Origin: an uncultured Verrucomicrobiae bacterium
GTDB taxonomy: Bacteria; Verrucomicrobiota; Verrucomicrobiia; Palsa-1439
DNA: 64,000 nt
Assembly: GCA_963812605.1 (NCBI GenBank)
Contig: CAWEWF010000001.1
Span: 32,001 to 96,000 of the forward strand
Direction of reading: 5' to 3'
Numbering within the stretch: the stretch's first letter is position 1; each line of letters begins with the position of its first letter. Below are positions 1 to 64,000 of this stretch, piece after piece. The notes under the pieces are model-generated. The model did not search any database and was not told the DNA's origin. It saw nothing but the letters and a program-made list of their open reading frames with translations. Both the position numbers and the translations under genes were made by a program.

Positions 1-204
1 CACAATAACAATCCGACAGATGGCAGTAACTGGGAGTTGCTCTGCATTTATTGCCACGATCATGAACACGAGAAATACAAGCTGAAGGGCTATGTGGACG
101 GATCCACGCCCGATGTCGGGGCGGAAAAACCTCCCATCGCGAACCCGTTTGATAATCTGGACAACTTATTGAAGAGCAAGGATACGGACGCAAAGTCCAA
201 ATGA
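1..204 (+). CDS. yajD: YajD-family HNH nuclease, 3' part (truncated by window edge)
   Basis: Frame 1 reads HNNNPTDGSNWELLCIYCHDHEHEKY...NPFDNL...*, closely matching the E. coli YajD motif NNPEDGSNWELLCLYCHDHEH; stop TGA at 202-204. Not in the ORF track. Confidence 0.88.
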   Translation, partial: HNNNPTDGSNWELLCIYCHDHEHEKYKLKGYVDGSTPDVGAEKPPIANPFDNLDNLLKSKDTDAKSK

Positions 205-226
205 AGCTTCCGACGGAGCGCTCATA

Positions 227-742
227 ATGCCTCGCAACGTCGAAATCAAAGCCAGGGTTGGCGACCTGGCGCAACTCCGCGCGCGGGCGCAAGCCATCGC
301 CGACAGCGGGCCCTTCGAGATCCAGCAAGACGACACTTTCTTCGTGTGTCACAACGGCCGATTGAAGCTGCGTATCTTTTCGGAATCACAAGGCGAGCTC
401 ATCTTTTACAAACGCGATGATTCACCCGACCCCAAGGAATCGCAGTACGTCATCACACCGACCTCCACTCCCCATGAATTGCGTGAGACACTGGCTCTCG
501 CATTGGGAGAGTGCGGTCGAATTCGCAAACAGCGCACCCTTTTTCTCGTTGGAAGAACCAGGATTCATCTCGATGAAGTCGAGGGGCTGGGCCACTTCAT
601 GGAGCTTGAGGTTGTATTATCAGACGGCGAAACGGTCGCCCAGGGTATCGCGATCACTCGCCGTATCATGCAGCAGCTCGGAGTCAACAATCAGGACCTG
701 ATGCATCAAGCCTACGTCGATCTCCTCGAAGGGAGGCGATGA
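227..742 (+). CDS. CYTH-domain protein (class IV adenylate cyclase/triphosphatase family)
   Basis: N-terminal ExExK-like motif (NVEIKAR), RLKLR, and 'HLDEVEGLGHFMELEVV' typical of CyaB-like CYTH proteins. Confidence 0.9.
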   Translation: MPRNVEIKARVGDLAQLRARAQAIADSGPFEIQQDDTFFVCHNGRLKLRIFSESQGELIFYKRDDSPDPKESQYVITPTSTPHELRETLALALGECGRIRKQRTLFLVGRTRIHLDEVEGLGHFMELEVVLSDGETVAQGIAITRRIMQQLGVNNQDLMHQAYVDLLEGRR

Positions 743-758
743 AGGCGATGTGGATCCG

Positions 759-1181
759 TCAGGGTTTGAGCGCAACAAGCCCGGCGCCAACGGCGATCAG
801 AATGATGCCGGCCCAGTTGCGCAACAGCAGTTTTTCACCCAGAAATGTCACGCCCAACAGCGCGACCAAAACCACGCTGAGTTTGTCGATCGGGGCCACC
901 AGGGAAGCATTGCCCAGTTTCAGCGCACGGAAGTAACACACCCAGGACGCACCGGTTGCCAGTCCCGAAAGGAAAAGAAACAGATAGCTTCGCAGGGGAA
1001 CGGAATCCAGCCGCTGGTACTGGCCCGTCACACCGAGAATGGCCGCCAACGCGAAAAGGACAACAATGGTTCTCACAAAAGTTGCGAAATCGGAGTTGAT
1101 GTCTTGAACCCCCACTTTCGCGAGGATTGCGGTCAACGCGGCAAATGTCGCGGATAGAAACGCCCAACCCTGCCATGACAT
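759..1181 (-). CDS. EamA/DMT family small transporter
   Basis: MSWQGWAFLSATFAALTAILAKVG...GLATGASWVCYFRALKLG...VAPIDKLSV; one EamA domain with ~5 TM segments. Confidence 0.9.
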   Translation of the reverse strand: MSWQGWAFLSATFAALTAILAKVGVQDINSDFATFVRTIVVLFALAAILGVTGQYQRLDSVPLRSYLFLFLSGLATGASWVCYFRALKLGNASLVAPIDKLSVVLVALLGVTFLGEKLLLRNWAGIILIAVGAGLVALKP

Positions 1182-1292
1182 GTGAGCTCCTTTCATCTGA
1201 ATTGCTCCACCGCCAAGAATACGCCGCGTTTCAACTTGGAAAAGCAAACAGAATCCTCACACGCCCGGCATGGCGGCGCAACGCAGGAGCGA

Positions 1293-2147
1293 TCAGGATT
1301 TGCCGACGGTATTGGCGCTTTCGCTCGCTTCTACCCGCCGGCGAAGTTTGCGCAGAGCAATTTCCTGAATCTGGCGGACGCGCTCGCGGGTCACTTTGAA
1401 TCTCTTGCCGACCTGCTCCAGTGTCCTTGGCGACTGACCGTCCAGACCGAAACGCATCGTCAGGATTTCCGCTTCGCGCGGATCCAGGTATTTGACGTGC
1501 TCACGGATCTCCTGGCGCATCGTTTTCACGCGCAACAGTTCGTATGGGGTCAGGGCGCCATCGTCCTGGACAATGTCACCAAAACGGCTTTCGTCCTCGT
1601 CGCCAATCGGGGCGTCGAGGCTGATGGGACTTACGCCGAGTTTGCGGAGCGCAGCCACCTTGGCCGTCGAGATGTCCAGGGACCTGGCCAATTCAGCGTC
1701 ACTCGGCTCGCGACCGAGTCGCTCGGTGAGTCTCTGAATTACCCGATTCAATTTGTGCACTTTGTCCACGATGTGGACGGGCAATCGAATGGTCTTTGAT
1801 TGGTTCGAGAGGGCCCGGCGAATCGATTGCTTGATCCATAAAGCGGCGTATGTGGAAAGCTTGGCGCCTTTCCGGGGATTGAATCGCTCGACAGCTTTCA
1901 TCAAGCCGATGTTGCCTTCGTTGATCAAATCCAGCAACGGCATGCCGAAATTCGCATAGTCGTGAGAAATCTTTACAACCAGGCGCAGATTGGCCTTGAT
2001 CATCTGCTCGCGGGCGCGCTTGCTGCCGCGCTGCACCTGCGCCGCCAGCTTGTTCTCCTCCTCCCGCGTCAATAGCGGGGTCTTCCCAATCTCCCGCAAA
2101 TAAAGCTGGAGGGCGTCTCCGTTTTCGTTGTATCGGTCAATAACCAT
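1293..2147 (-). CDS. RNA polymerase sigma70 factor, RpoD/SigA-like, lacking region 1.1
   Basis: LQLYLREIG (region 1.2), ANLRLVV, DLINEGNIGLMKAVERF, STYAALWIKQ, TRERVRQI (region 4.2). Confidence 0.95.
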   Translation of the reverse strand: MVIDRYNENGDALQLYLREIGKTPLLTREEENKLAAQVQRGSKRAREQMIKANLRLVVKISHDYANFGMPLLDLINEGNIGLMKAVERFNPRKGAKLSTYAALWIKQSIRRALSNQSKTIRLPVHIVDKVHKLNRVIQRLTERLGREPSDAELARSLDISTAKVAALRKLGVSPISLDAPIGDEDESRFGDIVQDDGALTPYELLRVKTMRQEIREHVKYLDPREAEILTMRFGLDGQSPRTLEQVGKRFKVTRERVRQIQEIALRKLRRRVEASESANTVGKS

Positions 2148-2352
2148 AACTTCTTTCCGCTCTTAATGCTGCGCCATCTGCCCTGTTAGATGCCACCCGG
2201 CTGGATTTGGTTCAAAAACCTCGAAACTGGGTGATTACCGGTGGTTTGATCCGTGATAGCTCGAAGCGGAAATCCATCGGCACAGATTTGCTGCGCAATG
2301 AGTTGGCAATACCGGCAGAGTGGCGTTTGGGGGAATGCGAGGGAAACAATGA

Positions 2353-3483
2353 TTATTGACCGGTGACGCGAAGATGCATGAATCTCCTGCCACTGGTGGC
2401 GATCGGATTGCTGGCGTCACTGGCCTTGTTGGTCTGGGTGATGCCGTCACTGCCCAGCACCGTTTGCGTGATGCCGTTCGTGCTCCACGGTCCGCCGGGG
2501 TCGCCGGCGGCTTCTGGGGTGTAGATGAGGTCGATCGCGGAAAGGACTTTGGTGTAGGTCAACGTCAAGCAGCCACAACCCGGATCAATTTGCGTCGTGG
2601 GTAGTCCGGCTGCACTGGCCATATTCGGATTCAAATTCAGCGCGTACTCCAACAAGTTAACGATCCCGTCCCCGTCGGGATCGGCGAGGTCGCCACTGAT
2701 GGCGGTATTATTTGCGTTGGTGCCAAACTCAGCGAGCAGCCAGGCGTTGAACGGCGTGTCGTGGATCGTGACCGTGGCGCTGGTGGGCGCGGCGAGGTTG
2801 TACGCGCTTGAATTCAACAAGGTCAACACCACCGTCTTGTCACCCTCGACCACACCGTCCGCCAGCGGGACGATGGTGACATTCGACGGCATGGAATCCG
2901 CGCTCGTGACGAAATTCGTGATGAGACTGTAATTGACCCCGTTGCTGGCCGTGCCGCTGATCGCATAATTCACCACGAGGCTGAGATCGCTGCCCCCGAT
3001 ACTGTTAACCACAAAGGAGCCGGGCTGGGCCCCGAATTTGAAAGCGTTGGCAACATTTGCCTGGATGCTGACGTCAATCGTCGAGACTTGGAATGGTTGT
3101 GTCGCCAGATTGCCGGCGGCAAAGATGTTCGACCCGCCCAGGATGGTGACGGCCCCGAAGTAATCGCCCGCCGGGGTCGTGGGATTAACGGTCACTCCAA
3201 AAACGACATCGCTGTAGGTTTGGCCGGCGGACAAGATGCCGGGAACATTGGCAAAAAAGGCATTGGCGTCGGATGTGAAATTGCTGTTGGCGATGAACTG
3301 AATACCGTTCAAGTACAAATCGTTGGTCGGGTCCGTGTTGCTTAAAATGCCGGTGAAAAACACTTCGTTGCTCCGGGCGGACGCCCGCACCGCCGGCGTG
3401 AGCACGAATGACAGGTTTGCGCGCGCTGTGGCGTCGGCTAACACCAGCGTCAGACCGACCAGGAGAAATGATTTCAGGCGCAC
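2353..3483 (-). CDS. Secreted protein with Calx-beta-like domain, DxDGDG Ca-binding repeat and verrucomicrobial C-terminal domain
   Basis: Signal peptide (ATARA); 'VNYAISGTASNGVNY...PLADGVVEGDKTVVLTL...SATVTIHD' Calx-beta; 'ADPDGDGIVNLLEYALNLNP'; ends RRFMHLRV. Confidence 0.75.
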   Translation of the reverse strand: MRLKSFLLVGLTLVLADATARANLSFVLTPAVRASARSNEVFFTGILSNTDPTNDLYLNGIQFIANSNFTSDANAFFANVPGILSAGQTYSDVVFGVTVNPTTPAGDYFGAVTILGGSNIFAAGNLATQPFQVSTIDVSIQANVANAFKFGAQPGSFVVNSIGGSDLSLVVNYAISGTASNGVNYSLITNFVTSADSMPSNVTIVPLADGVVEGDKTVVLTLLNSSAYNLAAPTSATVTIHDTPFNAWLLAEFGTNANNTAISGDLADPDGDGIVNLLEYALNLNPNMASAAGLPTTQIDPGCGCLTLTYTKVLSAIDLIYTPEAAGDPGGPWSTNGITQTVLGSDGITQTNKASDASNPIATSGRRFMHLRVTGQ

Positions 3484-3495
3484 GATTCGTTTCCC

Positions 3496-5076
3496 TCACT
3501 GGCGGATCGCGAACAGAATGGCGTTGTTGATCGCATACACGGTCCCGTCGACCCCGATCAAGGTGGGCGTGTAGGCTTCGCCAATTCCCGTTGTGAGCGT
3601 GAAGGTTTCGGAAAGCGTATTGGAGGTCAAATCCCAGCGGTAGAGTTTGCCGTCCTCGCTGCCGGCCAACACGGACTTGGTGAACGGATCGACCACCGCG
3701 GTGTTGATACACCATTCCCGCACGCCGGGCAGCGAAGTATTCGGCGTGGGACCGAGAATGGTCAGTATTTCCTTCATCACTGTGGCACCGGTCACTGGGT
3801 CAACTTCCGTATTCAGGGGATCCAGAACGGCAATTTTGTTGGATCCGTTTCCTCCAACTCCGTAATCGGCATAGTTGTTGTATTTGGTCACCAGCAAATA
3901 CGACGAACCGCCGTGGTAAGAGGAAACGACGGCAGACGGGACGATGGAAGCCGTGTCGTCCCAACCGAAGGCTCCCGGAATCTTCGCCTGACTCAGCGAG
4001 CCATTAAAATGCAAAAGCCAGCCACGATCGTGATTGACGCAGCATTGATATTCAAACACGCCGAAGTAAACATCGCCGTCCGGACCGACCGTGGGCGAGG
4101 CCGTGCCGTCGTCCGGCAAGGCGGCGTCCTGGGTCGGAAACCCCGCATCCTTTAACCGGACTTTGGCGATCGGCGCGAGCGTGCGGCTGTCCACCGCCAC
4201 CAGGTAGCCGTAACTGAAATTGCCGGCGTTCACGGCGAAATACAGGGTCTTATGATCGTTGGCCAGCGCCGGGGCACAGTTCTGAACAACCTTGTTCATC
4301 GTCGCGTCACCGGCGGCATTGCTGGCGGCAATCCACGTACCCGCGCCGTTAACGTCGATCCGGGCAATACCACCCTGGAGGTTCACCGGTGTGGAGTTAG
4401 TGACTTGGAAGCCGAAGTAGATGTTCCCGTACCGGTCCGATGTGATCGGTGTATCGATGAACACATTCGATAGATACGCACTGGGATTGGCATTGTAATT
4501 GGTCAGCCCGTAAAAGGCGATGTGGCCAATGACAGGGAGATTGGTCGAGTCGGGGGAATCGCAGTAGTAGACCGTGCCACCGCCGCCGGGAAAATAGATC
4601 CGGTTTTTGGGGGTCAGCGTTGGTGAAAAACTCGGCGTCCAATTGTGCGGCGGCAGAATGTAATCCGTGGATTGCATCCAATTCGTCGCGCCCGTTGTCC
4701 CGACGCGTGATTCGATGCGAAATCCCCCTGCACTGGTGGTTTTCACCGGCACGATGACGGTATTGGAACGCGTGATCAGCGGCGAGCCATAGTGGATGTA
4801 TAGTTCGCTCGTGTTATTGGTGGGCACACTCAAATCCATCGATGTCTGCCACACGGCGCGATGCAGCGGTTGGGATGCTACCGGCGAAATGGCGCTGTGT
4901 TGCGGATCGTGAGCGTAGTCGCTCCAAGGCACCCGGATGCTTTGCGCCCGCGCGCTCGCAGGCAACAGCAAACCGACAACCGCAGCCGCGTGCAACGCAA
5001 GCTTCAGTCCGCCAGTAATCCTGTTCACACCCTGTCCCATTGTTCTCACCCGCGAACCGCGTTCCGAAGGATACAA
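3496..5076 (-). CDS. Secreted hypothetical beta-propeller-like protein (start may be ATG 5040)
   Basis: 526-aa ORF with signal peptide (ASARA|Q); WxxYAHDPQH start; PQQ-like 'PTVGPDGDVYFG' and 'YTPTLIGVDGTVYAINNAILFAI'. Confidence 0.75.
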   Translation of the reverse strand: MYPSERGSRVRTMGQGVNRITGGLKLALHAAAVVGLLLPASARAQSIRVPWSDYAHDPQHSAISPVASQPLHRAVWQTSMDLSVPTNNTSELYIHYGSPLITRSNTVIVPVKTTSAGGFRIESRVGTTGATNWMQSTDYILPPHNWTPSFSPTLTPKNRIYFPGGGGTVYYCDSPDSTNLPVIGHIAFYGLTNYNANPSAYLSNVFIDTPITSDRYGNIYFGFQVTNSTPVNLQGGIARIDVNGAGTWIAASNAAGDATMNKVVQNCAPALANDHKTLYFAVNAGNFSYGYLVAVDSRTLAPIAKVRLKDAGFPTQDAALPDDGTASPTVGPDGDVYFGVFEYQCCVNHDRGWLLHFNGSLSQAKIPGAFGWDDTASIVPSAVVSSYHGGSSYLLVTKYNNYADYGVGGNGSNKIAVLDPLNTEVDPVTGATVMKEILTILGPTPNTSLPGVREWCINTAVVDPFTKSVLAGSEDGKLYRWDLTSNTLSETFTLTTGIGEAYTPTLIGVDGTVYAINNAILFAIRQ

Positions 5077-5164
5077 GCAACGAGTGTACCGGGCAAGCCG
5101 AATCCCGGTCGCTCGGGGAATGTTCTAAATAGGGACACTGTCACACAAACACGGCCTGAGTCAG

Positions 5165-5926
5165 CTATTGTGACGGATTCACCAACTTGGGAGGCGGCGG
5201 CGGGGCATTCGTCGGGGTGATGTCAACGATCTGCATACAGTTCAGATAGCCACCAACGCTGGAGTCTCTGTTCGTTCCCTGGAACTTGATGTACATGATG
5301 CCGTTGTTCTGCGGTGAGATCCGGCTAATGGTGGCTACCTTGTTCGAATTGTGGGCCCCGGGGTTGCCGGGACTCTGTACATAGAGACTGATCGAAGCGA
5401 CCACCCTCGAATAACTCGCGTCGCGGCAAACGGAGTAGGTCGTGTAATCACTGGCGCTGTATTTATGCGATCCAAAGAAGGTCAGCAAGTAAACCTTCGT
5501 CGGATCCAGCCCTTGAATTTGGAAAGTTGAATTGACATAATAGTCATACACGGCTTCATTGATGCCCAGGTAGCCGAGCGCGTCCGTGTCGATGACGCAG
5601 GCGCTGGGATTCTGAGTCGCTCCAGAGGGACCGTTGTAATAGTCTGTTCCGGCTGCGGAGTCAAATACCAGACTCATGGTCGTCACTCCGCCGGCGGCGT
5701 TCGTCAGAGGGCTATTAAGAGCGCCCGCCCAAACACTGTTCCAGAAATTCCCCTTTCTATCCGGACTCGGCGTGTTGGCGCCGCGGTAGCTCTGGTTGTT
5801 CCCAAAATCGAGCAAGATGGTGCCGCTTGGCGGCGGCACTTCGGAAACCTTCACCTTGGCAGAAACCGTCGTCAGCGGAATGGCCGCGCAACTGAAGATG
5901 ACCGCCAGTCTGACGATACGATTCAT
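5165..5926 (-). CDS. Secreted hypothetical beta-sandwich protein with Pro-rich tail
   Basis: Start reassigned to MNRIVRLAVIF (signal peptide); 'ILLDFG', 'IQGLDPTKVYLLTFFGS' and 'GYLNCMQI' motifs. Confidence 0.65.
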   Translation of the reverse strand: MNRIVRLAVIFSCAAIPLTTVSAKVKVSEVPPPSGTILLDFGNNQSYRGANTPSPDRKGNFWNSVWAGALNSPLTNAAGGVTTMSLVFDSAAGTDYYNGPSGATQNPSACVIDTDALGYLGINEAVYDYYVNSTFQIQGLDPTKVYLLTFFGSHKYSASDYTTYSVCRDASYSRVVASISLYVQSPGNPGAHNSNKVATISRISPQNNGIMYIKFQGTNRDSSVGGYLNCMQIVDITPTNAPPPPPKLVNPSQ

Positions 5927-5974
5927 TTTCACACCTGGATGAAATTTGGCTGACCACCATCCTATTTGTCCAAC

Positions 5975-5996
5975 AGGAATTCGGTTTTGCGGAGGG
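5975..5996. repeat. 22-bp direct repeat, copy 1 (AGGAATTCGGTTTTGCGGAGGG)
   Basis: Identical to 7003-7024; TTAA follows both copies (after two extra G in copy 2). Confidence 0.9.
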
Positions 5997-6009
5997 TTAA
6001 GAAAGTGCA

Positions 6010-6984
6010 TCACCAGGCGTATGCCTCGGGCGCAGGACCTCCCGGCCCCGGGAAAATGGCGTCCAGATCCTTCAACATCGCCCCGCCAAGCTTCAGTTTC
6101 AGGGCTTTCAGCGCCGTGTCCACCTGGGTCTTGGTGCGCGGGCCTATGATGGGCGCGGTCACGGCCTTCTGGTGGAGCAGCCACGCCAGCGCCACCTGCG
6201 CCGGGTCCAGCTTGCGCTTGGCGCACCATTTCTCGTAGGCGACGACCTTGGTGTGGTTGGCCTTCAAATCGCGCGCCGCGTTGGCGTCGGCCCTGCGGCC
6301 GCTTTTGGCGCTGGCAGCCCCTCCGGCTAGCGCGCCGCCCATCAGCGGCCCCCAGGGGATGAGGCCCACGCCGTACTGCAGGCAGGCCGGAATTACCTCA
6401 AGCTCGGGCGTGCGGCATATCAAATTGTAGCGGGTCTGCTCGCAAACCAGGCCCATAAAATGCCGGCTCTTGGCGGCCTCGTTGGCGGCAGCGATGTGCC
6501 AGCCGGCGAAGTTGGACGAGCCCACGTAGAGCACCTTGCCCGCCTGCACCAACTGGCTCATGGCCTGCCAGATTTCCTCCCAGGGCGTGGCCCGGTCGAC
6601 GTGGTGCATCTGGTAAAGGTCGATGTGGTCGGTCTTCAGGCGCTTCAGGCTGGCCTCGCAGCCCGCCTTGATGTGCAGGGCCGACAGCCGCGAAAAGTTT
6701 GGCCACTCGCCCATGTCGCCGTAGACCTTGGTGGCGAGCACAACCTTCTCGCGCCTTCCGCCGCCCTTGGCGAACCAGCGGCCGATGACCTGCTCGGTCA
6801 GACCCTCGCCCCGCTTGCCTCCGTAGACATCAGCCGTGTCGAAGAAGTTGATGCCTGCGTCCAGAGCCCTGTCCATCACTTCATAAGCTTCCGGCTCGGT
6901 GGTCAGCCAGGGCCAGTTCATCGTGCCCAAGCAGAGCCTGCTGATCTTCAGTCCTGTGCGTCCCAAGTGCGCGTATTCCATCAC
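6010..6984 (-). CDS. Aldo/keto reductase
   Basis: LGRTGLKISRLCLGTM, GINFFDTADVYG, LATKV, SLKRLKTDHIDLYQMH, GKVLYVGSSN, PAQVALAWLL. Confidence 0.95.
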   Translation of the reverse strand: MMEYAHLGRTGLKISRLCLGTMNWPWLTTEPEAYEVMDRALDAGINFFDTADVYGGKRGEGLTEQVIGRWFAKGGGRREKVVLATKVYGDMGEWPNFSRLSALHIKAGCEASLKRLKTDHIDLYQMHHVDRATPWEEIWQAMSQLVQAGKVLYVGSSNFAGWHIAAANEAAKSRHFMGLVCEQTRYNLICRTPELEVIPACLQYGVGLIPWGPLMGGALAGGAASAKSGRRADANAARDLKANHTKVVAYEKWCAKRKLDPAQVALAWLLHQKAVTAPIIGPRTKTQVDTALKALKLKLGGAMLKDLDAIFPGPGGPAPEAYAW

Positions 6985-7002
6985 CTTCCTCCGTTAACTG
7001 AT

Positions 7003-7024
7003 AGGAATTCGGTTTTGCGGAGGG
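7003..7024. repeat. 22-bp direct repeat, copy 2
   Basis: Identical to 5975-5996; overlaps palindrome GGGGTTAACCCC and lies just upstream of the AKR start. Confidence 0.9.
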
Positions 7025-7218
7025 GGTTAACCCCACATTTCCCATACGCCCCGCGGCCATCACCGGCCATTCAGTATTTGACCGATTATAGTATTCTCAC
7101 TCAGAGTGCCATCAAGCCTTTTCTCGGCTCTAAGACTCGCTTCCTGACTCTGGGGGAGACGGTTCCAGCGGATACGGATAATTGCCCAAATGAAGAGACC
7201 GCCGTCGCTTATCATTGC

Positions 7219-7261
7219 TTGCGAAATTCCCGATTGCGAAATTCCCGATTTCGTGTAGAAT
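7219..7261 (+). promoter_or_regulatory. Putative sigma70 promoter with 15-bp tandem duplication, upstream of the molybdoenzyme operon
   Basis: TTGCGAAATTCCCGA twice (7219-7233, 7234-7248); TTGCGA(7234)-16 bp-TAGAAT(7256). Confidence 0.5.
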
Positions 7262-7297
7262 GCCGGAAGTGGCATCGCAGACAGGGGATGATGGCGA

Positions 7298-8020
7298 ATG
7301 AAAATGTTGCTGGCGAGTATCACGGTCGCTTTTTTCCTGACGGGCGCTTGTCTTCACGCCGAGGAGAATCTCCACGGTGATCTTCTTGAACTGCATTCCT
7401 GCCAGTTATACATCGGCGGCTGCATCGCCTCATCAGAATCCCCACAAGACGGCAGGTATTTGCTACGGGTCTGGAATTTCACCGGCGGATCGCATGCGGG
7501 AATCGCATTGCGCGGTTTGCAGGTAGCGTTGTTGGAAACCTCCGACGAGAATCTCGCTTCTCGCGAAACGATCCCCAATGCGGCCATGGCCTATTTGCCG
7601 CAATTCGCCACTCGCGCCCAAACGTCGGCGCTCCTTGATTGGTTGAAATCCACCAATCCAGAACTCGCCCGCCTCAAGCTATTGACGCGCACCGTTCCCA
7701 TGCAATTGACCAGCACCCATGGCGCGGTTTCCTTTTCCGCGGGCGATTTTCTACAGATGGAAGTCCGTCCGTTTCAATCTTGCGGCCTCGTCAGTTGCGG
7801 CGAATCGCTTTGGTACATGCCGCGCTCCTCTACCATCTCTTACACGGTCGGCGTCACCAGCAAGTCCGCCGTCAATGAGCCGACACTCGCCTTGCGGTGG
7901 ATCGATCACGGCAAGAACAACGTCTTCGAGGGTCGTTTCGGCGAAGGCACAACCGCCCCGTCCGTATTTCAGCCGCCCGCAATCGCCTGCGCCGTGGCTG
8001 ATCACCCAGCGCATGAGTGA
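7298..8020 (+). CDS. Secreted Cys-containing protein, DUF1326-like
   Basis: Signal peptide; 'GDLLELHSCQLYIGGC' N-terminal motif and 'CGLVSCGESLWY' later; overlaps the next gene. Confidence 0.6.
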   Translation: MKMLLASITVAFFLTGACLHAEENLHGDLLELHSCQLYIGGCIASSESPQDGRYLLRVWNFTGGSHAGIALRGLQVALLETSDENLASRETIPNAAMAYLPQFATRAQTSALLDWLKSTNPELARLKLLTRTVPMQLTSTHGAVSFSAGDFLQMEVRPFQSCGLVSCGESLWYMPRSSTISYTVGVTSKSAVNEPTLALRWIDHGKNNVFEGRFGEGTTAPSVFQPPAIACAVADHPAHE

Positions 8021-8678
8021 GCCCTCCCACAACGAGCCGGGCCTCGCCGAAATCAGCCGCCGCTCGTTCCTGAAGGGTTTGGGCACCGTCGTCGTCGCTT
8101 CCGCCGCGGTGCCCGTGGGTGCGGTCGCCGCCGGTGTCGAGGAAATGGGAAATCTCGGCGCCGAGAAGACCCTCGGCCCCGGCCCTGTCCCGGTCACTCT
8201 CACTGTCAATGGCAAGCCGCTCAAACTGAATCTCGAACCGCGGGTCACGCTCCTGGACGCGCTCCGCAATCATTCCACCCTGACCGGCACCAAGGAAGTG
8301 TGCGACCGCGCCACGTGCGGCGCCTGTACCGTTTTGCTGGACGGGACTCCGGTCTATTCATGCATGAAGCTCGCCGTCGAAGCGCAGGGCCACGCGATTA
8401 CGACCGTCGAGGGTTTGGCGGACGCCGGCGAACTCACCCCTGTGCAAAAGGCCTTCGTCGAAGGTGACGCATTGATGTGCGGCTACTGCACGCCCGGGTT
8501 CGTAATGACCGTGACCGCGCTCTTGAAGAGAAATCCACATCCCACGGCGAATGAAGTGCGGACCGCCTGTTCGGGCAATCTCTGCCGTTGCGGCACGCAA
8601 GCGCGCATGCTCACAGCCACGCTGAAAGCCGCTGGTGTGACGGTTGCAAACACAGTCGAGGTCATCCGCCATGCTTAG
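8013..8678 (+). CDS. (2Fe-2S)-binding subunit of a xanthine dehydrogenase-family enzyme, Tat signal (PaoA/YagT-like)
   Basis: SRRSFLK twin-arginine motif; CDRATCGACTV..SC and CGYCTPG...NLCRC clusters. Confidence 0.93.
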   Translation: MSEPSHNEPGLAEISRRSFLKGLGTVVVASAAVPVGAVAAGVEEMGNLGAEKTLGPGPVPVTLTVNGKPLKLNLEPRVTLLDALRNHSTLTGTKEVCDRATCGACTVLLDGTPVYSCMKLAVEAQGHAITTVEGLADAGELTPVQKAFVEGDALMCGYCTPGFVMTVTALLKRNPHPTANEVRTACSGNLCRCGTQARMLTATLKAAGVTVANTVEVIRHA

Positions 8679-10758
8679 CTGGCCGGAAAAACGGCAGGTG
8701 ATCGGGCAGGGAACGCAGCGTGTGGACGCCCCCGCAAAAGTCACCGGTGCGGCCAAATACAGTTCCGATGTCCAGCCCGACGGCTGGCTCTATGGCATGA
8801 TTTATCGGTCACGTTGGCCCGCCGCCAAGGTGACGAGCATCAATCTCGAAAAGGCCAAACAAATTCCCGGCATCAAAGCCGCCGTCGTCGAGCGCGATGG
8901 CGAGCGGACCGTCCGCTTCTACGGCGATGAACTGGCCGCGGTTGCGGGCACCTCGAGACAGGCGTGCCTCGACGCGCTGCTCGCCATCGAAGTCGAAGCC
9001 ACGCCACTGCCGTTCGTGGTGAAGGAAGAAAAAGCCCGGAATCCGGATTCGCCACGAGTGTGGCCCGACGCGGCCAATCTTTCCGAGCCGAATGTGAAAG
9101 AGAAGGGTGATGTCGACAAGGCGTTCGCCGCGGCGGCGGCGGTCGTCGAAGGTTTCTTTACGACGCCGACCCAACTTCACCAACCACTCGAAACCCACGG
9201 CAACACCGTTTCCGTGACCTACGACGGCGTGACCTGCTGGGCCTCGACCCAGGGCATTTTCAGCGTCCGCGATGGCCTGGCCGATTATCTCGAAGTGCCC
9301 CACGAAAGGGTCCGCGTCATCACCGACTACATGGGCGGCGGTTTCGGCGCGAAATTTGGCCCGGGCGCGGAAGGCGGGCTGGCGGGACGGCTCTCCAAGG
9401 CGGCCGGCGCGCCGGTCAAGTTGATGTTGACGCGCTTCGATCAATCTCTGGCCGTTGGCAACCGTCCCTCATCCTTTCAGCGAATCAAGTTGGGCGCGGA
9501 CGCGGACGGCAAGCTGGTCGCCTTTGAGATGGATGCCTTCGGCACCGCCGGTATCGGCGCGGGTTCGTCCTCGGCGGGCGGCGGCGGGGGCGCTGGTTTT
9601 CCGGCGCCGTACATTTATGTGGTTCCCAATATCCGCGTGAAGCAATCCTCGGTCGCGATCAACGCCGGCCAGTCCCGCGCCTTCCGCGCGCCCGGCCATC
9701 CCATCGCCTCGTTCGGCATGGAATCGATCGTCGACGCGCTGGCGGCGAAGTTGAAGATGGATCCGGTGGAACTGCGCTTGAAGAATGACCCGAACAAGAT
9801 TCGCCAGCGCGAATACGCCATCGGCATCGAACGCTTCGGCTGGAAACAAAAATATAAACCGCCGGGCTCGTCGTCGGGGCCGATCAAAGTGGGCATCGGC
9901 TGCGCGGGCGCGACCTGGGGCGGTGGCGGGCACGGCTCGGAAGCGGAAGTGCGGATCAACCCCGACGGGAGCGTGGAAGTCCGCTGCGGCACGCAGGACT
10001 TGGGGACGGGTACGCGCACGCTCGTGGCCGTCGTCGCCGCGGAAGTTTTTGGGCTCAAGCCGGGACAAATCACCGCCAAAATCGGTGATACGCAGTTCCC
10101 GCCCTCGGGCGGCAGCGGCGGCAGCAGCAGTGCGGCGTCGGTTTGCCCTGCCATCTACGACACTTGCACGAATGCGCTCCGGGACTTGCAGGAAAAGTCG
10201 GGGATGGCCGACGCGCGCGGGGAGAATTGGTTGGCAGCCTGCCGGAAACTCGGCGTGAATCCGCTCACGTCACATGGGAAATGGCAGGAGGGGCTTTCTT
10301 CGAGCGGCGCGGGCGGCGTCCAGTTCGCCGAGGTCGAGGTGGACACCGAAACCGGCTTTGTGAAGGTCCGCAAAATATTGTGCGTGCAGGATTGCGGACT
10401 GGTCGTTGACAAGCTCACCTGCGAGACGCAGATCAACGGCGGCGTCATCATGGGCCTGGGCTATGCGCTGTATGAAGAGCGGGTGATGGACTCCGCCACG
10501 GGCGTGGTGTTGAATCCCAATTTTGAAACCTACAAGGTGCCCAATTTCGCGGACGTCCCGGAGATCGAGGTGATCTTGATGGACATGCCCGAGCGCGGCG
10601 TGATTGGCATCGGCGAACCCGCCACGATCCCGACCGCTGCGGCGATTGCGAATGCCGTCGCCAACGCGATCGGCGTTCGCGTCAACAGTCTCCCGATGAC
10701 CCCGGCCCGCGTCCTTGCCGCGTTGGGCAAGGTCGGGAAAGCGGACGCAAAAGCATGA
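8671..10758 (+). CDS. Molybdopterin-binding subunit, xanthine dehydrogenase family (PaoC/YagR-like)
   Basis: RVDAPAKVTGAAKY, WASTQ, MGGGFGAK, AFRAPG, QDLGTG, GIGEP (catalytic Glu). Confidence 0.95.
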   Translation: MLSWPEKRQVIGQGTQRVDAPAKVTGAAKYSSDVQPDGWLYGMIYRSRWPAAKVTSINLEKAKQIPGIKAAVVERDGERTVRFYGDELAAVAGTSRQACLDALLAIEVEATPLPFVVKEEKARNPDSPRVWPDAANLSEPNVKEKGDVDKAFAAAAAVVEGFFTTPTQLHQPLETHGNTVSVTYDGVTCWASTQGIFSVRDGLADYLEVPHERVRVITDYMGGGFGAKFGPGAEGGLAGRLSKAAGAPVKLMLTRFDQSLAVGNRPSSFQRIKLGADADGKLVAFEMDAFGTAGIGAGSSSAGGGGGAGFPAPYIYVVPNIRVKQSSVAINAGQSRAFRAPGHPIASFGMESIVDALAAKLKMDPVELRLKNDPNKIRQREYAIGIERFGWKQKYKPPGSSSGPIKVGIGCAGATWGGGGHGSEAEVRINPDGSVEVRCGTQDLGTGTRTLVAVVAAEVFGLKPGQITAKIGDTQFPPSGGSGGSSSAASVCPAIYDTCTNALRDLQEKSGMADARGENWLAACRKLGVNPLTSHGKWQEGLSSSGAGGVQFAEVEVDTETGFVKVRKILCVQDCGLVVDKLTCETQINGGVIMGLGYALYEERVMDSATGVVLNPNFETYKVPNFADVPEIEVILMDMPERGVIGIGEPATIPTAAAIANAVANAIGVRVNSLPMTPARVLAALGKVGKADAKA

Positions 10759-11718
10759 AGTCCTTCCAATACGTTTCTCCGCGCACCGTCGACAGCGCCG
10801 TTTCGCTGGCCGCTGACCAGGGACGCTTCCTGGCCGGGGGTATCGACATTCTCGGCGAGATGAAGGACTACATCGCCAGCCCGCGGTTGCTGGTGAACGT
10901 CAAGGACCTGCCCGGTCACCCGCGAGATTACTTCCGGCAAGGAATCCTGGACGATTGGCACGAATGTCACGATTGCCGAGATCGAGCAACACGCGGAATT
11001 GAAGCGCGTTTTCCCTGGCTTGCAGCAAGCCGCGGCGGAGGTCGGTTCGCCGCAGATTCGAAATGTCGCCACCGTCGGCGGCAATCTCGCGCAGCACTCC
11101 CGCTGCTGGTATTACCGCCATCGCGACATCCGCTGCCTGAAACGGGGCGGTGACACCTGTTATGCGCGCGACGGGGAGAATAAATATCACAGCCTGTTTT
11201 CCGGCAACCCGTGCATCAGCCCGGTCGTGTCCAATCTCGCCATCGCGCTGGCCGCACTCGACGCGAAGGTCATCGTCCGTCGCGGTAAGGAAGAAGTGGC
11301 GATGACGATCCCCGAATTCTACGCGAAGGCTTGGGAGAATCCCGAGGCGCACAATTCGTTGGCAGGAACCGATTTGATTCTTCGCGTGCAAATCCCCGAC
11401 GCGGGTCGCCAAAGCGCGTATCAACAGGTCAGCGAAAAGGCCAGTTTTGACTGGGCCCTGGTCAGTTGCGCCGCCGCCGCGAAAGTTGATGGCGGTAAGT
11501 TGAGCAAAGTGCGCGTCGTTCTCGGCGCGGTCGCGCCGATTCCCTGGCAGGTCCAGGCAGCGCACGATTTTCTCGAAGGCAAGAAGCTGGATGACGATGT
11601 CGCCACGCATGCCGCCGAGATGATCCTGAAGGACGCCGCTCCGCGGGAGCACAACGGCTACAAAGTGCCCATCGCCCAGGCGCTGATTCGCCGAACCCTG
11701 AAACTACTCATCGGGTGA
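10755..11718 (+). CDS. FAD-binding subunit with [4Fe-4S] insert (PaoB/YagS-like); one frameshift near 10916
   Basis: LAGGIDIL, VGSPQIRNVATVGGNLAQHSRCWYYR...CLKRGGDTC...C; two ORFs join if one base is removed at ~10915-10917. Confidence 0.9.
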
Positions 11719-11721
11719 ACC

Positions 11722-11928
11722 ATGAACACGCCCCTCTGCAAATATCTTCGCACGAAGAAAATGTTTATCCCCGCGCACGAAGCCGAAGCGCTGACCGAGC
11801 CGGCGGAAGCCGGCGCCGATGCGGATGCCTTCTACTGGTGTAATTGCACGCTCAGCGAAATCGGTTCCGATGACAAACCCGCCCATCTCCGTGCTTGCAT
11901 CCCGGGCCGCGCCTGCTTCAAGGAATAG
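11722..11928 (+). CDS. Small 5-Cys hypothetical protein (68 aa)
   Basis: Starts 3 bp after the FAD subunit stop; CKYLRTK...YWCNCT...GSDD...C..GRAC. Confidence 0.7.
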   Translation: MNTPLCKYLRTKKMFIPAHEAEALTEPAEAGADADAFYWCNCTLSEIGSDDKPAHLRACIPGRACFKE

Positions 11929-12085
11929 TCGGTGTAACGCAGGTCGCTCCCCGTTGCCAGCCCGGGCGCAACCCATAAACAACGTCCCTTCAGGGACTTG
12001 ACCTGCCTGCTAGAATTGAACGCAGTTGTCACAGCTCCTGTCAAAAAAGTCAGCTTCAAGTTGTGAACCTCAAGAGGATGAAATA

Positions 12086-13075
12086 ATGGAACAAGGAATC
12101 GGCGCAATTAACGAACAGGTCAAACGCGAAAGCGAATTTGTACGGGTGCTGGTCGGCGAAATCGGCAAGGTCATCGTCGGCCAAAAATATCTCATCGAGC
12201 GGCTGTTGATCGGGCTCCTGGCGGACGGGCATGTCCTGCTCGAAGGCGTGCCGGGCCTGGCGAAAACGCTGTCGGTGAAAACGCTGTCGGCGGCGATCCA
12301 GACGACGTTCCATCGCATCCAGTTCACGCCCGACCTGCTGCCCGCCGACGTGATCGGCACGTTGATCTACAATCCCAAGGACGGCGAGTTCCGGATCAAG
12401 AAAGGCCCCGTGTTCGCCAATCTGATTCTCGCCGACGAAATCAATCGCGCCCCCGCGAAAGTGCAGAGCGCGTTGCTCGAAGCGATGCAGGAGCGCCAGG
12501 TCACCATCGGCGACCAGACGTTCAAGCTGCCCGAGCCGTTTCTGGTGCTCGCCACGCAGAACCCGATTGAACAGGAAGGCACCTATCCGCTGCCCGAAGC
12601 GCAGGTTGACCGCTTCATGCTCAAGCTGTCGATCGATTATCCGAGCAAACAGGAAGAGCGCGAGATCATGGATCGCATGGCCGAGACGGGCAAACACATC
12701 GTCACGCAGGCGGTCGTCACCCCGGAACAGATTTTACGCGCGCGCAAGGTGGTCGACTCCATCTACATGGACGAGAAGATCAAGAATTACATCGTCGATC
12801 TCGTCTTCGCCACGCGCGATCCCAAGTCCTACAACATCGATGTCGCCGGCCTCATCCAGTACGGGGCCTCGCCGCGCGCCACGATTTACCTGGCGGTCGC
12901 CGCAAAAGCGTACGCGTTCCTCCAGGGCCGGGGTTACGTGACGCCGCAGGACGTGAAAACCATCGGCATGGATGTCCTCCGCCATCGCGTCATCGTCAGC
13001 TACGAAGCCGAGGCCGAGGAAATGACCAGCGAAGATGTCATTAAACGAATTTTCGACGAAGTGCCTGTACCGTGA
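12086..13075 (+). CDS. moxR: MoxR family AAA+ ATPase
   Basis: HVLLEGVPGLAKT, RIQFTPDLLPAD, LADEINRAPAKVQSALLEAMQE, ATQNPIEQEGTYPLPEAQVDRF, GASPRA. Confidence 0.97.
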   Translation: MEQGIGAINEQVKRESEFVRVLVGEIGKVIVGQKYLIERLLIGLLADGHVLLEGVPGLAKTLSVKTLSAAIQTTFHRIQFTPDLLPADVIGTLIYNPKDGEFRIKKGPVFANLILADEINRAPAKVQSALLEAMQERQVTIGDQTFKLPEPFLVLATQNPIEQEGTYPLPEAQVDRFMLKLSIDYPSKQEEREIMDRMAETGKHIVTQAVVTPEQILRARKVVDSIYMDEKIKNYIVDLVFATRDPKSYNIDVAGLIQYGASPRATIYLAVAAKAYAFLQGRGYVTPQDVKTIGMDVLRHRVIVSYEAEAEEMTSEDVIKRIFDEVPVP

Positions 13076-13957
13076 TCCCCAAGGAAGTCCTCAAAAAAGT
13101 CCGGCAGATCGAAATCCGCACGAACCGTGAAGTCACGGACGTGCTCGGCGGCCAATACCATTCCGTTTTCAAGGGGCATGGGATGGAATTTGAAGAAGTG
13201 CGCGAGTATCTGCCGGGCGATGAGGTGCGTTCCATCGATTGGAACGTCACGGCCCGCTTCGGCCATCCGTACATCAAGAAGTTCAAGGAGGAGCGCGAAC
13301 TCACCGTCCTCCTGATCGTCGATGTCAGCGCCTCGGGCCAGTTCGGCAGCGTCCGCCAGACCAAGAACGAGTTGGCCGCCGAGCTTGCCGCCGTGCTCGC
13401 GTTCTCCGCCATTCGCAACAACGACAAGGTCGGCCTCATCATGTTCACCGACCAGGTTGAAAAATACGTGCCGCCAAAAAAGGGGCGGCGCCACGTGCTT
13501 CGCGTGATCCGCGAGATCCTCGCGTTTCAACCAAAAGGCCGCGGGACAAACCTGAAGGCGGCGCTCGATTATCTCAACCACGTCCAATCACGGCGGGCGG
13601 TCACGTTTGTGCTCTCGGACTTCCAGGTGCCGGACGAAGAGACGGTCCGCAAGAAACTGCGTGTCGCCAGCAAGCGCCACGATGTCATTGCGCTGAGCCT
13701 GCGCGACCCGCGCGAAGAGGAACTGCCCGGCGGTCGGCCTGGTGGAACTTCGCGACGCGGAAACGGACGAGCGGGCCCTGGTCGACACTTTCGACCGAAA
13801 CGTCCGCGAACAGTTTGCTTTGAAATCGCGCCTGCGGCTGGAAGCGCTGCGCCGCCTGTTGCGGTCCGCCAGCGTCGACCACGTGGAGATTCGCTGCGAG
13901 GCGGATTACACGCTGCCGCTGATCAAATTTTTCAAAATGCGCGAGCGCCGAATCTAA
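13072..13957 (+). CDS. DUF58 protein; one frameshift near 13729
   Basis: GMEFEEVREYLPGDEVRSIDWNVTAR, VDVSAS, LSDF; C-terminus continues in ORF 13742..13957. Confidence 0.9.
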
Positions 13958-13958
13958 A

Positions 13959-14459
13959 ATGGAAGATATCCGCGACATTAAGGGGCTCGTCCCGCTACCG
14001 CACAATTGGTGGTGGCTGTGCTTGCTGCTCATTCTTGCCGCGGCGCTGGCATACTGGCTGTGGAAACGCCGGCAGTCAACCGACGCGACCCCGGCCCTCC
14101 CTCCACTGACGCCCTACGAACTGGCGATTCGCGCGCTCCAGCAGTTGCGCGAGGACAATCCGCCGGCGGAAGAATTCTACACCCGTCTCTCGGACATCGT
14201 CCGCCATTACCTTGAAGGGCGTTTCCACTTGCACGCGCCCGAACAGACGACCGAGGAGTTCCTCTATGAGGTCTCGGAGAACAACGTATTGACCCGGGAA
14301 CACAAGGATTTGCTCGGCGCATTCCTGCAGGAATCCGACCTCGTAAAATTCGCGCGGCATCATCCGGAGCCAGCGGACATGCAGCGGGCGCTGGAAGCCG
14401 CGGATAAGTTTGTGCATGATACGCAACCGCAGGCGCAGGAGGTCGTCGCGGCCGCATGA
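13959..14459 (+). CDS. Bat-operon membrane protein (DUF4381-like)
   Basis: 'DIRDIKG' N-terminus, one TM helix, 'FYTRLSDIVRHYLE...EQTTEEF...SDLVKFA'. Confidence 0.8.
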   Translation: MEDIRDIKGLVPLPHNWWWLCLLLILAAALAYWLWKRRQSTDATPALPPLTPYELAIRALQQLREDNPPAEEFYTRLSDIVRHYLEGRFHLHAPEQTTEEFLYEVSENNVLTREHKDLLGAFLQESDLVKFARHHPEPADMQRALEAADKFVHDTQPQAQEVVAAA

Positions 14460-15454
14460 AACTCGCAAGTCCATGGTTCCTGCTGCTCCTGTTGGTATTG
14501 CCGTTGTGGCTTTGGTGGGAGCAACGCCTGGCGCGGCAGGGCGGCCTGAAATACTCTTCCGTCGCGACGGCCCGGTCGTTGTCGTCCTTTTGGGCGTCAC
14601 TCGGCCCGGCGTTGTTGCTCCTACTGCGCGGGGCGACCCTGTTGTCGGTTGTGGCCGCGCTGGCGCGACCGCAATTGGGCCGCAGCGAAAGCAAAATCAG
14701 GACCGAAGGCATCGACATTGTCCTGGTTCTGGATATTTCCGGCAGCATGCAGGCGATGGACTACGAAAAGGGCGGGCAACGCCAATCGCGCATCGACGCG
14801 GTCAAAGACGTGGTGCGCGAATTCATCCGCGCCCGCTCCAACGACCGCATCGGGATGGTCGTATTCGGCACGCGCGCCTACGTGGCCAGCCCGCTGACGC
14901 TCGACCACGATTGGCTCGAACGCAACCTGGATCGGGTCCGCATCGGCCTGGTGGAAGGCAACACGGCCATTGGGGCCGGCATCGGCACAGCGGTCAATCG
15001 ATTGCGCGACACGAAGGCGAAGAGCAAAGTGATCGTGCTGTTGACCGATGGCGGCGAAAACGTCCGCAACCCGCCGGCGCTCGACGCGGCTAAAGCCGCG
15101 AAGGAATTCGACGTGCGCGTGTATACCATCGGCGCCGGTTCGCAAGGCGTCGCACCCATGCCGGTCTTCGACCAGGCCGGTAACCTCCGGGGATATCAAC
15201 AAATCGAAGCTGATTTGGACGAAGATCTGCTGAAGCAAATCGCGGCGACAACCGGCGGACAGTATTTCCGCGCCGCGGACACCGCATCGTTGCGGAAAAC
15301 CTATGCGCAGATTGATTCGATGGAGAAACAAAAGGTCGAGACGCTCGCCTACGAAGACTGGCAGGAGTTGTTCCCGTGGTTTCTGGCGCCGGGGTTGGGA
15401 TGCCTGCTGCTGGGTGTCACGCTCGAACAAACACGGCTGCGGAGGCTGCCGTAA
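14456..15454 (+). CDS. batA: BatA-like VWA domain protein
   Basis: LARPQ, DISGSM (MIDAS), DRIGMVVFG, PLTLD, TAIG, LLTDG, VRVYTIG. Confidence 0.88.
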   Translation: MKLASPWFLLLLLVLPLWLWWEQRLARQGGLKYSSVATARSLSSFWASLGPALLLLLRGATLLSVVAALARPQLGRSESKIRTEGIDIVLVLDISGSMQAMDYEKGGQRQSRIDAVKDVVREFIRARSNDRIGMVVFGTRAYVASPLTLDHDWLERNLDRVRIGLVEGNTAIGAGIGTAVNRLRDTKAKSKVIVLLTDGGENVRNPPALDAAKAAKEFDVRVYTIGAGSQGVAPMPVFDQAGNLRGYQQIEADLDEDLLKQIAATTGGQYFRAADTASLRKTYAQIDSMEKQKVETLAYEDWQELFPWFLAPGLGCLLLGVTLEQTRLRRLP

Positions 15455-16455
15455 TGCAATTTGGCAATCCAACGTCGTTCTGGCTGCTGCTCCTGGGACC
15501 GGCGTTGGGAGTGCTTTTGATTTGGGGATTTCGTGCGCGGCGCCGGGCGCTCGCGCAGTTTGCCGCCCCGCCACTGGCCGACCGGCTGGCCGATTCCGTT
15601 CGACCGGTCGCGCGCCGCTGGAAAGCCATTTGATTGTCATCGCGGTGTTGTTGGCGGCGCTGGCGCTGACCCAACCGCGGTGGGGGTTCGAATGGCGCGA
15701 AGTGAAACGCAACGGCGTGGACATCGCGGTCTTGCTCGACGTCTCCAAGAGCATGTTGACCGAAGACGTGCGGCCCAACCGGCTGGCGCAGGCGAAATAC
15801 GCCGTGCAGGATCTGCTGGAGAAAGCTCCGGGGCGACCGGATCGGTTTGATCGCCTTTGCGGGGACCGCCTTCGTGCAATGCCCGCTAACCGTGGACTAC
15901 GAAGCGTTCCGCCTGACCTTGAAGGATGCCGATCCACGAATCATCCCGCGCGGGGGCACGGCCATCGGGGTGGCGATTCGTACCGCGCTCAAAAGCTTCG
16001 AATCCGGCGAGGGACGCGACCGGGCGATCGTGCTCATTACGGACGGCGAAGAAACGGAAGGCGACGCGCTGGTGGCGGCGGACGAAGCGGCGAAGGCGGG
16101 CGTGAAGATATACACGATCGGTGTCGGCACGGCGGAAGGTGAGTTGATCCCCATCCGTGAAGAAGGGAAGCCGATGGAATTCCTGAAAGACCACGAGGGC
16201 CAGGTGGTCAAGTCGCGGCTGAACGAGGAGATGCTCAAGCAACTCGCGTTGAAGACGGGTGGCATCTACGTGCGCAGCGTGCCCGGTGACTTCGGCATCG
16301 ACACGATCTACGATAAAGGCATCGCGCAACTACAGCGCAAGGAATTTTCAGCGCAACTGCAGAAGCGTTACTACGAGCGCTTCCAATGGCCCCTGGGGCT
16401 CGCGTTTGCGCTGTTGGTCGTTGAATCCTTTGTCAGCGACAGGAGGACAGCATGA
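15454..16455 (+). CDS. batB: BatB-like VWA domain protein; two compensating frameshifts (~15630, ~15823)
   Basis: QPRWG, LDVSKSMLTEDVRPNRL, GDRIGLIAFAG, CPLTVD, LITDGE, spread over three ORFs. Confidence 0.82.
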
Positions 16456-17243
16456 GATTGTGGTGTCTCCTGTTGCTATTCCCATCCGTGGCGCTGGCGA
16501 AGACCGAAACCTGGCCGCGGTTTTACAATGACGGCGTGACGGCTTATCACAGCAACGATTTCGCACGCGCCGCAACGTTGTTTGAAAGCGCGACCGCCTC
16601 TCCCGATCGCGCCTTGCAGCAACGCGCGCTCTACAATTTGGGGAACACCAGTTACCGCCTCGGCGAAGCCAAAGCGCAGCAGGCGCAGCAGCTCTGGCAA
16701 CGGGCCGTCAAGAGCTATGAGAGCGCGCTTGCCCTCGACCCACACGATACCGACGCCAAATTCAATCACGATTTTGTGCAAAAAAAGCTCGAAGAACTGA
16801 AGAAACAGCAACAACAGCAGCAGCAAAATCAACAAAACCAGCAGGACAAAAAACAGGACCAGAAGAAGGACAAGGACCAACAGAAACAACAGCAGCAACA
16901 ACAAAATTCGCAGAGCCAGCAACAAAAACCCGAGAACCAGGAATCTCAACAACAGAAACAGCAGCAACAACAGCAGTCGCCGGAACAACAGAAACAGGAA
17001 CAGCAAAAGGCTGAGCAGAAACAGAAGGAGGACCAGCAGAAACAGCAGGCGCAGCAGCAACAGAAGGAGTCGCCCCCGGAACAGCAGCCCCAACCGCAGG
17101 GAGGTCAACCCGAGAATGAAGAGAAGCGGGAGGCCGCCGCGTTGCTCGACAATCTGCGCGAGGACGAACGCAATTGGAATTTCTTTCCCGAAGTCCAAAT
17201 GAAGGACTTGAAAGACTCGGGCGAACCGGCCAAGGATTGGTAA
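16452..17243 (+). CDS. batC: BatC-like TPR protein with Gln-rich linker
   Basis: YNLGN TPR, DAKFN, Q/K/E-rich tract, C-terminal KDW. Confidence 0.85.
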   Translation: MRLWCLLLLFPSVALAKTETWPRFYNDGVTAYHSNDFARAATLFESATASPDRALQQRALYNLGNTSYRLGEAKAQQAQQLWQRAVKSYESALALDPHDTDAKFNHDFVQKKLEELKKQQQQQQQNQQNQQDKKQDQKKDKDQQKQQQQQQNSQSQQQKPENQESQQQKQQQQQQSPEQQKQEQQKAEQKQKEDQQKQQAQQQQKESPPEQQPQPQGGQPENEEKREAAALLDNLREDERNWNFFPEVQMKDLKDSGEPAKDW

Positions 17244-17245
17244 CC

Positions 17246-18948
17246 ATGCGATCGTTCCTGATTCTCGGATTTCTGCTGGCTGCGACGCGCGTCTTCGCCG
17301 ATGTGTCCGTCGTTGCGTCCGTGGACAGGAACCGGATCAGCTTCGGCGAATCCGTCACGTTGACCATCGCGGTGCAAGGCGCACAAGACGCTGCGCCGCC
17401 AGCCATTCCGGCGGTGGATGGTTTGTCTTTTGGTGGCGCTTCCTTTCTGAACAGTTTTTCCATGGACAACGGGCAGACAAGTCATTCGCTCAACTTCACG
17501 TATCAAGTCACACCGGGTCGGATCGGCGAATTCACCATACCGGCGATTGCCGTGAATGTCGGGGGCAGGGATTATCTCACTGCGCCGATCAAGCTGGTCG
17601 TGGAGAAGGGGGGTGCGCAAGGCGAACTTGGGCAGGCGCTTTTCGGCCGCGTCAGCCTCTCTTCGCAGCAAGTCTACATCGGACAAACTGCGCCATTGGA
17701 TGTGGTTATTTACGCGCGCGCCGATGTTCCCCTGCGGGGTCTCAATGGGTTCAACTATCAAGCAGATGGTCTGGGCTACAAGTTTGTTCAGAGCATGAAA
17801 CTCAACAGCCAGGTCATCAATGGTGAATCGTTCAACGTCGGAGTAATCCAGGGAGCCATCTCGCCGATGACCACGGGCACGGTAAATTTTGGGCCGTGTG
17901 TCTTGAAGGCGCAACTAGCCGTCCCAAATCGTGGGGCCAACTCGCTTTTTGATGACATGTTCGGCCGCACACAGGTGCGTGAAGTGCCGATCACGATCGA
18001 TGCCGTGCCGTTCACGGTTTTGCCACTACCGGAAGAGGGCCGGCCAGCGGACTTCTCCGGCGCGGTTGGCCAATGGAACCTCGAAGTGACGGCCAAGCCG
18101 GCAGAAGTGGCCGTCGGCGACCCGATCACGTTCACGATTAAAATCAGCGGCAACGGCAACATCGACACCGTCCCAGCGCCGAAGCTCGGCGCGCTGGATG
18201 AATTCAAGACCTATGAGCCGACGACGAAGACAACCAAGGACGACTTGAACACGACGGGTGAACGGGTCATCCAGCAAGTACTCATCGCCCGCAGCCCCGA
18301 GGTGAAACAGCTTCCCGAAGTACGCCTGGCCTATTTCGACCCGGTGGCCAAAGCCTACAAAACCGCGGTCCAGGCACCCATGAAACTTGTCGTGAAAGCC
18401 GGGCAGTGGCGGTCCAAGCACGATTGTCAGCGGCGGCAACCGGTTGCGGCCGGAAGAAAAACTCGGTCAGGACATTGTGTATCTCAAAGGCGATCTCGGC
18501 CCGGTCGCCGCCCGCCACGCCATTTTGCGCCACGCCGACGTTTTGGGCGCTGAACACCATGCCCGTGCTCGCGTTGCTGGGGGGAATCGGTTGGAAGAAG
18601 CGCACGGACAAACTGCGGGGCGACGTCGCCTACGCCCGCCGCGTGCGCGCCGCCCGGGAAGCGCGCAAACTTCTCGCCGCCGCGAAAAACTACGACGAAG
18701 TGCAACATGCGCTGCAGCATTATCTCGGCGACCGCCTGAACATTCCCGCCGCCGGCATCACCACTTCCATCGTGGAAGAAGAGCTTATACCACGCGGCGT
18801 GAACGGCGAACTGGCAGCGGATTTGAAGGCGTGTTTTGAGGCGTGCGATGCCGCACGCTTTGCCGGCGGAAGCGCCGGTACAACCCTGGCGGCCACACGG
18901 GAAAAAATAGAACAAGTGATTGATGAACTTGAGAAGATACATTTATAG
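17246..18948 (+). CDS. batD: BatD family protein; frameshifts near 18400 and 18510
   Basis: VASVDRNRISFGESV, GEFTIPAI, FSGAVGQW, VGDPIT..ISGNGN, YFDP; TM helix and C-terminal domain in ORF 18406..18948. Confidence 0.85.
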
Positions 18949-19686
18949 CGCGATCGTCCTCGTCTGGTTGCTTGGTTTGTCCACGGCATTGGCAGCGCCG
19001 GGCGACGACTTCAAGGCGGCCAACCAGCTTTACGACGCTGGTAAATTCGCCGAGGCAGCGGCGGCTTATGAGAAGATTGAGCCGAAGACGGCGCACGTGT
19101 ACTACAATCTGGGCAATGCCTGGTTCCGCGAGAACAAGCTCGGCCTGGCGCTCCTCAACTACGCGCGGGCGCGACGGCTGGCGCCACGCGACCCGGATAT
19201 TCTCGCAAATCTCAAGTTCGCCCAACAACGGCTCGGCGTGGATGAAATAAATACGCCACCGCGCGCCTTGCAGAGGCTGCTGCGGTCCGTAGTCGATAGC
19301 TTGCACCGCCAGCGAATGGAGCGTCGGCGAAGTGGTCGGGCCTTTGGTTGCTGGCGCTGGCCATTGGCGTGCGCGTTTATTTCCCGAAAATCCGCACGGC
19401 ATTCCTGGTCATCGCAGCGGCCGGTTTAATTGGATTCGGATTCTCGGCTTTTGCGCTGGGCTATCAGGTAATCAACGATCACGCGGCTCCCGAGGCCGTC
19501 ATCGTGGCAGGCGAGACGGAAGCGCGTTTTGCCCCGGTGGCTGATTCGACCGTTCATTTCCGGCTCGCGGAAGGCACCCAGGTGGCTATCCGGGAAGACC
19601 GGGGGCAATGGCTCTTCGTGGAACGCGCGGACGGCCAGCAGGGATGGGTGAAATCGGAAGCTCTTGGACGGATCACGAACTTCTGA
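18923..19686 (+). CDS. batE: BatE-like TPR + SH3 protein; frameshifts near 19300-19340
   Basis: ANQLYDAGKF, YYNLGNA, PRDPDILANL; C-terminal SH3 (FRLAEGTQV...W..V...DGQQGWV). Confidence 0.82.
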
Positions 19687-19693
19687 CAATCTT

Positions 19694-20059
19694 TCAATGA
19701 AAGTTGATCAGCCGCATCCGGTAGAATTGATGCGTGGACGTTGCGAAGTCGCTTACCTCGCCGCTGACGCTCCCGGTCACCATCAACATCGAGGAGTAAT
19801 CCGCCCAGGACACCACATTGGTGCTCCGCTGAATCGTAAAGGTGGTAACGTTCGTGCCGGTGGGGTCGATCACGGCGAAATCGACGCCGATGCTATTGTC
19901 TGCCGGCCGGTAGACAACTCCCGTGATGCCCGCTCGCACCCCTGCGGCATTGGTAATTGTTAGATCTGACCACGCCGACCCGGCACTCACCAGAAAGGCG
20001 AGGGCCACGATGAGTTGACTGACTGCGGCGTGCCCGATCCTCCTTCGGGCCGTTCCCAT
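19694..20059 (-). CDS. Small secreted protein consisting of a verrucomicrobial C-terminal-type domain
   Basis: Signal peptide (SAWS|D); 'FTIQRSTNVVSW...HQFYRMRL'. Confidence 0.65.
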   Translation of the reverse strand: MGTARRRIGHAAVSQLIVALAFLVSAGSAWSDLTITNAAGVRAGITGVVYRPADNSIGVDFAVIDPTGTNVTTFTIQRSTNVVSWADYSSMLMVTGSVSGEVSDFATSTHQFYRMRLINFH

Positions 20060-20196
20060 ACAGTAAGTTCGTCCACGGTGCGGACTCTGTCAATCGGCTC
20101 GCGAAGAACGGTCGCCGCTTGACGCGCGGATGAATTCCGACGATAAATAAGTGGAGCGGGATTGTTGTAGCGATTTTGATAATGGAGGAATTGGCC

Positions 20197-21468
20197 ATGA
20201 TGAATTTGGAAGCTCAGGTACATGAATTTGTTCGGGAAGGATTTGCTCACAAATCCGGCAAAGCCGCGGTGACGGCGAAGGATGATCCCGAATGGCGCAA
20301 AGTGCGCGACGTGGGAACGCGTTTGTGGCTCGACACAGGCGACATGGATGAGGCGGCCAAGTTGTGGAATTCATCGTTCGACGCGCTGACGACCAACAAC
20401 ACGCTGCTGAACAAGGAAATCCAAAAGGGGATCTACGACGACCTTGTCGCCAAGGCCGCCCGCGTCGTCCTTGAAGCCGCGCCAAAAATCAGCGAGCCGG
20501 ACCTTATCCTGGAGATCGCGTTCATCCTGAACGCCCACCACGCGCTGCGGCTCGTCGACCGATTCGGCGCGTTCGTCAGCGTTGAGTTGCATACCGATCT
20601 TTCCAATGACGTCGAGCGCACGGTCGCCTACGGCAAGCGCTACTTCGCGATTTGCCCCGAAAGATTCTATGTGAAAGTGCCGCTCACGCCCGCGGGCTAT
20701 CTCAGCGCGCGCAAACTCGCGCAAACGGGTATCCCGCTCAACTTCACGCTGGGCTTCTCCGCGCGGCACAATTATGTCGCCGCCTTGCTCACCAAGCCCG
20801 ATTACGTCAATGTGTTCCTCGGGCGGCTGAACTCGGTTGTGGCCGACAACAAACTGGGGGACGGTCGTAATGTCGGCGAGAAGGCGACGTTGGCCACCCA
20901 GCGCGAATTGCTCACCCTCCGCAAGGCAGGCCGCACCAAAACGAAACTCATCGCCGCCAGTATCCGCTCGGGCGCCCAAATCGGCGATCTCGCCGGGGTG
21001 GACATCTTCACCATGCCAACTAAGGCCGCCACCGAGTACCGCGCCAACCCGCGTCCAGAAGTCGTCTCCCAGGTGAACAAGGACCCCGAGGTGCCGCTTA
21101 CCAACGGTGTGACCCTCGCACAATTTGGCGGGGAGACACTTTGGAACGTGCCGCCGCCATTCCAGGCTGCTGTCGAAGATCTGCTCCACAAAAACCTCGA
21201 CACGCTTACGCCCGACGACCTGCAAGCGCATTTCGAGAAGGCTGGCCTGGGCGGTTTCCTGCCGCGTTGGACCGCCGCCGACATCCAGACCGCAACGAAG
21301 GACGGGAAGATTCCTGTCTACGCGACCTGGAAGGACCGTCTGGCATCCGGCAAAGTCGGATTGGATGCCTTGATGAATCTCAGCGCGCTCTACTCCTTCG
21401 CGACCGACCAAAAGGCGCTCGATGATCGTATCCGTTCGCTGCTAAAGAAGGCGAACATTCAGGCATAG
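20197..21468 (+). CDS. Transaldolase family protein (long variant)
   Basis: LWLDTG, TTNNTL, FYVKVP (Schiff-base Lys), NFTLGFS, VFLGRL, LIAASIR; RBS GGAGGA upstream. Confidence 0.88.
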   Translation: MMNLEAQVHEFVREGFAHKSGKAAVTAKDDPEWRKVRDVGTRLWLDTGDMDEAAKLWNSSFDALTTNNTLLNKEIQKGIYDDLVAKAARVVLEAAPKISEPDLILEIAFILNAHHALRLVDRFGAFVSVELHTDLSNDVERTVAYGKRYFAICPERFYVKVPLTPAGYLSARKLAQTGIPLNFTLGFSARHNYVAALLTKPDYVNVFLGRLNSVVADNKLGDGRNVGEKATLATQRELLTLRKAGRTKTKLIAASIRSGAQIGDLAGVDIFTMPTKAATEYRANPRPEVVSQVNKDPEVPLTNGVTLAQFGGETLWNVPPPFQAAVEDLLHKNLDTLTPDDLQAHFEKAGLGGFLPRWTAADIQTATKDGKIPVYATWKDRLASGKVGLDALMNLSALYSFATDQKALDDRIRSLLKKANIQA

Positions 21469-21530
21469 ACCTAAACGCTGGCACGAATTCTCGCACAGCA
21501 ACTCGTTCCCAAACCGCCTCCACTGGCGGA

Positions 21531-21627
21531 AAACGAACCCATTTGTCATTTTTGTGCAATGTACCTTAACTATTTAGTACCCTGACCTTTCCAATGGCAT
21601 TTTAACAAAAACGATTTGGGTTCGTTT
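21531..21627. repeat. 11-bp inverted repeat AAACGAACCCA...TGGGTTCGTTT around a 75-bp AT-rich spacer
   Basis: Arms at 21531-21541 and 21617-21627 are perfect reverse complements. Confidence 0.75.
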
Positions 21628-21864
21628 CGCAGAAAGCAGTGTTTTTTGCACCCTCTCCCTCGTCAAAACTCACCGCCCGAACTCAGTTGTCAAAGAACCG
21701 CAACCATTCTAGCTGCAACCCCTCCGCTCGTCCAGCCAAATATCAATTTACGATATTATCTCCTGTGTAAGAAAGCCTTGCTTTCGGGAAACCAGCGGTA
21801 TAGAAGCCTCTCAGGCGAGGATTCTGATTTGGTCTGTGGCTCAAAGCGGTGAAAGGCGGCGAGC

Positions 21865-24800
21865 ATGAATATGACCGGCGAGCGCATCCGACTTCGGCTG
21901 ACACTTCTTTCAGTTATCTGTTTTTTGGCACCCGTGAGAGCGAGCCTTGCGCAGGATGTGACCATCACCAATTTGACGCAGTTGGCTGAAGTGGCCTTCA
22001 GCGCGAATCATAGCCTGTATTTGCCGTGGACGCCGTGGCAGTGGCGGGCGTACCCTACGGACAATGGCGAGCCGTGGTGGGTGGATTGCTCGCAAGTGGC
22101 CTGCACCGACTTGCTGTCCACACCCACCAATTCCTGCGCGACGCTCCAGATGCACGGGGTAACGGTTACGTCCGTGGTTTTGACCAAGAACATTCTGACG
22201 GGCGAAACGTTGGTACAGTCCGGATGCTCGACGGATGTGATCGCGAGCATTGCCGCGCCGAGCGGCTACCAGCCCGGCGCGCAATTGGGCTACAACGCCT
22301 GGGTCTGGCGGGAATGGCAGCAGGTGACTAACTGCCTCGATTGCTGGGGGCTAACAGCCGACGAAATTCCGTCGCCCATCGTCACGCTCAAGACACGGCT
22401 GGCTGATGCCAGCACCTACTCCATCTACCAGAGCAACGTAGAGGCTGACGCCGAAGCCGCAGCAGCGGCCTGGGCGTCATCTGCGTCAAGTTTCACAACA
22501 AGCGGTGGCTTCACGGCGATGGCAGGCGGGATGATGATGGGGATGGACGACGATGTTTCCTGCCTTATCACGGATGAAACTTTGCCCTTTTCGGCCACGC
22601 AGATCGACCAAGATAGCTCGGGCAACACTTTCCTGACCTGGACCTCATGCAGCGACCACATCTATGGGGTATTTTCGTCAGCCGATTTGAGTAACTGGGT
22701 CGGGGTGACTGCGATGTGGGGCGCCGACCTCTCAACGACATGGGAAGATACGAATACGGCGAACGGTGTTACCAGCCAATTCTATAAAGTCGTCCGAATT
22801 CCGCCCGACGAGGGCTACAATAGCGACGCCATCCCCAGCGGCTGGGCGGTGGACAACGGGCTGAATCCGCTCGATCCGAACCTGGATAACGAAGACCCCA
22901 CTGGCGACGGATACAGCATTCTGGCGGACTATCTAAACGGGACCAACCCGAATGTGTCGAACACACCGCCGGTGTCCAGCATCAACAACGGCAACCTGTA
23001 CACCACGGTACTGACCATCCCCATCCAGCCGACGAATACGAATTATCCGAACATTCTGGTGAGCCTCGATCCCACGATGAGCAACGCGACGGTTCTGGCC
23101 AATACGGGCGCACCCATTAACTATACGTTGCCCGACAACGGTGATGGTGGGTATGAGTTGTTCTTACAGTATGCGGATGCGCAGGGCCAGCCGCACGGCC
23201 CGATTCTGAGCGAGGTTGTCATTGTGGATCGGACGCCGCCAGTGACGTACATCACGTCTCCGGCCAGCAACGCCGTGCTGGATCAGGCGTTTATCACGTT
23301 GCAAGCTGTGGCCTATGATCCGAACCCGGTGTTGCCGGATGCCACGCGTCCGCTGAAAATCTGGATCAATGGGCAGCCATTCTGGGACCGAGACGGAACC
23401 AATATCGTGATCGAGCGGTTTCCAGTCCCCGCGGGAACCAACTCTTTCACCGTCACGATTCAAGTCACCGATCAAGCCGGGAATAGCAATCAAACCATGC
23501 AGACATGGACCGTCGATCCCAGCGGCGACACCACGGCCCCGCAATTATCCTCATTCAACATCGCGACCAACATGCTGCTGCCAAACGTCAGCACGGTTTG
23601 GGTCGAAGGGGCGGTCGACGATAGCAACGCGCTGGTCAACGCGATCGTGAGTTCGGACAGTGGTGATGTCACGACCAACGCGCTGCATATCCGTGGCTTA
23701 CAGTTTGAGGGCTCGGTACCGCTGGAATTCGGTACGAACCAGCTCATGTTGCTGGCCTTCGACGCGGCGGGCAACACATCCTCGAACACCTTCATGATTA
23801 TCACCTCGGATCGCTACCGCTTCGAGATTACCTCGCCGGCATTTGGGCAGTTCGCCACCGCGCCCTCGAACACGGTCAGCGGCTATGTGAGCGCTCTCTT
23901 TGACGAGGGCCTGCCGACGCAAACGAACGTCACCAGCGTGTTCATCAACGGCGTCGCGGCGGTGCTATGCACGAATACTGACGCCAACGGCAATCGATCG
24001 TTCACCACGACCAACGCCATACCGCTGGGCGTACCCATCACAGGATTTCTGGCCGGTCCGGGCATCCCGACCGATCCGCCACCGGACCCGCCAGCCCAGT
24101 CTCAGGTGTACGAAGTCACCGAGAAAGTAGAGGTCAACGACGCGATTTATTCGCCTACGATACCGTGGGACTCCTCATTGTTGAGTCCCTCACCACCGGC
24201 TTACTCGATGGGTTCGCTCTACAGTCCTGACATTGATCAAGCTTTCTTTAATTGGGGTCCTATTTATAGAGCTGACATTGGTGTTTTTGACTATAGTTGT
24301 TGGGTCGACATTGAAGCATTACACCAGATAACGACCGTAACACAGGAATTCGATGCAGTGACGAGTCAGGTGCAATCAAATTGGACAGAGGAGCTTGACG
24401 CTCCTCCCTACGACTACTACCCCCCTCTTCCTGGAACCTCCATCTGTACCGACCCGGTAGGTCCGGATAACATCGCGTGGGTAATAAGTTCTCCAGACGA
24501 CGAAGTATCGACGGTATCTGGCCCGATCGGGCGCGGATTGTCTATCGGAACCTATGAATATGCTCACGGCGAAGCCGTGAGTGACAACGAGATTTACTGT
24601 GGGGGCCCGTACCCCTCGTTCACGGATGTCGCTTTGTGGCGTAACCGGGATACCAGCAGCATCCATTTCCGCGCGCCACGAGAATATGACACGAACACCA
24701 CGGTGATCTTCACCTTCGAGGGAGTGGATTATCGAAGGCGGGACGGTGTTCCTCGGGACTTGAGCCAGATCACGTTTCGCGGGCAGAGTCCCATTGCCTA

Positions 24801-25701
24801 CAGCAACGAGGCGCAGACGGTCAGCTACCTGATAACCGTGGATGGTGGCAGGGAATACACGATTTGTGAGGACGACTTCACGTGGCCTGCCGATCAGCAG
24901 GTACACGATTACACCTACTATTATTCAACCACCTGCTTCGATGGATCGCCGTTCCATGATCAGCTGGTTGGCACCTGGACCGAAGACATGCACTGGCTCA
25001 CCTGGACGAATTTTCACAATCACACAGTGGATTTGATCGTCCAAGAGGTCGGGCAGGCTGGATATACACCAAATCTCAAAAACGCAGCGGGACAGCTGAA
25101 GGTCAATTATCGCCAGCCGCTGCAAAACGCACGACTGTTGGATATGCGACAAACCTGCCAAAACGCCGGTTCATTCAGCGTGTACGTTTATCAGGGACAC
25201 GCGGGAATCATTAGTAACCAGCCGGGCATCGCTGCGTATACAGGGTTGAACTGCATATTTCCATCCAATTGTCCTGCAGGGACGCCAACTTATGACGTAG
25301 GGCTCTTCACATACAAGGCTGATGTGTATTTCTTGACCAGTGTTATCATGCCCAACATAGTGGGCGATTTCACGGCAGGTCAGGGCATGTCGCGTCTTGT
25401 GGTAATTATGGGCTGCGAATCAGGTACGAGTTGGCCGCCCGGTTTCACACAGGCGGGCGCCAAAGTGTTAATCTATTCTGGAGGTGAAGTTGATGCTGCG
25501 ACAGCGAGCGGCGCCATCAACGCATTCTTCAACACCCTCGCGAGTGGCCAAACCATCGCCGACGCGCTTGGTGCGGCAAACCAGATAATCGATAACTATA
25601 ATTCACATCCGGGCGCAACAGGGCAAATGAACGAAATGACAGCCGTTTACGGAAGTGGTGTTTCTGGAGCGAACACTTTTGTAGACATTATGAAACCGTA
25701 G
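21865..25701 (+). CDS. Large secreted multidomain protein: TSP3-like repeat, Ig-like domains, C-terminal caspase/CHAT-like (clan CD) peptidase domain
   Basis: Signal peptide; 'GLNPLDP..EDPTGDGYS..DYLNGTNP'; 'DRTPPVTYITSP' and 'DTTAPQ' Ig boundaries; 'YVYQGHAG' and 'LVVIMGCESG...FTQAGAK...FFNTLASGQTIADAL'. Confidence 0.8.
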   Translation: MNMTGERIRLRLTLLSVICFLAPVRASLAQDVTITNLTQLAEVAFSANHSLYLPWTPWQWRAYPTDNGEPWWVDCSQVACTDLLSTPTNSCATLQMHGVTVTSVVLTKNILTGETLVQSGCSTDVIASIAAPSGYQPGAQLGYNAWVWREWQQVTNCLDCWGLTADEIPSPIVTLKTRLADASTYSIYQSNVEADAEAAAAAWASSASSFTTSGGFTAMAGGMMMGMDDDVSCLITDETLPFSATQIDQDSSGNTFLTWTSCSDHIYGVFSSADLSNWVGVTAMWGADLSTTWEDTNTANGVTSQFYKVVRIPPDEGYNSDAIPSGWAVDNGLNPLDPNLDNEDPTGDGYSILADYLNGTNPNVSNTPPVSSINNGNLYTTVLTIPIQPTNTNYPNILVSLDPTMSNATVLANTGAPINYTLPDNGDGGYELFLQYADAQGQPHGPILSEVVIVDRTPPVTYITSPASNAVLDQAFITLQAVAYDPNPVLPDATRPLKIWINGQPFWDRDGTNIVIERFPVPAGTNSFTVTIQVTDQAGNSNQTMQTWTVDPSGDTTAPQLSSFNIATNMLLPNVSTVWVEGAVDDSNALVNAIVSSDSGDVTTNALHIRGLQFEGSVPLEFGTNQLMLLAFDAAGNTSSNTFMIITSDRYRFEITSPAFGQFATAPSNTVSGYVSALFDEGLPTQTNVTSVFINGVAAVLCTNTDANGNRSFTTTNAIPLGVPITGFLAGPGIPTDPPPDPPAQSQVYEVTEKVEVNDAIYSPTIPWDSSLLSPSPPAYSMGSLYSPDIDQAFFNWGPIYRADIGVFDYSCWVDIEALHQITTVTQEFDAVTSQVQSNWTEELDAPPYDYYPPLPGTSICTDPVGPDNIAWVISSPDDEVSTVSGPIGRGLSIGTYEYAHGEAVSDNEIYCGGPYPSFTDVALWRNRDTSSIHFRAPREYDTNTTVIFTFEGVDYRRRDGVPRDLSQITFRGQSPIAYSNEAQTVSYLITVDGGREYTICEDDFTWPADQQVHDYTYYYSTTCFDGSPFHDQLVGTWTEDMHWLTWTNFHNHTVDLIVQEVGQAGYTPNLKNAAGQLKVNYRQPLQNARLLDMRQTCQNAGSFSVYVYQGHAGIISNQPGIAAYTGLNCIFPSNCPAGTPTYDVGLFTYKADVYFLTSVIMPNIVGDFTAGQGMSRLVVIMGCESGTSWPPGFTQAGAKVLIYSGGEVDAATASGAINAFFNTLASGQTIADALGAANQIIDNYNSHPGATGQMNEMTAVYGSGVSGANTFVDIMKP

Positions 25702-25710
25702 GAGATCAAC

Positions 25711-26256
25711 ATGAAATCGAAGCGGAGGACAAGGGTTGCGTATGGACTCATTCTTCTCATGTGCGGACTCTTCCTTTTTTTCTTTTATACTCCGGTTGGA
25801 CTTTTATCGCAGGCATCTCTAGCGCTCAAAATACAACCTCTTTACCTCCGATTTCTTTCTGCGCGGGTGGCCGCCACCGGCGGGGTGTATTGCAAAGACG
25901 GTGTTGCCCGGCAGCTGTACATGTCGGGAATGAATAATCTATGGGCCGCTCACGAGGCTGTGAGCGCAGCAATTGCTCAGCGGCCATATCCAATGGGTTT
26001 CCGCCGTCGGGCTTATATCGAAATGGGCACCGGCTCCTACAGCAACGCAGTTGCGGATTTTGAACAGGCCTTGAGCCTGTGGCAGCATGAGCAATACGAT
26101 TTCGACTTTAATCCAACAGGGACGTCCAACAGCCTTGAAATAGCGCAGGCGTGTGCTGCAGCGAAAAATAAGTATTGGTTGGATCGGAATAATAGGCCGG
26201 AGAATCCGTCCACGCCACCCGATTTCGAGCCGAAGCAAACGCAGCCAAGCCCATGA
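25711..26256 (+). CDS. Membrane-anchored TPR-like protein
   Basis: N-terminal TM helix; 'AAIAQRP..MGFRRRAYIEMGTGSYSNAVADFEQALSL' TPR; RBS GGAG 9 bp after the upstream stop. Confidence 0.65.
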   Translation: MKSKRRTRVAYGLILLMCGLFLFFFYTPVGLLSQASLALKIQPLYLRFLSARVAATGGVYCKDGVARQLYMSGMNNLWAAHEAVSAAIAQRPYPMGFRRRAYIEMGTGSYSNAVADFEQALSLWQHEQYDFDFNPTGTSNSLEIAQACAAAKNKYWLDRNNRPENPSTPPDFEPKQTQPSP

Positions 26257-26283
26257 TAGGATAGTAGCCCGTCAATCCCGAGG

Positions 26284-26889
26284 ATGAACATGACGGATAA
26301 GCGAACGAAACAGATCCTGACCGGCGCGCTCATTCTGAATTCGCTCTTGCTCGGCTTGATGCTTTTCTTCTTGTTTGCGGCGGTAAGCTGCATCTCGACT
26401 GTTTTGGATCAGGAGTCGAGTTACAAAGCGTTTCCTTCCATTACAGAGTGGGCAGTCAATTTCCGTCCCAAGAATTTAATTTCAACGTTGTCGCTGATTA
26501 TCGTTGTCGTAGCGACGTCTTTGTTTGTGGGCCTGTCGTTGAAGAGGAGCGTACAAGACATCTCTGGCATCTTCCTATATTTCACTATTCATTCATCCCT
26601 GTGGTTACTAGCGGGCGCCTATTTTCTTTTCTTTGTCATGGCGGTAGCATTCTCTTACATTCATGTTGGCGGCGGGTTATATACGGCGTCCAACGCCCCG
26701 CCGCCGCCACCATCGATGATCGCTACGCCGTCTGTTGATTCACGCATCTGGCTTGCGGCAGCTCTGGCCTATTCAGTCGGATTGTTCATACGTGCAATCA
26801 CAGTCTCGCGGAGACGCAAGGAAGCTGAGTGGAAAGTGAGACCAATAAGGGGTCAGGTCTCGGAAAGGGAGTCAGGGCTTGACACCTGA
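26284..26889 (+). CDS. Hypothetical multi-pass membrane protein (~4 TM)
   Basis: Four hydrophobic segments; lower GC than flanks. Confidence 0.6.
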   Translation: MNMTDKRTKQILTGALILNSLLLGLMLFFLFAAVSCISTVLDQESSYKAFPSITEWAVNFRPKNLISTLSLIIVVVATSLFVGLSLKRSVQDISGIFLYFTIHSSLWLLAGAYFLFFVMAVAFSYIHVGGGLYTASNAPPPPPSMIATPSVDSRIWLAAALAYSVGLFIRAITVSRRRKEAEWKVRPIRGQVSERESGLDT

Positions 26890-27107
26890 TAGGCTCCCTC
26901 CTCGAAGAAATCAAGTAATCGGGGTCAACTCAGCACACTGGACAATTGACGCAAGAAGGCCCACGGCGGTGGGTGTCTATTTCTCTTATTACTTCACGGA
27001 TTTCGACCTGCCCTTGCCCCAATTTGGTGGACACCTGTGGTGTATAAGTGTGTCCCGAAAGAACACACCATGAACCCCAAAGTGATCAGCGCGGAAGGTG
27101 ATCTCAG

Positions 27108-27290
27108 CTAGGGAGCGGACTGCGATTTTGGCGCGACGGAGGCGGGAGAATTTGTCTGGTTGTTCGTCGCTGCGGGATAACTGGAAGGCCCCAGGACAGA
27201 GCGCTTGCTGCTGTAGGAACTCGCTGGCGACGCCGTTCCACACCCGGTCATCAACAATCCCAGGAGCGCCATCAGTCCAAATGAGCCCAT
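27108..27290 (-). CDS. Putative small lipoprotein
   Basis: MGSFGLMALLGLLMTGC (lipobox-like) followed by an S/P/N-rich tail; start uncertain. Confidence 0.35.
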   Translation of the reverse strand: MGSFGLMALLGLLMTGCGTASPASSYSSKRSVLGPSSYPAATNNQTNSPASVAPKSQSAP

Positions 27291-27452
27291 CCGCTTGCTG
27301 GTCTTTTCACAATTCAACACAAGCCATTTCCTACCACCATTTGGAGGACTCAACAAGCCGGGACTGCGCAACCGCCTTTTGGGTTTGACTCAGCGGCGCG
27401 ATTCGATACCCTGCTCAGACCTCATTCGTGTTGATTCTTTGGTTTGAAAATT

Positions 27453-28651
27453 ATGGCGAAACTTTCCATTAGCGACTTGAAAGACTTCCGCAACCAGCGC
27501 GTACTGGTGCGGGTGGATTATAACGTGCCGCTTGATGAAGCTGGGGGGATTACGGACGATAAACGCATCAAGGCGACCATGCCGACGCTCGATTATCTGG
27601 TGAAAGGGGGCGCCAAGGTGATCCTGTGCTCGCATCTTGGCCGTCCGAAAGGCAAGCGCGACCCCAAGCAGAGTCTCCGGCCCGTGGCGCAGCGCCTGGC
27701 GGAAATCCTTGGGCGACCGGTGGCCTTCGTGGATGATTGCATCGGCGAGAAGGTGGACAAAACGATCAGTATCATGCAGCCGGGCGATGTGGTTTTACTG
27801 GAGAACCTCCGTTTCTACGCCGAAGAAGAAGAAAACGATCCGTCGTTCGCGGAGAAGCTGGCGAAGAATGCCGATCTGTATGTGAATGATGCCTTTGGGT
27901 CGGCGCATCGCGCCCATGCTTCGACGGAAGGCGTGGCGCAAATCATCAAGAAACGCGGGGGTAACTGCGTGGCGGGTTTCCTCATGGAGAAGGAATTGAA
28001 ATATCTCGGAGGGGCACTTAGTTCCCCCAAGAGACCGTTCATTTGCATTCTCGGGGGTGCCAAGGTTTCGGACAAGATCGCCGTCATCGAGAATTGCTTA
28101 CACAAGCGGATGCGATTCTTATCGGCGGGGCAATGGCTTACACGTTCTTAAAGACGCAAGGATTTGGGGTGGGGAATTCCCTCGTGGAAAACGACAAACT
28201 TGAAATGGCGAAGTCGTTGCTCGACAAGGCGAAGGGTAAAAGTTTCTTCTGCCAAGTGATCACCTGCAAGCGACCAAACCCGCCGCAGGCGCAACGACCC
28301 GCATTACGGACGGGCCGAGCATTGAAGACGGTTGGTGCGGCGTGGACATCGGACCCGACACCATCGCGCGCTACAATAAAGAAATCGCCTCGGCGAAGAC
28401 CATCGTCTGGAATGGGCCGATGGGCATTTTTGAAATCCCCGAGTATTCGAAGGGCACGTTCGAGGTCGCCAAAGCCGTAGCTGGAAACAAGGATGCGATT
28501 TCGATTATCGGCGGCGGGGACAGCGCGAAGGCCGCGAAGAAGGCGGGCGTGGACAAGGAAGTCACGTTCGTTACGCACCGGCGGCGGGGCGTCGCTCGAG
28601 TTTTTGGAAGGAAAAGAATTGCCCGGCGTGGCCGCGCTGAGCGACAAGTAA
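27453..28651 (+). CDS. pgk: Phosphoglycerate kinase; three apparent frameshifts (~28097, ~28240, ~28574)
   Basis: [72 protein letters not shown]; stop 28649-28651. Confidence 0.93.
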
Positions 28652-28671
28652 CGACCGACCCGACAAAGCCA

Positions 28672-29442
28672 ATGAATTCAAATCGCAAACCGATTATCGC
28701 GGGCAACTGGAAGATGTATAAAACGGCGGCGGAAGCACTCGCTTTGGTCAACGGACTTAAAAGCGAGCTTGTCGGCGTGAGGGACACGGACGTGGACACC
28801 GTTGTCTGCCCGCCGTTCACGGCGCTTTACGCGGTGAGTACCCTGTTGCAGGATTCGAACATCCAACTTGGCGCGCAAAACGTCCACTGGGAGAAGGAAG
28901 GCGCATTCACGGGTGAAATTGCCGCGCCAATGCTCAAGGAGTTGGCTGTGCGCTATGCTGTCGTTGGCCATAGCGAACGGCGGCAGTATTTCGGCGAAAC
29001 GAACGAAGGGGTCAACAAGCGCGCCAAAGCTGCACTGGCCAACGGGATCCGCCCGATTGTTTGCGTGGGCGAAATGCTCGCGCATCGCGAAGCCGGACAC
29101 ACGGAAGCGGTTGTGCGCGAACAGGTAACAGGGGGGCTTGCGGGTTTCACCAAAGATGCTATGCTCAATGTCGTCATTGCCTATGAACCTGTCTGGGCAA
29201 TTGGCACAGGAAAAACAGCCACCCCTGCACAGGCGCAGGAAGTGCACGCGTTCATCCGCGAACTGCTCGCGGCGATGTTTGATTCGTCGGTGGCCGCCAA
29301 GGTGCGGATTCAGTACGGCGGCAGCGTGAAAGCGGCCAACGCAAAGGAATTGCTGGGTCAGGCCGATATCGATGGCGCGCTGGTTGGCGGTGCAAGCCTC
29401 GAAGCAAAAGGATTCGCGGATATCGTCAAGGCTGCGTTATAG
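28672..29442 (+). CDS. tpiA: Triosephosphate isomerase
   Basis: [42 protein letters not shown]. Confidence 0.97.
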
Positions 29443-29499
29443 TGTCTGGAGTTGGCGCAGGCGCGGATTGAAACTGCCCTGCAAACGAAAGAAAAATTC

Positions 29500-29952
29500 A
29501 TGAATTATTTGATTGGATTTGTAACGGTGGTGCATGTGCTGGTGGCACTCTTTGTGATCGTGCTGGTACTGATGCAGAAGTCATCGGAGCAGGGCGTCGG
29601 CGCCGCGTTCGGCGGTGGCGTAACCGAAACTGTCTTCGGTGCCGGCACGACTACCGCGCTCGTGCGGATGACGATCTATTGTGCCTGCGCGCTTTTGGCG
29701 ACAACATTAATCCTGGCCGTCTTGCATTCACACCGCGGAAAAGGGAACAGCTCATTACTGCAGCGTTCCCTGGCAACGATGCCGGCGACACCTGCGCCAC
29801 AATCAACATTTCCGCTCACACCGCCGCCGTCCACACCCGGCTCGCCCGCAGCGGTTCCTACGACACCAGCAACCTCGACGCAAGTTCCGGCGGCGCAGCC
29901 ACAGTCATCCCCCACCGCTTCAGAACCGGCGGCGACGCCAAAGACCCCGTAA
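29500..29952 (+). CDS. secG: Preprotein translocase subunit SecG with Pro/Thr-rich tail
   Basis: LVLMQ..GVGAAFGGG..TVFG, two TM helices, located after tpiA. Confidence 0.9.
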   Translation: MNYLIGFVTVVHVLVALFVIVLVLMQKSSEQGVGAAFGGGVTETVFGAGTTTALVRMTIYCACALLATTLILAVLHSHRGKGNSSLLQRSLATMPATPAPQSTFPLTPPPSTPGSPAAVPTTPATSTQVPAAQPQSSPTASEPAATPKTP

Positions 29953-29972
29953 CCTTCGCGCCGCAAATCGGC

Positions 29973-30000
29973 TTGACTGTCATGCGTTTGGCAGTAACGT
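29973..30000 (+). promoter_or_regulatory. Putative sigma70 promoter, probably leaderless transcript for the M3 peptidase-opp operon
   Basis: TTGACT(29973)-16 bp-TAACGT(29995), 7 nt before ATG 30008; no SD. Confidence 0.45.
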
Positions 30001-30007
30001 GGGCCGC

Positions 30008-32134
30008 ATGTTTTCGAGAACCGTCCCGGTCTTGCTACTGCCAGTTCTTCTGGCTGCCTGCTCCAGCATGAATCACCAGTCGACCACCAAAATGGATTCG
30101 CTCCAGGACTTCCAAAAGCGCGCCGCCAAGTTTCACAGCGTCGTCACCGTCCCGTCGTTCGAGACCACGACGAACGAAGTCCAGATGTCGGTGAAGCAAG
30201 CCATCGAGTCCGGCAATGCGGCCCTGGATCGTATCGGCCAGCTTGCTCCCGGCGAAGTTACGTTCACCAATACGGTGCGCGCGCTGGATGATCTCGAATT
30301 TCAACTCGGCCTTGTGGACAATCGCCTCTCGCTCATCAAGGAAACCAGCACGGACGCTGCGGTTCGCGACGCTGCGACCGACTCCCTGAAGGAGCTTCAA
30401 GAATGGGTGGTCAGCTTTGATTACCGCGAGGACGTTTATCGCGCCGTTAAAGCCTATGCCGACACCCAACCCAAATTGGAAGGGGAGGACGCCAAGCTTC
30501 TGTCCGAAACCATGCGTGATTATCGACGGGCGGGGCTGGAATTGCCGAAAGCCGACCGTGACGAAGTCGAGCGCATGCGCAAGGAGCTTTCGCGATTGAT
30601 GACTGATTTCGAGACGAATATCACGAAAGCGGAGAAGGCGCTCAAGTTCACGAAGGCGGACCTTGACGGCGTCCCGGAAGACTTCCTGAAGCAAATCAAA
30701 ACCAACGAAGACGAATACGTCGTGATGGCGAACATCACCTGGCATTACATCACGGTAATGGACAACGCCACGCGTGAGGACACGCGCAAGCGGCTCTATA
30801 TCGAGCAGAGCAACCTGGCGAAGGAACAGAACGTGCCATTGTTGGAAAAGATTCTCGTTTTGCGCGATAACATCGCGCGCAAGCTCGGCTACAAAACGTG
30901 GGCGGATTACCAGACCGAAGTCAAAATGGTCAAGAATGCCGCCACGGCCATCAAGTTTCTGGAAGACCTGAAAACCGGCTTGCAGCCCAAGTTCCATGGC
31001 GAACTGGAAGAGTATCGCCAGCTTAAGGTCAGGGAGACCGGTGATACCAATGCGACGATCAACGTCTGGGATTGGCGGCACTACAGCAACCAGTTGAAGA
31101 TCGAGAAGTACAACGTGGATGCCGAACAATTGCGCGTCTACTTTCCCTATCAACACGTACTCGAAGGGCTGTTCCGCATCTACCAGAGCATCTTCAGCCT
31201 GAAGTTCGAACGCGTCGAGCCGCCGTACAAGTGGATCGGTGATTTGCAGATGTACACCGTGACCGATGCGCGGACCGGCGAGCCGCTCGGTCTCTTCTAC
31301 CTTGACATGTTCCCGCGCGAGGGCAAATACAATCACTTCGCTGAATTCGGCATCATCGATGGCAAATTGTTGCCGGACGGAACCTATCAGCGACCCACCG
31401 CGGCGCTGATTTGCAATTTCCCGGCGCCGACAGCGGACCACCCCTCGCTGATGTCGCACGACGACGTGGTGACGATCTTCCACGAATTCGGCCATGCGAT
31501 GCACTCGATCCTGACTCGCGCAAAATACGCGCGTTTCTCCGGCACCAGTGTGCCGCGCGATTTTGTCGAAGCCCCATCGCAAATGCTGGAGAACTGGCCC
31601 TGGGACAAGAAGGTGCTGGACAGTTTCGCGGCGGACTACCGTGATCCGTCAAAAAAGATTTCGCCGGCGATTCTGGCAAGCCTCAAGGAAGCCAGGCTCG
31701 CCACCGAAGGCACGCGTTACGAGCGCCAACTCTCCTTCGCGATGCTGGACCTCGCGTTGCATACGCAAATCCATGAGGATAACGCACAAGACACCGTCAA
31801 ACTGTCCAATCGCGTGCTCAGCGACGTATTTCTCCCAGTCCCCGATGACACGGCGTTCGTGGCTTATTTCGGGCACTTGATGGGTTATGACGCCGGCTAT
31901 TACGGCTACGCGTGGGCGGACGCGATCGCGGCTGACATGGACACGGTATTCGAGAAAGCGCCCGAGGGCCACTTCGACAAGCAGGCCGGTATGAGACTGC
32001 GCAAGGAAATCTACGAGGTCGGTGATTCCCGTGATGTGAACATCTCCATCGAAAAATTCCTGGGCCGTCCGCGTTCGTTGGAACCGTTCCTGAAAAAACT
32101 CGGGATTGATGGTGATTCCACCAAGAACCAATGA
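30008..32134 (+). CDS. M3 family metallopeptidase (thimet oligopeptidase-like), lipoprotein
   Basis: Lipobox LAAC; FYLDMFPREGKY, FHEFGHAMH (HExxH), RDFVEAPSQMLE, GYDAGYYGYAW. Confidence 0.93.
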   Translation: MFSRTVPVLLLPVLLAACSSMNHQSTTKMDSLQDFQKRAAKFHSVVTVPSFETTTNEVQMSVKQAIESGNAALDRIGQLAPGEVTFTNTVRALDDLEFQLGLVDNRLSLIKETSTDAAVRDAATDSLKELQEWVVSFDYREDVYRAVKAYADTQPKLEGEDAKLLSETMRDYRRAGLELPKADRDEVERMRKELSRLMTDFETNITKAEKALKFTKADLDGVPEDFLKQIKTNEDEYVVMANITWHYITVMDNATREDTRKRLYIEQSNLAKEQNVPLLEKILVLRDNIARKLGYKTWADYQTEVKMVKNAATAIKFLEDLKTGLQPKFHGELEEYRQLKVRETGDTNATINVWDWRHYSNQLKIEKYNVDAEQLRVYFPYQHVLEGLFRIYQSIFSLKFERVEPPYKWIGDLQMYTVTDARTGEPLGLFYLDMFPREGKYNHFAEFGIIDGKLLPDGTYQRPTAALICNFPAPTADHPSLMSHDDVVTIFHEFGHAMHSILTRAKYARFSGTSVPRDFVEAPSQMLENWPWDKKVLDSFAADYRDPSKKISPAILASLKEARLATEGTRYERQLSFAMLDLALHTQIHEDNAQDTVKLSNRVLSDVFLPVPDDTAFVAYFGHLMGYDAGYYGYAWADAIAADMDTVFEKAPEGHFDKQAGMRLRKEIYEVGDSRDVNISIEKFLGRPRSLEPFLKKLGIDGDSTKNQ

Positions 32135-32137
32135 CCG

Positions 32138-33772
32138 ATGCGAGGAAATTGGCCAGCGACATGTTGCTGTGGGTTTTGTCTGGTCCTGGCGTTGTCACTC
32201 GCGGGCTGCGGTCGTCGCGAAACGCGCGTGGAAATCGCCGACCGCGAACAGGTGTTGCTCAAGGGCAACGGTGGCGAACCACAAGAGCTTGACCCGCATA
32301 TCGTCACCGGGGTTTCCGAGTATCATATTCTTATGTCCCTCTTCGAAGGGCTGGTGACCGAGGATCCGCATGATTTGCATCCCGTGCCCGGCGTCGCTGA
32401 AAGCTGGGATGTTTCACCGGATGGAAAGGTGTACACGTTTCATCTTCGGAAGAACGCCAGGTGGTCGAACGGTGATCCTGTCACCGCGCATGATTTTCTC
32501 GAATCCTTCAAGCGCATCCTCGCGCCTTCCCTGGCCGCGGAATACTCGTACATGCATTTCGTCGTAAAAAATGCCCGGGCTTACAACGAGGGTAAGATCA
32601 CTGATTTCGAGCAGGTCGGCTACAAGGTGCTGGATGATTACACGCTCCAGGTCACGCTGGAAAACTCCACGCCGTATTTCTTGTCATTGCTGCTGCATAA
32701 CTCATGGTATCCCGTGCACTTGCCCACAATCCGGAAATATGGCGATCCCTACGAGCGCGGCAGCAAATGGACGCGGGCCGGGCGGTTCGTCGGCAACGGC
32801 GCCTTCGTCCTCATCAAATGGAAGGTTAACGACATCATCGTCGTGAAGAAAAGCCCGACGTATTGGGACCGGGACCATGTGGGGCTCAATGAAATCCACT
32901 TTCTGCCCATCGAGAGCGACGAAACGGAAGAGCACGCCTTTCGCGCGGGCCAACTCCACATAACGGAGACGTTGCCGTTGACAAAAATTGATTTTTACAA
33001 AAAGAATTACCCGGATCTGCTGCATATCGAACCGTATCTCGGCACCTATTTCTATCGCCTCAATGTCACGAAACCCCCGCTCAATGACAAGCGCGTTCGC
33101 CGCGCGCTGGCGCTGACGATTGATCGCGAGAGCCTGGTGGAAAATGTCTTGCGCGGCGGCCAGTTGCCGGCGTTCTGCCTGACTCCGCCCGGCACGGCGG
33201 GCTACACCGGTCGCACGCAATTGCACGAAGACGTTGCGGAAGCGAAACGCCTGCTGGCGGAAGCGGGTTATCCCGATGGAAAGAACTTTCCGCCCGTCGA
33301 ACTCCTCTACAACACGCTGGAGTCGCACCGGATTATTGCGGAATCCATCCAGCAAATGTGGAAGAAGAACCTGGGCATCGAGGTGCAACTGGTGAACCAG
33401 GAATGGAAGGTCTATCTCGATTCGCAACGCACGCTGAATTACCAGATTTGCCGCGCCTCGTGGATTGGCGACTACGCCGACCCAAATTCGTTTCTCGACA
33501 TGTGGTTGACCGGCGGTGGGAACAATGAAACCGGTTGGTCCAATCCGGAATACGACCGGCTCATTGCGGAGGCCGCGCGCACCACGGACCCGCAGCAACG
33601 GCTGGATGTATTTCAGAAGGCCGAGGCCATCCTGCTCGACGAGTTGCCGATGATCCCAATTTATTTCTACACCCACGTGTATGCGAGCCGGCCGGAAGTC
33701 AAAGGTTGGTATCCGACAATTCTCGATAATCACCCGTACAAATACGTGTACCTTGAACCGGGGAAAAACTGA
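32138..33772 (+). CDS. oppA: Oligopeptide ABC transporter substrate-binding lipoprotein
   Basis: LAGC lipobox; EPQELDP, PGVAESWDVSPDGKVYTFHLR, WSNGDPVTAHDF, WIGDYADP. Confidence 0.92.
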   Translation: MRGNWPATCCCGFCLVLALSLAGCGRRETRVEIADREQVLLKGNGGEPQELDPHIVTGVSEYHILMSLFEGLVTEDPHDLHPVPGVAESWDVSPDGKVYTFHLRKNARWSNGDPVTAHDFLESFKRILAPSLAAEYSYMHFVVKNARAYNEGKITDFEQVGYKVLDDYTLQVTLENSTPYFLSLLLHNSWYPVHLPTIRKYGDPYERGSKWTRAGRFVGNGAFVLIKWKVNDIIVVKKSPTYWDRDHVGLNEIHFLPIESDETEEHAFRAGQLHITETLPLTKIDFYKKNYPDLLHIEPYLGTYFYRLNVTKPPLNDKRVRRALALTIDRESLVENVLRGGQLPAFCLTPPGTAGYTGRTQLHEDVAEAKRLLAEAGYPDGKNFPPVELLYNTLESHRIIAESIQQMWKKNLGIEVQLVNQEWKVYLDSQRTLNYQICRASWIGDYADPNSFLDMWLTGGGNNETGWSNPEYDRLIAEAARTTDPQQRLDVFQKAEAILLDELPMIPIYFYTHVYASRPEVKGWYPTILDNHPYKYVYLEPGKN

Positions 33773-33784
33773 TTCTCACTGACC

Positions 33785-34702
33785 ATGTTTCGCTTCATCG
33801 CCAAACGATTTCTCGAAATGATCCCGGTCCTCTTCGTGATCGCCACGCTCACGTTCTTTATGGTGCGTCTTGCGCCAGGCGGACCATTCACGACGGAAAA
33901 GGCCATTCCTCCCGAGATCCAAAAGAAGCTCGAAGCCTTCTATGGACTGAATAAACCGTTGTTTCAACAGTACCTCGATTACATGGGCAACCTGCTCAAG
34001 GGTGATTTGGGGCCGTCATTCAAATACGCCACATGGTCGGTTAACGAACTGATCTGGGCGGCTTTCCCGGTCTCACTGGAACTCGGTTGCTATGGGTTGG
34101 CCATCGCGCTGGTTCTTGGATTGGGCGCCGGCATCGTCGCCTCGTTGCGCCAGAATTCGGGGGTCGACCACATCACCATGTCCCTGGCGATGATTGGAAT
34201 TTGTGTGCCGACGTTTGTACTGGGGCCGCTGTTGATTCTCGTTTTTGGGCTCGGCTTGGGCTGGGTCAACGCCTCGGGATGGGATTCCGCTCGCGACCGC
34301 ATTATGCCATCGCTCACGTTGGGCTTTTTCTACGCCGCATACATCGCGCGCCTGGCGCGCGGTGGCATGTTGGAGATCCTCAACCAGGATTTTATCCGCA
34401 CCGCGCGCGCCAAGGGCGCGTCCCCCACAAGGGTCATTCTCAAACACGCGCTCAAGGGCGGCCTGCTCCCGGTCGTCTCCTTCCTCGGCCCGGCGATCGC
34501 TGACATCATTACCGGCTCGTTTGTCGTGGAAACGATTTTTCAAGTGCCCGGTCTGGGGCGCTTTTTTGTGACGGCGGCCTTCAACCGTGATTACACGATG
34601 GTGATCGGCACGGTCCTGTTTTACGCGGTGCTGATTATTCTGCTCAATCTCGCCGTGGATGTCGTTCAGGTCTGGCTTAATCCAAGATTGCGGTTTGAAT
34701 AA
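33785..34702 (+). CDS. oppB: Oligopeptide ABC permease
   Basis: APGGPF, GDLGPSF, DFIRTARAKG (EAA loop), GSFVVETIF..PGLG, NRDY. Confidence 0.92.
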   Translation: MFRFIAKRFLEMIPVLFVIATLTFFMVRLAPGGPFTTEKAIPPEIQKKLEAFYGLNKPLFQQYLDYMGNLLKGDLGPSFKYATWSVNELIWAAFPVSLELGCYGLAIALVLGLGAGIVASLRQNSGVDHITMSLAMIGICVPTFVLGPLLILVFGLGLGWVNASGWDSARDRIMPSLTLGFFYAAYIARLARGGMLEILNQDFIRTARAKGASPTRVILKHALKGGLLPVVSFLGPAIADIITGSFVVETIFQVPGLGRFFVTAAFNRDYTMVIGTVLFYAVLIILLNLAVDVVQVWLNPRLRFE

Positions 34703-34703
34703 A

Positions 34704-35609
34704 ATGCAGCCAACCATCGTACCCCAGATGCCCCAGGCAGTCCCGCTCGCCAGAGTGGAAGCGGGAACCTCTTTGTGGCGTGACGCGTGGCTGCGCCTCA
34801 AAAAAAACAGGATGGCCGTAGTCAGCGCGGTGATCCTGGCGGTTCTTTCGCTCGCGTCGGCGCTGGCCCCATGGATTGCGCCGTATTCCTATGAGGAACA
34901 GAATCTCGCGCTTCGCGCGGTGCCGCCACGCGCCGGCCACTGGCTCGGCACTGATGCCCTTGGCCGCGACCAATTGACGCGTTTGTTATACGGCGGGCGC
35001 GTCTCGCTCATGGTGGGCATCGTGGCAACGGCTGTCGCGCTCGTCATCGGCGTGACATACGGCGCCATCTCCGGTTTTCTTGGCGGCATGGTCGACGTTG
35101 TCATGATGCGGATTGTGGACATCATTTACGCGCTGCCCTTCACCATTTTTGTTATTTTGCTGATGGTCTTTTTCGGGCGCGATATTCGCCTGTTGTTTGT
35201 GGCCATCGGCGCGGTCGAATGGCTGACGATGGCGCGCATCATTCGCGCCCAGGTGCAATCGCTCCAAAAGCAGGAATTCATCGAGGCGGCGCGCGCGCTT
35301 GGTTTGCGGAGACGGCGAATTATTTTCGTGCATATGCTGCCCAACGTCCTCGGGCCGATCATCGTGTATGCCACGCTGACGGTACCGGCGGTGATGTTGC
35401 TGGAAGCGTTCCTCAGCTTCCTCGGCCTGGGAGTCCAGCCGCCCATGAGTTCGTGGGGTTTGATGATCAAGGACGGGGCTGACCGGATGGAGGAATGTCC
35501 CTGGCTGCTCATCGTGCCGGGAATCACCTTGGCGGTGACGCTGTTTTGCCTGAACTTCCTCGGTGACGGCTTGCGCGACGCGCTGGATGTCCGCACTTCG
35601 ACGGATTGA
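34704..35609 (+). CDS. oppC: Oligopeptide ABC permease
   Basis: SLWRDAW, HWLGTDALGRD, EFIEAARALG, LSFLGLG, NFLGDGLRDALD. Confidence 0.92.
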   Translation: MQPTIVPQMPQAVPLARVEAGTSLWRDAWLRLKKNRMAVVSAVILAVLSLASALAPWIAPYSYEEQNLALRAVPPRAGHWLGTDALGRDQLTRLLYGGRVSLMVGIVATAVALVIGVTYGAISGFLGGMVDVVMMRIVDIIYALPFTIFVILLMVFFGRDIRLLFVAIGAVEWLTMARIIRAQVQSLQKQEFIEAARALGLRRRRIIFVHMLPNVLGPIIVYATLTVPAVMLLEAFLSFLGLGVQPPMSSWGLMIKDGADRMEECPWLLIVPGITLAVTLFCLNFLGDGLRDALDVRTSTD

Positions 35610-35614
35610 TTTTT

Positions 35615-36613
35615 ATGCCCTTGCTCACCGTCAACAATCTTCGCGTGCACTTCCACACCCGCAACGGCGTGGTGCGCGCCACCGATGATATTTCCTTTAC
35701 CATCGAGAAGGGGGAGACGCTCAGCATCGTCGGCGAATCCGGCTCCGGCAAATCTGTCACCTGTTACGCGTTGATGGGCCTAGTTCCCCAGCCGCCCGGA
35801 AGAATCGAAAGCGGTTCCGCTGTTTTCGACGACAAGATCGACCTGCTCCAGTGTTCGCCGCGAGAGTTGAATCGCATTCGCGGCAAACGCATCGCGATGA
35901 TCTTCCAGGACCCGATGACCTCGCTCAACCCGTATCTGCGGATCGAGGATCAACTGATCGAGCCGCTGATGATCCACGAAAACATCGACCGGCGTGAAGC
36001 AGTCCAACGCGGCATCCACGCGCTGGAAGAGGTCGGGGTGTCGGATGCGGCCCGACGAATCCGCGGTTACCCGCACGAGTTCTCCGGCGGCATGCGCCAG
36101 CGTGTGATGATCGCCATGGCGTTGATCACGAAGCCGGAATTACTCATTGCGGATGAACCGACCACAGCACTTGATGTCACCATCCAGGCCCAGATCCTCG
36201 ATTTATTGAAAGACCTCAAGAAGAAAACCGGTATGAGCATCCTGCTAATCACGCACAACCTCGGCATCGTTGGCGACCTGGCGGACAAAGTCGCCGTGAT
36301 GTATGCCGGCCGGATCGTTGAACAGGCCCCTACCGCTGCCCTTCTGCAGAAGCCGTTGCACCCGTATACCATTGGCTTGATGCAATCGATACCCCGGCTC
36401 GGCGCGCACAAGGAACGACTGCACTCGATCCCCGGTTCCGTGCCGGATGCGGCGCGGCTGCCGGCTGGCTGCAAGTTCCAAGCGCGCTGCGACCGCGCGC
36501 AAGACGACTGCACCCGCGACCCTGAACCGCAACTTGTCGGGGCCAACAACGACGCGCACCGTGTCCGCTGTCCCTATTGGAACAAACCGGAATTGAAGAG
36601 GACAATTCCATGA
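35615..36613 (+). CDS. oppD: Oligopeptide ABC ATPase
   Basis: [43 protein letters not shown]. Confidence 0.93.
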
Positions 36614-37533
36614 GCCTTGTCGAGATCAAGGACCTCAAAACGTATTTCCCGGTCCGCGCGGGAGTGCTCCAGCGTCCCGTCGGTTGGGTCCGCGCCGTCG
36701 ATGGCGTCAGTTTCGCGATCAACGAAGGGGAGACGGTGGGTCTTGTCGGTGAAAGCGGTTGCGGTAAAACCACGCTCGGAAGGACGATGCTGCGCCTGGT
36801 GGAACCCACCGCTGGTGAAATTCGGTTTGAGGGACAAGATATCACGAAACTCGATCGCGCCGAAATGAGGCCGTTCCGCCGCAAAGCGCAGATGATTTTC
36901 CAGGACCCGTATGGATCACTTAACCCGCGCATGACCATCGGGAACATTATTGCCGAGCCTCTGCGCATTCACAAGTTGTGCGCGAATAGAAGCGAGGTGC
37001 GCGATCGGGTCGCTGAATTGTTGCGGTCGGTCGGCCTTCCTGCGGAACACGCGCGCCGCTATCCACACGAATTCAGCGGCGGTCAGCGGCAACGCATCGG
37101 CATCGCCCGCGCCCTCGCCGTGGAACCGAAGTTCATCATCTGCGACGAACCGGTCAGCGCGCTCGACGTCAGCGTCCAGGCGCAAATCATCAACCTGCTG
37201 CAGGACCTTCAGGAGAAGTTCGAGCTTACGTACCTGTTCGTCGCCCACGATCTCGCAGTAGTCGAGCATATCAGCGACCGGGTTCTCGTGATGTATTACG
37301 GCAAGCTGGTGGAAGAAGCCAGCGCGGAGGAGATTTACGCCCATCCCGTCCATCCGTACACGCAAGCGCTGTTGTCCGCCGTCCCGACGGTCGACCTGGC
37401 GCAGAAGCGCCAGCGAATCATCTGGCCGCCCGTGGGCACAACGCCCGAACAGGCCCGCGCTTCGCTCCAGGAAAAGAAACTCACTCGAAACGAAGTGCGA
37501 CCGAGCCATTGGGTTTTGCAGGAAACCTCCTAA
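36610..37533 (+). CDS. oppF: Oligopeptide ABC ATPase
   Basis: [48 protein letters not shown]. Confidence 0.93.
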
Positions 37534-38651
37534 TGCAGGATGTGTCCGGCCAATTGCCGCGCCGCCAAGGCGAGAAGTTCTTCTGCGCGCTCCAGTGCCT
37601 CGTTTAGCTCCATTCCCGGTTTCATCGTCGGGAGGGCCAATTCGATTCCCTCGCGGCGATAAATTTCTTGGGAAACTTCCACGCTGCCCGCCAGCACGGC
37701 TACCTTCGCCCCGTGTTTCGCGGCGAGTCTGCCGATCCCGGACACCACCTTGCCTCGCAACGATTGCTTGTCGAATCGACCTTCACCCGTGACCACCCAA
37801 TCCGCACCAGCAAGTTCAGTGTCGAGCCCGGTCGCGTGAATCACGATTTCAATACCGGGCGCAAGCCGCGCGTCCATAAACGCGACCGCTCCCCCGGCCA
37901 GGCCGCCGGCCGCCCCCGCACCGCGAACATTCACGATCTCCTTGCCCAGTTGCTCCTTCACCAATCTCGCCAGGTGTTGCAACCCGTTGTCGAGCCGCTC
38001 GACCATGGCCGGCGTCGCGCCTTTTTGTGGGCCGAAAATATGCGCGGCGCCCTGACTGCCGCACAATGGGTTGTCGACATCGCAGAGGACCTCCACTGCC
38101 GGGAGTTGCAGTGTATCTGGACGCTCAATCCGCACAATCCGCTCCAATTCCCTGCCACCAGGCCCGATGGGTTTCCCTTTCGCATCCAGAAGTCGCCAAC
38201 CAAGCGCCATCGCGGCGCCAACTCCGCCATCTACTGTGGCGCTCCCGCCGACTGCCAGCCAAATGCGCCCGGCCCCGTGTTCGATGGCCGCGCGAATCAA
38301 TTCGCCGGTGCCGTACGTGGTTGTGAGCAGGGGATTACGCTGTTCGGGTGTCAGCAGGACCAGGCCGCTCGCGTTCGCCGTGGCAATGACCGCGGTTGCT
38401 TCTTTTGCCAACCATACGTAGCGAGCGGTACAAGATATCTCCGGAAGCGGACCCATTACCGAAAGCGCGATCCATTCTCCCCCCCGTGCTGCCAGAAGAA
38501 TTTCGTCCGTTCCGTCACCGCCATCGGCCATCGGCTTCGTTACAACACGCGCCTCGGGCCGCACCGAGAGCAGCGCATCGCGCACGATATCACAGGCGCG
38601 TGACGCTGGGAGGCTGCCTTTGAACTTGTCGAGCGCAACGACGATCTTCAC
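37530..38651 (-). CDS. Glycerate kinase (GlxK/GarK family)
   Basis: [61 protein letters not shown]. Confidence 0.95.
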
Positions 38652-38657
38652 GACACG

Positions 38658-38685
38658 ATTATAGGTCGGGAATGTTGCTGGTGAA
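38658..38685 (-). promoter_or_regulatory. Putative sigma70 promoter, leaderless glycerate kinase transcript
   Basis: Minus strand TTCACC-16 bp-TATAAT, ending 6 nt before the GTG start. Confidence 0.5.
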
Positions 38686-38690
38686 ACCAG

Positions 38691-39686
38691 TTAATCCGTC
38701 CGCCGAGAAGGCGTTTCCACGCTGTGCTTGTAAGCCAGGATTCCCCTGGCGATGGCTTCCGCGAGGCGATTGCGGTATTCCGGATTCATCACCTGCTGTT
38801 CTTCAGCCTGATTCGTCAAAAAGCCGCCCTCAATAAGAATCGCGGGACAATTGGCATCTCGCAACACCTCAAACCGCGCGCGCCGCACCCCGCGATCCGC
38901 CGCGCCCGTGGCGTTGAGCGCTGCCGCGTGCACGCAATGCGCGAGCCAGACATTCCGTTCATCCCAACGGTTGCCGGCTTGCGCGTCGTTGCGGTGACGC
39001 GAGTTGGCATCGTCCGTGGAGGCGTTGCCGGCTGGCGTGAGGCAATACGTCTCGATTCCGCTGGCCGTCGGGCCGCCAGAATTGAAATGGATACTCACGA
39101 AAACATCGCCGCCGTGTGCCAGGCAGAAAGCCGGACGCCCCTCCAGCGGCGTCGTGGTGTCCGTCTCCCGGGTCAATAGCACTCGCGCGCCGGCATCCGC
39201 CAAATGACGGCCGACGTGCCGGGCGACGTCCAGTGTCCATTCCTTTTCCACATGCCCGCTCAAACCGCGGGCGCCCGTGTCCGCGCCGCCGTGACCGGGA
39301 TCCAGGATAATCGTGCGGAGTGATGCGTTCCCGGCCAACCGTAGCGGGCGCAAAATCGGAGCAATGGTCTTGCTCATATCATCGGCACGAATCCACAAGG
39401 TGCCTCGCTGCGAAAGAACTGGCGCATCCAGCCAATGAATGACCCCATTCAGGTGGATATCGCGATGGTCCGCTTCGATGGCGAGTTCGGCGGCGCCGGT
39501 CCGATATTCGGCACGGCGCGCATCCCGACTGCGGTCGCGCCCCAATTCATAGACTGATGCCAACTGGCGAACGGCCACATAGGGGCCGCCAGCCAGATGA
39601 TGTTGCGGGACGGCTTGTGGTTCCGCAGACGCCCCGAGAGTGGCGCATCCAAGAAGAGTGACAATCAGTGCGTGTGGCCGGTGCAT
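38691..39686 (-). CDS. N-acetylmuramoyl-L-alanine amidase (Amidase_3, Zn-dependent)
   Basis: Signal peptide; ILDPGHGG, EKE, SIHFN, GIETY, PAILIEGGFLTN; start overlaps the merC-like stop. Confidence 0.9.
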   Translation of the reverse strand: MHRPHALIVTLLGCATLGASAEPQAVPQHHLAGGPYVAVRQLASVYELGRDRSRDARRAEYRTGAAELAIEADHRDIHLNGVIHWLDAPVLSQRGTLWIRADDMSKTIAPILRPLRLAGNASLRTIILDPGHGGADTGARGLSGHVEKEWTLDVARHVGRHLADAGARVLLTRETDTTTPLEGRPAFCLAHGGDVFVSIHFNSGGPTASGIETYCLTPAGNASTDDANSRHRNDAQAGNRWDERNVWLAHCVHAAALNATGAADRGVRRARFEVLRDANCPAILIEGGFLTNQAEEQQVMNPEYRNRLAEAIARGILAYKHSVETPSRRTD

Positions 39687-40135
39687 TGGCAGAGCCGTCG
39701 GTCTTTCCACAGGGCGTAGGCCATGAGCAACGGTCCGGCGATGACCAATGTCTGCGCAAGAAATGGCCCAAGGTGAAGCGCGGCAAACCGGCCGGTGGCG
39801 TTCATGATGAGACCGGCCAAAACCAAACAAAGCGGCAGCGCGTCCCGATGATGCCGCAGGCTGAGCAGGCAACCACCCAAACCAAACACCGCCGCCACGC
39901 CCAGCACGAGGGCATCCATGATTCGACTCCAGTGAATCCATGACAATACCGGGAAGAAAATCAGCACGATGGGCATCACCATGCAATGCACGGCGCAGGT
40001 CGCGGACAACCAGATTCCCAAGCGATCCAGTTTGGCATGGGTGTGAGGGGGTGGATCCTGACAACCCAGCGGTTTCAGGGAGATGCGCTCACTTTCCGTA
40101 TACGGTTTGTACACGGTTGGAGTTTCCGTGTTCAT
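39665..40135 (-). CDS. MerC-domain membrane protein
   Basis: LDRLGIWLSATCAVHC motif, 4 TM helices, C-terminal CQCTGHTH. Confidence 0.85.
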   Translation of the reverse strand: MNTETPTVYKPYTESERISLKPLGCQDPPPHTHAKLDRLGIWLSATCAVHCMVMPIVLIFFPVLSWIHWSRIMDALVLGVAAVFGLGGCLLSLRHHRDALPLCLVLAGLIMNATGRFAALHLGPFLAQTLVIAGPLLMAYALWKDRRLCQCTGHTH

Positions 40136-40674
40136 CGCGCGTCGATTTTTTCCGCCGTGAGCACGTAGAGGCTGACCAGATAACCATCTTGCTTGGTTTC
40201 CCCCACATCGAATTGCCCGCGGATACGGATTACGTCGTCATAGAACTTCGTGGTCTGGCCCGGGGGCATCTTCACCACGACGATGTGATTGACGGCCGGC
40301 GGCTGGCCGTAGCAGCAACCCCAGAGCGACGGGACGAGCAGAAATTGCGTGATGTTCTTGACCTCGGTCAGCGGCATCATGAAGCCGACCATCTCCACGT
40401 TCTTTTTGTCCAGCGCCTTGATGAATGCCGGGATCGGGGTCTTGCCTTCTATGTACGTCCAGCTTTTCAACGTGTCGAACTCCAGCTTTTGATACCGCGG
40501 ATCGGCATCCGCCGCTACAGCCGGCGCCGCATTCGCCACTTCCAACTTTGCCTGCTTGCGCTGCATAAGCTGTTGTTGAAGCATGCTGGCCAGGCCCGGT
40601 AACAGGAGTAAACCTATCACCGCAGCGCCCATACCGAAGGATTTCAACTGCTGTTTTTTCATGGCAATGATCAT
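40132..40674 (-). CDS. DUF3299 family protein (ZrgD-like)
   Basis: LDKKNVEMVGFMMPL, FLLVP, CCYGQPPAVNHIVVV; N-terminal membrane anchor. Confidence 0.85.
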   Translation of the reverse strand: MIIAMKKQQLKSFGMGAAVIGLLLLPGLASMLQQQLMQRKQAKLEVANAAPAVAADADPRYQKLEFDTLKSWTYIEGKTPIPAFIKALDKKNVEMVGFMMPLTEVKNITQFLLVPSLWGCCYGQPPAVNHIVVVKMPPGQTTKFYDDVIRIRGQFDVGETKQDGYLVSLYVLTAEKIDAR

Positions 40675-40686
40675 GGACACGCGTTC

Positions 40687-42054
40687 CTAACTGCTCGGCG
40701 CAAGGTTCTTCGCGACATCGGTGCGATACGCACCCCATGCCGGGCCGATCCCACTGATGGCGCCCAGTATAACCGCTACGGCAAGAATATACCACTCCAA
40801 TGCCTGCATGTGAAATGCCGGAATGACAAATCCTGAAGCCCGGTAAAGGGCCCCATTGGCCGCCGCCACGACCAAATGCCCGCCCAACAGGCCGGCCGCC
40901 GCGCCCACTATGCAAATGGCCATGGCCTCCAGCAGAACGATAGAGAAAATCGTCGCCCGCCGCGCGCCCAGCGCGCGCAAAATGGCAATCTCACGCCGCC
41001 GTTCGCTCATCGAGTTGTAGATCGACACGGCAATGGCCACGCCCGCGACGACCAGAACCAAAATTGCCTGAGCAAAGAGAAGGCGGTCAATATTGCCAAC
41101 GATATCGAATAACTTGCGAATCTCCGCCGCCGGGAATGCCGCCATCGCATCCTCACGGTCGTTGATCTCGCGATACAACGGGAATGCGTGGATCGGACTT
41201 CGCAACTTGAGCACGATTGAGGAAACCTGGCCGGGATCCGGATCGTTGTCTTTCTCTTCCACCTTCGCCGGCGCGGTTGGTTCCCGGAGTTCGTGCCCTT
41301 CGATGTGATAAAAACTGTCGAGGTTGATGTAGATTGCCCGATCGGCGGCGGTGCGTGTTGGCGCGAGAATACCGACAACCGTCCATGGGTTTTCCGTGTG
41401 CTCCTTGGCTTCCGCGGACGGCTGCACGCCGTGCGCGGCGATGAACGTCTGACCGATCTGCAAACCGGTCTGTTGGGCGACCGTCGAACCGATCACCGCC
41501 TCGAAGGGGCGGCTGGCCGGCATACCCTCCGCCACAGGCGCCGGTTTGACTTCCTCACCACGCTCCCTGGCCTCTCGCTCTTTTGCCCGCTGCTCGGCTT
41601 CCTGGAACGCGCCCTTCAAGGCCGCTTCGGTAAAGGTGAAAACGCGCCCGGCCGCCAACTCGGGTTTGCGGCCCGGTTCGAATTCGAAGTCTTTAAAAAA
41701 CGCGTCGGTGGTGCCGACAATGCGGAAGCCGTGGAAGTTGTCGCCGACCGAGAATGGCACGGCGAGCTTCACGCGCGGGTCGGCGCGCAACTGTTCGAAT
41801 AATTTCCAGGAAATGTTTCCCGGTGAAATATCGAGATTGTACACGGTGTTGAGGACCAACTGCAATGGGCTGCCCTTGGCGCCCACGACCATTTCGTAGC
41901 CGACAGTGCCCTGCTCGAACCGCTGCTGCACGCCCTGTTTGATTAGGACAATCGCCACCGCCAGGGCCACGCCCAACGCCACCGACGTGCCCGTCAGCCA
42001 CGTGGCCAGCGCGCGCTGGCGCATGTTCTTCATTACGATTTTCATCAAATTCAT
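40687..42054 (-). CDS. MacB/FtsX-type ABC permease (ZrgC-like)
   Basis: VVGAKGSPLQLVL, AVPFSVGDNFHGFRIVGT, AHG...EH, ERRREIAILRALGA. Confidence 0.88.
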   Translation of the reverse strand: MNLMKIVMKNMRQRALATWLTGTSVALGVALAVAIVLIKQGVQQRFEQGTVGYEMVVGAKGSPLQLVLNTVYNLDISPGNISWKLFEQLRADPRVKLAVPFSVGDNFHGFRIVGTTDAFFKDFEFEPGRKPELAAGRVFTFTEAALKGAFQEAEQRAKEREARERGEEVKPAPVAEGMPASRPFEAVIGSTVAQQTGLQIGQTFIAAHGVQPSAEAKEHTENPWTVVGILAPTRTAADRAIYINLDSFYHIEGHELREPTAPAKVEEKDNDPDPGQVSSIVLKLRSPIHAFPLYREINDREDAMAAFPAAEIRKLFDIVGNIDRLLFAQAILVLVVAGVAIAVSIYNSMSERRREIAILRALGARRATIFSIVLLEAMAICIVGAAAGLLGGHLVVAAANGALYRASGFVIPAFHMQALEWYILAVAVILGAISGIGPAWGAYRTDVAKNLAPSS

Positions 42055-42713
42055 CGCAAATCCTCCAGACGAACGATTTTTTCAAAGCTCTTCATTACCT
42101 GCGGGTCGTGGGTGACCAAAAGTAGCGTGTGCTTGCCCTCGGTACAAACCCGGCGCAGCAACTCCAGCACCGCCATGCCATTCTTGGCATCAAGACTGCC
42201 GGTGGGTTCATCGGCCAATACCAGCGGCGGCGCGTTGGCCAGCGCGCGGGCGATGGCCACACGTTGCTGTTCGCCAACTGACAGCGCGCGCGGCTTGTGA
42301 TGCAGGCGCTGTTCAAGGCCGACGCTCTTCAACAATTGGATTGCGCGATCCATGCCGCCATTTCCCCCGCCGAACATCTGGCCCAAGAGCACGTTTTCCA
42401 GCGCGGTGAATCCTTGCAGCAGGTTGAACGATTGGAACACGTACCCGATGTTGGCGGCCCGAAATCGGTCACGCGCCGCTTCACTGAGTTTGGTGGGATC
42501 CGTGCCGTTGACCATGATCTCCCCCTTGTCCGGCAGGAGGATGCCCGCGATCAGGTTCAGCAGCGTGCTCTTGCCTGAGCCGCTCTGCCCGACCAACACG
42601 GTTTGTTCGCCCGCGCCCAGTGCGAACTGTCGCACATTGACCACTTCCAGCAGATTGCCGTCCGCTTCGCGGAAGCTCTTGCTGACATTACGTAATGCTA
42701 ATATTTCATTCAT
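42051..42713 (-). CDS. LolD/MacB-type ABC ATPase (ZrgB-like)
   Basis: GQSGSGKST, IGYVFQSFNL, LSVGEQQRVAIARAL, ADEPTGSLD, VTHD. Confidence 0.92.
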   Translation of the reverse strand: MNEILALRNVSKSFREADGNLLEVVNVRQFALGAGEQTVLVGQSGSGKSTLLNLIAGILLPDKGEIMVNGTDPTKLSEAARDRFRAANIGYVFQSFNLLQGFTALENVLLGQMFGGGNGGMDRAIQLLKSVGLEQRLHHKPRALSVGEQQRVAIARALANAPPLVLADEPTGSLDAKNGMAVLELLRRVCTEGKHTLLLVTHDPQVMKSFEKIVRLEDLR

Positions 42714-42729
42714 CAGTTGCCCTCACGGT

Positions 42730-43214
42730 TCACGGTTGGGCGCGTGTCGCGCCGGATGTCTTTACAGCCGCATTTCGGTTTGTAACCAATTCATTATATT
42801 TGCGAATGCTGGCATTTAGGTCAGCCGCCAGTTGCTCGATCCGGGCGTTGGCTTCCTTCATGCGCTCATCGCGCACGGCCACGGCATTCGCCCAGTTCGT
42901 GATCGCGCCCTTGAGTTGATCCCGCTCCAGCACCAACTGCTCGTTGGTGCTTTCGGCGGACACCACCTTTTGCTCCGCCTGGGAGCGAAGCGACTTTGTT
43001 CGTTGCCGAGTGAAGTCTTGAGCTGGCCCAAATCCTCATTCAACCCCTTCAGCAGATTCGCTTGTTCGTCGATTTTGGCAGTCTGCTGCAGCCGCACCTG
43101 ATCCAGGCGGCTGATCTCGAGATTCAAGCGCCGATCACGCTGCCACTGGGCGATGCACAATGCCGCCAGCGCAAGAACACCAAACAAATTCACGTATTTC
43201 AGCCGTTCCTTCAT
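42730..43214 (-). CDS. Membrane-anchored coiled-coil hypothetical protein; frameshift near 42980
   Basis: N-terminal TM (NLFGVLALAALCIAQW), heptad-rich helix continuing into ORF 42730..42966. Confidence 0.65.
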
Positions 43215-43642
43215 GGTCGCGTGGAGGTCGGCTCGCGGATTTCGAAGGCCACCTTCTGGATGCCGGTCGAGCGCACCAGATCCAGGACGTGAACGACAGC
43301 GCCGTAGCGGACATCCTGATCGCCGCTGATGAACACGCGGACGTTCTCATTCGTGTGGTGCCAGGCATTCAGCCGCAACACCAACTCATTCGCGCCGACG
43401 GGCTGTTTGTCCAAATACACCGCCCCGGCCTTGTCCACGGAGATGCTCGCGAAATCGTTCTTCGTCTCGAGCGTCGCCGTGGTGGCCGTCGGCAGGTTCA
43501 CCTTGACGCTTTTCAGGTTCACCATGCTCAGGCTCACCAGCATGAAACTGGCGAGCAGAAAGAACATGATGTCGATCAACGGGATGATCTCAATCCGCGC
43601 TTCGGATTCCGACGATTGTTTGGGGCCAAGTTTAACGGGCAT
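43211..43642 (-). CDS. exbD: Biopolymer transporter ExbD
   Basis: ARIEIIPLIDIMFFLL, VNLP, GD....YG..V.VLD. Confidence 0.92.
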   Translation of the reverse strand: MPVKLGPKQSSESEARIEIIPLIDIMFFLLASFMLVSLSMVNLKSVKVNLPTATTATLETKNDFASISVDKAGAVYLDKQPVGANELVLRLNAWHHTNENVRVFISGDQDVRYGAVVHVLDLVRSTGIQKVAFEIREPTSTRP

Positions 43643-43657
43643 GATGCAGCGTCCCGG

Positions 43658-44368
43658 TTAGGATTTGGGGCTGGCGACGGATTCCACCCGATTCTGAAGG
43701 TTTCGGGCGCGTCGGCCGGAAAAAGCCTCCAGATCGTGCCCGTGGTGCTTGGCGGATTCGACCAGCAATTCGACATGATTGATGGTCTGTTCGAGCCGGG
43801 ACCGGTACCGCGCCAGCCGGCGATTGTAAAAATTGAATGGTAACAGGCAGAGAATCGCCGTGCTCAAACCGCAGGCCGTCGCAATCAACGCCTCAGCGAT
43901 GCCGCCGCTGACCTTCACCGCCGCCAGTTCCTCCTGGCCAACGAAGCTAAACGAACGCATAATACCCGTGACCGTGCCCAGCAAGCCCAACAGCGGCGCC
44001 AGCGTGACCAACGTGCCCAGCACCCAGACGTATTTTTCGGCCTTCTCGATTTCGTCATTGGCCCGCAATTGCATCGCGCCCAGCAACGATGTATGGGCGT
44101 GAAGCAGACCTTCATGCACCACGCTCAAGAATGGATCATCCGTGGCGTCCGTCAGTCGCACGGCGCGGTCAAAATCACCGTTGGCGATGGCATCGAACGC
44201 GTCGCTCAACGCCTTTGCGTTGGCGCGATGGCGCAGATTGGTCCACCACATCGCCCGTTCCATGATGACGACCAGCGCCCCGAGGAAAGTGAGGAGAATC
44301 GGCCACATGACCGGTCCGCCTTTGATGAAGAAGTCCACGACAACATTGGCCAGGATGGGATGTATCAT
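43658..44368 (-). CDS. exbB: MotA/TolQ/ExbB proton channel protein
   Basis: [34 protein letters not shown]. Confidence 0.9.
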
Positions 44369-44387
44369 AATTTGGGCATTCTCTTTT

Positions 44388-45122
44388 TCATTCCGTTGCG
44401 ATTTCAAAACGAATGGCCACGTCATAAACGCGCAGGTCGCCGGGCGGAAATCGCCACTGCTGGCGAACAGCCCGCAGGGCGGCTTCGTTAAGCAACGGCC
44501 AGGGACAAGGCTGGGTCGCTTCCGCCGAGCTGACCTGGCCGTTTTCTCCAACAACCAGCCGAACGACGACCGTTCCCTCTTGATGTTGCTGAATGGCTTG
44601 CACGGGATATTGCGGCGAAGGCTGTCGGCCTTCCCCCTGGCCAAACGTGAGTCTTTGGACAGCCGGCGTTGCCGGTGAGGATGGCCTGGCATACGTTGCC
44701 TGATTGAACGGGACGACGCGTGTCGGGCCTTCCACGGGGACTGCGAACGCGATGGCCGCAGACGGTTGGGCAACGGCAATTGGCGGCGGGGCCATGGCGT
44801 CCGCGGGTAATGGCACAGAAGGCGAAGGATTGCCCGGCGAACGCTCGTTTTCGGGAGCAACCTCCGGCGCGTTTTTCAATTCCACGACCAGCCTTTCAAC
44901 TTTGACGGAATCAGCCGCTTTGACAGGGCGATGGGGACGCGCATACGGCAGTAGGAATCCGAGCACCCCAACCGCCAGACAGACAACCCAGACCACGAAG
45001 GTCAATACGGGAGCGAGCGGCGTATCATCGTTCGGCTCAAAACCGATGTGGGCCATCAGGTTCGTCGGGCGCGCCGCTGTCGGCGACCCGACGACCTGGG
45101 TTGTTCCGGTGGCGATCACCAT
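44388..45122 (-). CDS. tonB: Energy transducer TonB
   Basis: TM anchor, Pro-rich linker, PQYPVQA...EGTV...G.V...L..AA......WRF.P. Confidence 0.88.
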
Positions 45123-45140
45123 GCTATCTTTGTATCCTTT

Positions 45141-47651
45141 TTAGAACTCATAGCCAAGCGAGCCGAAGATGCCGCGGCGTTCGCCGAATTGGGCGGCATT
45201 GACGCCGACGCCACTGCCAGTGCGCAGTTCGTAAACATTGTCGGTCACGTTGACAACATCAAGGCGCGCTTTCAACGTCCGTTTCTTGCCCAAGTTGAAG
45301 CTTTGTTCAACGCCGAGGTTTACCGAGTAGTAGGGCGGAACAGAGTCCCCATTAGGAATACCACTCGCCCCCGTGGTTCGCAATCCGCTGCCGTAAAGCG
45401 CGTCCACAAAGGCCCGTGTACCCCCGTTGGACTCTCTCCAAAGGTAGGACGCGCCAAAGGAGCCGCTCACGGTCTGGTCGTGATCCAGAAAGATCCAATG
45501 AGTTTTCACATAGTCCGCGTCAGTCGGACTGAAGAGGAACTGCGACGAATTCCAGTCTTTGCCCTCCGCCCTGGAAACCGCGACGTTGGCGTACGTAGAC
45601 AGTCCGTTGGTAATGTATGACGTGGTGAATTCCACCCCGTAAACGCGGCCCTCGGCGTAGTTGAATGCCGAGAGGATGAGCGTCTGCCCAAACAATCCAT
45701 CGTCGAGTTGGTTGTGGGCGTACTTGTAATAACCGTCCACTCCCCATTGCAATGAGGGCAGCAGCTTTTGGCTCACGCCGGCGTCGAAATAATTCGCGCG
45801 CTCGGCTTTGACCGCATTATTTGGCGCATTCGGGCCGGCCGGGGATTCGTTCGACGTCCCGTCAAACTTATTCACGCTGTTACCCGATACGCCCTCAATA
45901 GGCGGCGGTGTGAAATAACGGGCGTATCCCGCGTGCAAGATAGTCGTGTCCGTGATTTGATAAATGAGGTTGGCGCGTGGGCTGAGCTGGTTTTCGTCGT
46001 CAAACGATGAGTTAAAAACATCGAATCGCGCGCCGAAATTAAGCGTCAACTTGGGCACGATTTTCCATTCATCCTGCAGGTACACACCGTAAAACTGGCC
46101 ATGGAGGGTGTGGTCGTCCACGATGGGAAACGCAGGCCCTGTCGGATTGAATGTAGCGGGGTCAGTGCTGTCCATTGGGAACACCGTCGTGGTCGAATTA
46201 GCGATGACGGTTTCATCCAGCAACGAGAAGCCGAAACGAAGCGTGTGCTGCTCGTTGAGGATATAACTGGCGTCGGTTTGCAGTCCCCCGGAATATAGCT
46301 TCCGGTCCACGTCGCTGGCCACCCCGTTGAAGAACAGGTCGCCGCTCGTGTTCGGGTTGCTGTTATTATCCGGAACGAAATGCACGCTGCTGTTGCGCGC
46401 ATAGGCGGAAACTTGAAAATTCAAATCGCCCGCCGATTTCTGATAGGTAACCACACCGTAATAATTCTGCTCGTTCTGATTCTCGTTCAAATCTGCTGAG
46501 TTGAAGGTCGCCGGCCCGCCGGTTGAGTTCCACGGCGCCCCACCGGGAGCGGTTCCCACCGGCACACCCGGAGTGTTGGGAATCTCAAAATCACTGTACG
46601 ACGCGCTCCCAATGAAGTTGAGCCGGCTCGTGTCATCCAGGATATAAGAGAGATACACGAACGCCCTGCCCTGATCCGTGGTATCGTGGATGGGAATCGC
46701 GCTGGCCGTTGGATTTTCAATGCCGATGCCGTTGTGATCGTAGCTGCCATCGACGAAGTAGCTCAGTTTTCCCTCCGTGCCGCCGAGCTCAAAACTGGGA
46801 CGAATTGTGTCGTAACTGCCACCATACATTTCCACCTCGCCGCCCTGGTCGAACGCGCCACTTTTCGTCTGGATGTCCACGACGCCTGCGGTGCGGAAAC
46901 CGTATTGTGCCGGCAAGGCACCGGTAATGAGCCGCACGTTTTCCACAAAACGCGGGTCAAGTTCCAATCCAAACCCCGAGATGCCTTCCGGCAATAGCAC
47001 GTCGTTGATGCGATATTGCAAATTAGCGTGCTCGCCACGAACATGCAAATCTCCATTCGCCTCTGCGTCCTGCGCCACACCCGGCGCGCGCAGGATCACC
47101 TGGCTGAACGGCGCGTTGTCACCTTGCGACACTGATTGAATCTGCTCCTTGCTGATGGAATAAGCCGTCGCCCCCAAATCCGGTAGAATCTGACTGCGCG
47201 CCTGGTCCAGTCTGCCATACACGGTCACTTCCGGTAGCTTGGTTGCATTACTTACATTGGTGGCACTTTCGGAACTCACCGGCGCGGATACAACCTCCGG
47301 CTTGTTGGTTTCGACTGGTGCTGGAGGAAGCGCAGTCGCTGGATTGTTGGTTTGAGCTGTTTCCCGGGGAGGCGAGGCCGGTGGATTGTCGGTCTGTGCT
47401 GGTGCGGGAGCAAGTGCGGCGGGTGCTGGATTGTTGGTTTGGCCCGTTTCCGGCGCGGGCGAGGTTGATGGATTGTTGGTTTGTGCTGGCGTTTCCACTA
47501 ATCCAGCGGTCGGTGGATTGTCGGTTTGAGCCAGAAGGGCGCGGTTGTAAACCACGGAAGTTATCACGACAACGGCGAAACAGGCCCGGGCGTGATGGGG
47601 ACACACCCATCCGCTCAGCCGGACGGCATGTTGCTTGAAGTTCGATTTCAT
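45141..47651 (-). CDS. TonB-dependent receptor with repetitive N-terminal extension
   Basis: TonB box-like LPEVTVYG, plug 'APGV..LHVRGEH..QYRIND..GALPAQYG..AGVVDI', 'LDHDQ', NVTD, terminal YEF. Confidence 0.93.
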   Translation of the reverse strand: MKSNFKQHAVRLSGWVCPHHARACFAVVVITSVVYNRALLAQTDNPPTAGLVETPAQTNNPSTSPAPETGQTNNPAPAALAPAPAQTDNPPASPPRETAQTNNPATALPPAPVETNKPEVVSAPVSSESATNVSNATKLPEVTVYGRLDQARSQILPDLGATAYSISKEQIQSVSQGDNAPFSQVILRAPGVAQDAEANGDLHVRGEHANLQYRINDVLLPEGISGFGLELDPRFVENVRLITGALPAQYGFRTAGVVDIQTKSGAFDQGGEVEMYGGSYDTIRPSFELGGTEGKLSYFVDGSYDHNGIGIENPTASAIPIHDTTDQGRAFVYLSYILDDTSRLNFIGSASYSDFEIPNTPGVPVGTAPGGAPWNSTGGPATFNSADLNENQNEQNYYGVVTYQKSAGDLNFQVSAYARNSSVHFVPDNNSNPNTSGDLFFNGVASDVDRKLYSGGLQTDASYILNEQHTLRFGFSLLDETVIANSTTTVFPMDSTDPATFNPTGPAFPIVDDHTLHGQFYGVYLQDEWKIVPKLTLNFGARFDVFNSSFDDENQLSPRANLIYQITDTTILHAGYARYFTPPPIEGVSGNSVNKFDGTSNESPAGPNAPNNAVKAERANYFDAGVSQKLLPSLQWGVDGYYKYAHNQLDDGLFGQTLILSAFNYAEGRVYGVEFTTSYITNGLSTYANVAVSRAEGKDWNSSQFLFSPTDADYVKTHWIFLDHDQTVSGSFGASYLWRESNGGTRAFVDALYGSGLRTTGASGIPNGDSVPPYYSVNLGVEQSFNLGKKRTLKARLDVVNVTDNVYELRTGSGVGVNAAQFGERRGIFGSLGYEF
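47301..47531 (-). repeat. Intragenic ~14-15-aa tandem repeats (A/G)QT(N/D)NP in the receptor N-terminus
   Basis: GGATTG(T/C)(T/C)GGT(T/C)TG recurs about five times, plus a degenerate sixth (VETNKP). Confidence 0.75.
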
Positions 47652-47811
47652 TCTCAATTCCCATAAAGATCTCGTCTCCCGATCTAGCAGGCTTGCCAGC
47701 CTGTAACGTGAACAGGAGAAACCTTTAAATTTTCGATCGGTAAATGTCGTGCCCACGACCCCGCGGTCTCAAAGAGCGCTGGTTTCGAGGGGCGCGACCG
47801 GATTACGTGAG

Positions 47812-48099
47812 CTATGCCAGGGCGGCAGGCGGGGCGCGACTGGGGGAGAAAGAAAACGACGGGGCGGAATAGGAAATGAAATCGAAAACCTGTACCGGGG
47901 TTTCTAGGAGACAACCGAAAATGAGCGGCACGATATTGGGAACATCCGTGACGGCGTTGAGTTGCCACTGGCACGCCGCGCAATCATCGTGTTCGCCGAC
48001 GGGGCACCGCTCGTGTTCGTGATGGTGCACCTCGCCGATGACCAGCGCCACGCTCAAGTAGAGCAGGCTGACCACGACGGTTGTGAAACGGTACTTCAT
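47812..48099 (-). CDS. DUF2946/CruR-like upstream ORF with His cluster, CxxC and RAPP arrest motif
   Basis: MKYRF-hydrophobic helix-HHHEHERC..EHDDCAAC...SRAPPAALA*, directly upstream of the TBDT gene. Confidence 0.8.
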   Translation of the reverse strand: MKYRFTTVVVSLLYLSVALVIGEVHHHEHERCPVGEHDDCAACQWQLNAVTDVPNIVPLIFGCLLETPVQVFDFISYSAPSFSFSPSRAPPAALA

Positions 48100-48136
48100 T
48101 ACGCCGGCGGGACTCTGAACTCGCCTTCGAGAAATG

Positions 48137-50890
48137 TCAAGGCGCATGCAGCGCAATCTCCGCGCGCACCAGGCCTTCGCTCGCGGAGTGCTGTAAACGG
48201 AATTTGAGCTTCTCGCAAACTGCCTGCATGCCAAGATTCTCCGGAAGAATTTCGGCGGTGATGCGTTGGAGTCCCTCTTCCCGGCCAACCTGCACCAGCC
48301 GCCGCAGCAATTCGGTGCCCAATCCACGACGCTGATAATCGTCGCGGATGAGCATGGAGAACTGCGCGTTACCAGTTCCGACTTCTTTGCTCAACCGACC
48401 GAGACCGAGAATCTTGCGCGCTGCCGTCCGCGGGTCCTGGTGCTCGGCCACCAGCGCAATCTCGCGGTCGTAATCGTTGAAGCAAATGCGCGTGAGCCGG
48501 TCATGTGCCACGCGCTGCCCGAGCGCGATCATATGGAAATAGCGCAGGTAGACACTCTCTTCCGATAGTGAATGGTGGAAGTCCACCATCAGCGGCTCAT
48601 CCTCGGGACGAATGGGACGGATGATAATCGGCGTGCCGTCTTTCATCTTTGCCCTGCTGATATATTGGGTTGGATAAGGCCGGATCGCGAGTTTCGGCAG
48701 GCTATCTTCGGTGACGTTCGGCCCGTGCAACACGACACGCGCGTCGAGCGCGACCAGGCGCTCGGGCGAGGCGAGCAACGGATTGATGTCGATCTCTTTG
48801 ATCCAGCGTTGTTCGATAACGAGTTGGCTGAAGCGCACCAGCAACTGCTCCAGCGCCACCAGATCAACCGGCGGCCGCCCGCGCACACCCTTCAGGGCCG
48901 TGAAGATGCGCGTGCGCTCCATCCAACGGCGCGCAAGCGTGACGTTCAACGGCGGCAGGGCCAGCGAACGGTCCTGGAAGACTTCCACGAGTTGCCCGCC
49001 CGCACCGAACAACAGCACCGGCCCAAATTGCGGGTCGAGACTGCTGCCGAGGATCAATTCGTAACCATCGAGTTTGATCATCGCCTGCACGGTCACGCCG
49101 AGGAAGTGTTTCGCGCCGGCTTTTTCGACCACCGATCTTTTAATCGCGGCGAACGCCTTCCTCACCGCCACAGCGTTGGCGAGGTCGAGCTTCACGCCTC
49201 CGACGTCCGTCTTGTGTGTGATCGTTTGGGAGTAGAGCTTCAGCACGACCGGATAGCCGATTCCTGACGCCAGTTTCACCGCCTCCGCCTCGTTTTTGGC
49301 AATCCGTGTTTCCACCGTGGGAATGCCGTACGCATCCAGGAGTTGTTTCGACTCAAATTCGGTGAGCAAAGTACGGCCGGATTTGCGCACGTCACGGATG
49401 AGCTGCGCGGCACGGGCTGTATCCGGTGCGTCGGCGTCTTTCCCGCCCGGCAAGGATGGCGTCTCATACAGCCCGTGCAACGCATACGTGTAACCCCACA
49501 TGTAGGCGAACACGCGGGCGGCTGTATCGGGATAGGGGAACGTCGGAATGTCCGCGCGATTGAGAATCTCCTCGCCCGTGGCGACATCCGCGCCACCCAT
49601 CCAGCTCGCGATCACAGGCTTGCCAAATGTTTTCGCGTACGGCTTCAATTGTTCCGCTGTCTGCGTCGCATCGGTCATGGCTTGGGGCGTAAGAATGATG
49701 AGCAGCCCGTCCGTCCGCGGGTCTTTCGCGGCGATTTCGAGCGCTTTGGCATAGCGCTCCGCTCCAGCGTCGCCCAGGACATCGATCGGATTATTGTGGC
49801 TCCACGCCGGCGGCAGAATCTGATTCAGTGCTTCCAGCGTCTCCTTCGACAACTCGGCGAGTTCACCACCGTTTGTGAGCAGGGCATCCACCGCCAACAC
49901 GCCGGGTCCGCCGGCGTTCGTGAGAATCGTCAAGCGCGGGCCCTTGGGACGTGGTTGTTTTGCCAGCACCTCGGCCATATAAAAGACCTCGGCAATGCTG
50001 TTGACGCGCAGCACGCCGCTGCGGCGAAAGGCGGCGTCGAGAACGTCGTCGCTGCCCGTCAGCGAACCCGTGTGCGAGGCAGCGGCCCTGGCAGCGCCTT
50101 CGCTGCGGCCCGGCTTGATGACGATGATTGGTTTTGAAAGCGCAACTTCGCGCGCGGCGGACAGAAATGCGCGGGCATCGCCAATCGTCTCCATATACAT
50201 GACAATGCTCCCGGTTTTCGGGTCGTCACCGAGATAATCGATGAGATCACCCCAGCCAACATCGAGCATGGAACCGACGGAAACGAAGGCGCTGAACCCG
50301 ACGTTCTCCCGCAGGCTCCAGTCGAGCACCGCGGTGCAGAGCGCGCCGCTCTGGCTGATGAAACCGACGCTGCCCGCACGCGCGATCCTGCCTGCAAAGG
50401 TGGCATTAAGTCCGCTCGGCGGGCGCATCACGCCGAGGCAGTTGGGGCCAATGATGCGCATACGGCCGCGGCGCGCTTCCTCCAGCACCCGCCGCTCCAA
50501 TTCGACACCAGCGGCGCCGGTTTCCTTGAATCCCGCGGAGATGATAATGGCGGCTTTCACGCCAGCCCCGACGCAATCAGCCATGATGCCGGGTACGGTC
50601 GACGCGGGCGTGACGATCACAGCGAGATCGACCGGCTTGGGAACGTCGGCGATTTTCGGGTAGGCGCGGATACCGAGCACGTTTGGGCGATTGGGATTCA
50701 CCGGGTAAACCGTGCCGCCGAACGGGCTGGTGATCAGGTTCCAAAGAATTGTCCGGCCCACGCTGCCCTCTTTTTCCGTGGCGCCGATGACCGCGACAGT
50801 GGTTGGCGAAAAGAAAACATCGAGCGGTCGCCGCTCCGCGCGAAGAACGTCTTGCGCCGGATCGGTGCTTGGTTTGTCGATGCGTCTCAT
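48137..50890 (-). CDS. NDP-forming acyl-CoA synthetase family protein fused to a C-terminal GNAT domain
   Basis: [77 protein letters not shown]. Confidence 0.93.
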
Positions 50891-50896
50891 GTCTCG

Positions 50897-52177
50897 TCAG
50901 GGGAAAAGTCCGCGAATCTGCTTGGCCTGGGCGATCCGGCTGATGCCAAGCGCGAGCGCGGCGTCGCGCATGTAGAGTTTCTGTTTCCTGGCCATCTGCA
51001 ACACCTGTTGGTAGGCCAATTCGAGTTGGCGGTAGAGCTTGTCGTTGACCTCCGCCTCGGTCCAGAAAAAGCTCTGCAAATCCTGCACCCATTCGAAGTA
51101 ACTGACAATGACGCCGCCGGCATTACAAAGCACGTCGGGGATCAGGAAAATATCGTCGCGTTGCCGCAGCACGTTGTCGGCCTCGATGGTGGTCGGGCCG
51201 TTCGCCGCCTCCGCGAGGACGCGGCAATGAAGCTTGCCGACATTTTTTCCGGTGATCTGGCGTTCGAGCGCCGCGGGGACGAGGACTTCGCATTCGAGTT
51301 GCAACAGTTCCTCGTTGGTAATGGGCTGGCAGCCATCCACGAACCCCTCCAGGCTGCCGTGTTGCGCGGCATGGTCAATAAGTTTGTTCACATCGAGCCC
51401 CTGTGGATTGTGGACGCCGCCCGCGAAATCACTGACCCCGATAATCTTCGCCCCGAATCGGTGGAGTTGCTGCGCGGTGATTGATCCGACATTGCCGAAA
51501 CCCTGCACGACGACCCGTATGCCCTCGGATTTCATGTTTAGGTTGTCCAGCGTGCGGTTGATGAGATAGGCGACGCCGCGGCCTGTCGCTTCCTTGCGCC
51601 CGGCCGACCCGCCCAGCGCGACCGGTTTGCCGGTGACGATTTGTGGAACAGGATTACCTTCATGCATCGAGTAGGTGTCCATGATCCATGCCATCGTCTG
51701 CTCGTTGGTGCCCAGGTCGGGTGCCATGACGTCCACATGCGGGCTGATGAAAGGGATCATCTCTTGTGTGAAACGCCGTGTCATACGCTCGTTCTCACCG
51801 CGGCTCATTTTGCGCGGGTCGCACGTGACACCGCCCTTCGCGCCGCCGTAGGGCAGCGCGCATAGCGAACATTTCCAACTCATCCACATCGCCAGGGCCG
51901 CAACTTCCCCGAGCGTCACATCCGGATGATAGCGCAACCCGCCTTTGGTCGGGCCAACCGAAAGGTGATGTTGGACGCGGTAGCCCGTGAACATCTCCGT
52001 GCGCCCGTCGTCCATCCTCGTGGGAACGGAGACGATCAGGGCGCGTTTGGGCATCTTCGTGCGAATGCGTTCGCTTTGCCCGATATCGAGAATATCGGCA
52101 ACGCGGTCGTACTGTTGGCAGGCCATTACATACGACGGGGACTGCATGAACTCATCCAGCATGGTGTTTTCCTCCAT
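50897..52177 (-). CDS. Glu/Leu/Phe/Val dehydrogenase (glutamate dehydrogenase-like)
   Basis: GYRVQH, GPTKGGLRY, PYGGAKGG, APDLGT, VTGKP, EATGRG, QGFGNVG, EAANGP, NAGGVIVSYFEW. Confidence 0.95.
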   Translation of the reverse strand: MEENTMLDEFMQSPSYVMACQQYDRVADILDIGQSERIRTKMPKRALIVSVPTRMDDGRTEMFTGYRVQHHLSVGPTKGGLRYHPDVTLGEVAALAMWMSWKCSLCALPYGGAKGGVTCDPRKMSRGENERMTRRFTQEMIPFISPHVDVMAPDLGTNEQTMAWIMDTYSMHEGNPVPQIVTGKPVALGGSAGRKEATGRGVAYLINRTLDNLNMKSEGIRVVVQGFGNVGSITAQQLHRFGAKIIGVSDFAGGVHNPQGLDVNKLIDHAAQHGSLEGFVDGCQPITNEELLQLECEVLVPAALERQITGKNVGKLHCRVLAEAANGPTTIEADNVLRQRDDIFLIPDVLCNAGGVIVSYFEWVQDLQSFFWTEAEVNDKLYRQLELAYQQVLQMARKQKLYMRDAALALGISRIAQAKQIRGLFP

Positions 52178-53057
52178 CCCCTTTCGGGGCGACCACTCGC
52201 AACGCCCGCGGCACGACCGAGAACGTCACGGGCGCGTCGCCGGCGTCCTCGCCATCCAATTCAAACGGCGTCGCGCCCGACGCGGTGCAGACCAGTCGCT
52301 CCGCCTGAAAATATTCCACGTCGCCAAGGTCGATATGCGCGCCGCGCAAGATACCCTGTCCGTAACGCAGCACGTCCCAATAGCCGCAGTTTCCAAAAAC
52401 ACAGACATCCAACAACCCGTCGTCCAGTCGCGCCTTCGGGAAGAGCGCGAACCGTCCCCCGTAGAAACGTCCGTTGCCCACGAGCACAGCGGCGCCAGCG
52501 GCCCGCGGGCCGCTTCCGTTTACGGAAACCTCCACCCGCGCGAGGGGTGTCCCCAAGGTCTTGATTCCGGCCCATACATAACTGAGCGGGCCGATCTTCT
52601 TCTTCAACTCCCAACTCGCGTCCCGCACCGCCTGCGCATCGAACCCGACGCCAGCCAGTTGGACAAAGTAGCGCGTGGTGGTCCCGGCTTCGGCGCACGC
52701 CAGATCGATCGTTTGGGTCTCCCCCGCCTCGATGACCTGCCAGGCGGCTTCGATCTTTCCCGGAAGGCGAAGCTCTTTTGCGAAAACGTTGACGGTGCCG
52801 AGCGGCAACACGGCGAGGGCCGCGCCGGAAGTGCCGATGCCGTTGACGACCTCGTTGATTGTGCCGTCGCCACCCGCGGCAACGATGATGCGGAAGCCCT
52901 CCTGCACCGCCTGGGCGGCCAGCAACCGCGCCTCACCCGCGCGTTGTGTCGGCGCAAGAATGATGGAAGACCCGGCTTTCGTCTCCAGAAATTTGCGTAC
53001 GCGCCGGGTTTTTTCGCCGCGCGCGGCAGGATTGAAAATGACGAAGAGCTTGTCCAT
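52152..53057 (-). CDS. Diacylglycerol kinase/YegS family lipid kinase
   Basis: IFNPAA, AGGDGTINEV, LPLGTVNVFA, GVGFDA, GNGRFYGG, DDGLLDV, ELDGE. Confidence 0.92.
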   Translation of the reverse strand: MDKLFVIFNPAARGEKTRRVRKFLETKAGSSIILAPTQRAGEARLLAAQAVQEGFRIIVAAGGDGTINEVVNGIGTSGAALAVLPLGTVNVFAKELRLPGKIEAAWQVIEAGETQTIDLACAEAGTTTRYFVQLAGVGFDAQAVRDASWELKKKIGPLSYVWAGIKTLGTPLARVEVSVNGSGPRAAGAAVLVGNGRFYGGRFALFPKARLDDGLLDVCVFGNCGYWDVLRYGQGILRGAHIDLGDVEYFQAERLVCTASGATPFELDGEDAGDAPVTFSVVPRALRVVAPKGDGGKHHAG

Positions 53058-53074
53058 TGTTGAAAGGCGCGCCT

Positions 53075-53103
53075 ATTGTAGGCGACAATCCATGACAAGC
53101 CAA
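53075..53103 (-). promoter_or_regulatory. Putative sigma70 promoter for the lipid kinase-GDH-ACD/GNAT operon
   Basis: Minus strand TTGGCT-17 bp-TACAAT, 17 nt upstream of ATG 53057. Confidence 0.45.
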
Positions 53104-53126
53104 ATACGAACTGGTGGAGGCAGACA

Positions 53127-54515
53127 ATGAAAGCCGTCAAAATCATTTCGATCATCATCGCCGTGCTGGTCGTACTCGTCCTGACGCTGGTGGTCGCCGG
53201 GATTTTCTTTACCAACCGCTACTTGCAAACGCCGGCCTTCAAAGAGCAGGTCTTGAAAGCCGCGCGCGAGCAACTAGGGGCGGAGGTGCGCATTGATAAT
53301 TTCCACGTATCACTCTTTAGCGGCGTTGAGTTGCGCGGCGTGATCATTGGCAACCCGACGGGCTTCACCGGAAATCTACTCACGGCTGAGGCCTTTATTC
53401 TCCATTACCGCTTGCTGCCACTCTTGAGTCGGCGCGTCGAGATTGAACAGCTCTCCCTGGACAAGCCCATTATCACGCTCTCCCAAAACGACAAGAACGA
53501 GTGGAACTACGAATCCATCGGCGCGAAAGGCAGCACTACCAATCCGGCGGCTGTCGAGGCCAAGCCGGCGTCGGCGGGGCCGGCACCGACCAAATCCACG
53601 ACGACAACTCCTCTCGACATTGTCCTCTCCAAGCTCACCATCACGCAAGGCGCGGTCTCGCTCATTAGCGACAAGGACAAGCCGCTTGTGAAGGTGGAGG
53701 GCATCAATTTCTCAAGCGCGGTGAGCCTGATCGACAACAAGCTGTCCGGTACAGCCAAGGCGGGCATCGACAAAATCAACCTGTCCGACGCGCTCTTCGT
53801 CGAGAAAATTGCCGCGTCCGTTACGCTCGGCTCGGACGAGGTGAAGTTGGCGCCCTTAAGCGGTCAGCTTGCCGACGGCACGTTGGCGGGCGATGTCGTG
53901 GTGAATTTCGGCGACGGACTCAAGTACTCTGTCAATCTGCAGGTGAAGGACGCGGATGTGGCGAAGTTATTGCAAGAAGCCAACACGAAGCCGGTGATGA
54001 GCGGCAAGCTGACGGCGACAACGGCATTGGCTGGCACGGGTGGCCTGCCAACGATTGTCGGTAACGGCCACGCGCAAATCGACGGCGGTCAGTTAATGGA
54101 CATCCCCATAATGAACGAGTTGGCAGTGGTCCTACAAATGGATGCACTCCGGAACCTGAAGTTTAGCGAGTGCCTGCTGGAATTCTCCATCAGTAACAAC
54201 GTAATGGAAACGCCGGTCATCCGTCTCATCTCACCAGAGCTGCAAATAACAGCCAAAGGCTCCGTCGCGCTCGCGGACAACTCACTGAAGCACGATGTCA
54301 CAATCACATTCTCCAAGGGCGCGATCGGCGCCATTCCAAACACAATCGTCAGCCTTTTCACCGAGCAAGCCGATCAATCTCAGTCATTAAGCTTCAAAGT
54401 GTGGGGCCCCTTCAGTTCACCGAAGACCGACCTGCCATCTCGCCTTGCCAAGGGAGCCTTCAAGCAACTGATCGACAAGGTGCCCGTGAAGGTGCCTGAC
54501 ATCTTCGGCAAATAA
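53127..54515 (+). CDS. AsmA family protein
   Basis: N-terminal TM; 'LLPLLSRRVEIEQLSLDKP...WNY' AsmA N-terminus; C-terminal 'FKVWGPFSSPK'. Confidence 0.8.
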   Translation: MKAVKIISIIIAVLVVLVLTLVVAGIFFTNRYLQTPAFKEQVLKAAREQLGAEVRIDNFHVSLFSGVELRGVIIGNPTGFTGNLLTAEAFILHYRLLPLLSRRVEIEQLSLDKPIITLSQNDKNEWNYESIGAKGSTTNPAAVEAKPASAGPAPTKSTTTTPLDIVLSKLTITQGAVSLISDKDKPLVKVEGINFSSAVSLIDNKLSGTAKAGIDKINLSDALFVEKIAASVTLGSDEVKLAPLSGQLADGTLAGDVVVNFGDGLKYSVNLQVKDADVAKLLQEANTKPVMSGKLTATTALAGTGGLPTIVGNGHAQIDGGQLMDIPIMNELAVVLQMDALRNLKFSECLLEFSISNNVMETPVIRLISPELQITAKGSVALADNSLKHDVTITFSKGAIGAIPNTIVSLFTEQADQSQSLSFKVWGPFSSPKTDLPSRLAKGAFKQLIDKVPVKVPDIFGK

Positions 54516-54517
54516 CC

Positions 54518-55096
54518 ATGCGCATCATCGCCGGCCTTGCCAAGGGAATGCTGCTGGACGTTCCGCGCGCAGGTGTGCGGCCGACGGCGGACCGCATTCG
54601 CGAGGCGGTTTTCTCCAGCCTGGGCGCGCGTGTTCCGGGAGCGCGGGTGCTGGATCTGTTTGCGGGAACCGGCGCGCTTGGATTGGAGGCGGCCAGTCGC
54701 GGGGCGGAGTCTGTATTATTTGTGGAGAATGCCCGCGGCGCGGTCGAATGCCTGGAACGAAACCTGGCAACGTTCCAGCGGAACCGTGAAGTGGCCTGCG
54801 AGTTTTCCGTAGCCCGGACCATGGTGGAAGCGCAACTCCAAAAACTGGCAACCGCCGACGAAACATTCACGCTGATTTTCGCCGATCCGCCGTATGGCCC
54901 GGCAGCCCAGGACCTGCTGCGCAACGAAATCCTGCCGCGGTTGCTGGCAGACGATGGATTGTTGGTGATCGAGTCCGCGAAGCGCGACGCACTGGCCGTA
55001 ACCGCGCCATGGGAGTCGGTCCGCGAAGCAATCTATGGAGATACGCGGGTGGATTTCCTCCGACGCGAACCGGCTTCAGCCAACCGCGACGGTTGA
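54518..55096 (+). CDS. rsmD: 16S rRNA m2G966 methyltransferase RsmD
   Basis: MRIIAG, RPTADRIREAVF, LDLFAGTGALGLEAASRGA, FADPPY, YGDT. Confidence 0.93.
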   Translation: MRIIAGLAKGMLLDVPRAGVRPTADRIREAVFSSLGARVPGARVLDLFAGTGALGLEAASRGAESVLFVENARGAVECLERNLATFQRNREVACEFSVARTMVEAQLQKLATADETFTLIFADPPYGPAAQDLLRNEILPRLLADDGLLVIESAKRDALAVTAPWESVREAIYGDTRVDFLRREPASANRDG

Positions 55097-55915
55097 AAAC
55101 CTCTCCGTCAGCTCCTCGGTAAGCATACTGGCGACCAGCGGCAGGCACTTTTCAACTTTCTTGACGGCTTCACGCGCTTCCTTCGGCTTGCCCATTTCCG
55201 CGTAGGCGAGGCAGAGCCAAACCCATGGCGTCGCGTCTCCCGAATTGAAGGAGATCGCCTTCTGGTACGCCTGGATCGCCTTGTCGTATTGCGCCTGGAG
55301 ATGGTGCACGTTCCCGAGGTTGTTCCATGCGACCACATAGTTCGGCTTGAGCGCAATTGCCTTTTCGTAGGAGGCGACGGCATCGTCGTACTTGCAACGG
55401 GCCGCATACGCATCGGCGAGATTGCACCAAGTCTGCGCATCATCCGGCTTCGCCGTCAGCAATTGAAAACAGGTGGAGATTAACTCGGTGTACTTGCCCT
55501 GGTTTTTGTAGGCCAACGACAGGCGCGCCAGGGCAAAGGGGTTGCTCGGCTGCTGCCTGGTGATTTCCTTGGCGAAACCGATCAGGTCAAAGTCGTCTTC
55601 CTGCCCTTCGTAAGCGGCATCGAGCCGCGTCCACGCATTCTCATCCTCAGGGTGAAGACCCACGACCTCTTTCGCGAAAGCCAAAAGCTCGCCAGGTTCC
55701 GCGTCACCCTTGGTGCTGAGTTGGAGAAACGTCCAGGCGTGCCGATTGCCCGGGTGGGCCCGGATGATCTCCTCGCAGAATTGCACAAACTCCGCGGGTT
55801 TGAGTTCCTGCGTGCAGATCGTATAAAGTTTCGACCAGGCTTTGGGGTGATCCGGCTTGCGGCGGACGGTTCGTTGGTGCCGTTGTATCAACCAGTTAGC
55901 AAGATGCTGCTCCAT
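55076..55915 (-). CDS. Tetratricopeptide repeat protein
   Basis: Repeats such as WCNLADAY..YEKAIALKP and WNNLGNVH..YQKAI; convergent 21-bp overlap with rsmD. Confidence 0.85.
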   Translation of the reverse strand: MEQHLANWLIQRHQRTVRRKPDHPKAWSKLYTICTQELKPAEFVQFCEEIIRAHPGNRHAWTFLQLSTKGDAEPGELLAFAKEVVGLHPEDENAWTRLDAAYEGQEDDFDLIGFAKEITRQQPSNPFALARLSLAYKNQGKYTELISTCFQLLTAKPDDAQTWCNLADAYAARCKYDDAVASYEKAIALKPNYVVAWNNLGNVHHLQAQYDKAIQAYQKAISFNSGDATPWVWLCLAYAEMGKPKEAREAVKKVEKCLPLVASMLTEELTERFSTVAVG

Positions 55916-55983
55916 AATCCTTCAACCCTGACGCGTTCCTAGTAGCAGCCTGTGGGCCAGCTTTTATATGCCTTGCAGGCCCA

Positions 55984-57387
55984 TCACTCGACGATCCGCA
56001 TCTGGACGCCGTTGATGAGTTTGTCGCGCGCAAGAATATCCGAAATGATCACTACCTGATCTCCCTTAGAGAGAAATCCGCGCTCCAACAGGACCTGTTT
56101 CGCGCTCAGGATTGTCGCCTCCGGGTCTTCACTGAACTGGATCACGTGCGGCATCACGCCCCAATGCAGGTTGAGCTGGTTGCGCACCCGCTCATTATTC
56201 GTGAACGCAAAAATCCGCGAATGAATCGGCCGCAGCCACGACGTGTACTGCGCCATGTGCCCGTACCGGGTGAAAACCAGCAGGCCCTTGGCTTTCAATT
56301 CATTCGCCATGACCACGGCGGAGCGGACGATTTTTTGGCGTTCCTCGGTCAGTTCAATGCCGTCGGCATAATTGGCGCCACCGCTGCGTTCGATCCGCTG
56401 GGCAATGCGGTCGAGCACTTCGAGGCACTCCAGCGGATATTTCCCGACCGTCGTCTCCCCCGAAAGCATGACGGAATCCGCCTGCTCGAAGACGGCGTTC
56501 GCCACGTCCGTCACCTCGGCACGCGTGGGCATCGGGTTTTCGATCATCGATTCCAACATGTGCGTCGCGACGATGACCGGCTTGCCCTTGCGGATGCAGG
56601 CTTTGACCGTTCGGCGCTGGATGATCGGCAGTTCTTCGTACGGACACTCAATGCCCAGGTCGCCGCGGGCGACCATGATGCCGTCGGCCGCATCGATCAA
56701 ATCATGCAGGTTGACGACAGCCTGTTGGTCCTCGATTTTGGCGACTATTTTCGCGTCGGAATTTCCCGCTTTAAGTATTTCGCGGAGTTCGTCAATGTCC
56801 TTCCGTTCGCGGACAAATGACAGGGCGATGATATCGACGCCCAGGGACATCCCCAAAACAATGTCCCGGCGGTCCTTCTCCGTGATCGACGGCATGCTCA
56901 CTTTCACGCCCGGGAGATTGATGTGCCGGCGCGAGCCCAGCTCCCCTTCCGTCAGCACCTCGCAACGCATCCGCCGATGCAGCTTCTCCAGCACCCGTAA
57001 CCGAATGACCCCGTTGTCCACGAGCACCGTATCGCCCTCGTGGATGTCCTTGATGAGATTGGGATAATTGACGTCGACCGATTTCTCTTCCTCGCTCTGC
57101 GCGCCCTTGACGGTAAACTCAAAGATATCGCCCGGCTTCAACTCCATCGGGATGGGCAGGTCCCCCGTGCGAATCGACGGCCCCTGCGTATCCATCATGA
57201 TCGCGCAGGGAATCCCGACTTTATTGGAAACCGCGCGGATGCGCTGGAACACCTCACGGGTCCATTCATGCGTCGCATGGCTCATGTTCAGGCGGGCGAC
57301 ATTCATCCCCCCCTGAATCATCTTCTCAAGCATCTCGGCTGACTCAATGCTCGGCCCAATCGTGCAGGTAATCTTCGTATTTCTCAT
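55984..57387 (-). CDS. pyk: Pyruvate kinase
   Basis: TKITCTIGP, ARLNMSH, DTQGPSIR, AKIE, MVARGDLGIE, ATHMLESM, PTRAEVTDVAN, MLSGET. Confidence 0.97.
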   Translation of the reverse strand: MRNTKITCTIGPSIESAEMLEKMIQGGMNVARLNMSHATHEWTREVFQRIRAVSNKVGIPCAIMMDTQGPSIRTGDLPIPMELKPGDIFEFTVKGAQSEEEKSVDVNYPNLIKDIHEGDTVLVDNGVIRLRVLEKLHRRMRCEVLTEGELGSRRHINLPGVKVSMPSITEKDRRDIVLGMSLGVDIIALSFVRERKDIDELREILKAGNSDAKIVAKIEDQQAVVNLHDLIDAADGIMVARGDLGIECPYEELPIIQRRTVKACIRKGKPVIVATHMLESMIENPMPTRAEVTDVANAVFEQADSVMLSGETTVGKYPLECLEVLDRIAQRIERSGGANYADGIELTEERQKIVRSAVVMANELKAKGLLVFTRYGHMAQYTSWLRPIHSRIFAFTNNERVRNQLNLHWGVMPHVIQFSEDPEATILSAKQVLLERGFLSKGDQVVIISDILARDKLINGVQMRIVE

Positions 57388-57480
57388 GCGTGCTCTTGCG
57401 ATGAACACACTAAACGGAACCGTGCAAAAAGAAAAGAACGCGAATTGCCACCCAGTATGCCATTGCCTTCTCCCTGCCCG

Positions 57481-57616
57481 TTGTAGCGGCGCTTCTGTGA
57501 AGCGCCGAATCCTGTGCCATCTCCGACTTGTAGGGCAAGCGGCCCGCTTGCCATCGTGATTCCTTGCCTTTGTAGCCGTGCTCGGTGAGCGCGGTTCCAA
57601 ATCTCGCCCATTGTAG
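57481..57616 (+). repeat. Array of TTGTAG-initiated palindromes (GTAG-family REP-like), 3 hairpins plus a degenerate 4th unit
   Basis: TTGTAG at 57481, 57528, 57570, 57611; stems CGGCGCTTC/GAAGCGCCG, GGCAAGCG/CGCTTGCC, CCGTGCTC/GAGCGCGG, each with a 3-nt loop. Confidence 0.8.
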
Positions 57617-57694
57617 CATTGTAAAGCGCTGACGCCATAGATGCAGCTTGCTGCGAACGGATGCAATTGTACTGAAATCTGTGTTGCCAAAGCT

Positions 57695-57717
57695 GATAGA
57701 TGTCAGTGACATCTATC
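57695..57717. repeat. Perfect 11-bp inverted repeat GATAGATGTCA-G-TGACATCTATC
   Basis: Read directly from the sequence; 1-nt spacer. Confidence 0.75.
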
Positions 57718-57827
57718 GGGGTGCGCCACATCGAAGGAGACAGGCAAGGGCGACATCCGGATGAACCACAGAGACACAGAGTCCGCAGAGTCCACCACGA
57801 AGAATGCAAATCTGATTCTATAAAATG

Positions 57828-60800
57828 CTAAATCAGTTCGTCGGCTTGCTTTGCGCGTGAGATCTTCGGTTTCTTGGTTTGCCCGGCTTTCACTTCTTCA
57901 GCCGCGCGCTCCAGATTCAGCTTCAGCAGGCGCTCCAGAATTTGTTCATCCGTGAGGTCGGTGGACCAGCCGTAGGCGGCGGCGACGGCGATATCGAGTT
58001 TCTTGTGTGCCAGGTCCAGCCATGTGGGGCGCTCGTTGTAGAGTTTGGTCAACGTGCGGTCTTTCAGTTTTTTTGCGCCATCGGCGTCTTTCGGTTCAAG
58101 ACGTGGATAGCGGACCGTGCCGATGCCGTCCTTGTCGGGCTTGACGAGGTAACGTGCCCACGGACCATCTACAGACCCAGGAAATTCGAGAATCTTTTCT
58201 ACCGTCCATTCAGGCGGGTTGAGCCAGCGTTCGCGTAAGTCATTGAGTTCCTTCGCGGCGGAGGCAATCGCGGCTTCCTGCACCGCCTTCGACTGCGGAA
58301 ATGGAAACGTCTCGAAACAGGTCGTCGGGGTGTAACGCGGGCGCGTCTCTAAACGCGTACCCTGCTTCAACGCCCAGGCTTCGTGAAACCGAGAATGCAG
58401 GAGACCGAAGAAGTAGTCGTCGGCACGGGCAAACGCGAACGTGGCACTATCAGGCAAGGTCGGCGCTTGCAGCCAGACGAAGAGCCGATACTTCGAGACG
58501 CGTGTTGTGCAAAGGAAGCGCGGCAGTGGCGCAAGGGCGAGGCGTAGTTCGCCACGTCGCCGCTCGTGTAGCCACCAAGACTCGATTGTCGTGTGCGATT
58601 GTTCGCGCTGTGGCTTTATCTTTACGCGACAGTACTCGAAAACAGCTTCGTATTGTGCAGCGTCACCCTCTGACGTGTTAACACCGAAATCAATAATCCA
58701 CGAACCGCTAGGTCGTTGCGTGAGATCCATGCCGTTGACCCACGGCACGACTACGTCGGAGTTGGGTTTGCCGTGCGGGTTCGGAGCGCGCAGAAATTCC
58801 AGCGCCAGCATTTCAGTGATGTCGAATGCGCCGCCTTTCGTCGTACCCATGAAGGCGATATCGAGATTTGGAGTAAGCGCCGTGACTTGAGTGAGATCGG
58901 CAGCACTGGTGAGATTGGGATTGATCGTGTGAGACAGTTCTGCCGTCCAGCACGTGTTGCTTCTGGTCACCGCGGTCGAAGCCGACCATGCTGACATGGA
59001 CGTTTGCGCCGTCAAGAATCCACGGGCGGTCGCTTTCCGCAAAGAAGATGTCGCCGCTTTGTTTGATGTGCTTGAGCACATCGCGATTCGCCCCGCCGCG
59101 GATTCCTTGCGTGGCAAGCAGGCCAGCGCGTCTACATTTGCTATTTTCACGAGTTGGTGTCGCGCTTTTTCAAACCAGTAACAGCACAAGATCGGATTCG
59201 CGCGCTACCGGGAATGTGACACCAATGAAGAGTATCGCTTCCACGTATTCGTTACCCAAGCTCAGTCACGCATCAATTTGCCGCCAAGAAACGGTGGGTT
59301 GCTTACGATGACATCGCACTCCGGCCAATCGCGTTCAGTATAAAACTTCAGTGCGTTTTCTTCTTCATGTTCCTTCGCTCGTGCCTGCTTCAACGTCTTG
59401 GCTTTACTCCGATAATGCGGAACCAACAATGCGTCCTCGTTTTGAAATCCGTCCAGTACTTGAAGCACTGGTGTGCGATCCAGTGGAAAACCATTGTCCG
59501 CATCCATTGCAGGTAGCCTATCTGGACGGAAACTTGTGCTAATTCAAAAGCGTACGCGTTAATTTCGATGGCCTTAAGCTGCTGGACGCTGACTTGCGGA
59601 GTGAACTTGAAATCGAGTTGTGTAGCGAACGCGATGGCCTCCTTTTCGAGGCTGAGTAGAAGCTGGAGCGAAACGTAGAGGAAATTGCCGCTGCCGCAGG
59701 CGGGGTCGAGCACAGTGACGGTGTTGAGCTTCTTGAGGAATTTCGCAAGCCGAGCGCGGTCGGCAGTCGTTCCCTTGCCTTTGACGTATGAACGGCTGAG
59801 ATCGCGTTTGATTGCCTTCCACTCCTGACGCAGCGGGTGCATGAGAACCGGTTCAACCAGGGTCTTGATATCTTCTTCGCTGGTGTAATGCGCGCCGAGT
59901 TGGGCGCGATGGTCGGGATCGAGGGCTCGTTCGAAGAGCGTGCCCATGATCTTCGGCTCAATGGATTCCCAGCGACTTTCAGCCGCCTCCGCCAGCTTTC
60001 GGATTTCATCGGACGTTAATTCAAAGACCGTAGAGTCTTCAAAAAGGTGGCCGTTGAAGTAGCGGATTTTCTGTGTCCCGAAAGTACCGCCCTCGGCCAT
60101 CACCCGAAAAAGCGCTTCGAGCCGTTCGGCGAAAAACGTCGGGTCGTCAACGCCCTGCTTGGCAATATCGGGAAAGATGTCCTTGGGTAATAATCCTATG
60201 TCTTCCGCGAACATACAGAAGATAATCCGGTTAAGAAAACGGGCAATTCGTAGTTTCTTCTTTTGCACGACATTGACCTCGGCGCGCGTGCGAGCATTGA
60301 CGAACTCGACGGCTTCACGGTCTTGCAGTGACCGCGCTACCGCGGCGATTTGCTTCGCAAGATCCTCCGTGACCTTGCTTGTGGTGTGGATGGGACGCAG
60401 ACCTTCGGGATCAGTGAAGAGTGAACGAAGGACGCGCTGGCTTTCAGGCGTATCGATGGTGGCGTTGGTGAATTCGTGTATTTCCTGAACCGTGCCGTTG
60501 AAGTTGGTCCGGACAATGTAGCGATCGAAATCGCAGACGACGAGGAGTGGCGGATTCAGGAGCGATTCACGGTATCGGAGCAGTTGGCGATACGCCTCGT
60601 CCAGATTTTTCTTCTTGCCCTTGTACTCCCAGGCAAAACAGTCCTTTTTCCAGACATCCGCGAAACCGCGATCGCCTGTCTTGCTGTAATCGACCGAATC
60701 CTCTTTCACCACCAGTAGCTCGGCATCTTTGACGACGCGTTTTTGGAAGCAGAAGGATTCGCTGCCGGTCGGATCGGCTTCGGCAGGTGTCTGTTGGTCG

Positions 60801-60895
60801 AGCAAACGGCAAAGATCGTTGAAATGTTCCTGATAGGCTGCCGACTCTTTGCCGGTGTATCGGTGCCATTTCTTTTTGAATTGAGCCCAAGTCAT
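57828..60895 (-). CDS. MmeI/YeeA-like type IIL restriction-modification enzyme (N6-adenine MTase); several frameshifts in ~58930-59510
   Basis: N-terminal 'GFADVWKKDCFAWEYK' nuclease-like motif, FNGHLF, GAHYTS, LDPACGSGNFL, NPPFLG, 'YTPTTCFETFPFP', 'RTLTKLYN..P.WL..AH..LD.AV..AYGW'. Confidence 0.85.
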
Positions 60896-61005
60896 AGAGG
60901 CATTGGGCAGTGTGCCAAAAGCTGCTTCAAGTAAGAAGGGCAATCTGGTTGCCAGTCCCTCACAATCGCCTGCTTCTGGTCGTTATCCGTTGTTCCGCCG
61001 CCGCC

Positions 61006-63440
61006 TTACGGCACAGGTTCAATGGTGACGAAGCCAGTCTGATTTGTGCCGGGGAAGAATCCCGCTGCCGAATTGGTGGTCTGCACGAGCAGGCCGGTGA
61101 GCTTGGTGGTTTTGCCAACCGCTGGATTCAGGAAACTGCCGCTGAGTTGTCCGGTGGTGGGGTTGATTTTTAATGTCAACTTGTCACTGCCGACGGGTGA
61201 CACGGTGACGCTGCCACTCGCGGCGATGACCACGCTCTTGACGAGATTGCTTTGCAGGTTCCCGCCGCCCAGCGTCAACTGTTCGCTCGCCGCGATCGAT
61301 GGGCCGCCGTTCTTCGGCGAGACATACAGCGCGCCCGTTAAACCCGGCGAAGTCGTAAACCCGCCAGGATAATCGTGGTCCGTCGGCACCGCGGGCTTGA
61401 ACCAGTTCGCGGTCGCTGTGAGCAGGTGATTGGTGTCAATCGTCACCGCAGCGATAATGGAACCCTGGTTCTTGTAGAGGGAAACGTAAAGCGGCCAGGT
61501 GCCATCGGCCGAGACCGGCGCGGTCGCGCTCATCTTGGTGCCGTCGCCGAGAACGCCCCGCATTTGCCCGCTGCCGGTTGTCGAGACGGCCAGGGTCCCG
61601 TAGCCATATCCCTGCGGAACAGTCGGATCGGTATCATCGACTGGTTCCAGGATAAACGTGTAACTCCCCGCCCACGGGGATGGATTGACGCTACTGAAAA
61701 CCGCGAGGTTGGCCAGGATATCCGCCGTGAAGACGCCATCGGACACCGTCCCCACGATCTGGTCGGTCCCGTTGGTGATGTCCAGCAGTTGCAGGATGAC
61801 CTGCAGCGAACTCAGGCCCTTCCGCGCCACGGTGTTGGTCGTATTGCCGGAGGCATCAAAAGCTCCCTTGAAGTTGGCGCGCACTCCGCCCACCGTCAGG
61901 CGCGCGGTAAACGATCCCGTCTTGGCGACGGCGACGCTGATAAAACCCGAACTGGCATTCGATGGCGAACTGGACTCTTCGACGAGTCCCGCGTACGTCC
62001 CCAACAGGAAGCGCCCCAACACTTCCGATTGCTGGTCGACCGTGAAGGTCTTGCCCTCGACCGAGATCGTTCCCATGCGCGCGGTGCCGTTGGTATTGGC
62101 GGTCACTGAAAAGGAAATCGTCCCGCTGCCGAAACCGCTGTTGGTGGAAGTGATCGTGATCCAATCCACCGAACTGATGGCCGTCCAGGGGCAGTTGGTG
62201 ATATCGGCGGTGACGGTGAATGTGCCCGTCTCGACGAGGGCCGGAAGCGTCACGTGGTTTATCGAGAGCGTGTACGTGCACGGCTGTAGCAGCGCAAAGA
62301 CAGTTCCATCGCCGGTGCTGCCGCCGGCGTCCGTTGTCCCGTAAAAATTGCTGACACTGCCCTGGACGAGACTGGCGGCAGGAGTGGCGCCATCCGAGAC
62401 CGCTGAAGCTGTGCAACGTCGTCAGCCCGCCGGCCGGCGTGATCTTGAAGACCGTGCCCATGCCGCCCGCTCCGTCCGCCGAGGTCGTGCCGTACAGATT
62501 GCCGTCACTGCCCACAATCAGGCCGGCGTCGGGAAATCCGCCGTCATTACCTCCCGTGAAATTATAGATCGGCGTCAACCCGCCGCTCGCGCCAATCCGG
62601 AACACCGTGCCCGTGCCGTTCCCTCCGCCAAACGCCGTTCCGTAAAAACGATTGTTATCGCCAAGGACCAGCCCTCCCACCGGGTTGGCCCCGTCTGTAC
62701 CGCCGGTAAAATCATATAACTTCGTGAGGGTGCCCGACGGGGTGATGGTGAACACCGTGCCCAAACCGTTCGCGCCGCCCCCAAAAGTCGTTCCGTAAAA
62801 ATTGCCGTTGGTGCCCGGAACCAGGCCCGCCACGGGCTGGCTGCCATCCGCTGTGCCGCTAAACTGCCAGATCGGCGTCAGCGTTCCCGCCGGGGTCATC
62901 TTGAACACCACGCCCAGCCCATTCGTCCCGCCCGGCGAAAGCCGTCCCGTAAAAATTCGTATCGGCGCCCTGGACGAGTGCGCCACGCGGTTGCGCGCCA
63001 TCAGCAGTGCCGCTGAACCGATACAACGTCGTCAACGTCCCCAACGAATTGATCGTGAACACCGTGCCCACACCGGGTGTCAACAATCCCCCGGCCGAAG
63101 TTGTCCCGTAAAAATTGCCGTCAATTCCCTGGACGAGCGCCGCCTGCGGCTGGGCGCCGTCCAACGCACCCTCCACGTTATCGGCGAAGCTATGGAGCGT
63201 TGTCAGGGTTCCTTCGGCGGTGAGGGCGAACACGGTGCCCAATTCGTGCAATCCCCCGGCAAAGGTCGTCCCGTAGAAATTGCCATCCGTGCCCTGAATG
63301 AGCGCCGCCTGCGGCTGTCCCCCATCAGTCCCACCGAGGAAATTGCGCAACGTCGTGAGCGTGGCCGCGGTTGCCCGTTCCGGGCGACCAGCAAAAACCA
63401 TCAGGGTAATTAATAGAAAGAAAAAGCTGAGTTTTTTCAA
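61006..63440 (-). CDS. Secreted GloVer (Gloeo_Verruco) repeat beta-propeller + BACON domain protein; frameshifts near 62935 and 62395
   Basis: About 7 repeats 'DG..P.A.L.QG.DGNFYGTT..GG....GTVF..T..G.LTTL'; BACON 'CPWTAISSVDWITI..GSGTISFSVTANT...RMGTI'; GAGGAGG SD before TTG 63440. Confidence 0.85.
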
Positions 63441-63619
63441 AGAGAATCCTCCTCGTTTCAGCATCCCGGTGATGAACGCTATCACCCGCGCAAAATACCG
63501 TTCTTCCAAGCGGTAAGCAAGCTCTTGCCCATGCCGGCACCGGCCCCGGCAAATCGCGCTGGAAACCAAAACAAAAGTGTGACAATTTCCGATGGATCGC
63601 TCGTTGGCCAGGAGAGACT

Positions 63620-64000
63620 ATGACAACTACCGCCGCGCCGGAGACTTCCTCGGAGAAACAGAATCCACCCCCGGAGAACAAGAACCCACCGCCGAAAAAT
63701 TCCCGACGCCATCTGCCTGTCATGGTCATCGCTCTGGTCGCCTTCGTCATTGTCGCCGGAGTGGCCCTTTTCTACTTCTTCTTCGTGGCGCCGTACGAGT
63801 CCACGGACGACGCGTTCATCGACGGACACTCCGTTGCCATCGCCCCGCAGGTGCCGGGGCGCGTGGCGCGATTGCTGGTCAACGATAACCAGGACGTCAA
63901 GAAGGGCGAGTTGCTGGTCGAGATCGACCCGCGCGACTACGAGACGAGACTGGCGCAGGCCCGCGCCAACCTGGCGGCCGCGCATAGCCGGCTCGAACAG
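63620..64000 (+). CDS. HlyD/EmrA family efflux membrane fusion protein, 5' part (runs off window)
   Basis: MTTTAAPE...TM...YESTDDAFIDGH..IAPQVPGRV..LVNDNQDVKKGELLVEIDPRDY; not in the ORF track. Confidence 0.9.
   Translation, partial: MTTTAAPETSSEKQNPPPENKNPPPKNSRRHLPVMVIALVAFVIVAGVALFYFFFVAPYESTDDAFIDGHSVAIAPQVPGRVARLLVNDNQDVKKGELLVEIDPRDYETRLAQARANLAAAHSRLEQ

Follow-up and report, generated by a model that had tools for sequence, protein, structure and literature searches.

A predicted polymorphic toxin with a caspase/CHAT-fold tip, inserted between tal and pgk in a verrucomicrobial genome

A block of three genes separates tal from pgk in an uncultured Verrucomicrobiae bacterium, and its first gene encodes a large, apparently secreted protein that ends in a protease-like domain. 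This raises the question of whether the locus specifies a weapon together with the means of surviving it, a modular enzyme of some other use, or a protease that serves the producer's own envelope. The window, meaning the whole stretch of 64,000 nucleotides that was analysed, had been read in an earlier note as holding a carrier with a swappable tip and cognate downstream genes. From the evidence below we consider it likely that the locus is a polymorphic toxin-immunity pair on a verrucomicrobial carrier, with a tip of the Tox-Caspase type.

The inserted block and its modular carrier

21469..27443, no strand assigned: inserted block of three genes and two spacers between tal and pgk
21865..25701, + strand: P0001, predicted 1278-aa exported polymorphic toxin (carrier and tip), from the open reading frame, 52 homologues and modular alignment ranges
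21865..21951, + strand: Sec-type signal peptide, residues 1-29 (MNMTGERIRLRLTLLSVICFLAPVRASLA|QD), read by eye from the translation
21952..22794, + strand: N-terminal module, about residues 30-310, common to other large verrucomicrobial proteins
22822..24114, + strand: TSP3-type repeat (about 320-366) and Ig-like stalk (about 370-750) with a Pro-rich linker last, from sub-threshold matches and homologues
24115..24636, + strand: middle region, about residues 751-924, poorly conserved in homologue alignments; GC3 starts falling here
24637..25020, + strand: conserved pre-toxin beta domain, about residues 925-1052, from alignment A4 and a model

The flanking genes (tal at 20176-21468, pgk from 27444) are 5975 nt apart here. 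Among 17 genomes of the same genus, eight keep the two genes as neighbours, with a gap of about 100-380 nt, and another seven have a gap of 1.06-2.9 kb. Relatives' gaps are matched only by the last ~320 nt of the present one. The three-gene block is thus an insertion between tal and pgk, as had been claimed. Base composition changes within the block as well. The GC counts made by hand in the earlier note (41/60 at 22261-22320 and 21/60 at 24241-24300) are exact, and GC3 passes from 0.754 in tal and 0.739 in P0001 residues 1-750 to 0.603 in residues 751-1050, 0.546 in the tip, 0.549 in the P0002 gene and 0.599 in the P0003 gene. The shift inside the gene is therefore real, with its onset near residue 750 and not at the tip junction around residue 1052.

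The assembly has apparent frameshifts in the nearby pgk and in a paralogue of P0001 on contig 14, and these are what would speak for a chance resemblance or for a gene that is an artefact of a low-quality assembly. Set against an open frame of 1278 codons, 52 homologues, a confident fold and conserved catalytic residues, that explanation appears next to impossible.

P0001 would be ordered as an N-terminal module, a TSP3/Ig-like stalk, a beta pre-toxin domain ending in WTNFHN and an exchangeable tip, with the signal peptide predicted to send the protein out through Sec. The signal peptide and the Met-rich stretch described earlier can be read from the translation (GGMMMGMDDD around 221-230), as can the Pro-rich linker PPPDPPAQ at 738. 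The TSP3 and Ig assignments made alongside them stand in P0001 as sub-threshold matches only, with Pfam Big_13 at 26.3 bits (cutoff 27), Glucodextran_B at 24.5 (cutoff 27) and a weak NCBIfam Amuc_1099 match over residues 322-366, and TSP3_bac passes its threshold in carrier homologues (for example, 50.4 bits in P0004). Residues 1-362 align on their own to proteins with RCC1, PKD or GloVer parts, a paralogue in the same genome is 85% identical over residues 1-172, and the N-terminal module returned only unnamed Verrucomicrobiota clusters in the Atlas, at scores below 0.9. The carrier of this toxin-like protein looks new to description. Many homologues drop out of the alignment between about residues 760 and 920, ahead of the pre-toxin domain, which is modelled as all-beta (pLDDT 79) with a fold that is not recognisable by any PDB match.

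The junction and its exchangeable tips

25003-25020, + strand: junction motif WTNFHN, residues 1047-1052, at the end of the pre-toxin domain

The 52 carrier homologues share the N-terminal carrier, and in those that reach about residue 1050 the alignment ends at query residues 1050-1060 and gives way to unrelated tails. Alignment A4 has 27 invariant columns, among which F148, H149 and N150 of the junction are present in 16/16 rows, and the strict motif occurs in 22 of 53 proteins, whose tails fall into 10 clusters. Judged by sequence, at least ten unrelated tip families diverge right behind WTNFHN, a place where P0001 might be cleaved, if it is cleaved at all. The conserved carrier with a swappable tip is thereby borne out, since homologues combine a common N-terminus with varied C-termini and varied downstream genes. 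Other tip families are followed by different genes for N-terminally anchored proteins, some of them with ankyrin or HEAT repeats, and orphan tip modules lie past the immunity-like gene in L050 (6603-7580), L047 (7721-8479) and L041 (1-2596). Ankyrin and HEAT repeat proteins are listed immunity classes, and a junction with varied tips, orphan modules and specific partners is the pattern of polymorphic toxin loci, in the excerpts of Zhang et al. 2012 (PMC3482391) used here.

Such modularity could also belong to a secreted or surface enzyme whose interchangeable heads, catalytic or binding ones (protease, glycosidase, lipase-like, lectin-like), serve feeding or adhesion, with no weapon involved and with the anchored repeat proteins acting as periplasmic inhibitors or chaperones that guard the producer in export only. 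By eye, several tip families do look like beta domains of the Ig or lectin type, the TSP3/Ig parts of the carrier resemble those of adhesins, and no delivery apparatus was seen. Among 20 carrier homologues scanned, the sole Pfam tail match is NAGPA, a phosphodiester glycosidase, and no tip examined matched a Pfam toxin family, so that the label of toxin for the whole carrier family rests on architecture. Moreover, in the Cys-rich tip family three of five loci (L043, L044 and L057) have no same-strand ORF of at least 75 aa within 400 nt downstream, and tip-partner linkage is therefore not universal. We nevertheless regard a non-weapon enzyme as unlikely, given the sharp invariant junction, the unrelated tips with their orphan modules and tip-specific partners, and the finding that Rhs proteins carry this very tip as their cargo.

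The position directly after the Rhs core holds toxins, and in P0059, P0068 and P0069 the window's tip stands directly behind that core (TIGR03696, Rhs_assc_core); in P0059 the core covers 334-412 and the tip begins at 417. The tip is rare, with 24 matches among 1.84 billion representatives, and a metagenome scan returned Rhs cores, none with the tip. A third carrier is a 548-aa protein of Prosthecobacter, which has another N-terminus and the tip as its last part.

The clan CD tip and its membrane-anchored partner

25021..25701, + strand: C-terminal tip, clan CD (caspase/CHAT-fold) Cys peptidase domain, from model, structure search and conservation
25198-25200, + strand: His1112, tip dyad residue
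25414-25416, + strand: Cys1184, tip dyad residue
25711..26256, + strand: P0002, 181 aa, N-terminal membrane anchor and TPR-like domain; predicted cognate immunity protein or inhibitor, from linkage, TPR profile and complex model

The sequence features on which the protease assignment was first made are all in place, with YVYQGHAG starting at residue 1107 (His1112), LVVIMGCESG at 1178 (Cys1184), FTQAGAKVLI at 1194, AFFNTLASG at 1220 and AVYG at 1260. The AF2 model of the tip (pLDDT 88.6, pTM 0.86) adopts the caspase-hemoglobinase fold, and its His and Cys lie at the ends of strands, just past 72-77 and 144-148, respectively. Every top Foldseek match in the PDB belongs to clan CD (8tl0, MALT1, DdvA CHAT, caspases), with 31 at E <= 1e-3, including SAVED-CHAT 8tl0 at 1.2e-5 and DdvA 8rw5 at 2.3e-4. 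VIA comparison gave a Z of 17.1 against 8tl0_A (183 residues aligned, rmsd 3.0), 13.5-14.7 against caspases 3, 6, 7 and 8, and 13.7 against 8rw5. The dyad is conserved: where the alignment cells are occupied, His is found in 11 of 13 and Cys in all 17. The CHAT consensus match claimed in the earlier note holds for motifs and fold but not for the Pfam CHAT score, which is below the cut-off (17.7 bits against 24, E 0.0025, residues 1177-1240), and the clan CD call consequently rests on fold. The tip profile found nothing at E <= 0.1 among solved structures. Taken together, model and conservation strongly indicate a caspase/CHAT-type clan CD peptidase fold with conserved His and Cys.

As the earlier note had described, a gene for a protein with a single N-terminal hydrophobic segment and TPR character starts 9 bp on, at 25711. 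P0002 alone gives a weak Pfam TPR_2 match (E 0.049), its family profile matches the consensus TPR structure 7obi (E 1.8e-5), and a distant homologue clears the Pfam TPR_8 cutoff of 25.7 with 29.9 bits. The strongly basic N-terminus (KSKRRTR) points to an inner-membrane anchor with the TPR-like domain on the periplasm side. Homologues lie immediately 3' of the tip in L039, L040 and L041 (50%, 50% and 23.5% identity), and the cognate gene proposed for this tip was accordingly recovered directly downstream in 4/4 carrier loci, which stem from related genomes and do not count as independent cases; in the distant carrier locus the tip is 36% identical and the partner 23.5%. In Prosthecobacter the gene that overlaps the stop codon of the tip protein encodes a Sel1-repeat protein (Pfam E 2.2e-45) with a TM segment. 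This protein escapes the P0002-family HMM, so it counts as an analogous partner and not as an established homologue of P0002. A TPR or Sel1 partner is thus found in 5/5 tip loci with context.

Modelling of the tip with P0002, which had been proposed as a check, placed P0002 over the His/Cys site with a score of 0.70 versus 0.00 for the best of three controls, the score being one of model confidence. Of 157 solved complexes 116 attain that mark, and of 215 mismatched pairs 2 do, figures that apply no more than roughly here, since our own alignments were used. Across runs at least 58% of contacts agree and partner pLDDT is at least 68. The modelled interface comprises tip residues 78-84 and 150-151 and covers His1112 and Cys1184, both of which contact one P0002 loop. 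On this model, P0002, a small membrane-anchored protein, probably blocks the tip protease.

The same partnership might instead describe a CHAT-type processing or regulatory protease that cuts either its own carrier or one particular substrate in the producer's envelope, with P0002 recruiting substrate or regulating in trans, as the TPR repeats found in fusion with many CHAT proteins may do. A CHAT protease is the best structural match, the Prosthecobacter homologue is entered in UniRef as a CHAT domain protein, and the TPR/Sel1 partner recurs in every locus with context. Furthermore, the excerpts of Zhang et al. 2012 (PMC3482391) describe the caspase-like domains of polymorphic toxins as releasing peptidases for the most part, but give toxin roles to the C-terminal versions. 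The tip is the C-terminal-most domain of P0001, and sister proteins have unrelated domains that are not proteases in its place, which excludes it as a processing enzyme for the family at large. The placement of P0002 on the catalytic site also speaks more for an inhibitor or pseudo-substrate than for an adaptor, and a substrate would suit it too. We therefore judge a processing role distinctly unlikely.

Mode of action and relation to known systems

If the locus is a toxin-immunity pair, the toxic cargo in this copy would be the cysteine peptidase tip with its His1112/Cys1184 dyad, and P0002 may bind across the active site through a conserved loop at 127-137 (EQYDFDFNPTG). P0002 would guard the producer both as the toxin crosses its own periplasm and when siblings deliver it. 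Tip and immunity gene would move jointly as a cassette, the whole block having been put between tal and pgk.

The closest published description is that of the Tox-Caspase toxins, in excerpts of Zhang, de Souza, Anantharaman, Iyer and Aravind 2012 (PMC3482391), and the likeness is set by fold and that description, not by a family profile. As in P0001, the last domain of these exported multidomain proteins has a caspase-like fold and an H and C dyad. Association of the domain with RHS repeats and with Sec/T2SS-type export is common to both, and so is an immunity gene that follows. In those excerpts, however, Verrucomicrobia are not listed for Tox-Caspase and the immunity families named are Imm36 and Imm57 (PMC3482391), whereas the partner here is a membrane-anchored TPR protein in which a Pfam scan found neither. 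The present tip family also differs in being very small (the 24 matches among 1.84 billion representatives).

In CdiA-CT/CdiI systems a long conserved carrier leads through a VENN junction to unrelated tips, with a cognate immunity gene downstream and orphan modules beyond. The long conserved carrier, the short invariant junction (VENN there, WTNFHN here), unrelated tips, an immunity gene right behind the tip and orphan modules farther downstream are shared with the present family, and PT-VENN is named in the excerpts of Zhang et al. 2012 (PMC3482391). In contrast, a Pfam scan found no TPS secretion domain, FHA repeats or CdiB-type partner, and the carrier is a Sec signal peptide with a TSP3/Ig-like stalk. 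The N-terminal anchors or signal peptides of the immunity-like proteins imply a periplasmic, not a cytoplasmic, site of action.

Rhs toxins share the tip itself, past the Rhs-associated core (TIGR03696), but P0001 has no RHS repeats or core in Pfam and NCBIfam scans, its pre-toxin module being a small beta domain. In structure the tip is matched best by two CHAT proteases, SAVED-CHAT (8tl0) and the DdvA anti-sigma factor (8rw5), and the weak Pfam CHAT match falls over the Cys region. The PDB titles describe the first as a nucleotide-activated defence filament and the second as a transmembrane regulator, whereas the domain here is the exchangeable end of an exported protein, has no sensor domain beside it and stays under the CHAT gathering threshold. 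In T6SS pairs that act in the periplasm, immunity proteins are exported or anchored and face the periplasm, as predicted for P0002, although Pfam and NCBIfam scans found no T6SS marker in P0001.

26284..26889, + strand: P0003, 201 aa, four hydrophobic segments, within the inserted block; unlinked to the tip elsewhere

The last gene of the block has the four hydrophobic segments ascribed to it earlier. A role as cognate partner is not supported for P0003, which is present in 0/3 other tip-bearing carrier loci and has no homologue in 20 related loci. Its one homologue in 44 other family genomes is sited among glycosylation genes, and four metagenome homologues share 56-67% identity with it.

Traits and genomic setting of the locus

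Three traits of polymorphic toxins are seen at this locus: a junction at a fixed point that is followed by unrelated tips in different proteins, the occurrence of its own tip on other carriers, and a downstream gene linked to that tip. The tip is the C-terminal domain that follows the junction motif WTNFHN, and the beta domain preceding the motif is referred to here as the pre-toxin domain. The locus is well defined and, in our view, probably encodes a polymorphic toxin-immunity system of a generally known type, with toxicity as a prediction. To our knowledge, Proteobacteria, Bacteroidota and Firmicutes have been surveyed well for polymorphic toxins, Verrucomicrobia hardly. The carrier and its junction are absent from the literature searched, and two further elements are new: a rare tip family of caspase/CHAT fold, and a family of membrane-anchored TPR proteins, putatively conferring immunity, predicted from modelling to cover the active site.

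Features of the locus and its flanks
21865-25701, plus strand: P0001, carrier with tip, a single open frame of 1278 codons
25711-26256, plus strand: P0002, membrane-anchored TPR protein, 181 codons, starting 9 bp past P0001
26284-26889, plus strand: P0003, protein with four hydrophobic segments, 201 codons, after P0002
Upstream of P0001: transaldolase gene, tal (Pfam TAL_FSA, E 6.9e-36)
Downstream of the three-gene block: genes for phosphoglycerate kinase (pgk) and triose-phosphate isomerase (Pfam)

The earlier note described the block as an insertion between tal and pgk, and comparison within the genus bears this out, as the gap measures 5975 nt here versus approximately 100-380 nt in eight of 17 other genomes. 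Seven of the 17 carry a gap of 1.06-2.9 kb with other content, filled in five of these seven by an opposite-strand ORF of approximately 420 codons; one genome has no tal within 10.5 kb, and in one other the contig ends. Only the last ~320 nt of the gap in the window resemble the gaps of relatives. Neither tal nor pgk borders any of the 20 related toxin loci, and no RNA genes were found by Rfam at the insertion borders (window 15000-33000). The tal-pgk spacer varies across the genus (L081, L082, L084, L085, L087, L088 and L089), with spacer ORFs in three genomes (G030, G035 and G037) that include a signal-peptide protein of ~350 aa, a 449-aa protein and a 229-aa membrane protein.

The shift in composition reported within the P0001 gene was likewise recovered, with GC3 dropping from 0.739 to 0.546 in the tip; both GC hand counts were exact on recount, and every motif quoted from the protein lies at the residue assigned to it. 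By segment, GC3 is 0.739 for residues 1-750 (0.754 for tal), 0.603 for residues 751-1050, 0.546 for the tip, 0.549 for P0002 and 0.599 for P0003. The compositional break thus lies close to residue 750, before the tip junction is reached, which suggests that the segment exchanged here took in the variable middle region as well as the pre-toxin domain.

The neighbouring pgk gene itself appears broken, as three ORFs that overlap one another in different frames (27444-28151, 28043-28480 and 28342-29442; window 27444-29442) share the PGK matches between them, and its open frame is 238 aa here versus 255-443 aa in 17 congeners, 15 of which reach at least 400 aa. Indel errors in the assembly are a likely cause. 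The last piece of pgk continues into triose-phosphate isomerase without a change of frame, as a PGK-TIM fusion; among relatives, pgk-tim forms one continuous match at two loci (L073 and L075) and lies in different frames at the others. Ordinary neighbours include a BatD-family protein upstream of tal (17174-18553; Pfam BatD, E 1.1e-28) and an M3 peptidase (29999-32134).

A modular carrier with exchangeable tips

The expectation that relatives would combine the same N-terminus with different C-termini was confirmed by a full-length search with P0001, which returned 52 homologues with a modular pattern of pairwise BLAST matches. The stretch of residues 1-362, which opens with what reads by eye as a Sec-type signal peptide, is also found on its own in proteins with RCC1, PKD or 'GloVer' parts; a TSP3/Ig-like stalk spans residues ~320-750, and most long homologues conserve residues ~925-1055. 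Those homologue alignments that extend this far end at query residues 1050-1060, and the sequence beyond is unrelated. In the junction motif WTNFHN (residues 1047-1052), F, H and N do not vary among the 16 aligned sequences, which come from the window and 15 genome loci. The strict form of the motif occurs in 22 of 53 proteins, whose tails group into 10 clusters. Only two homologues share the tip of the window: P0004, with a tail 69% identical, and P0009, which is truncated. Among the other tips, an HExxH protein, one with GxSxG and Cys-rich beta domains can be made out by eye, and the only Pfam name obtained for them in the 20 proteins scanned was NAGPA, in P0028. The clean junction motif marks where a tip starts and so opens a straightforward route to new toxin and immunity domains, the majority of them lacking a Pfam match.

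Of the 45 genomes of the taxonomic family, 23 contain a carrier match at E<=1e-20, and the window's own genome encodes two more relatives with other C-terminal parts, on contig 14 (~468-470 kb) and contig 1 (~250 kb). No name for the N-terminal module was found in Pfam or NCBIfam, and matches in the Atlas were limited to unnamed verrucomicrobial clusters scoring below 0.9. The carrier differs from CdiA of T5SS contact-dependent inhibition, which combines a TPS secretion domain with FHA repeats; neither was detected in P0001 with Pfam and NCBIfam at E<=0.1.

A fold prediction for the pre-toxin domain (residues 903-1060, 15 homologues) yielded an all-beta model with a pLDDT of 79. Searches against the PDB gave no firm relative, the best Foldseek match having an E of 0.053, the best match of the wide VIA search a Z of 4.8 and the sequence profile no matches; these best structural matches are sugar-binding beta sandwiches, and Pfam has no match. 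A HINT/intein-like cleavage domain in front of the His-Asn junction was considered and found unsupported, as no HINT structure occurs among the matches. Cleavage at the junction is something we purely infer.

The contig 14 paralogue (468229-470315; L054 6652-10316, minus strand) is broken into two ORFs, 207 and 1017 aa long, that overlap. Identity to P0001 is 85% over the first 172 residues and 42-45% elsewhere, which suggests a recent N-terminal exchange between paralogues together with a frameshift or assembly error. Orphan fragments past a partner gene are a known pattern of polymorphic toxin loci, and orphan pre-toxin-plus-tip or carrier fragments lie in this position at L050 6603-7580, L047 7721-8479 and L041 1-2596. 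A similar carrier or pre-toxin-plus-tip fragment, seemingly an orphan or displaced module, occurs downstream of the partner at L053 1854-2087, making four loci in all.

The clan CD tip and its other carriers

An exhaustive HMMER search with residues 1035-1278 against 1.84 billion representatives (E<=1e-3) brought the tip homologues to a total of only 24 proteins, in all of which the domain is C-terminal. The clan CD/CHAT-type assignment of the tip made in the earlier note is borne out at the level of the predicted fold. An AlphaFold2 model built from an alignment of 21 homologues reached a pLDDT of 88.6 and a pTM of 0.86, and Foldseek returned 31 PDB matches at E<=1e-3, the top ones all of caspase-hemoglobinase fold: SAVED-CHAT 8tl0 (E 1.2e-5), MALT1, the CHAT domain of DdvA and caspases 1, 4, 7 and 9. 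VIA-align superposed the tip on 8tl0_A with a Z of 17.1 (183 residues, rmsd 3.0) and on caspases 3, 6, 7 and 8 with Z values of 13.5-14.7. In the model, His1112 (model residue 78) follows the strand 72-77 and Cys1184 (model residue 150) the strand 144-148, as in the clan CD arrangement. Among occupied cells of the tip alignment, the His is conserved in 11 of 13, both exceptions being short fragments, and the Cys in 17 of 17. The sequence evidence alone is thin: Pfam CHAT (PF12770) stays below its gathering cut-off (17.7 bits versus 24) and covers residues 1177-1240 only, and the best match of the tip family profile to solved structures by sequence is a single chain at E 0.35. By its modelled fold, the tip is a clan CD peptidase domain, and activity is predicted.

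Caspase-like domains have been described, as a prediction, as C-terminal toxins of polymorphic toxin proteins under the name 'Tox-Caspase' (Zhang et al. 2012, PMC3482391). The passages of that study dealing with the family give RHS repeats and Imm36/Imm57 as its associates and do not list Verrucomicrobia, and immunity proteins are stated there to include ankyrin and HEAT repeat proteins. No later paper on 'Tox-Caspase' was found in the literature searched.

The same tip also occurs on carriers of two other types. In three proteins it starts a few residues past an Rhs-associated core, behind a core end of DPxGL type, with TIGR03696 above cut-off in P0059 (residues 334-412), P0068 (48-105) and P0069 (11-55); P0059 additionally has an RHS repeat, and P0068 is named 'RHS repeat-associated protein' in one source. 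The slot after the core is the one that holds the toxin in Rhs proteins. For the DNA around the Rhs-borne tips, a metagenome scan with P0068 gave eight loci with Rhs core matches, none of which contains the tip. The third carrier type is represented by P0085, a 548-aa protein of Prosthecobacter fluviatilis with an acidic N-terminal region that is common to a neighbouring paralogue.

This region of Prosthecobacter fluviatilis (NZ_JBHSMQ010000012.1; L098 5836-9000, and L099) holds a second polymorphic family, in which the proteins of neighbouring genes are 59% identical over their acidic N-terminal ~280 residues and differ at the C-terminus. A further copy of the acidic N-terminal start comes after the Sel1 gene that adjoins the toxin gene, and a secreted protein of Cys-rich CPVC(Y/F)SNPCVC repeats is encoded upstream (L098 5020-5631, minus strand).

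Partner genes and a predicted active-site complex

The earlier note proposed both genes downstream of P0001 as cognate immunity or regulator genes; in a comparison with 20 related genome loci, this stood for P0002, which accompanies the tip at four of four loci, but not for P0003, which has no homologue at any of the 20. A P0002 homologue lies directly after the toxin gene at all three other loci with this tip, with 50% identity at L039 and L040 and 23.5% (E 2.6e-5) at L041, where the tip is 36% identical and sits on a distant carrier. Over six pairs the identities of tip and partner drop together, a joint fall that is no statistical test because the genomes are kin. In P0002 a basic N-terminus precedes a single hydrophobic segment, an arrangement that by the positive-inside rule would place the remainder of the protein in the periplasm. 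The P0002-family profile (A3) matched a consensus TPR (7obi) at E 1.8e-5 and the TPRs of CHIP and TOM70 at ~1e-3, and the L041 homologue passes Pfam TPR_8 with 29.9 bits (cut-off 25.7). P0002 by itself falls below the Pfam TPR cut-off; at E<=0.1 it gave weak TPR matches only, without Imm36 and Imm57, of which Pfam presumably includes models. From sequence and gene order, P0002 behaves as the cognate partner of the tip and is a candidate immunity protein.

In Prosthecobacter fluviatilis, the gene overlapping the toxin stop codon encodes an N-terminal anchor and five Sel1 repeats (E 2.2e-45); this protein is missed by the P0002 HMM, so we treat the two as analogous partners that belong to one structural class. 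As a cultured relative with the same tip and a Sel1 partner, this organism makes the prediction testable. Downstream genes differ with the tip, as had been anticipated: L042 and L046 share tip and partner families, and L048, L056 and L050 share another. The partner is an anchored ankyrin protein at L052 and an anchored HEAT protein at L055. For the Cys-rich tip family, a partner is present at two of five loci (plus L050) and absent from three of five. At L043, L044 and L057, no same-strand ORF of at least 75 aa was found within 400 nt downstream.

P0003 belongs to the inserted block. A search of the family's 44 other genomes gave a single homologue (32% identity), located between aminotransferase-like and glycosyltransferase-like ORFs (named by eye), and metagenomes gave four more, on short contigs. 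A role as second immunity gene or conserved partner was rejected on the missing linkage, and P0003 is possibly a hitch-hiking or orphan gene.

The pairing of tip and TPR protein was also pursued by complex modelling, using residues 17-244 of the tip query piece and residues 38-165 of P0002 with an own alignment for each, and binding on the active site was predicted. The complex scored 0.78, 0.63 and 0.70 (median 0.70) versus 0.00 for the best of three controls; of 157 solved complexes 116 attain the score mark, as do two of 215 mismatched pairs, counts that hold only roughly here since own alignments were used. At least 58% of contacts agree between runs, and the partner pLDDT is at least 68. 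On the tip side the interface includes residues 78-84 and 150-151, among them the catalytic His and Cys, and on the P0002 side residues 127-137 (EQYDFDFNPTG). Both catalytic residues contact one and the same partner loop, with Phe131 nearest the His, and its DFDF sequence would predict an Asp or an aromatic residue close to the scissile bond of substrates. The model supports predicted binding of P0002 across the active site of the tip, and this modelled plug hints at how a helical-repeat protein might inhibit a clan CD peptidase.

Taken jointly, these observations permit a tentative reading, which we hold to be possible rather than probable. The WTNFHN carrier would be a Verrucomicrobia-specific delivery platform, a stalk exported through Sec whose small beta pre-toxin domain, unlike any known fold, frees or translocates tips into the periplasm of neighbours, and most of the at least 10 tip families would be unrecognised envelope-acting toxins. 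The tip of the window would then be a periplasmic caspase-fold antibacterial toxin, neutralised by the anchored TPR protein with its DFDF loop as a pseudo-substrate in the active site.

The same conserved DNA follows toxin loci in different genomes (L039 1-3400, L046 1090-4300 and L051 8200-10300). At L046 it includes a tRNA gene (1091-1164) and a 518-aa ORF that by eye resembles a large serine recombinase, and a mobile element seems to adjoin these three toxin loci.
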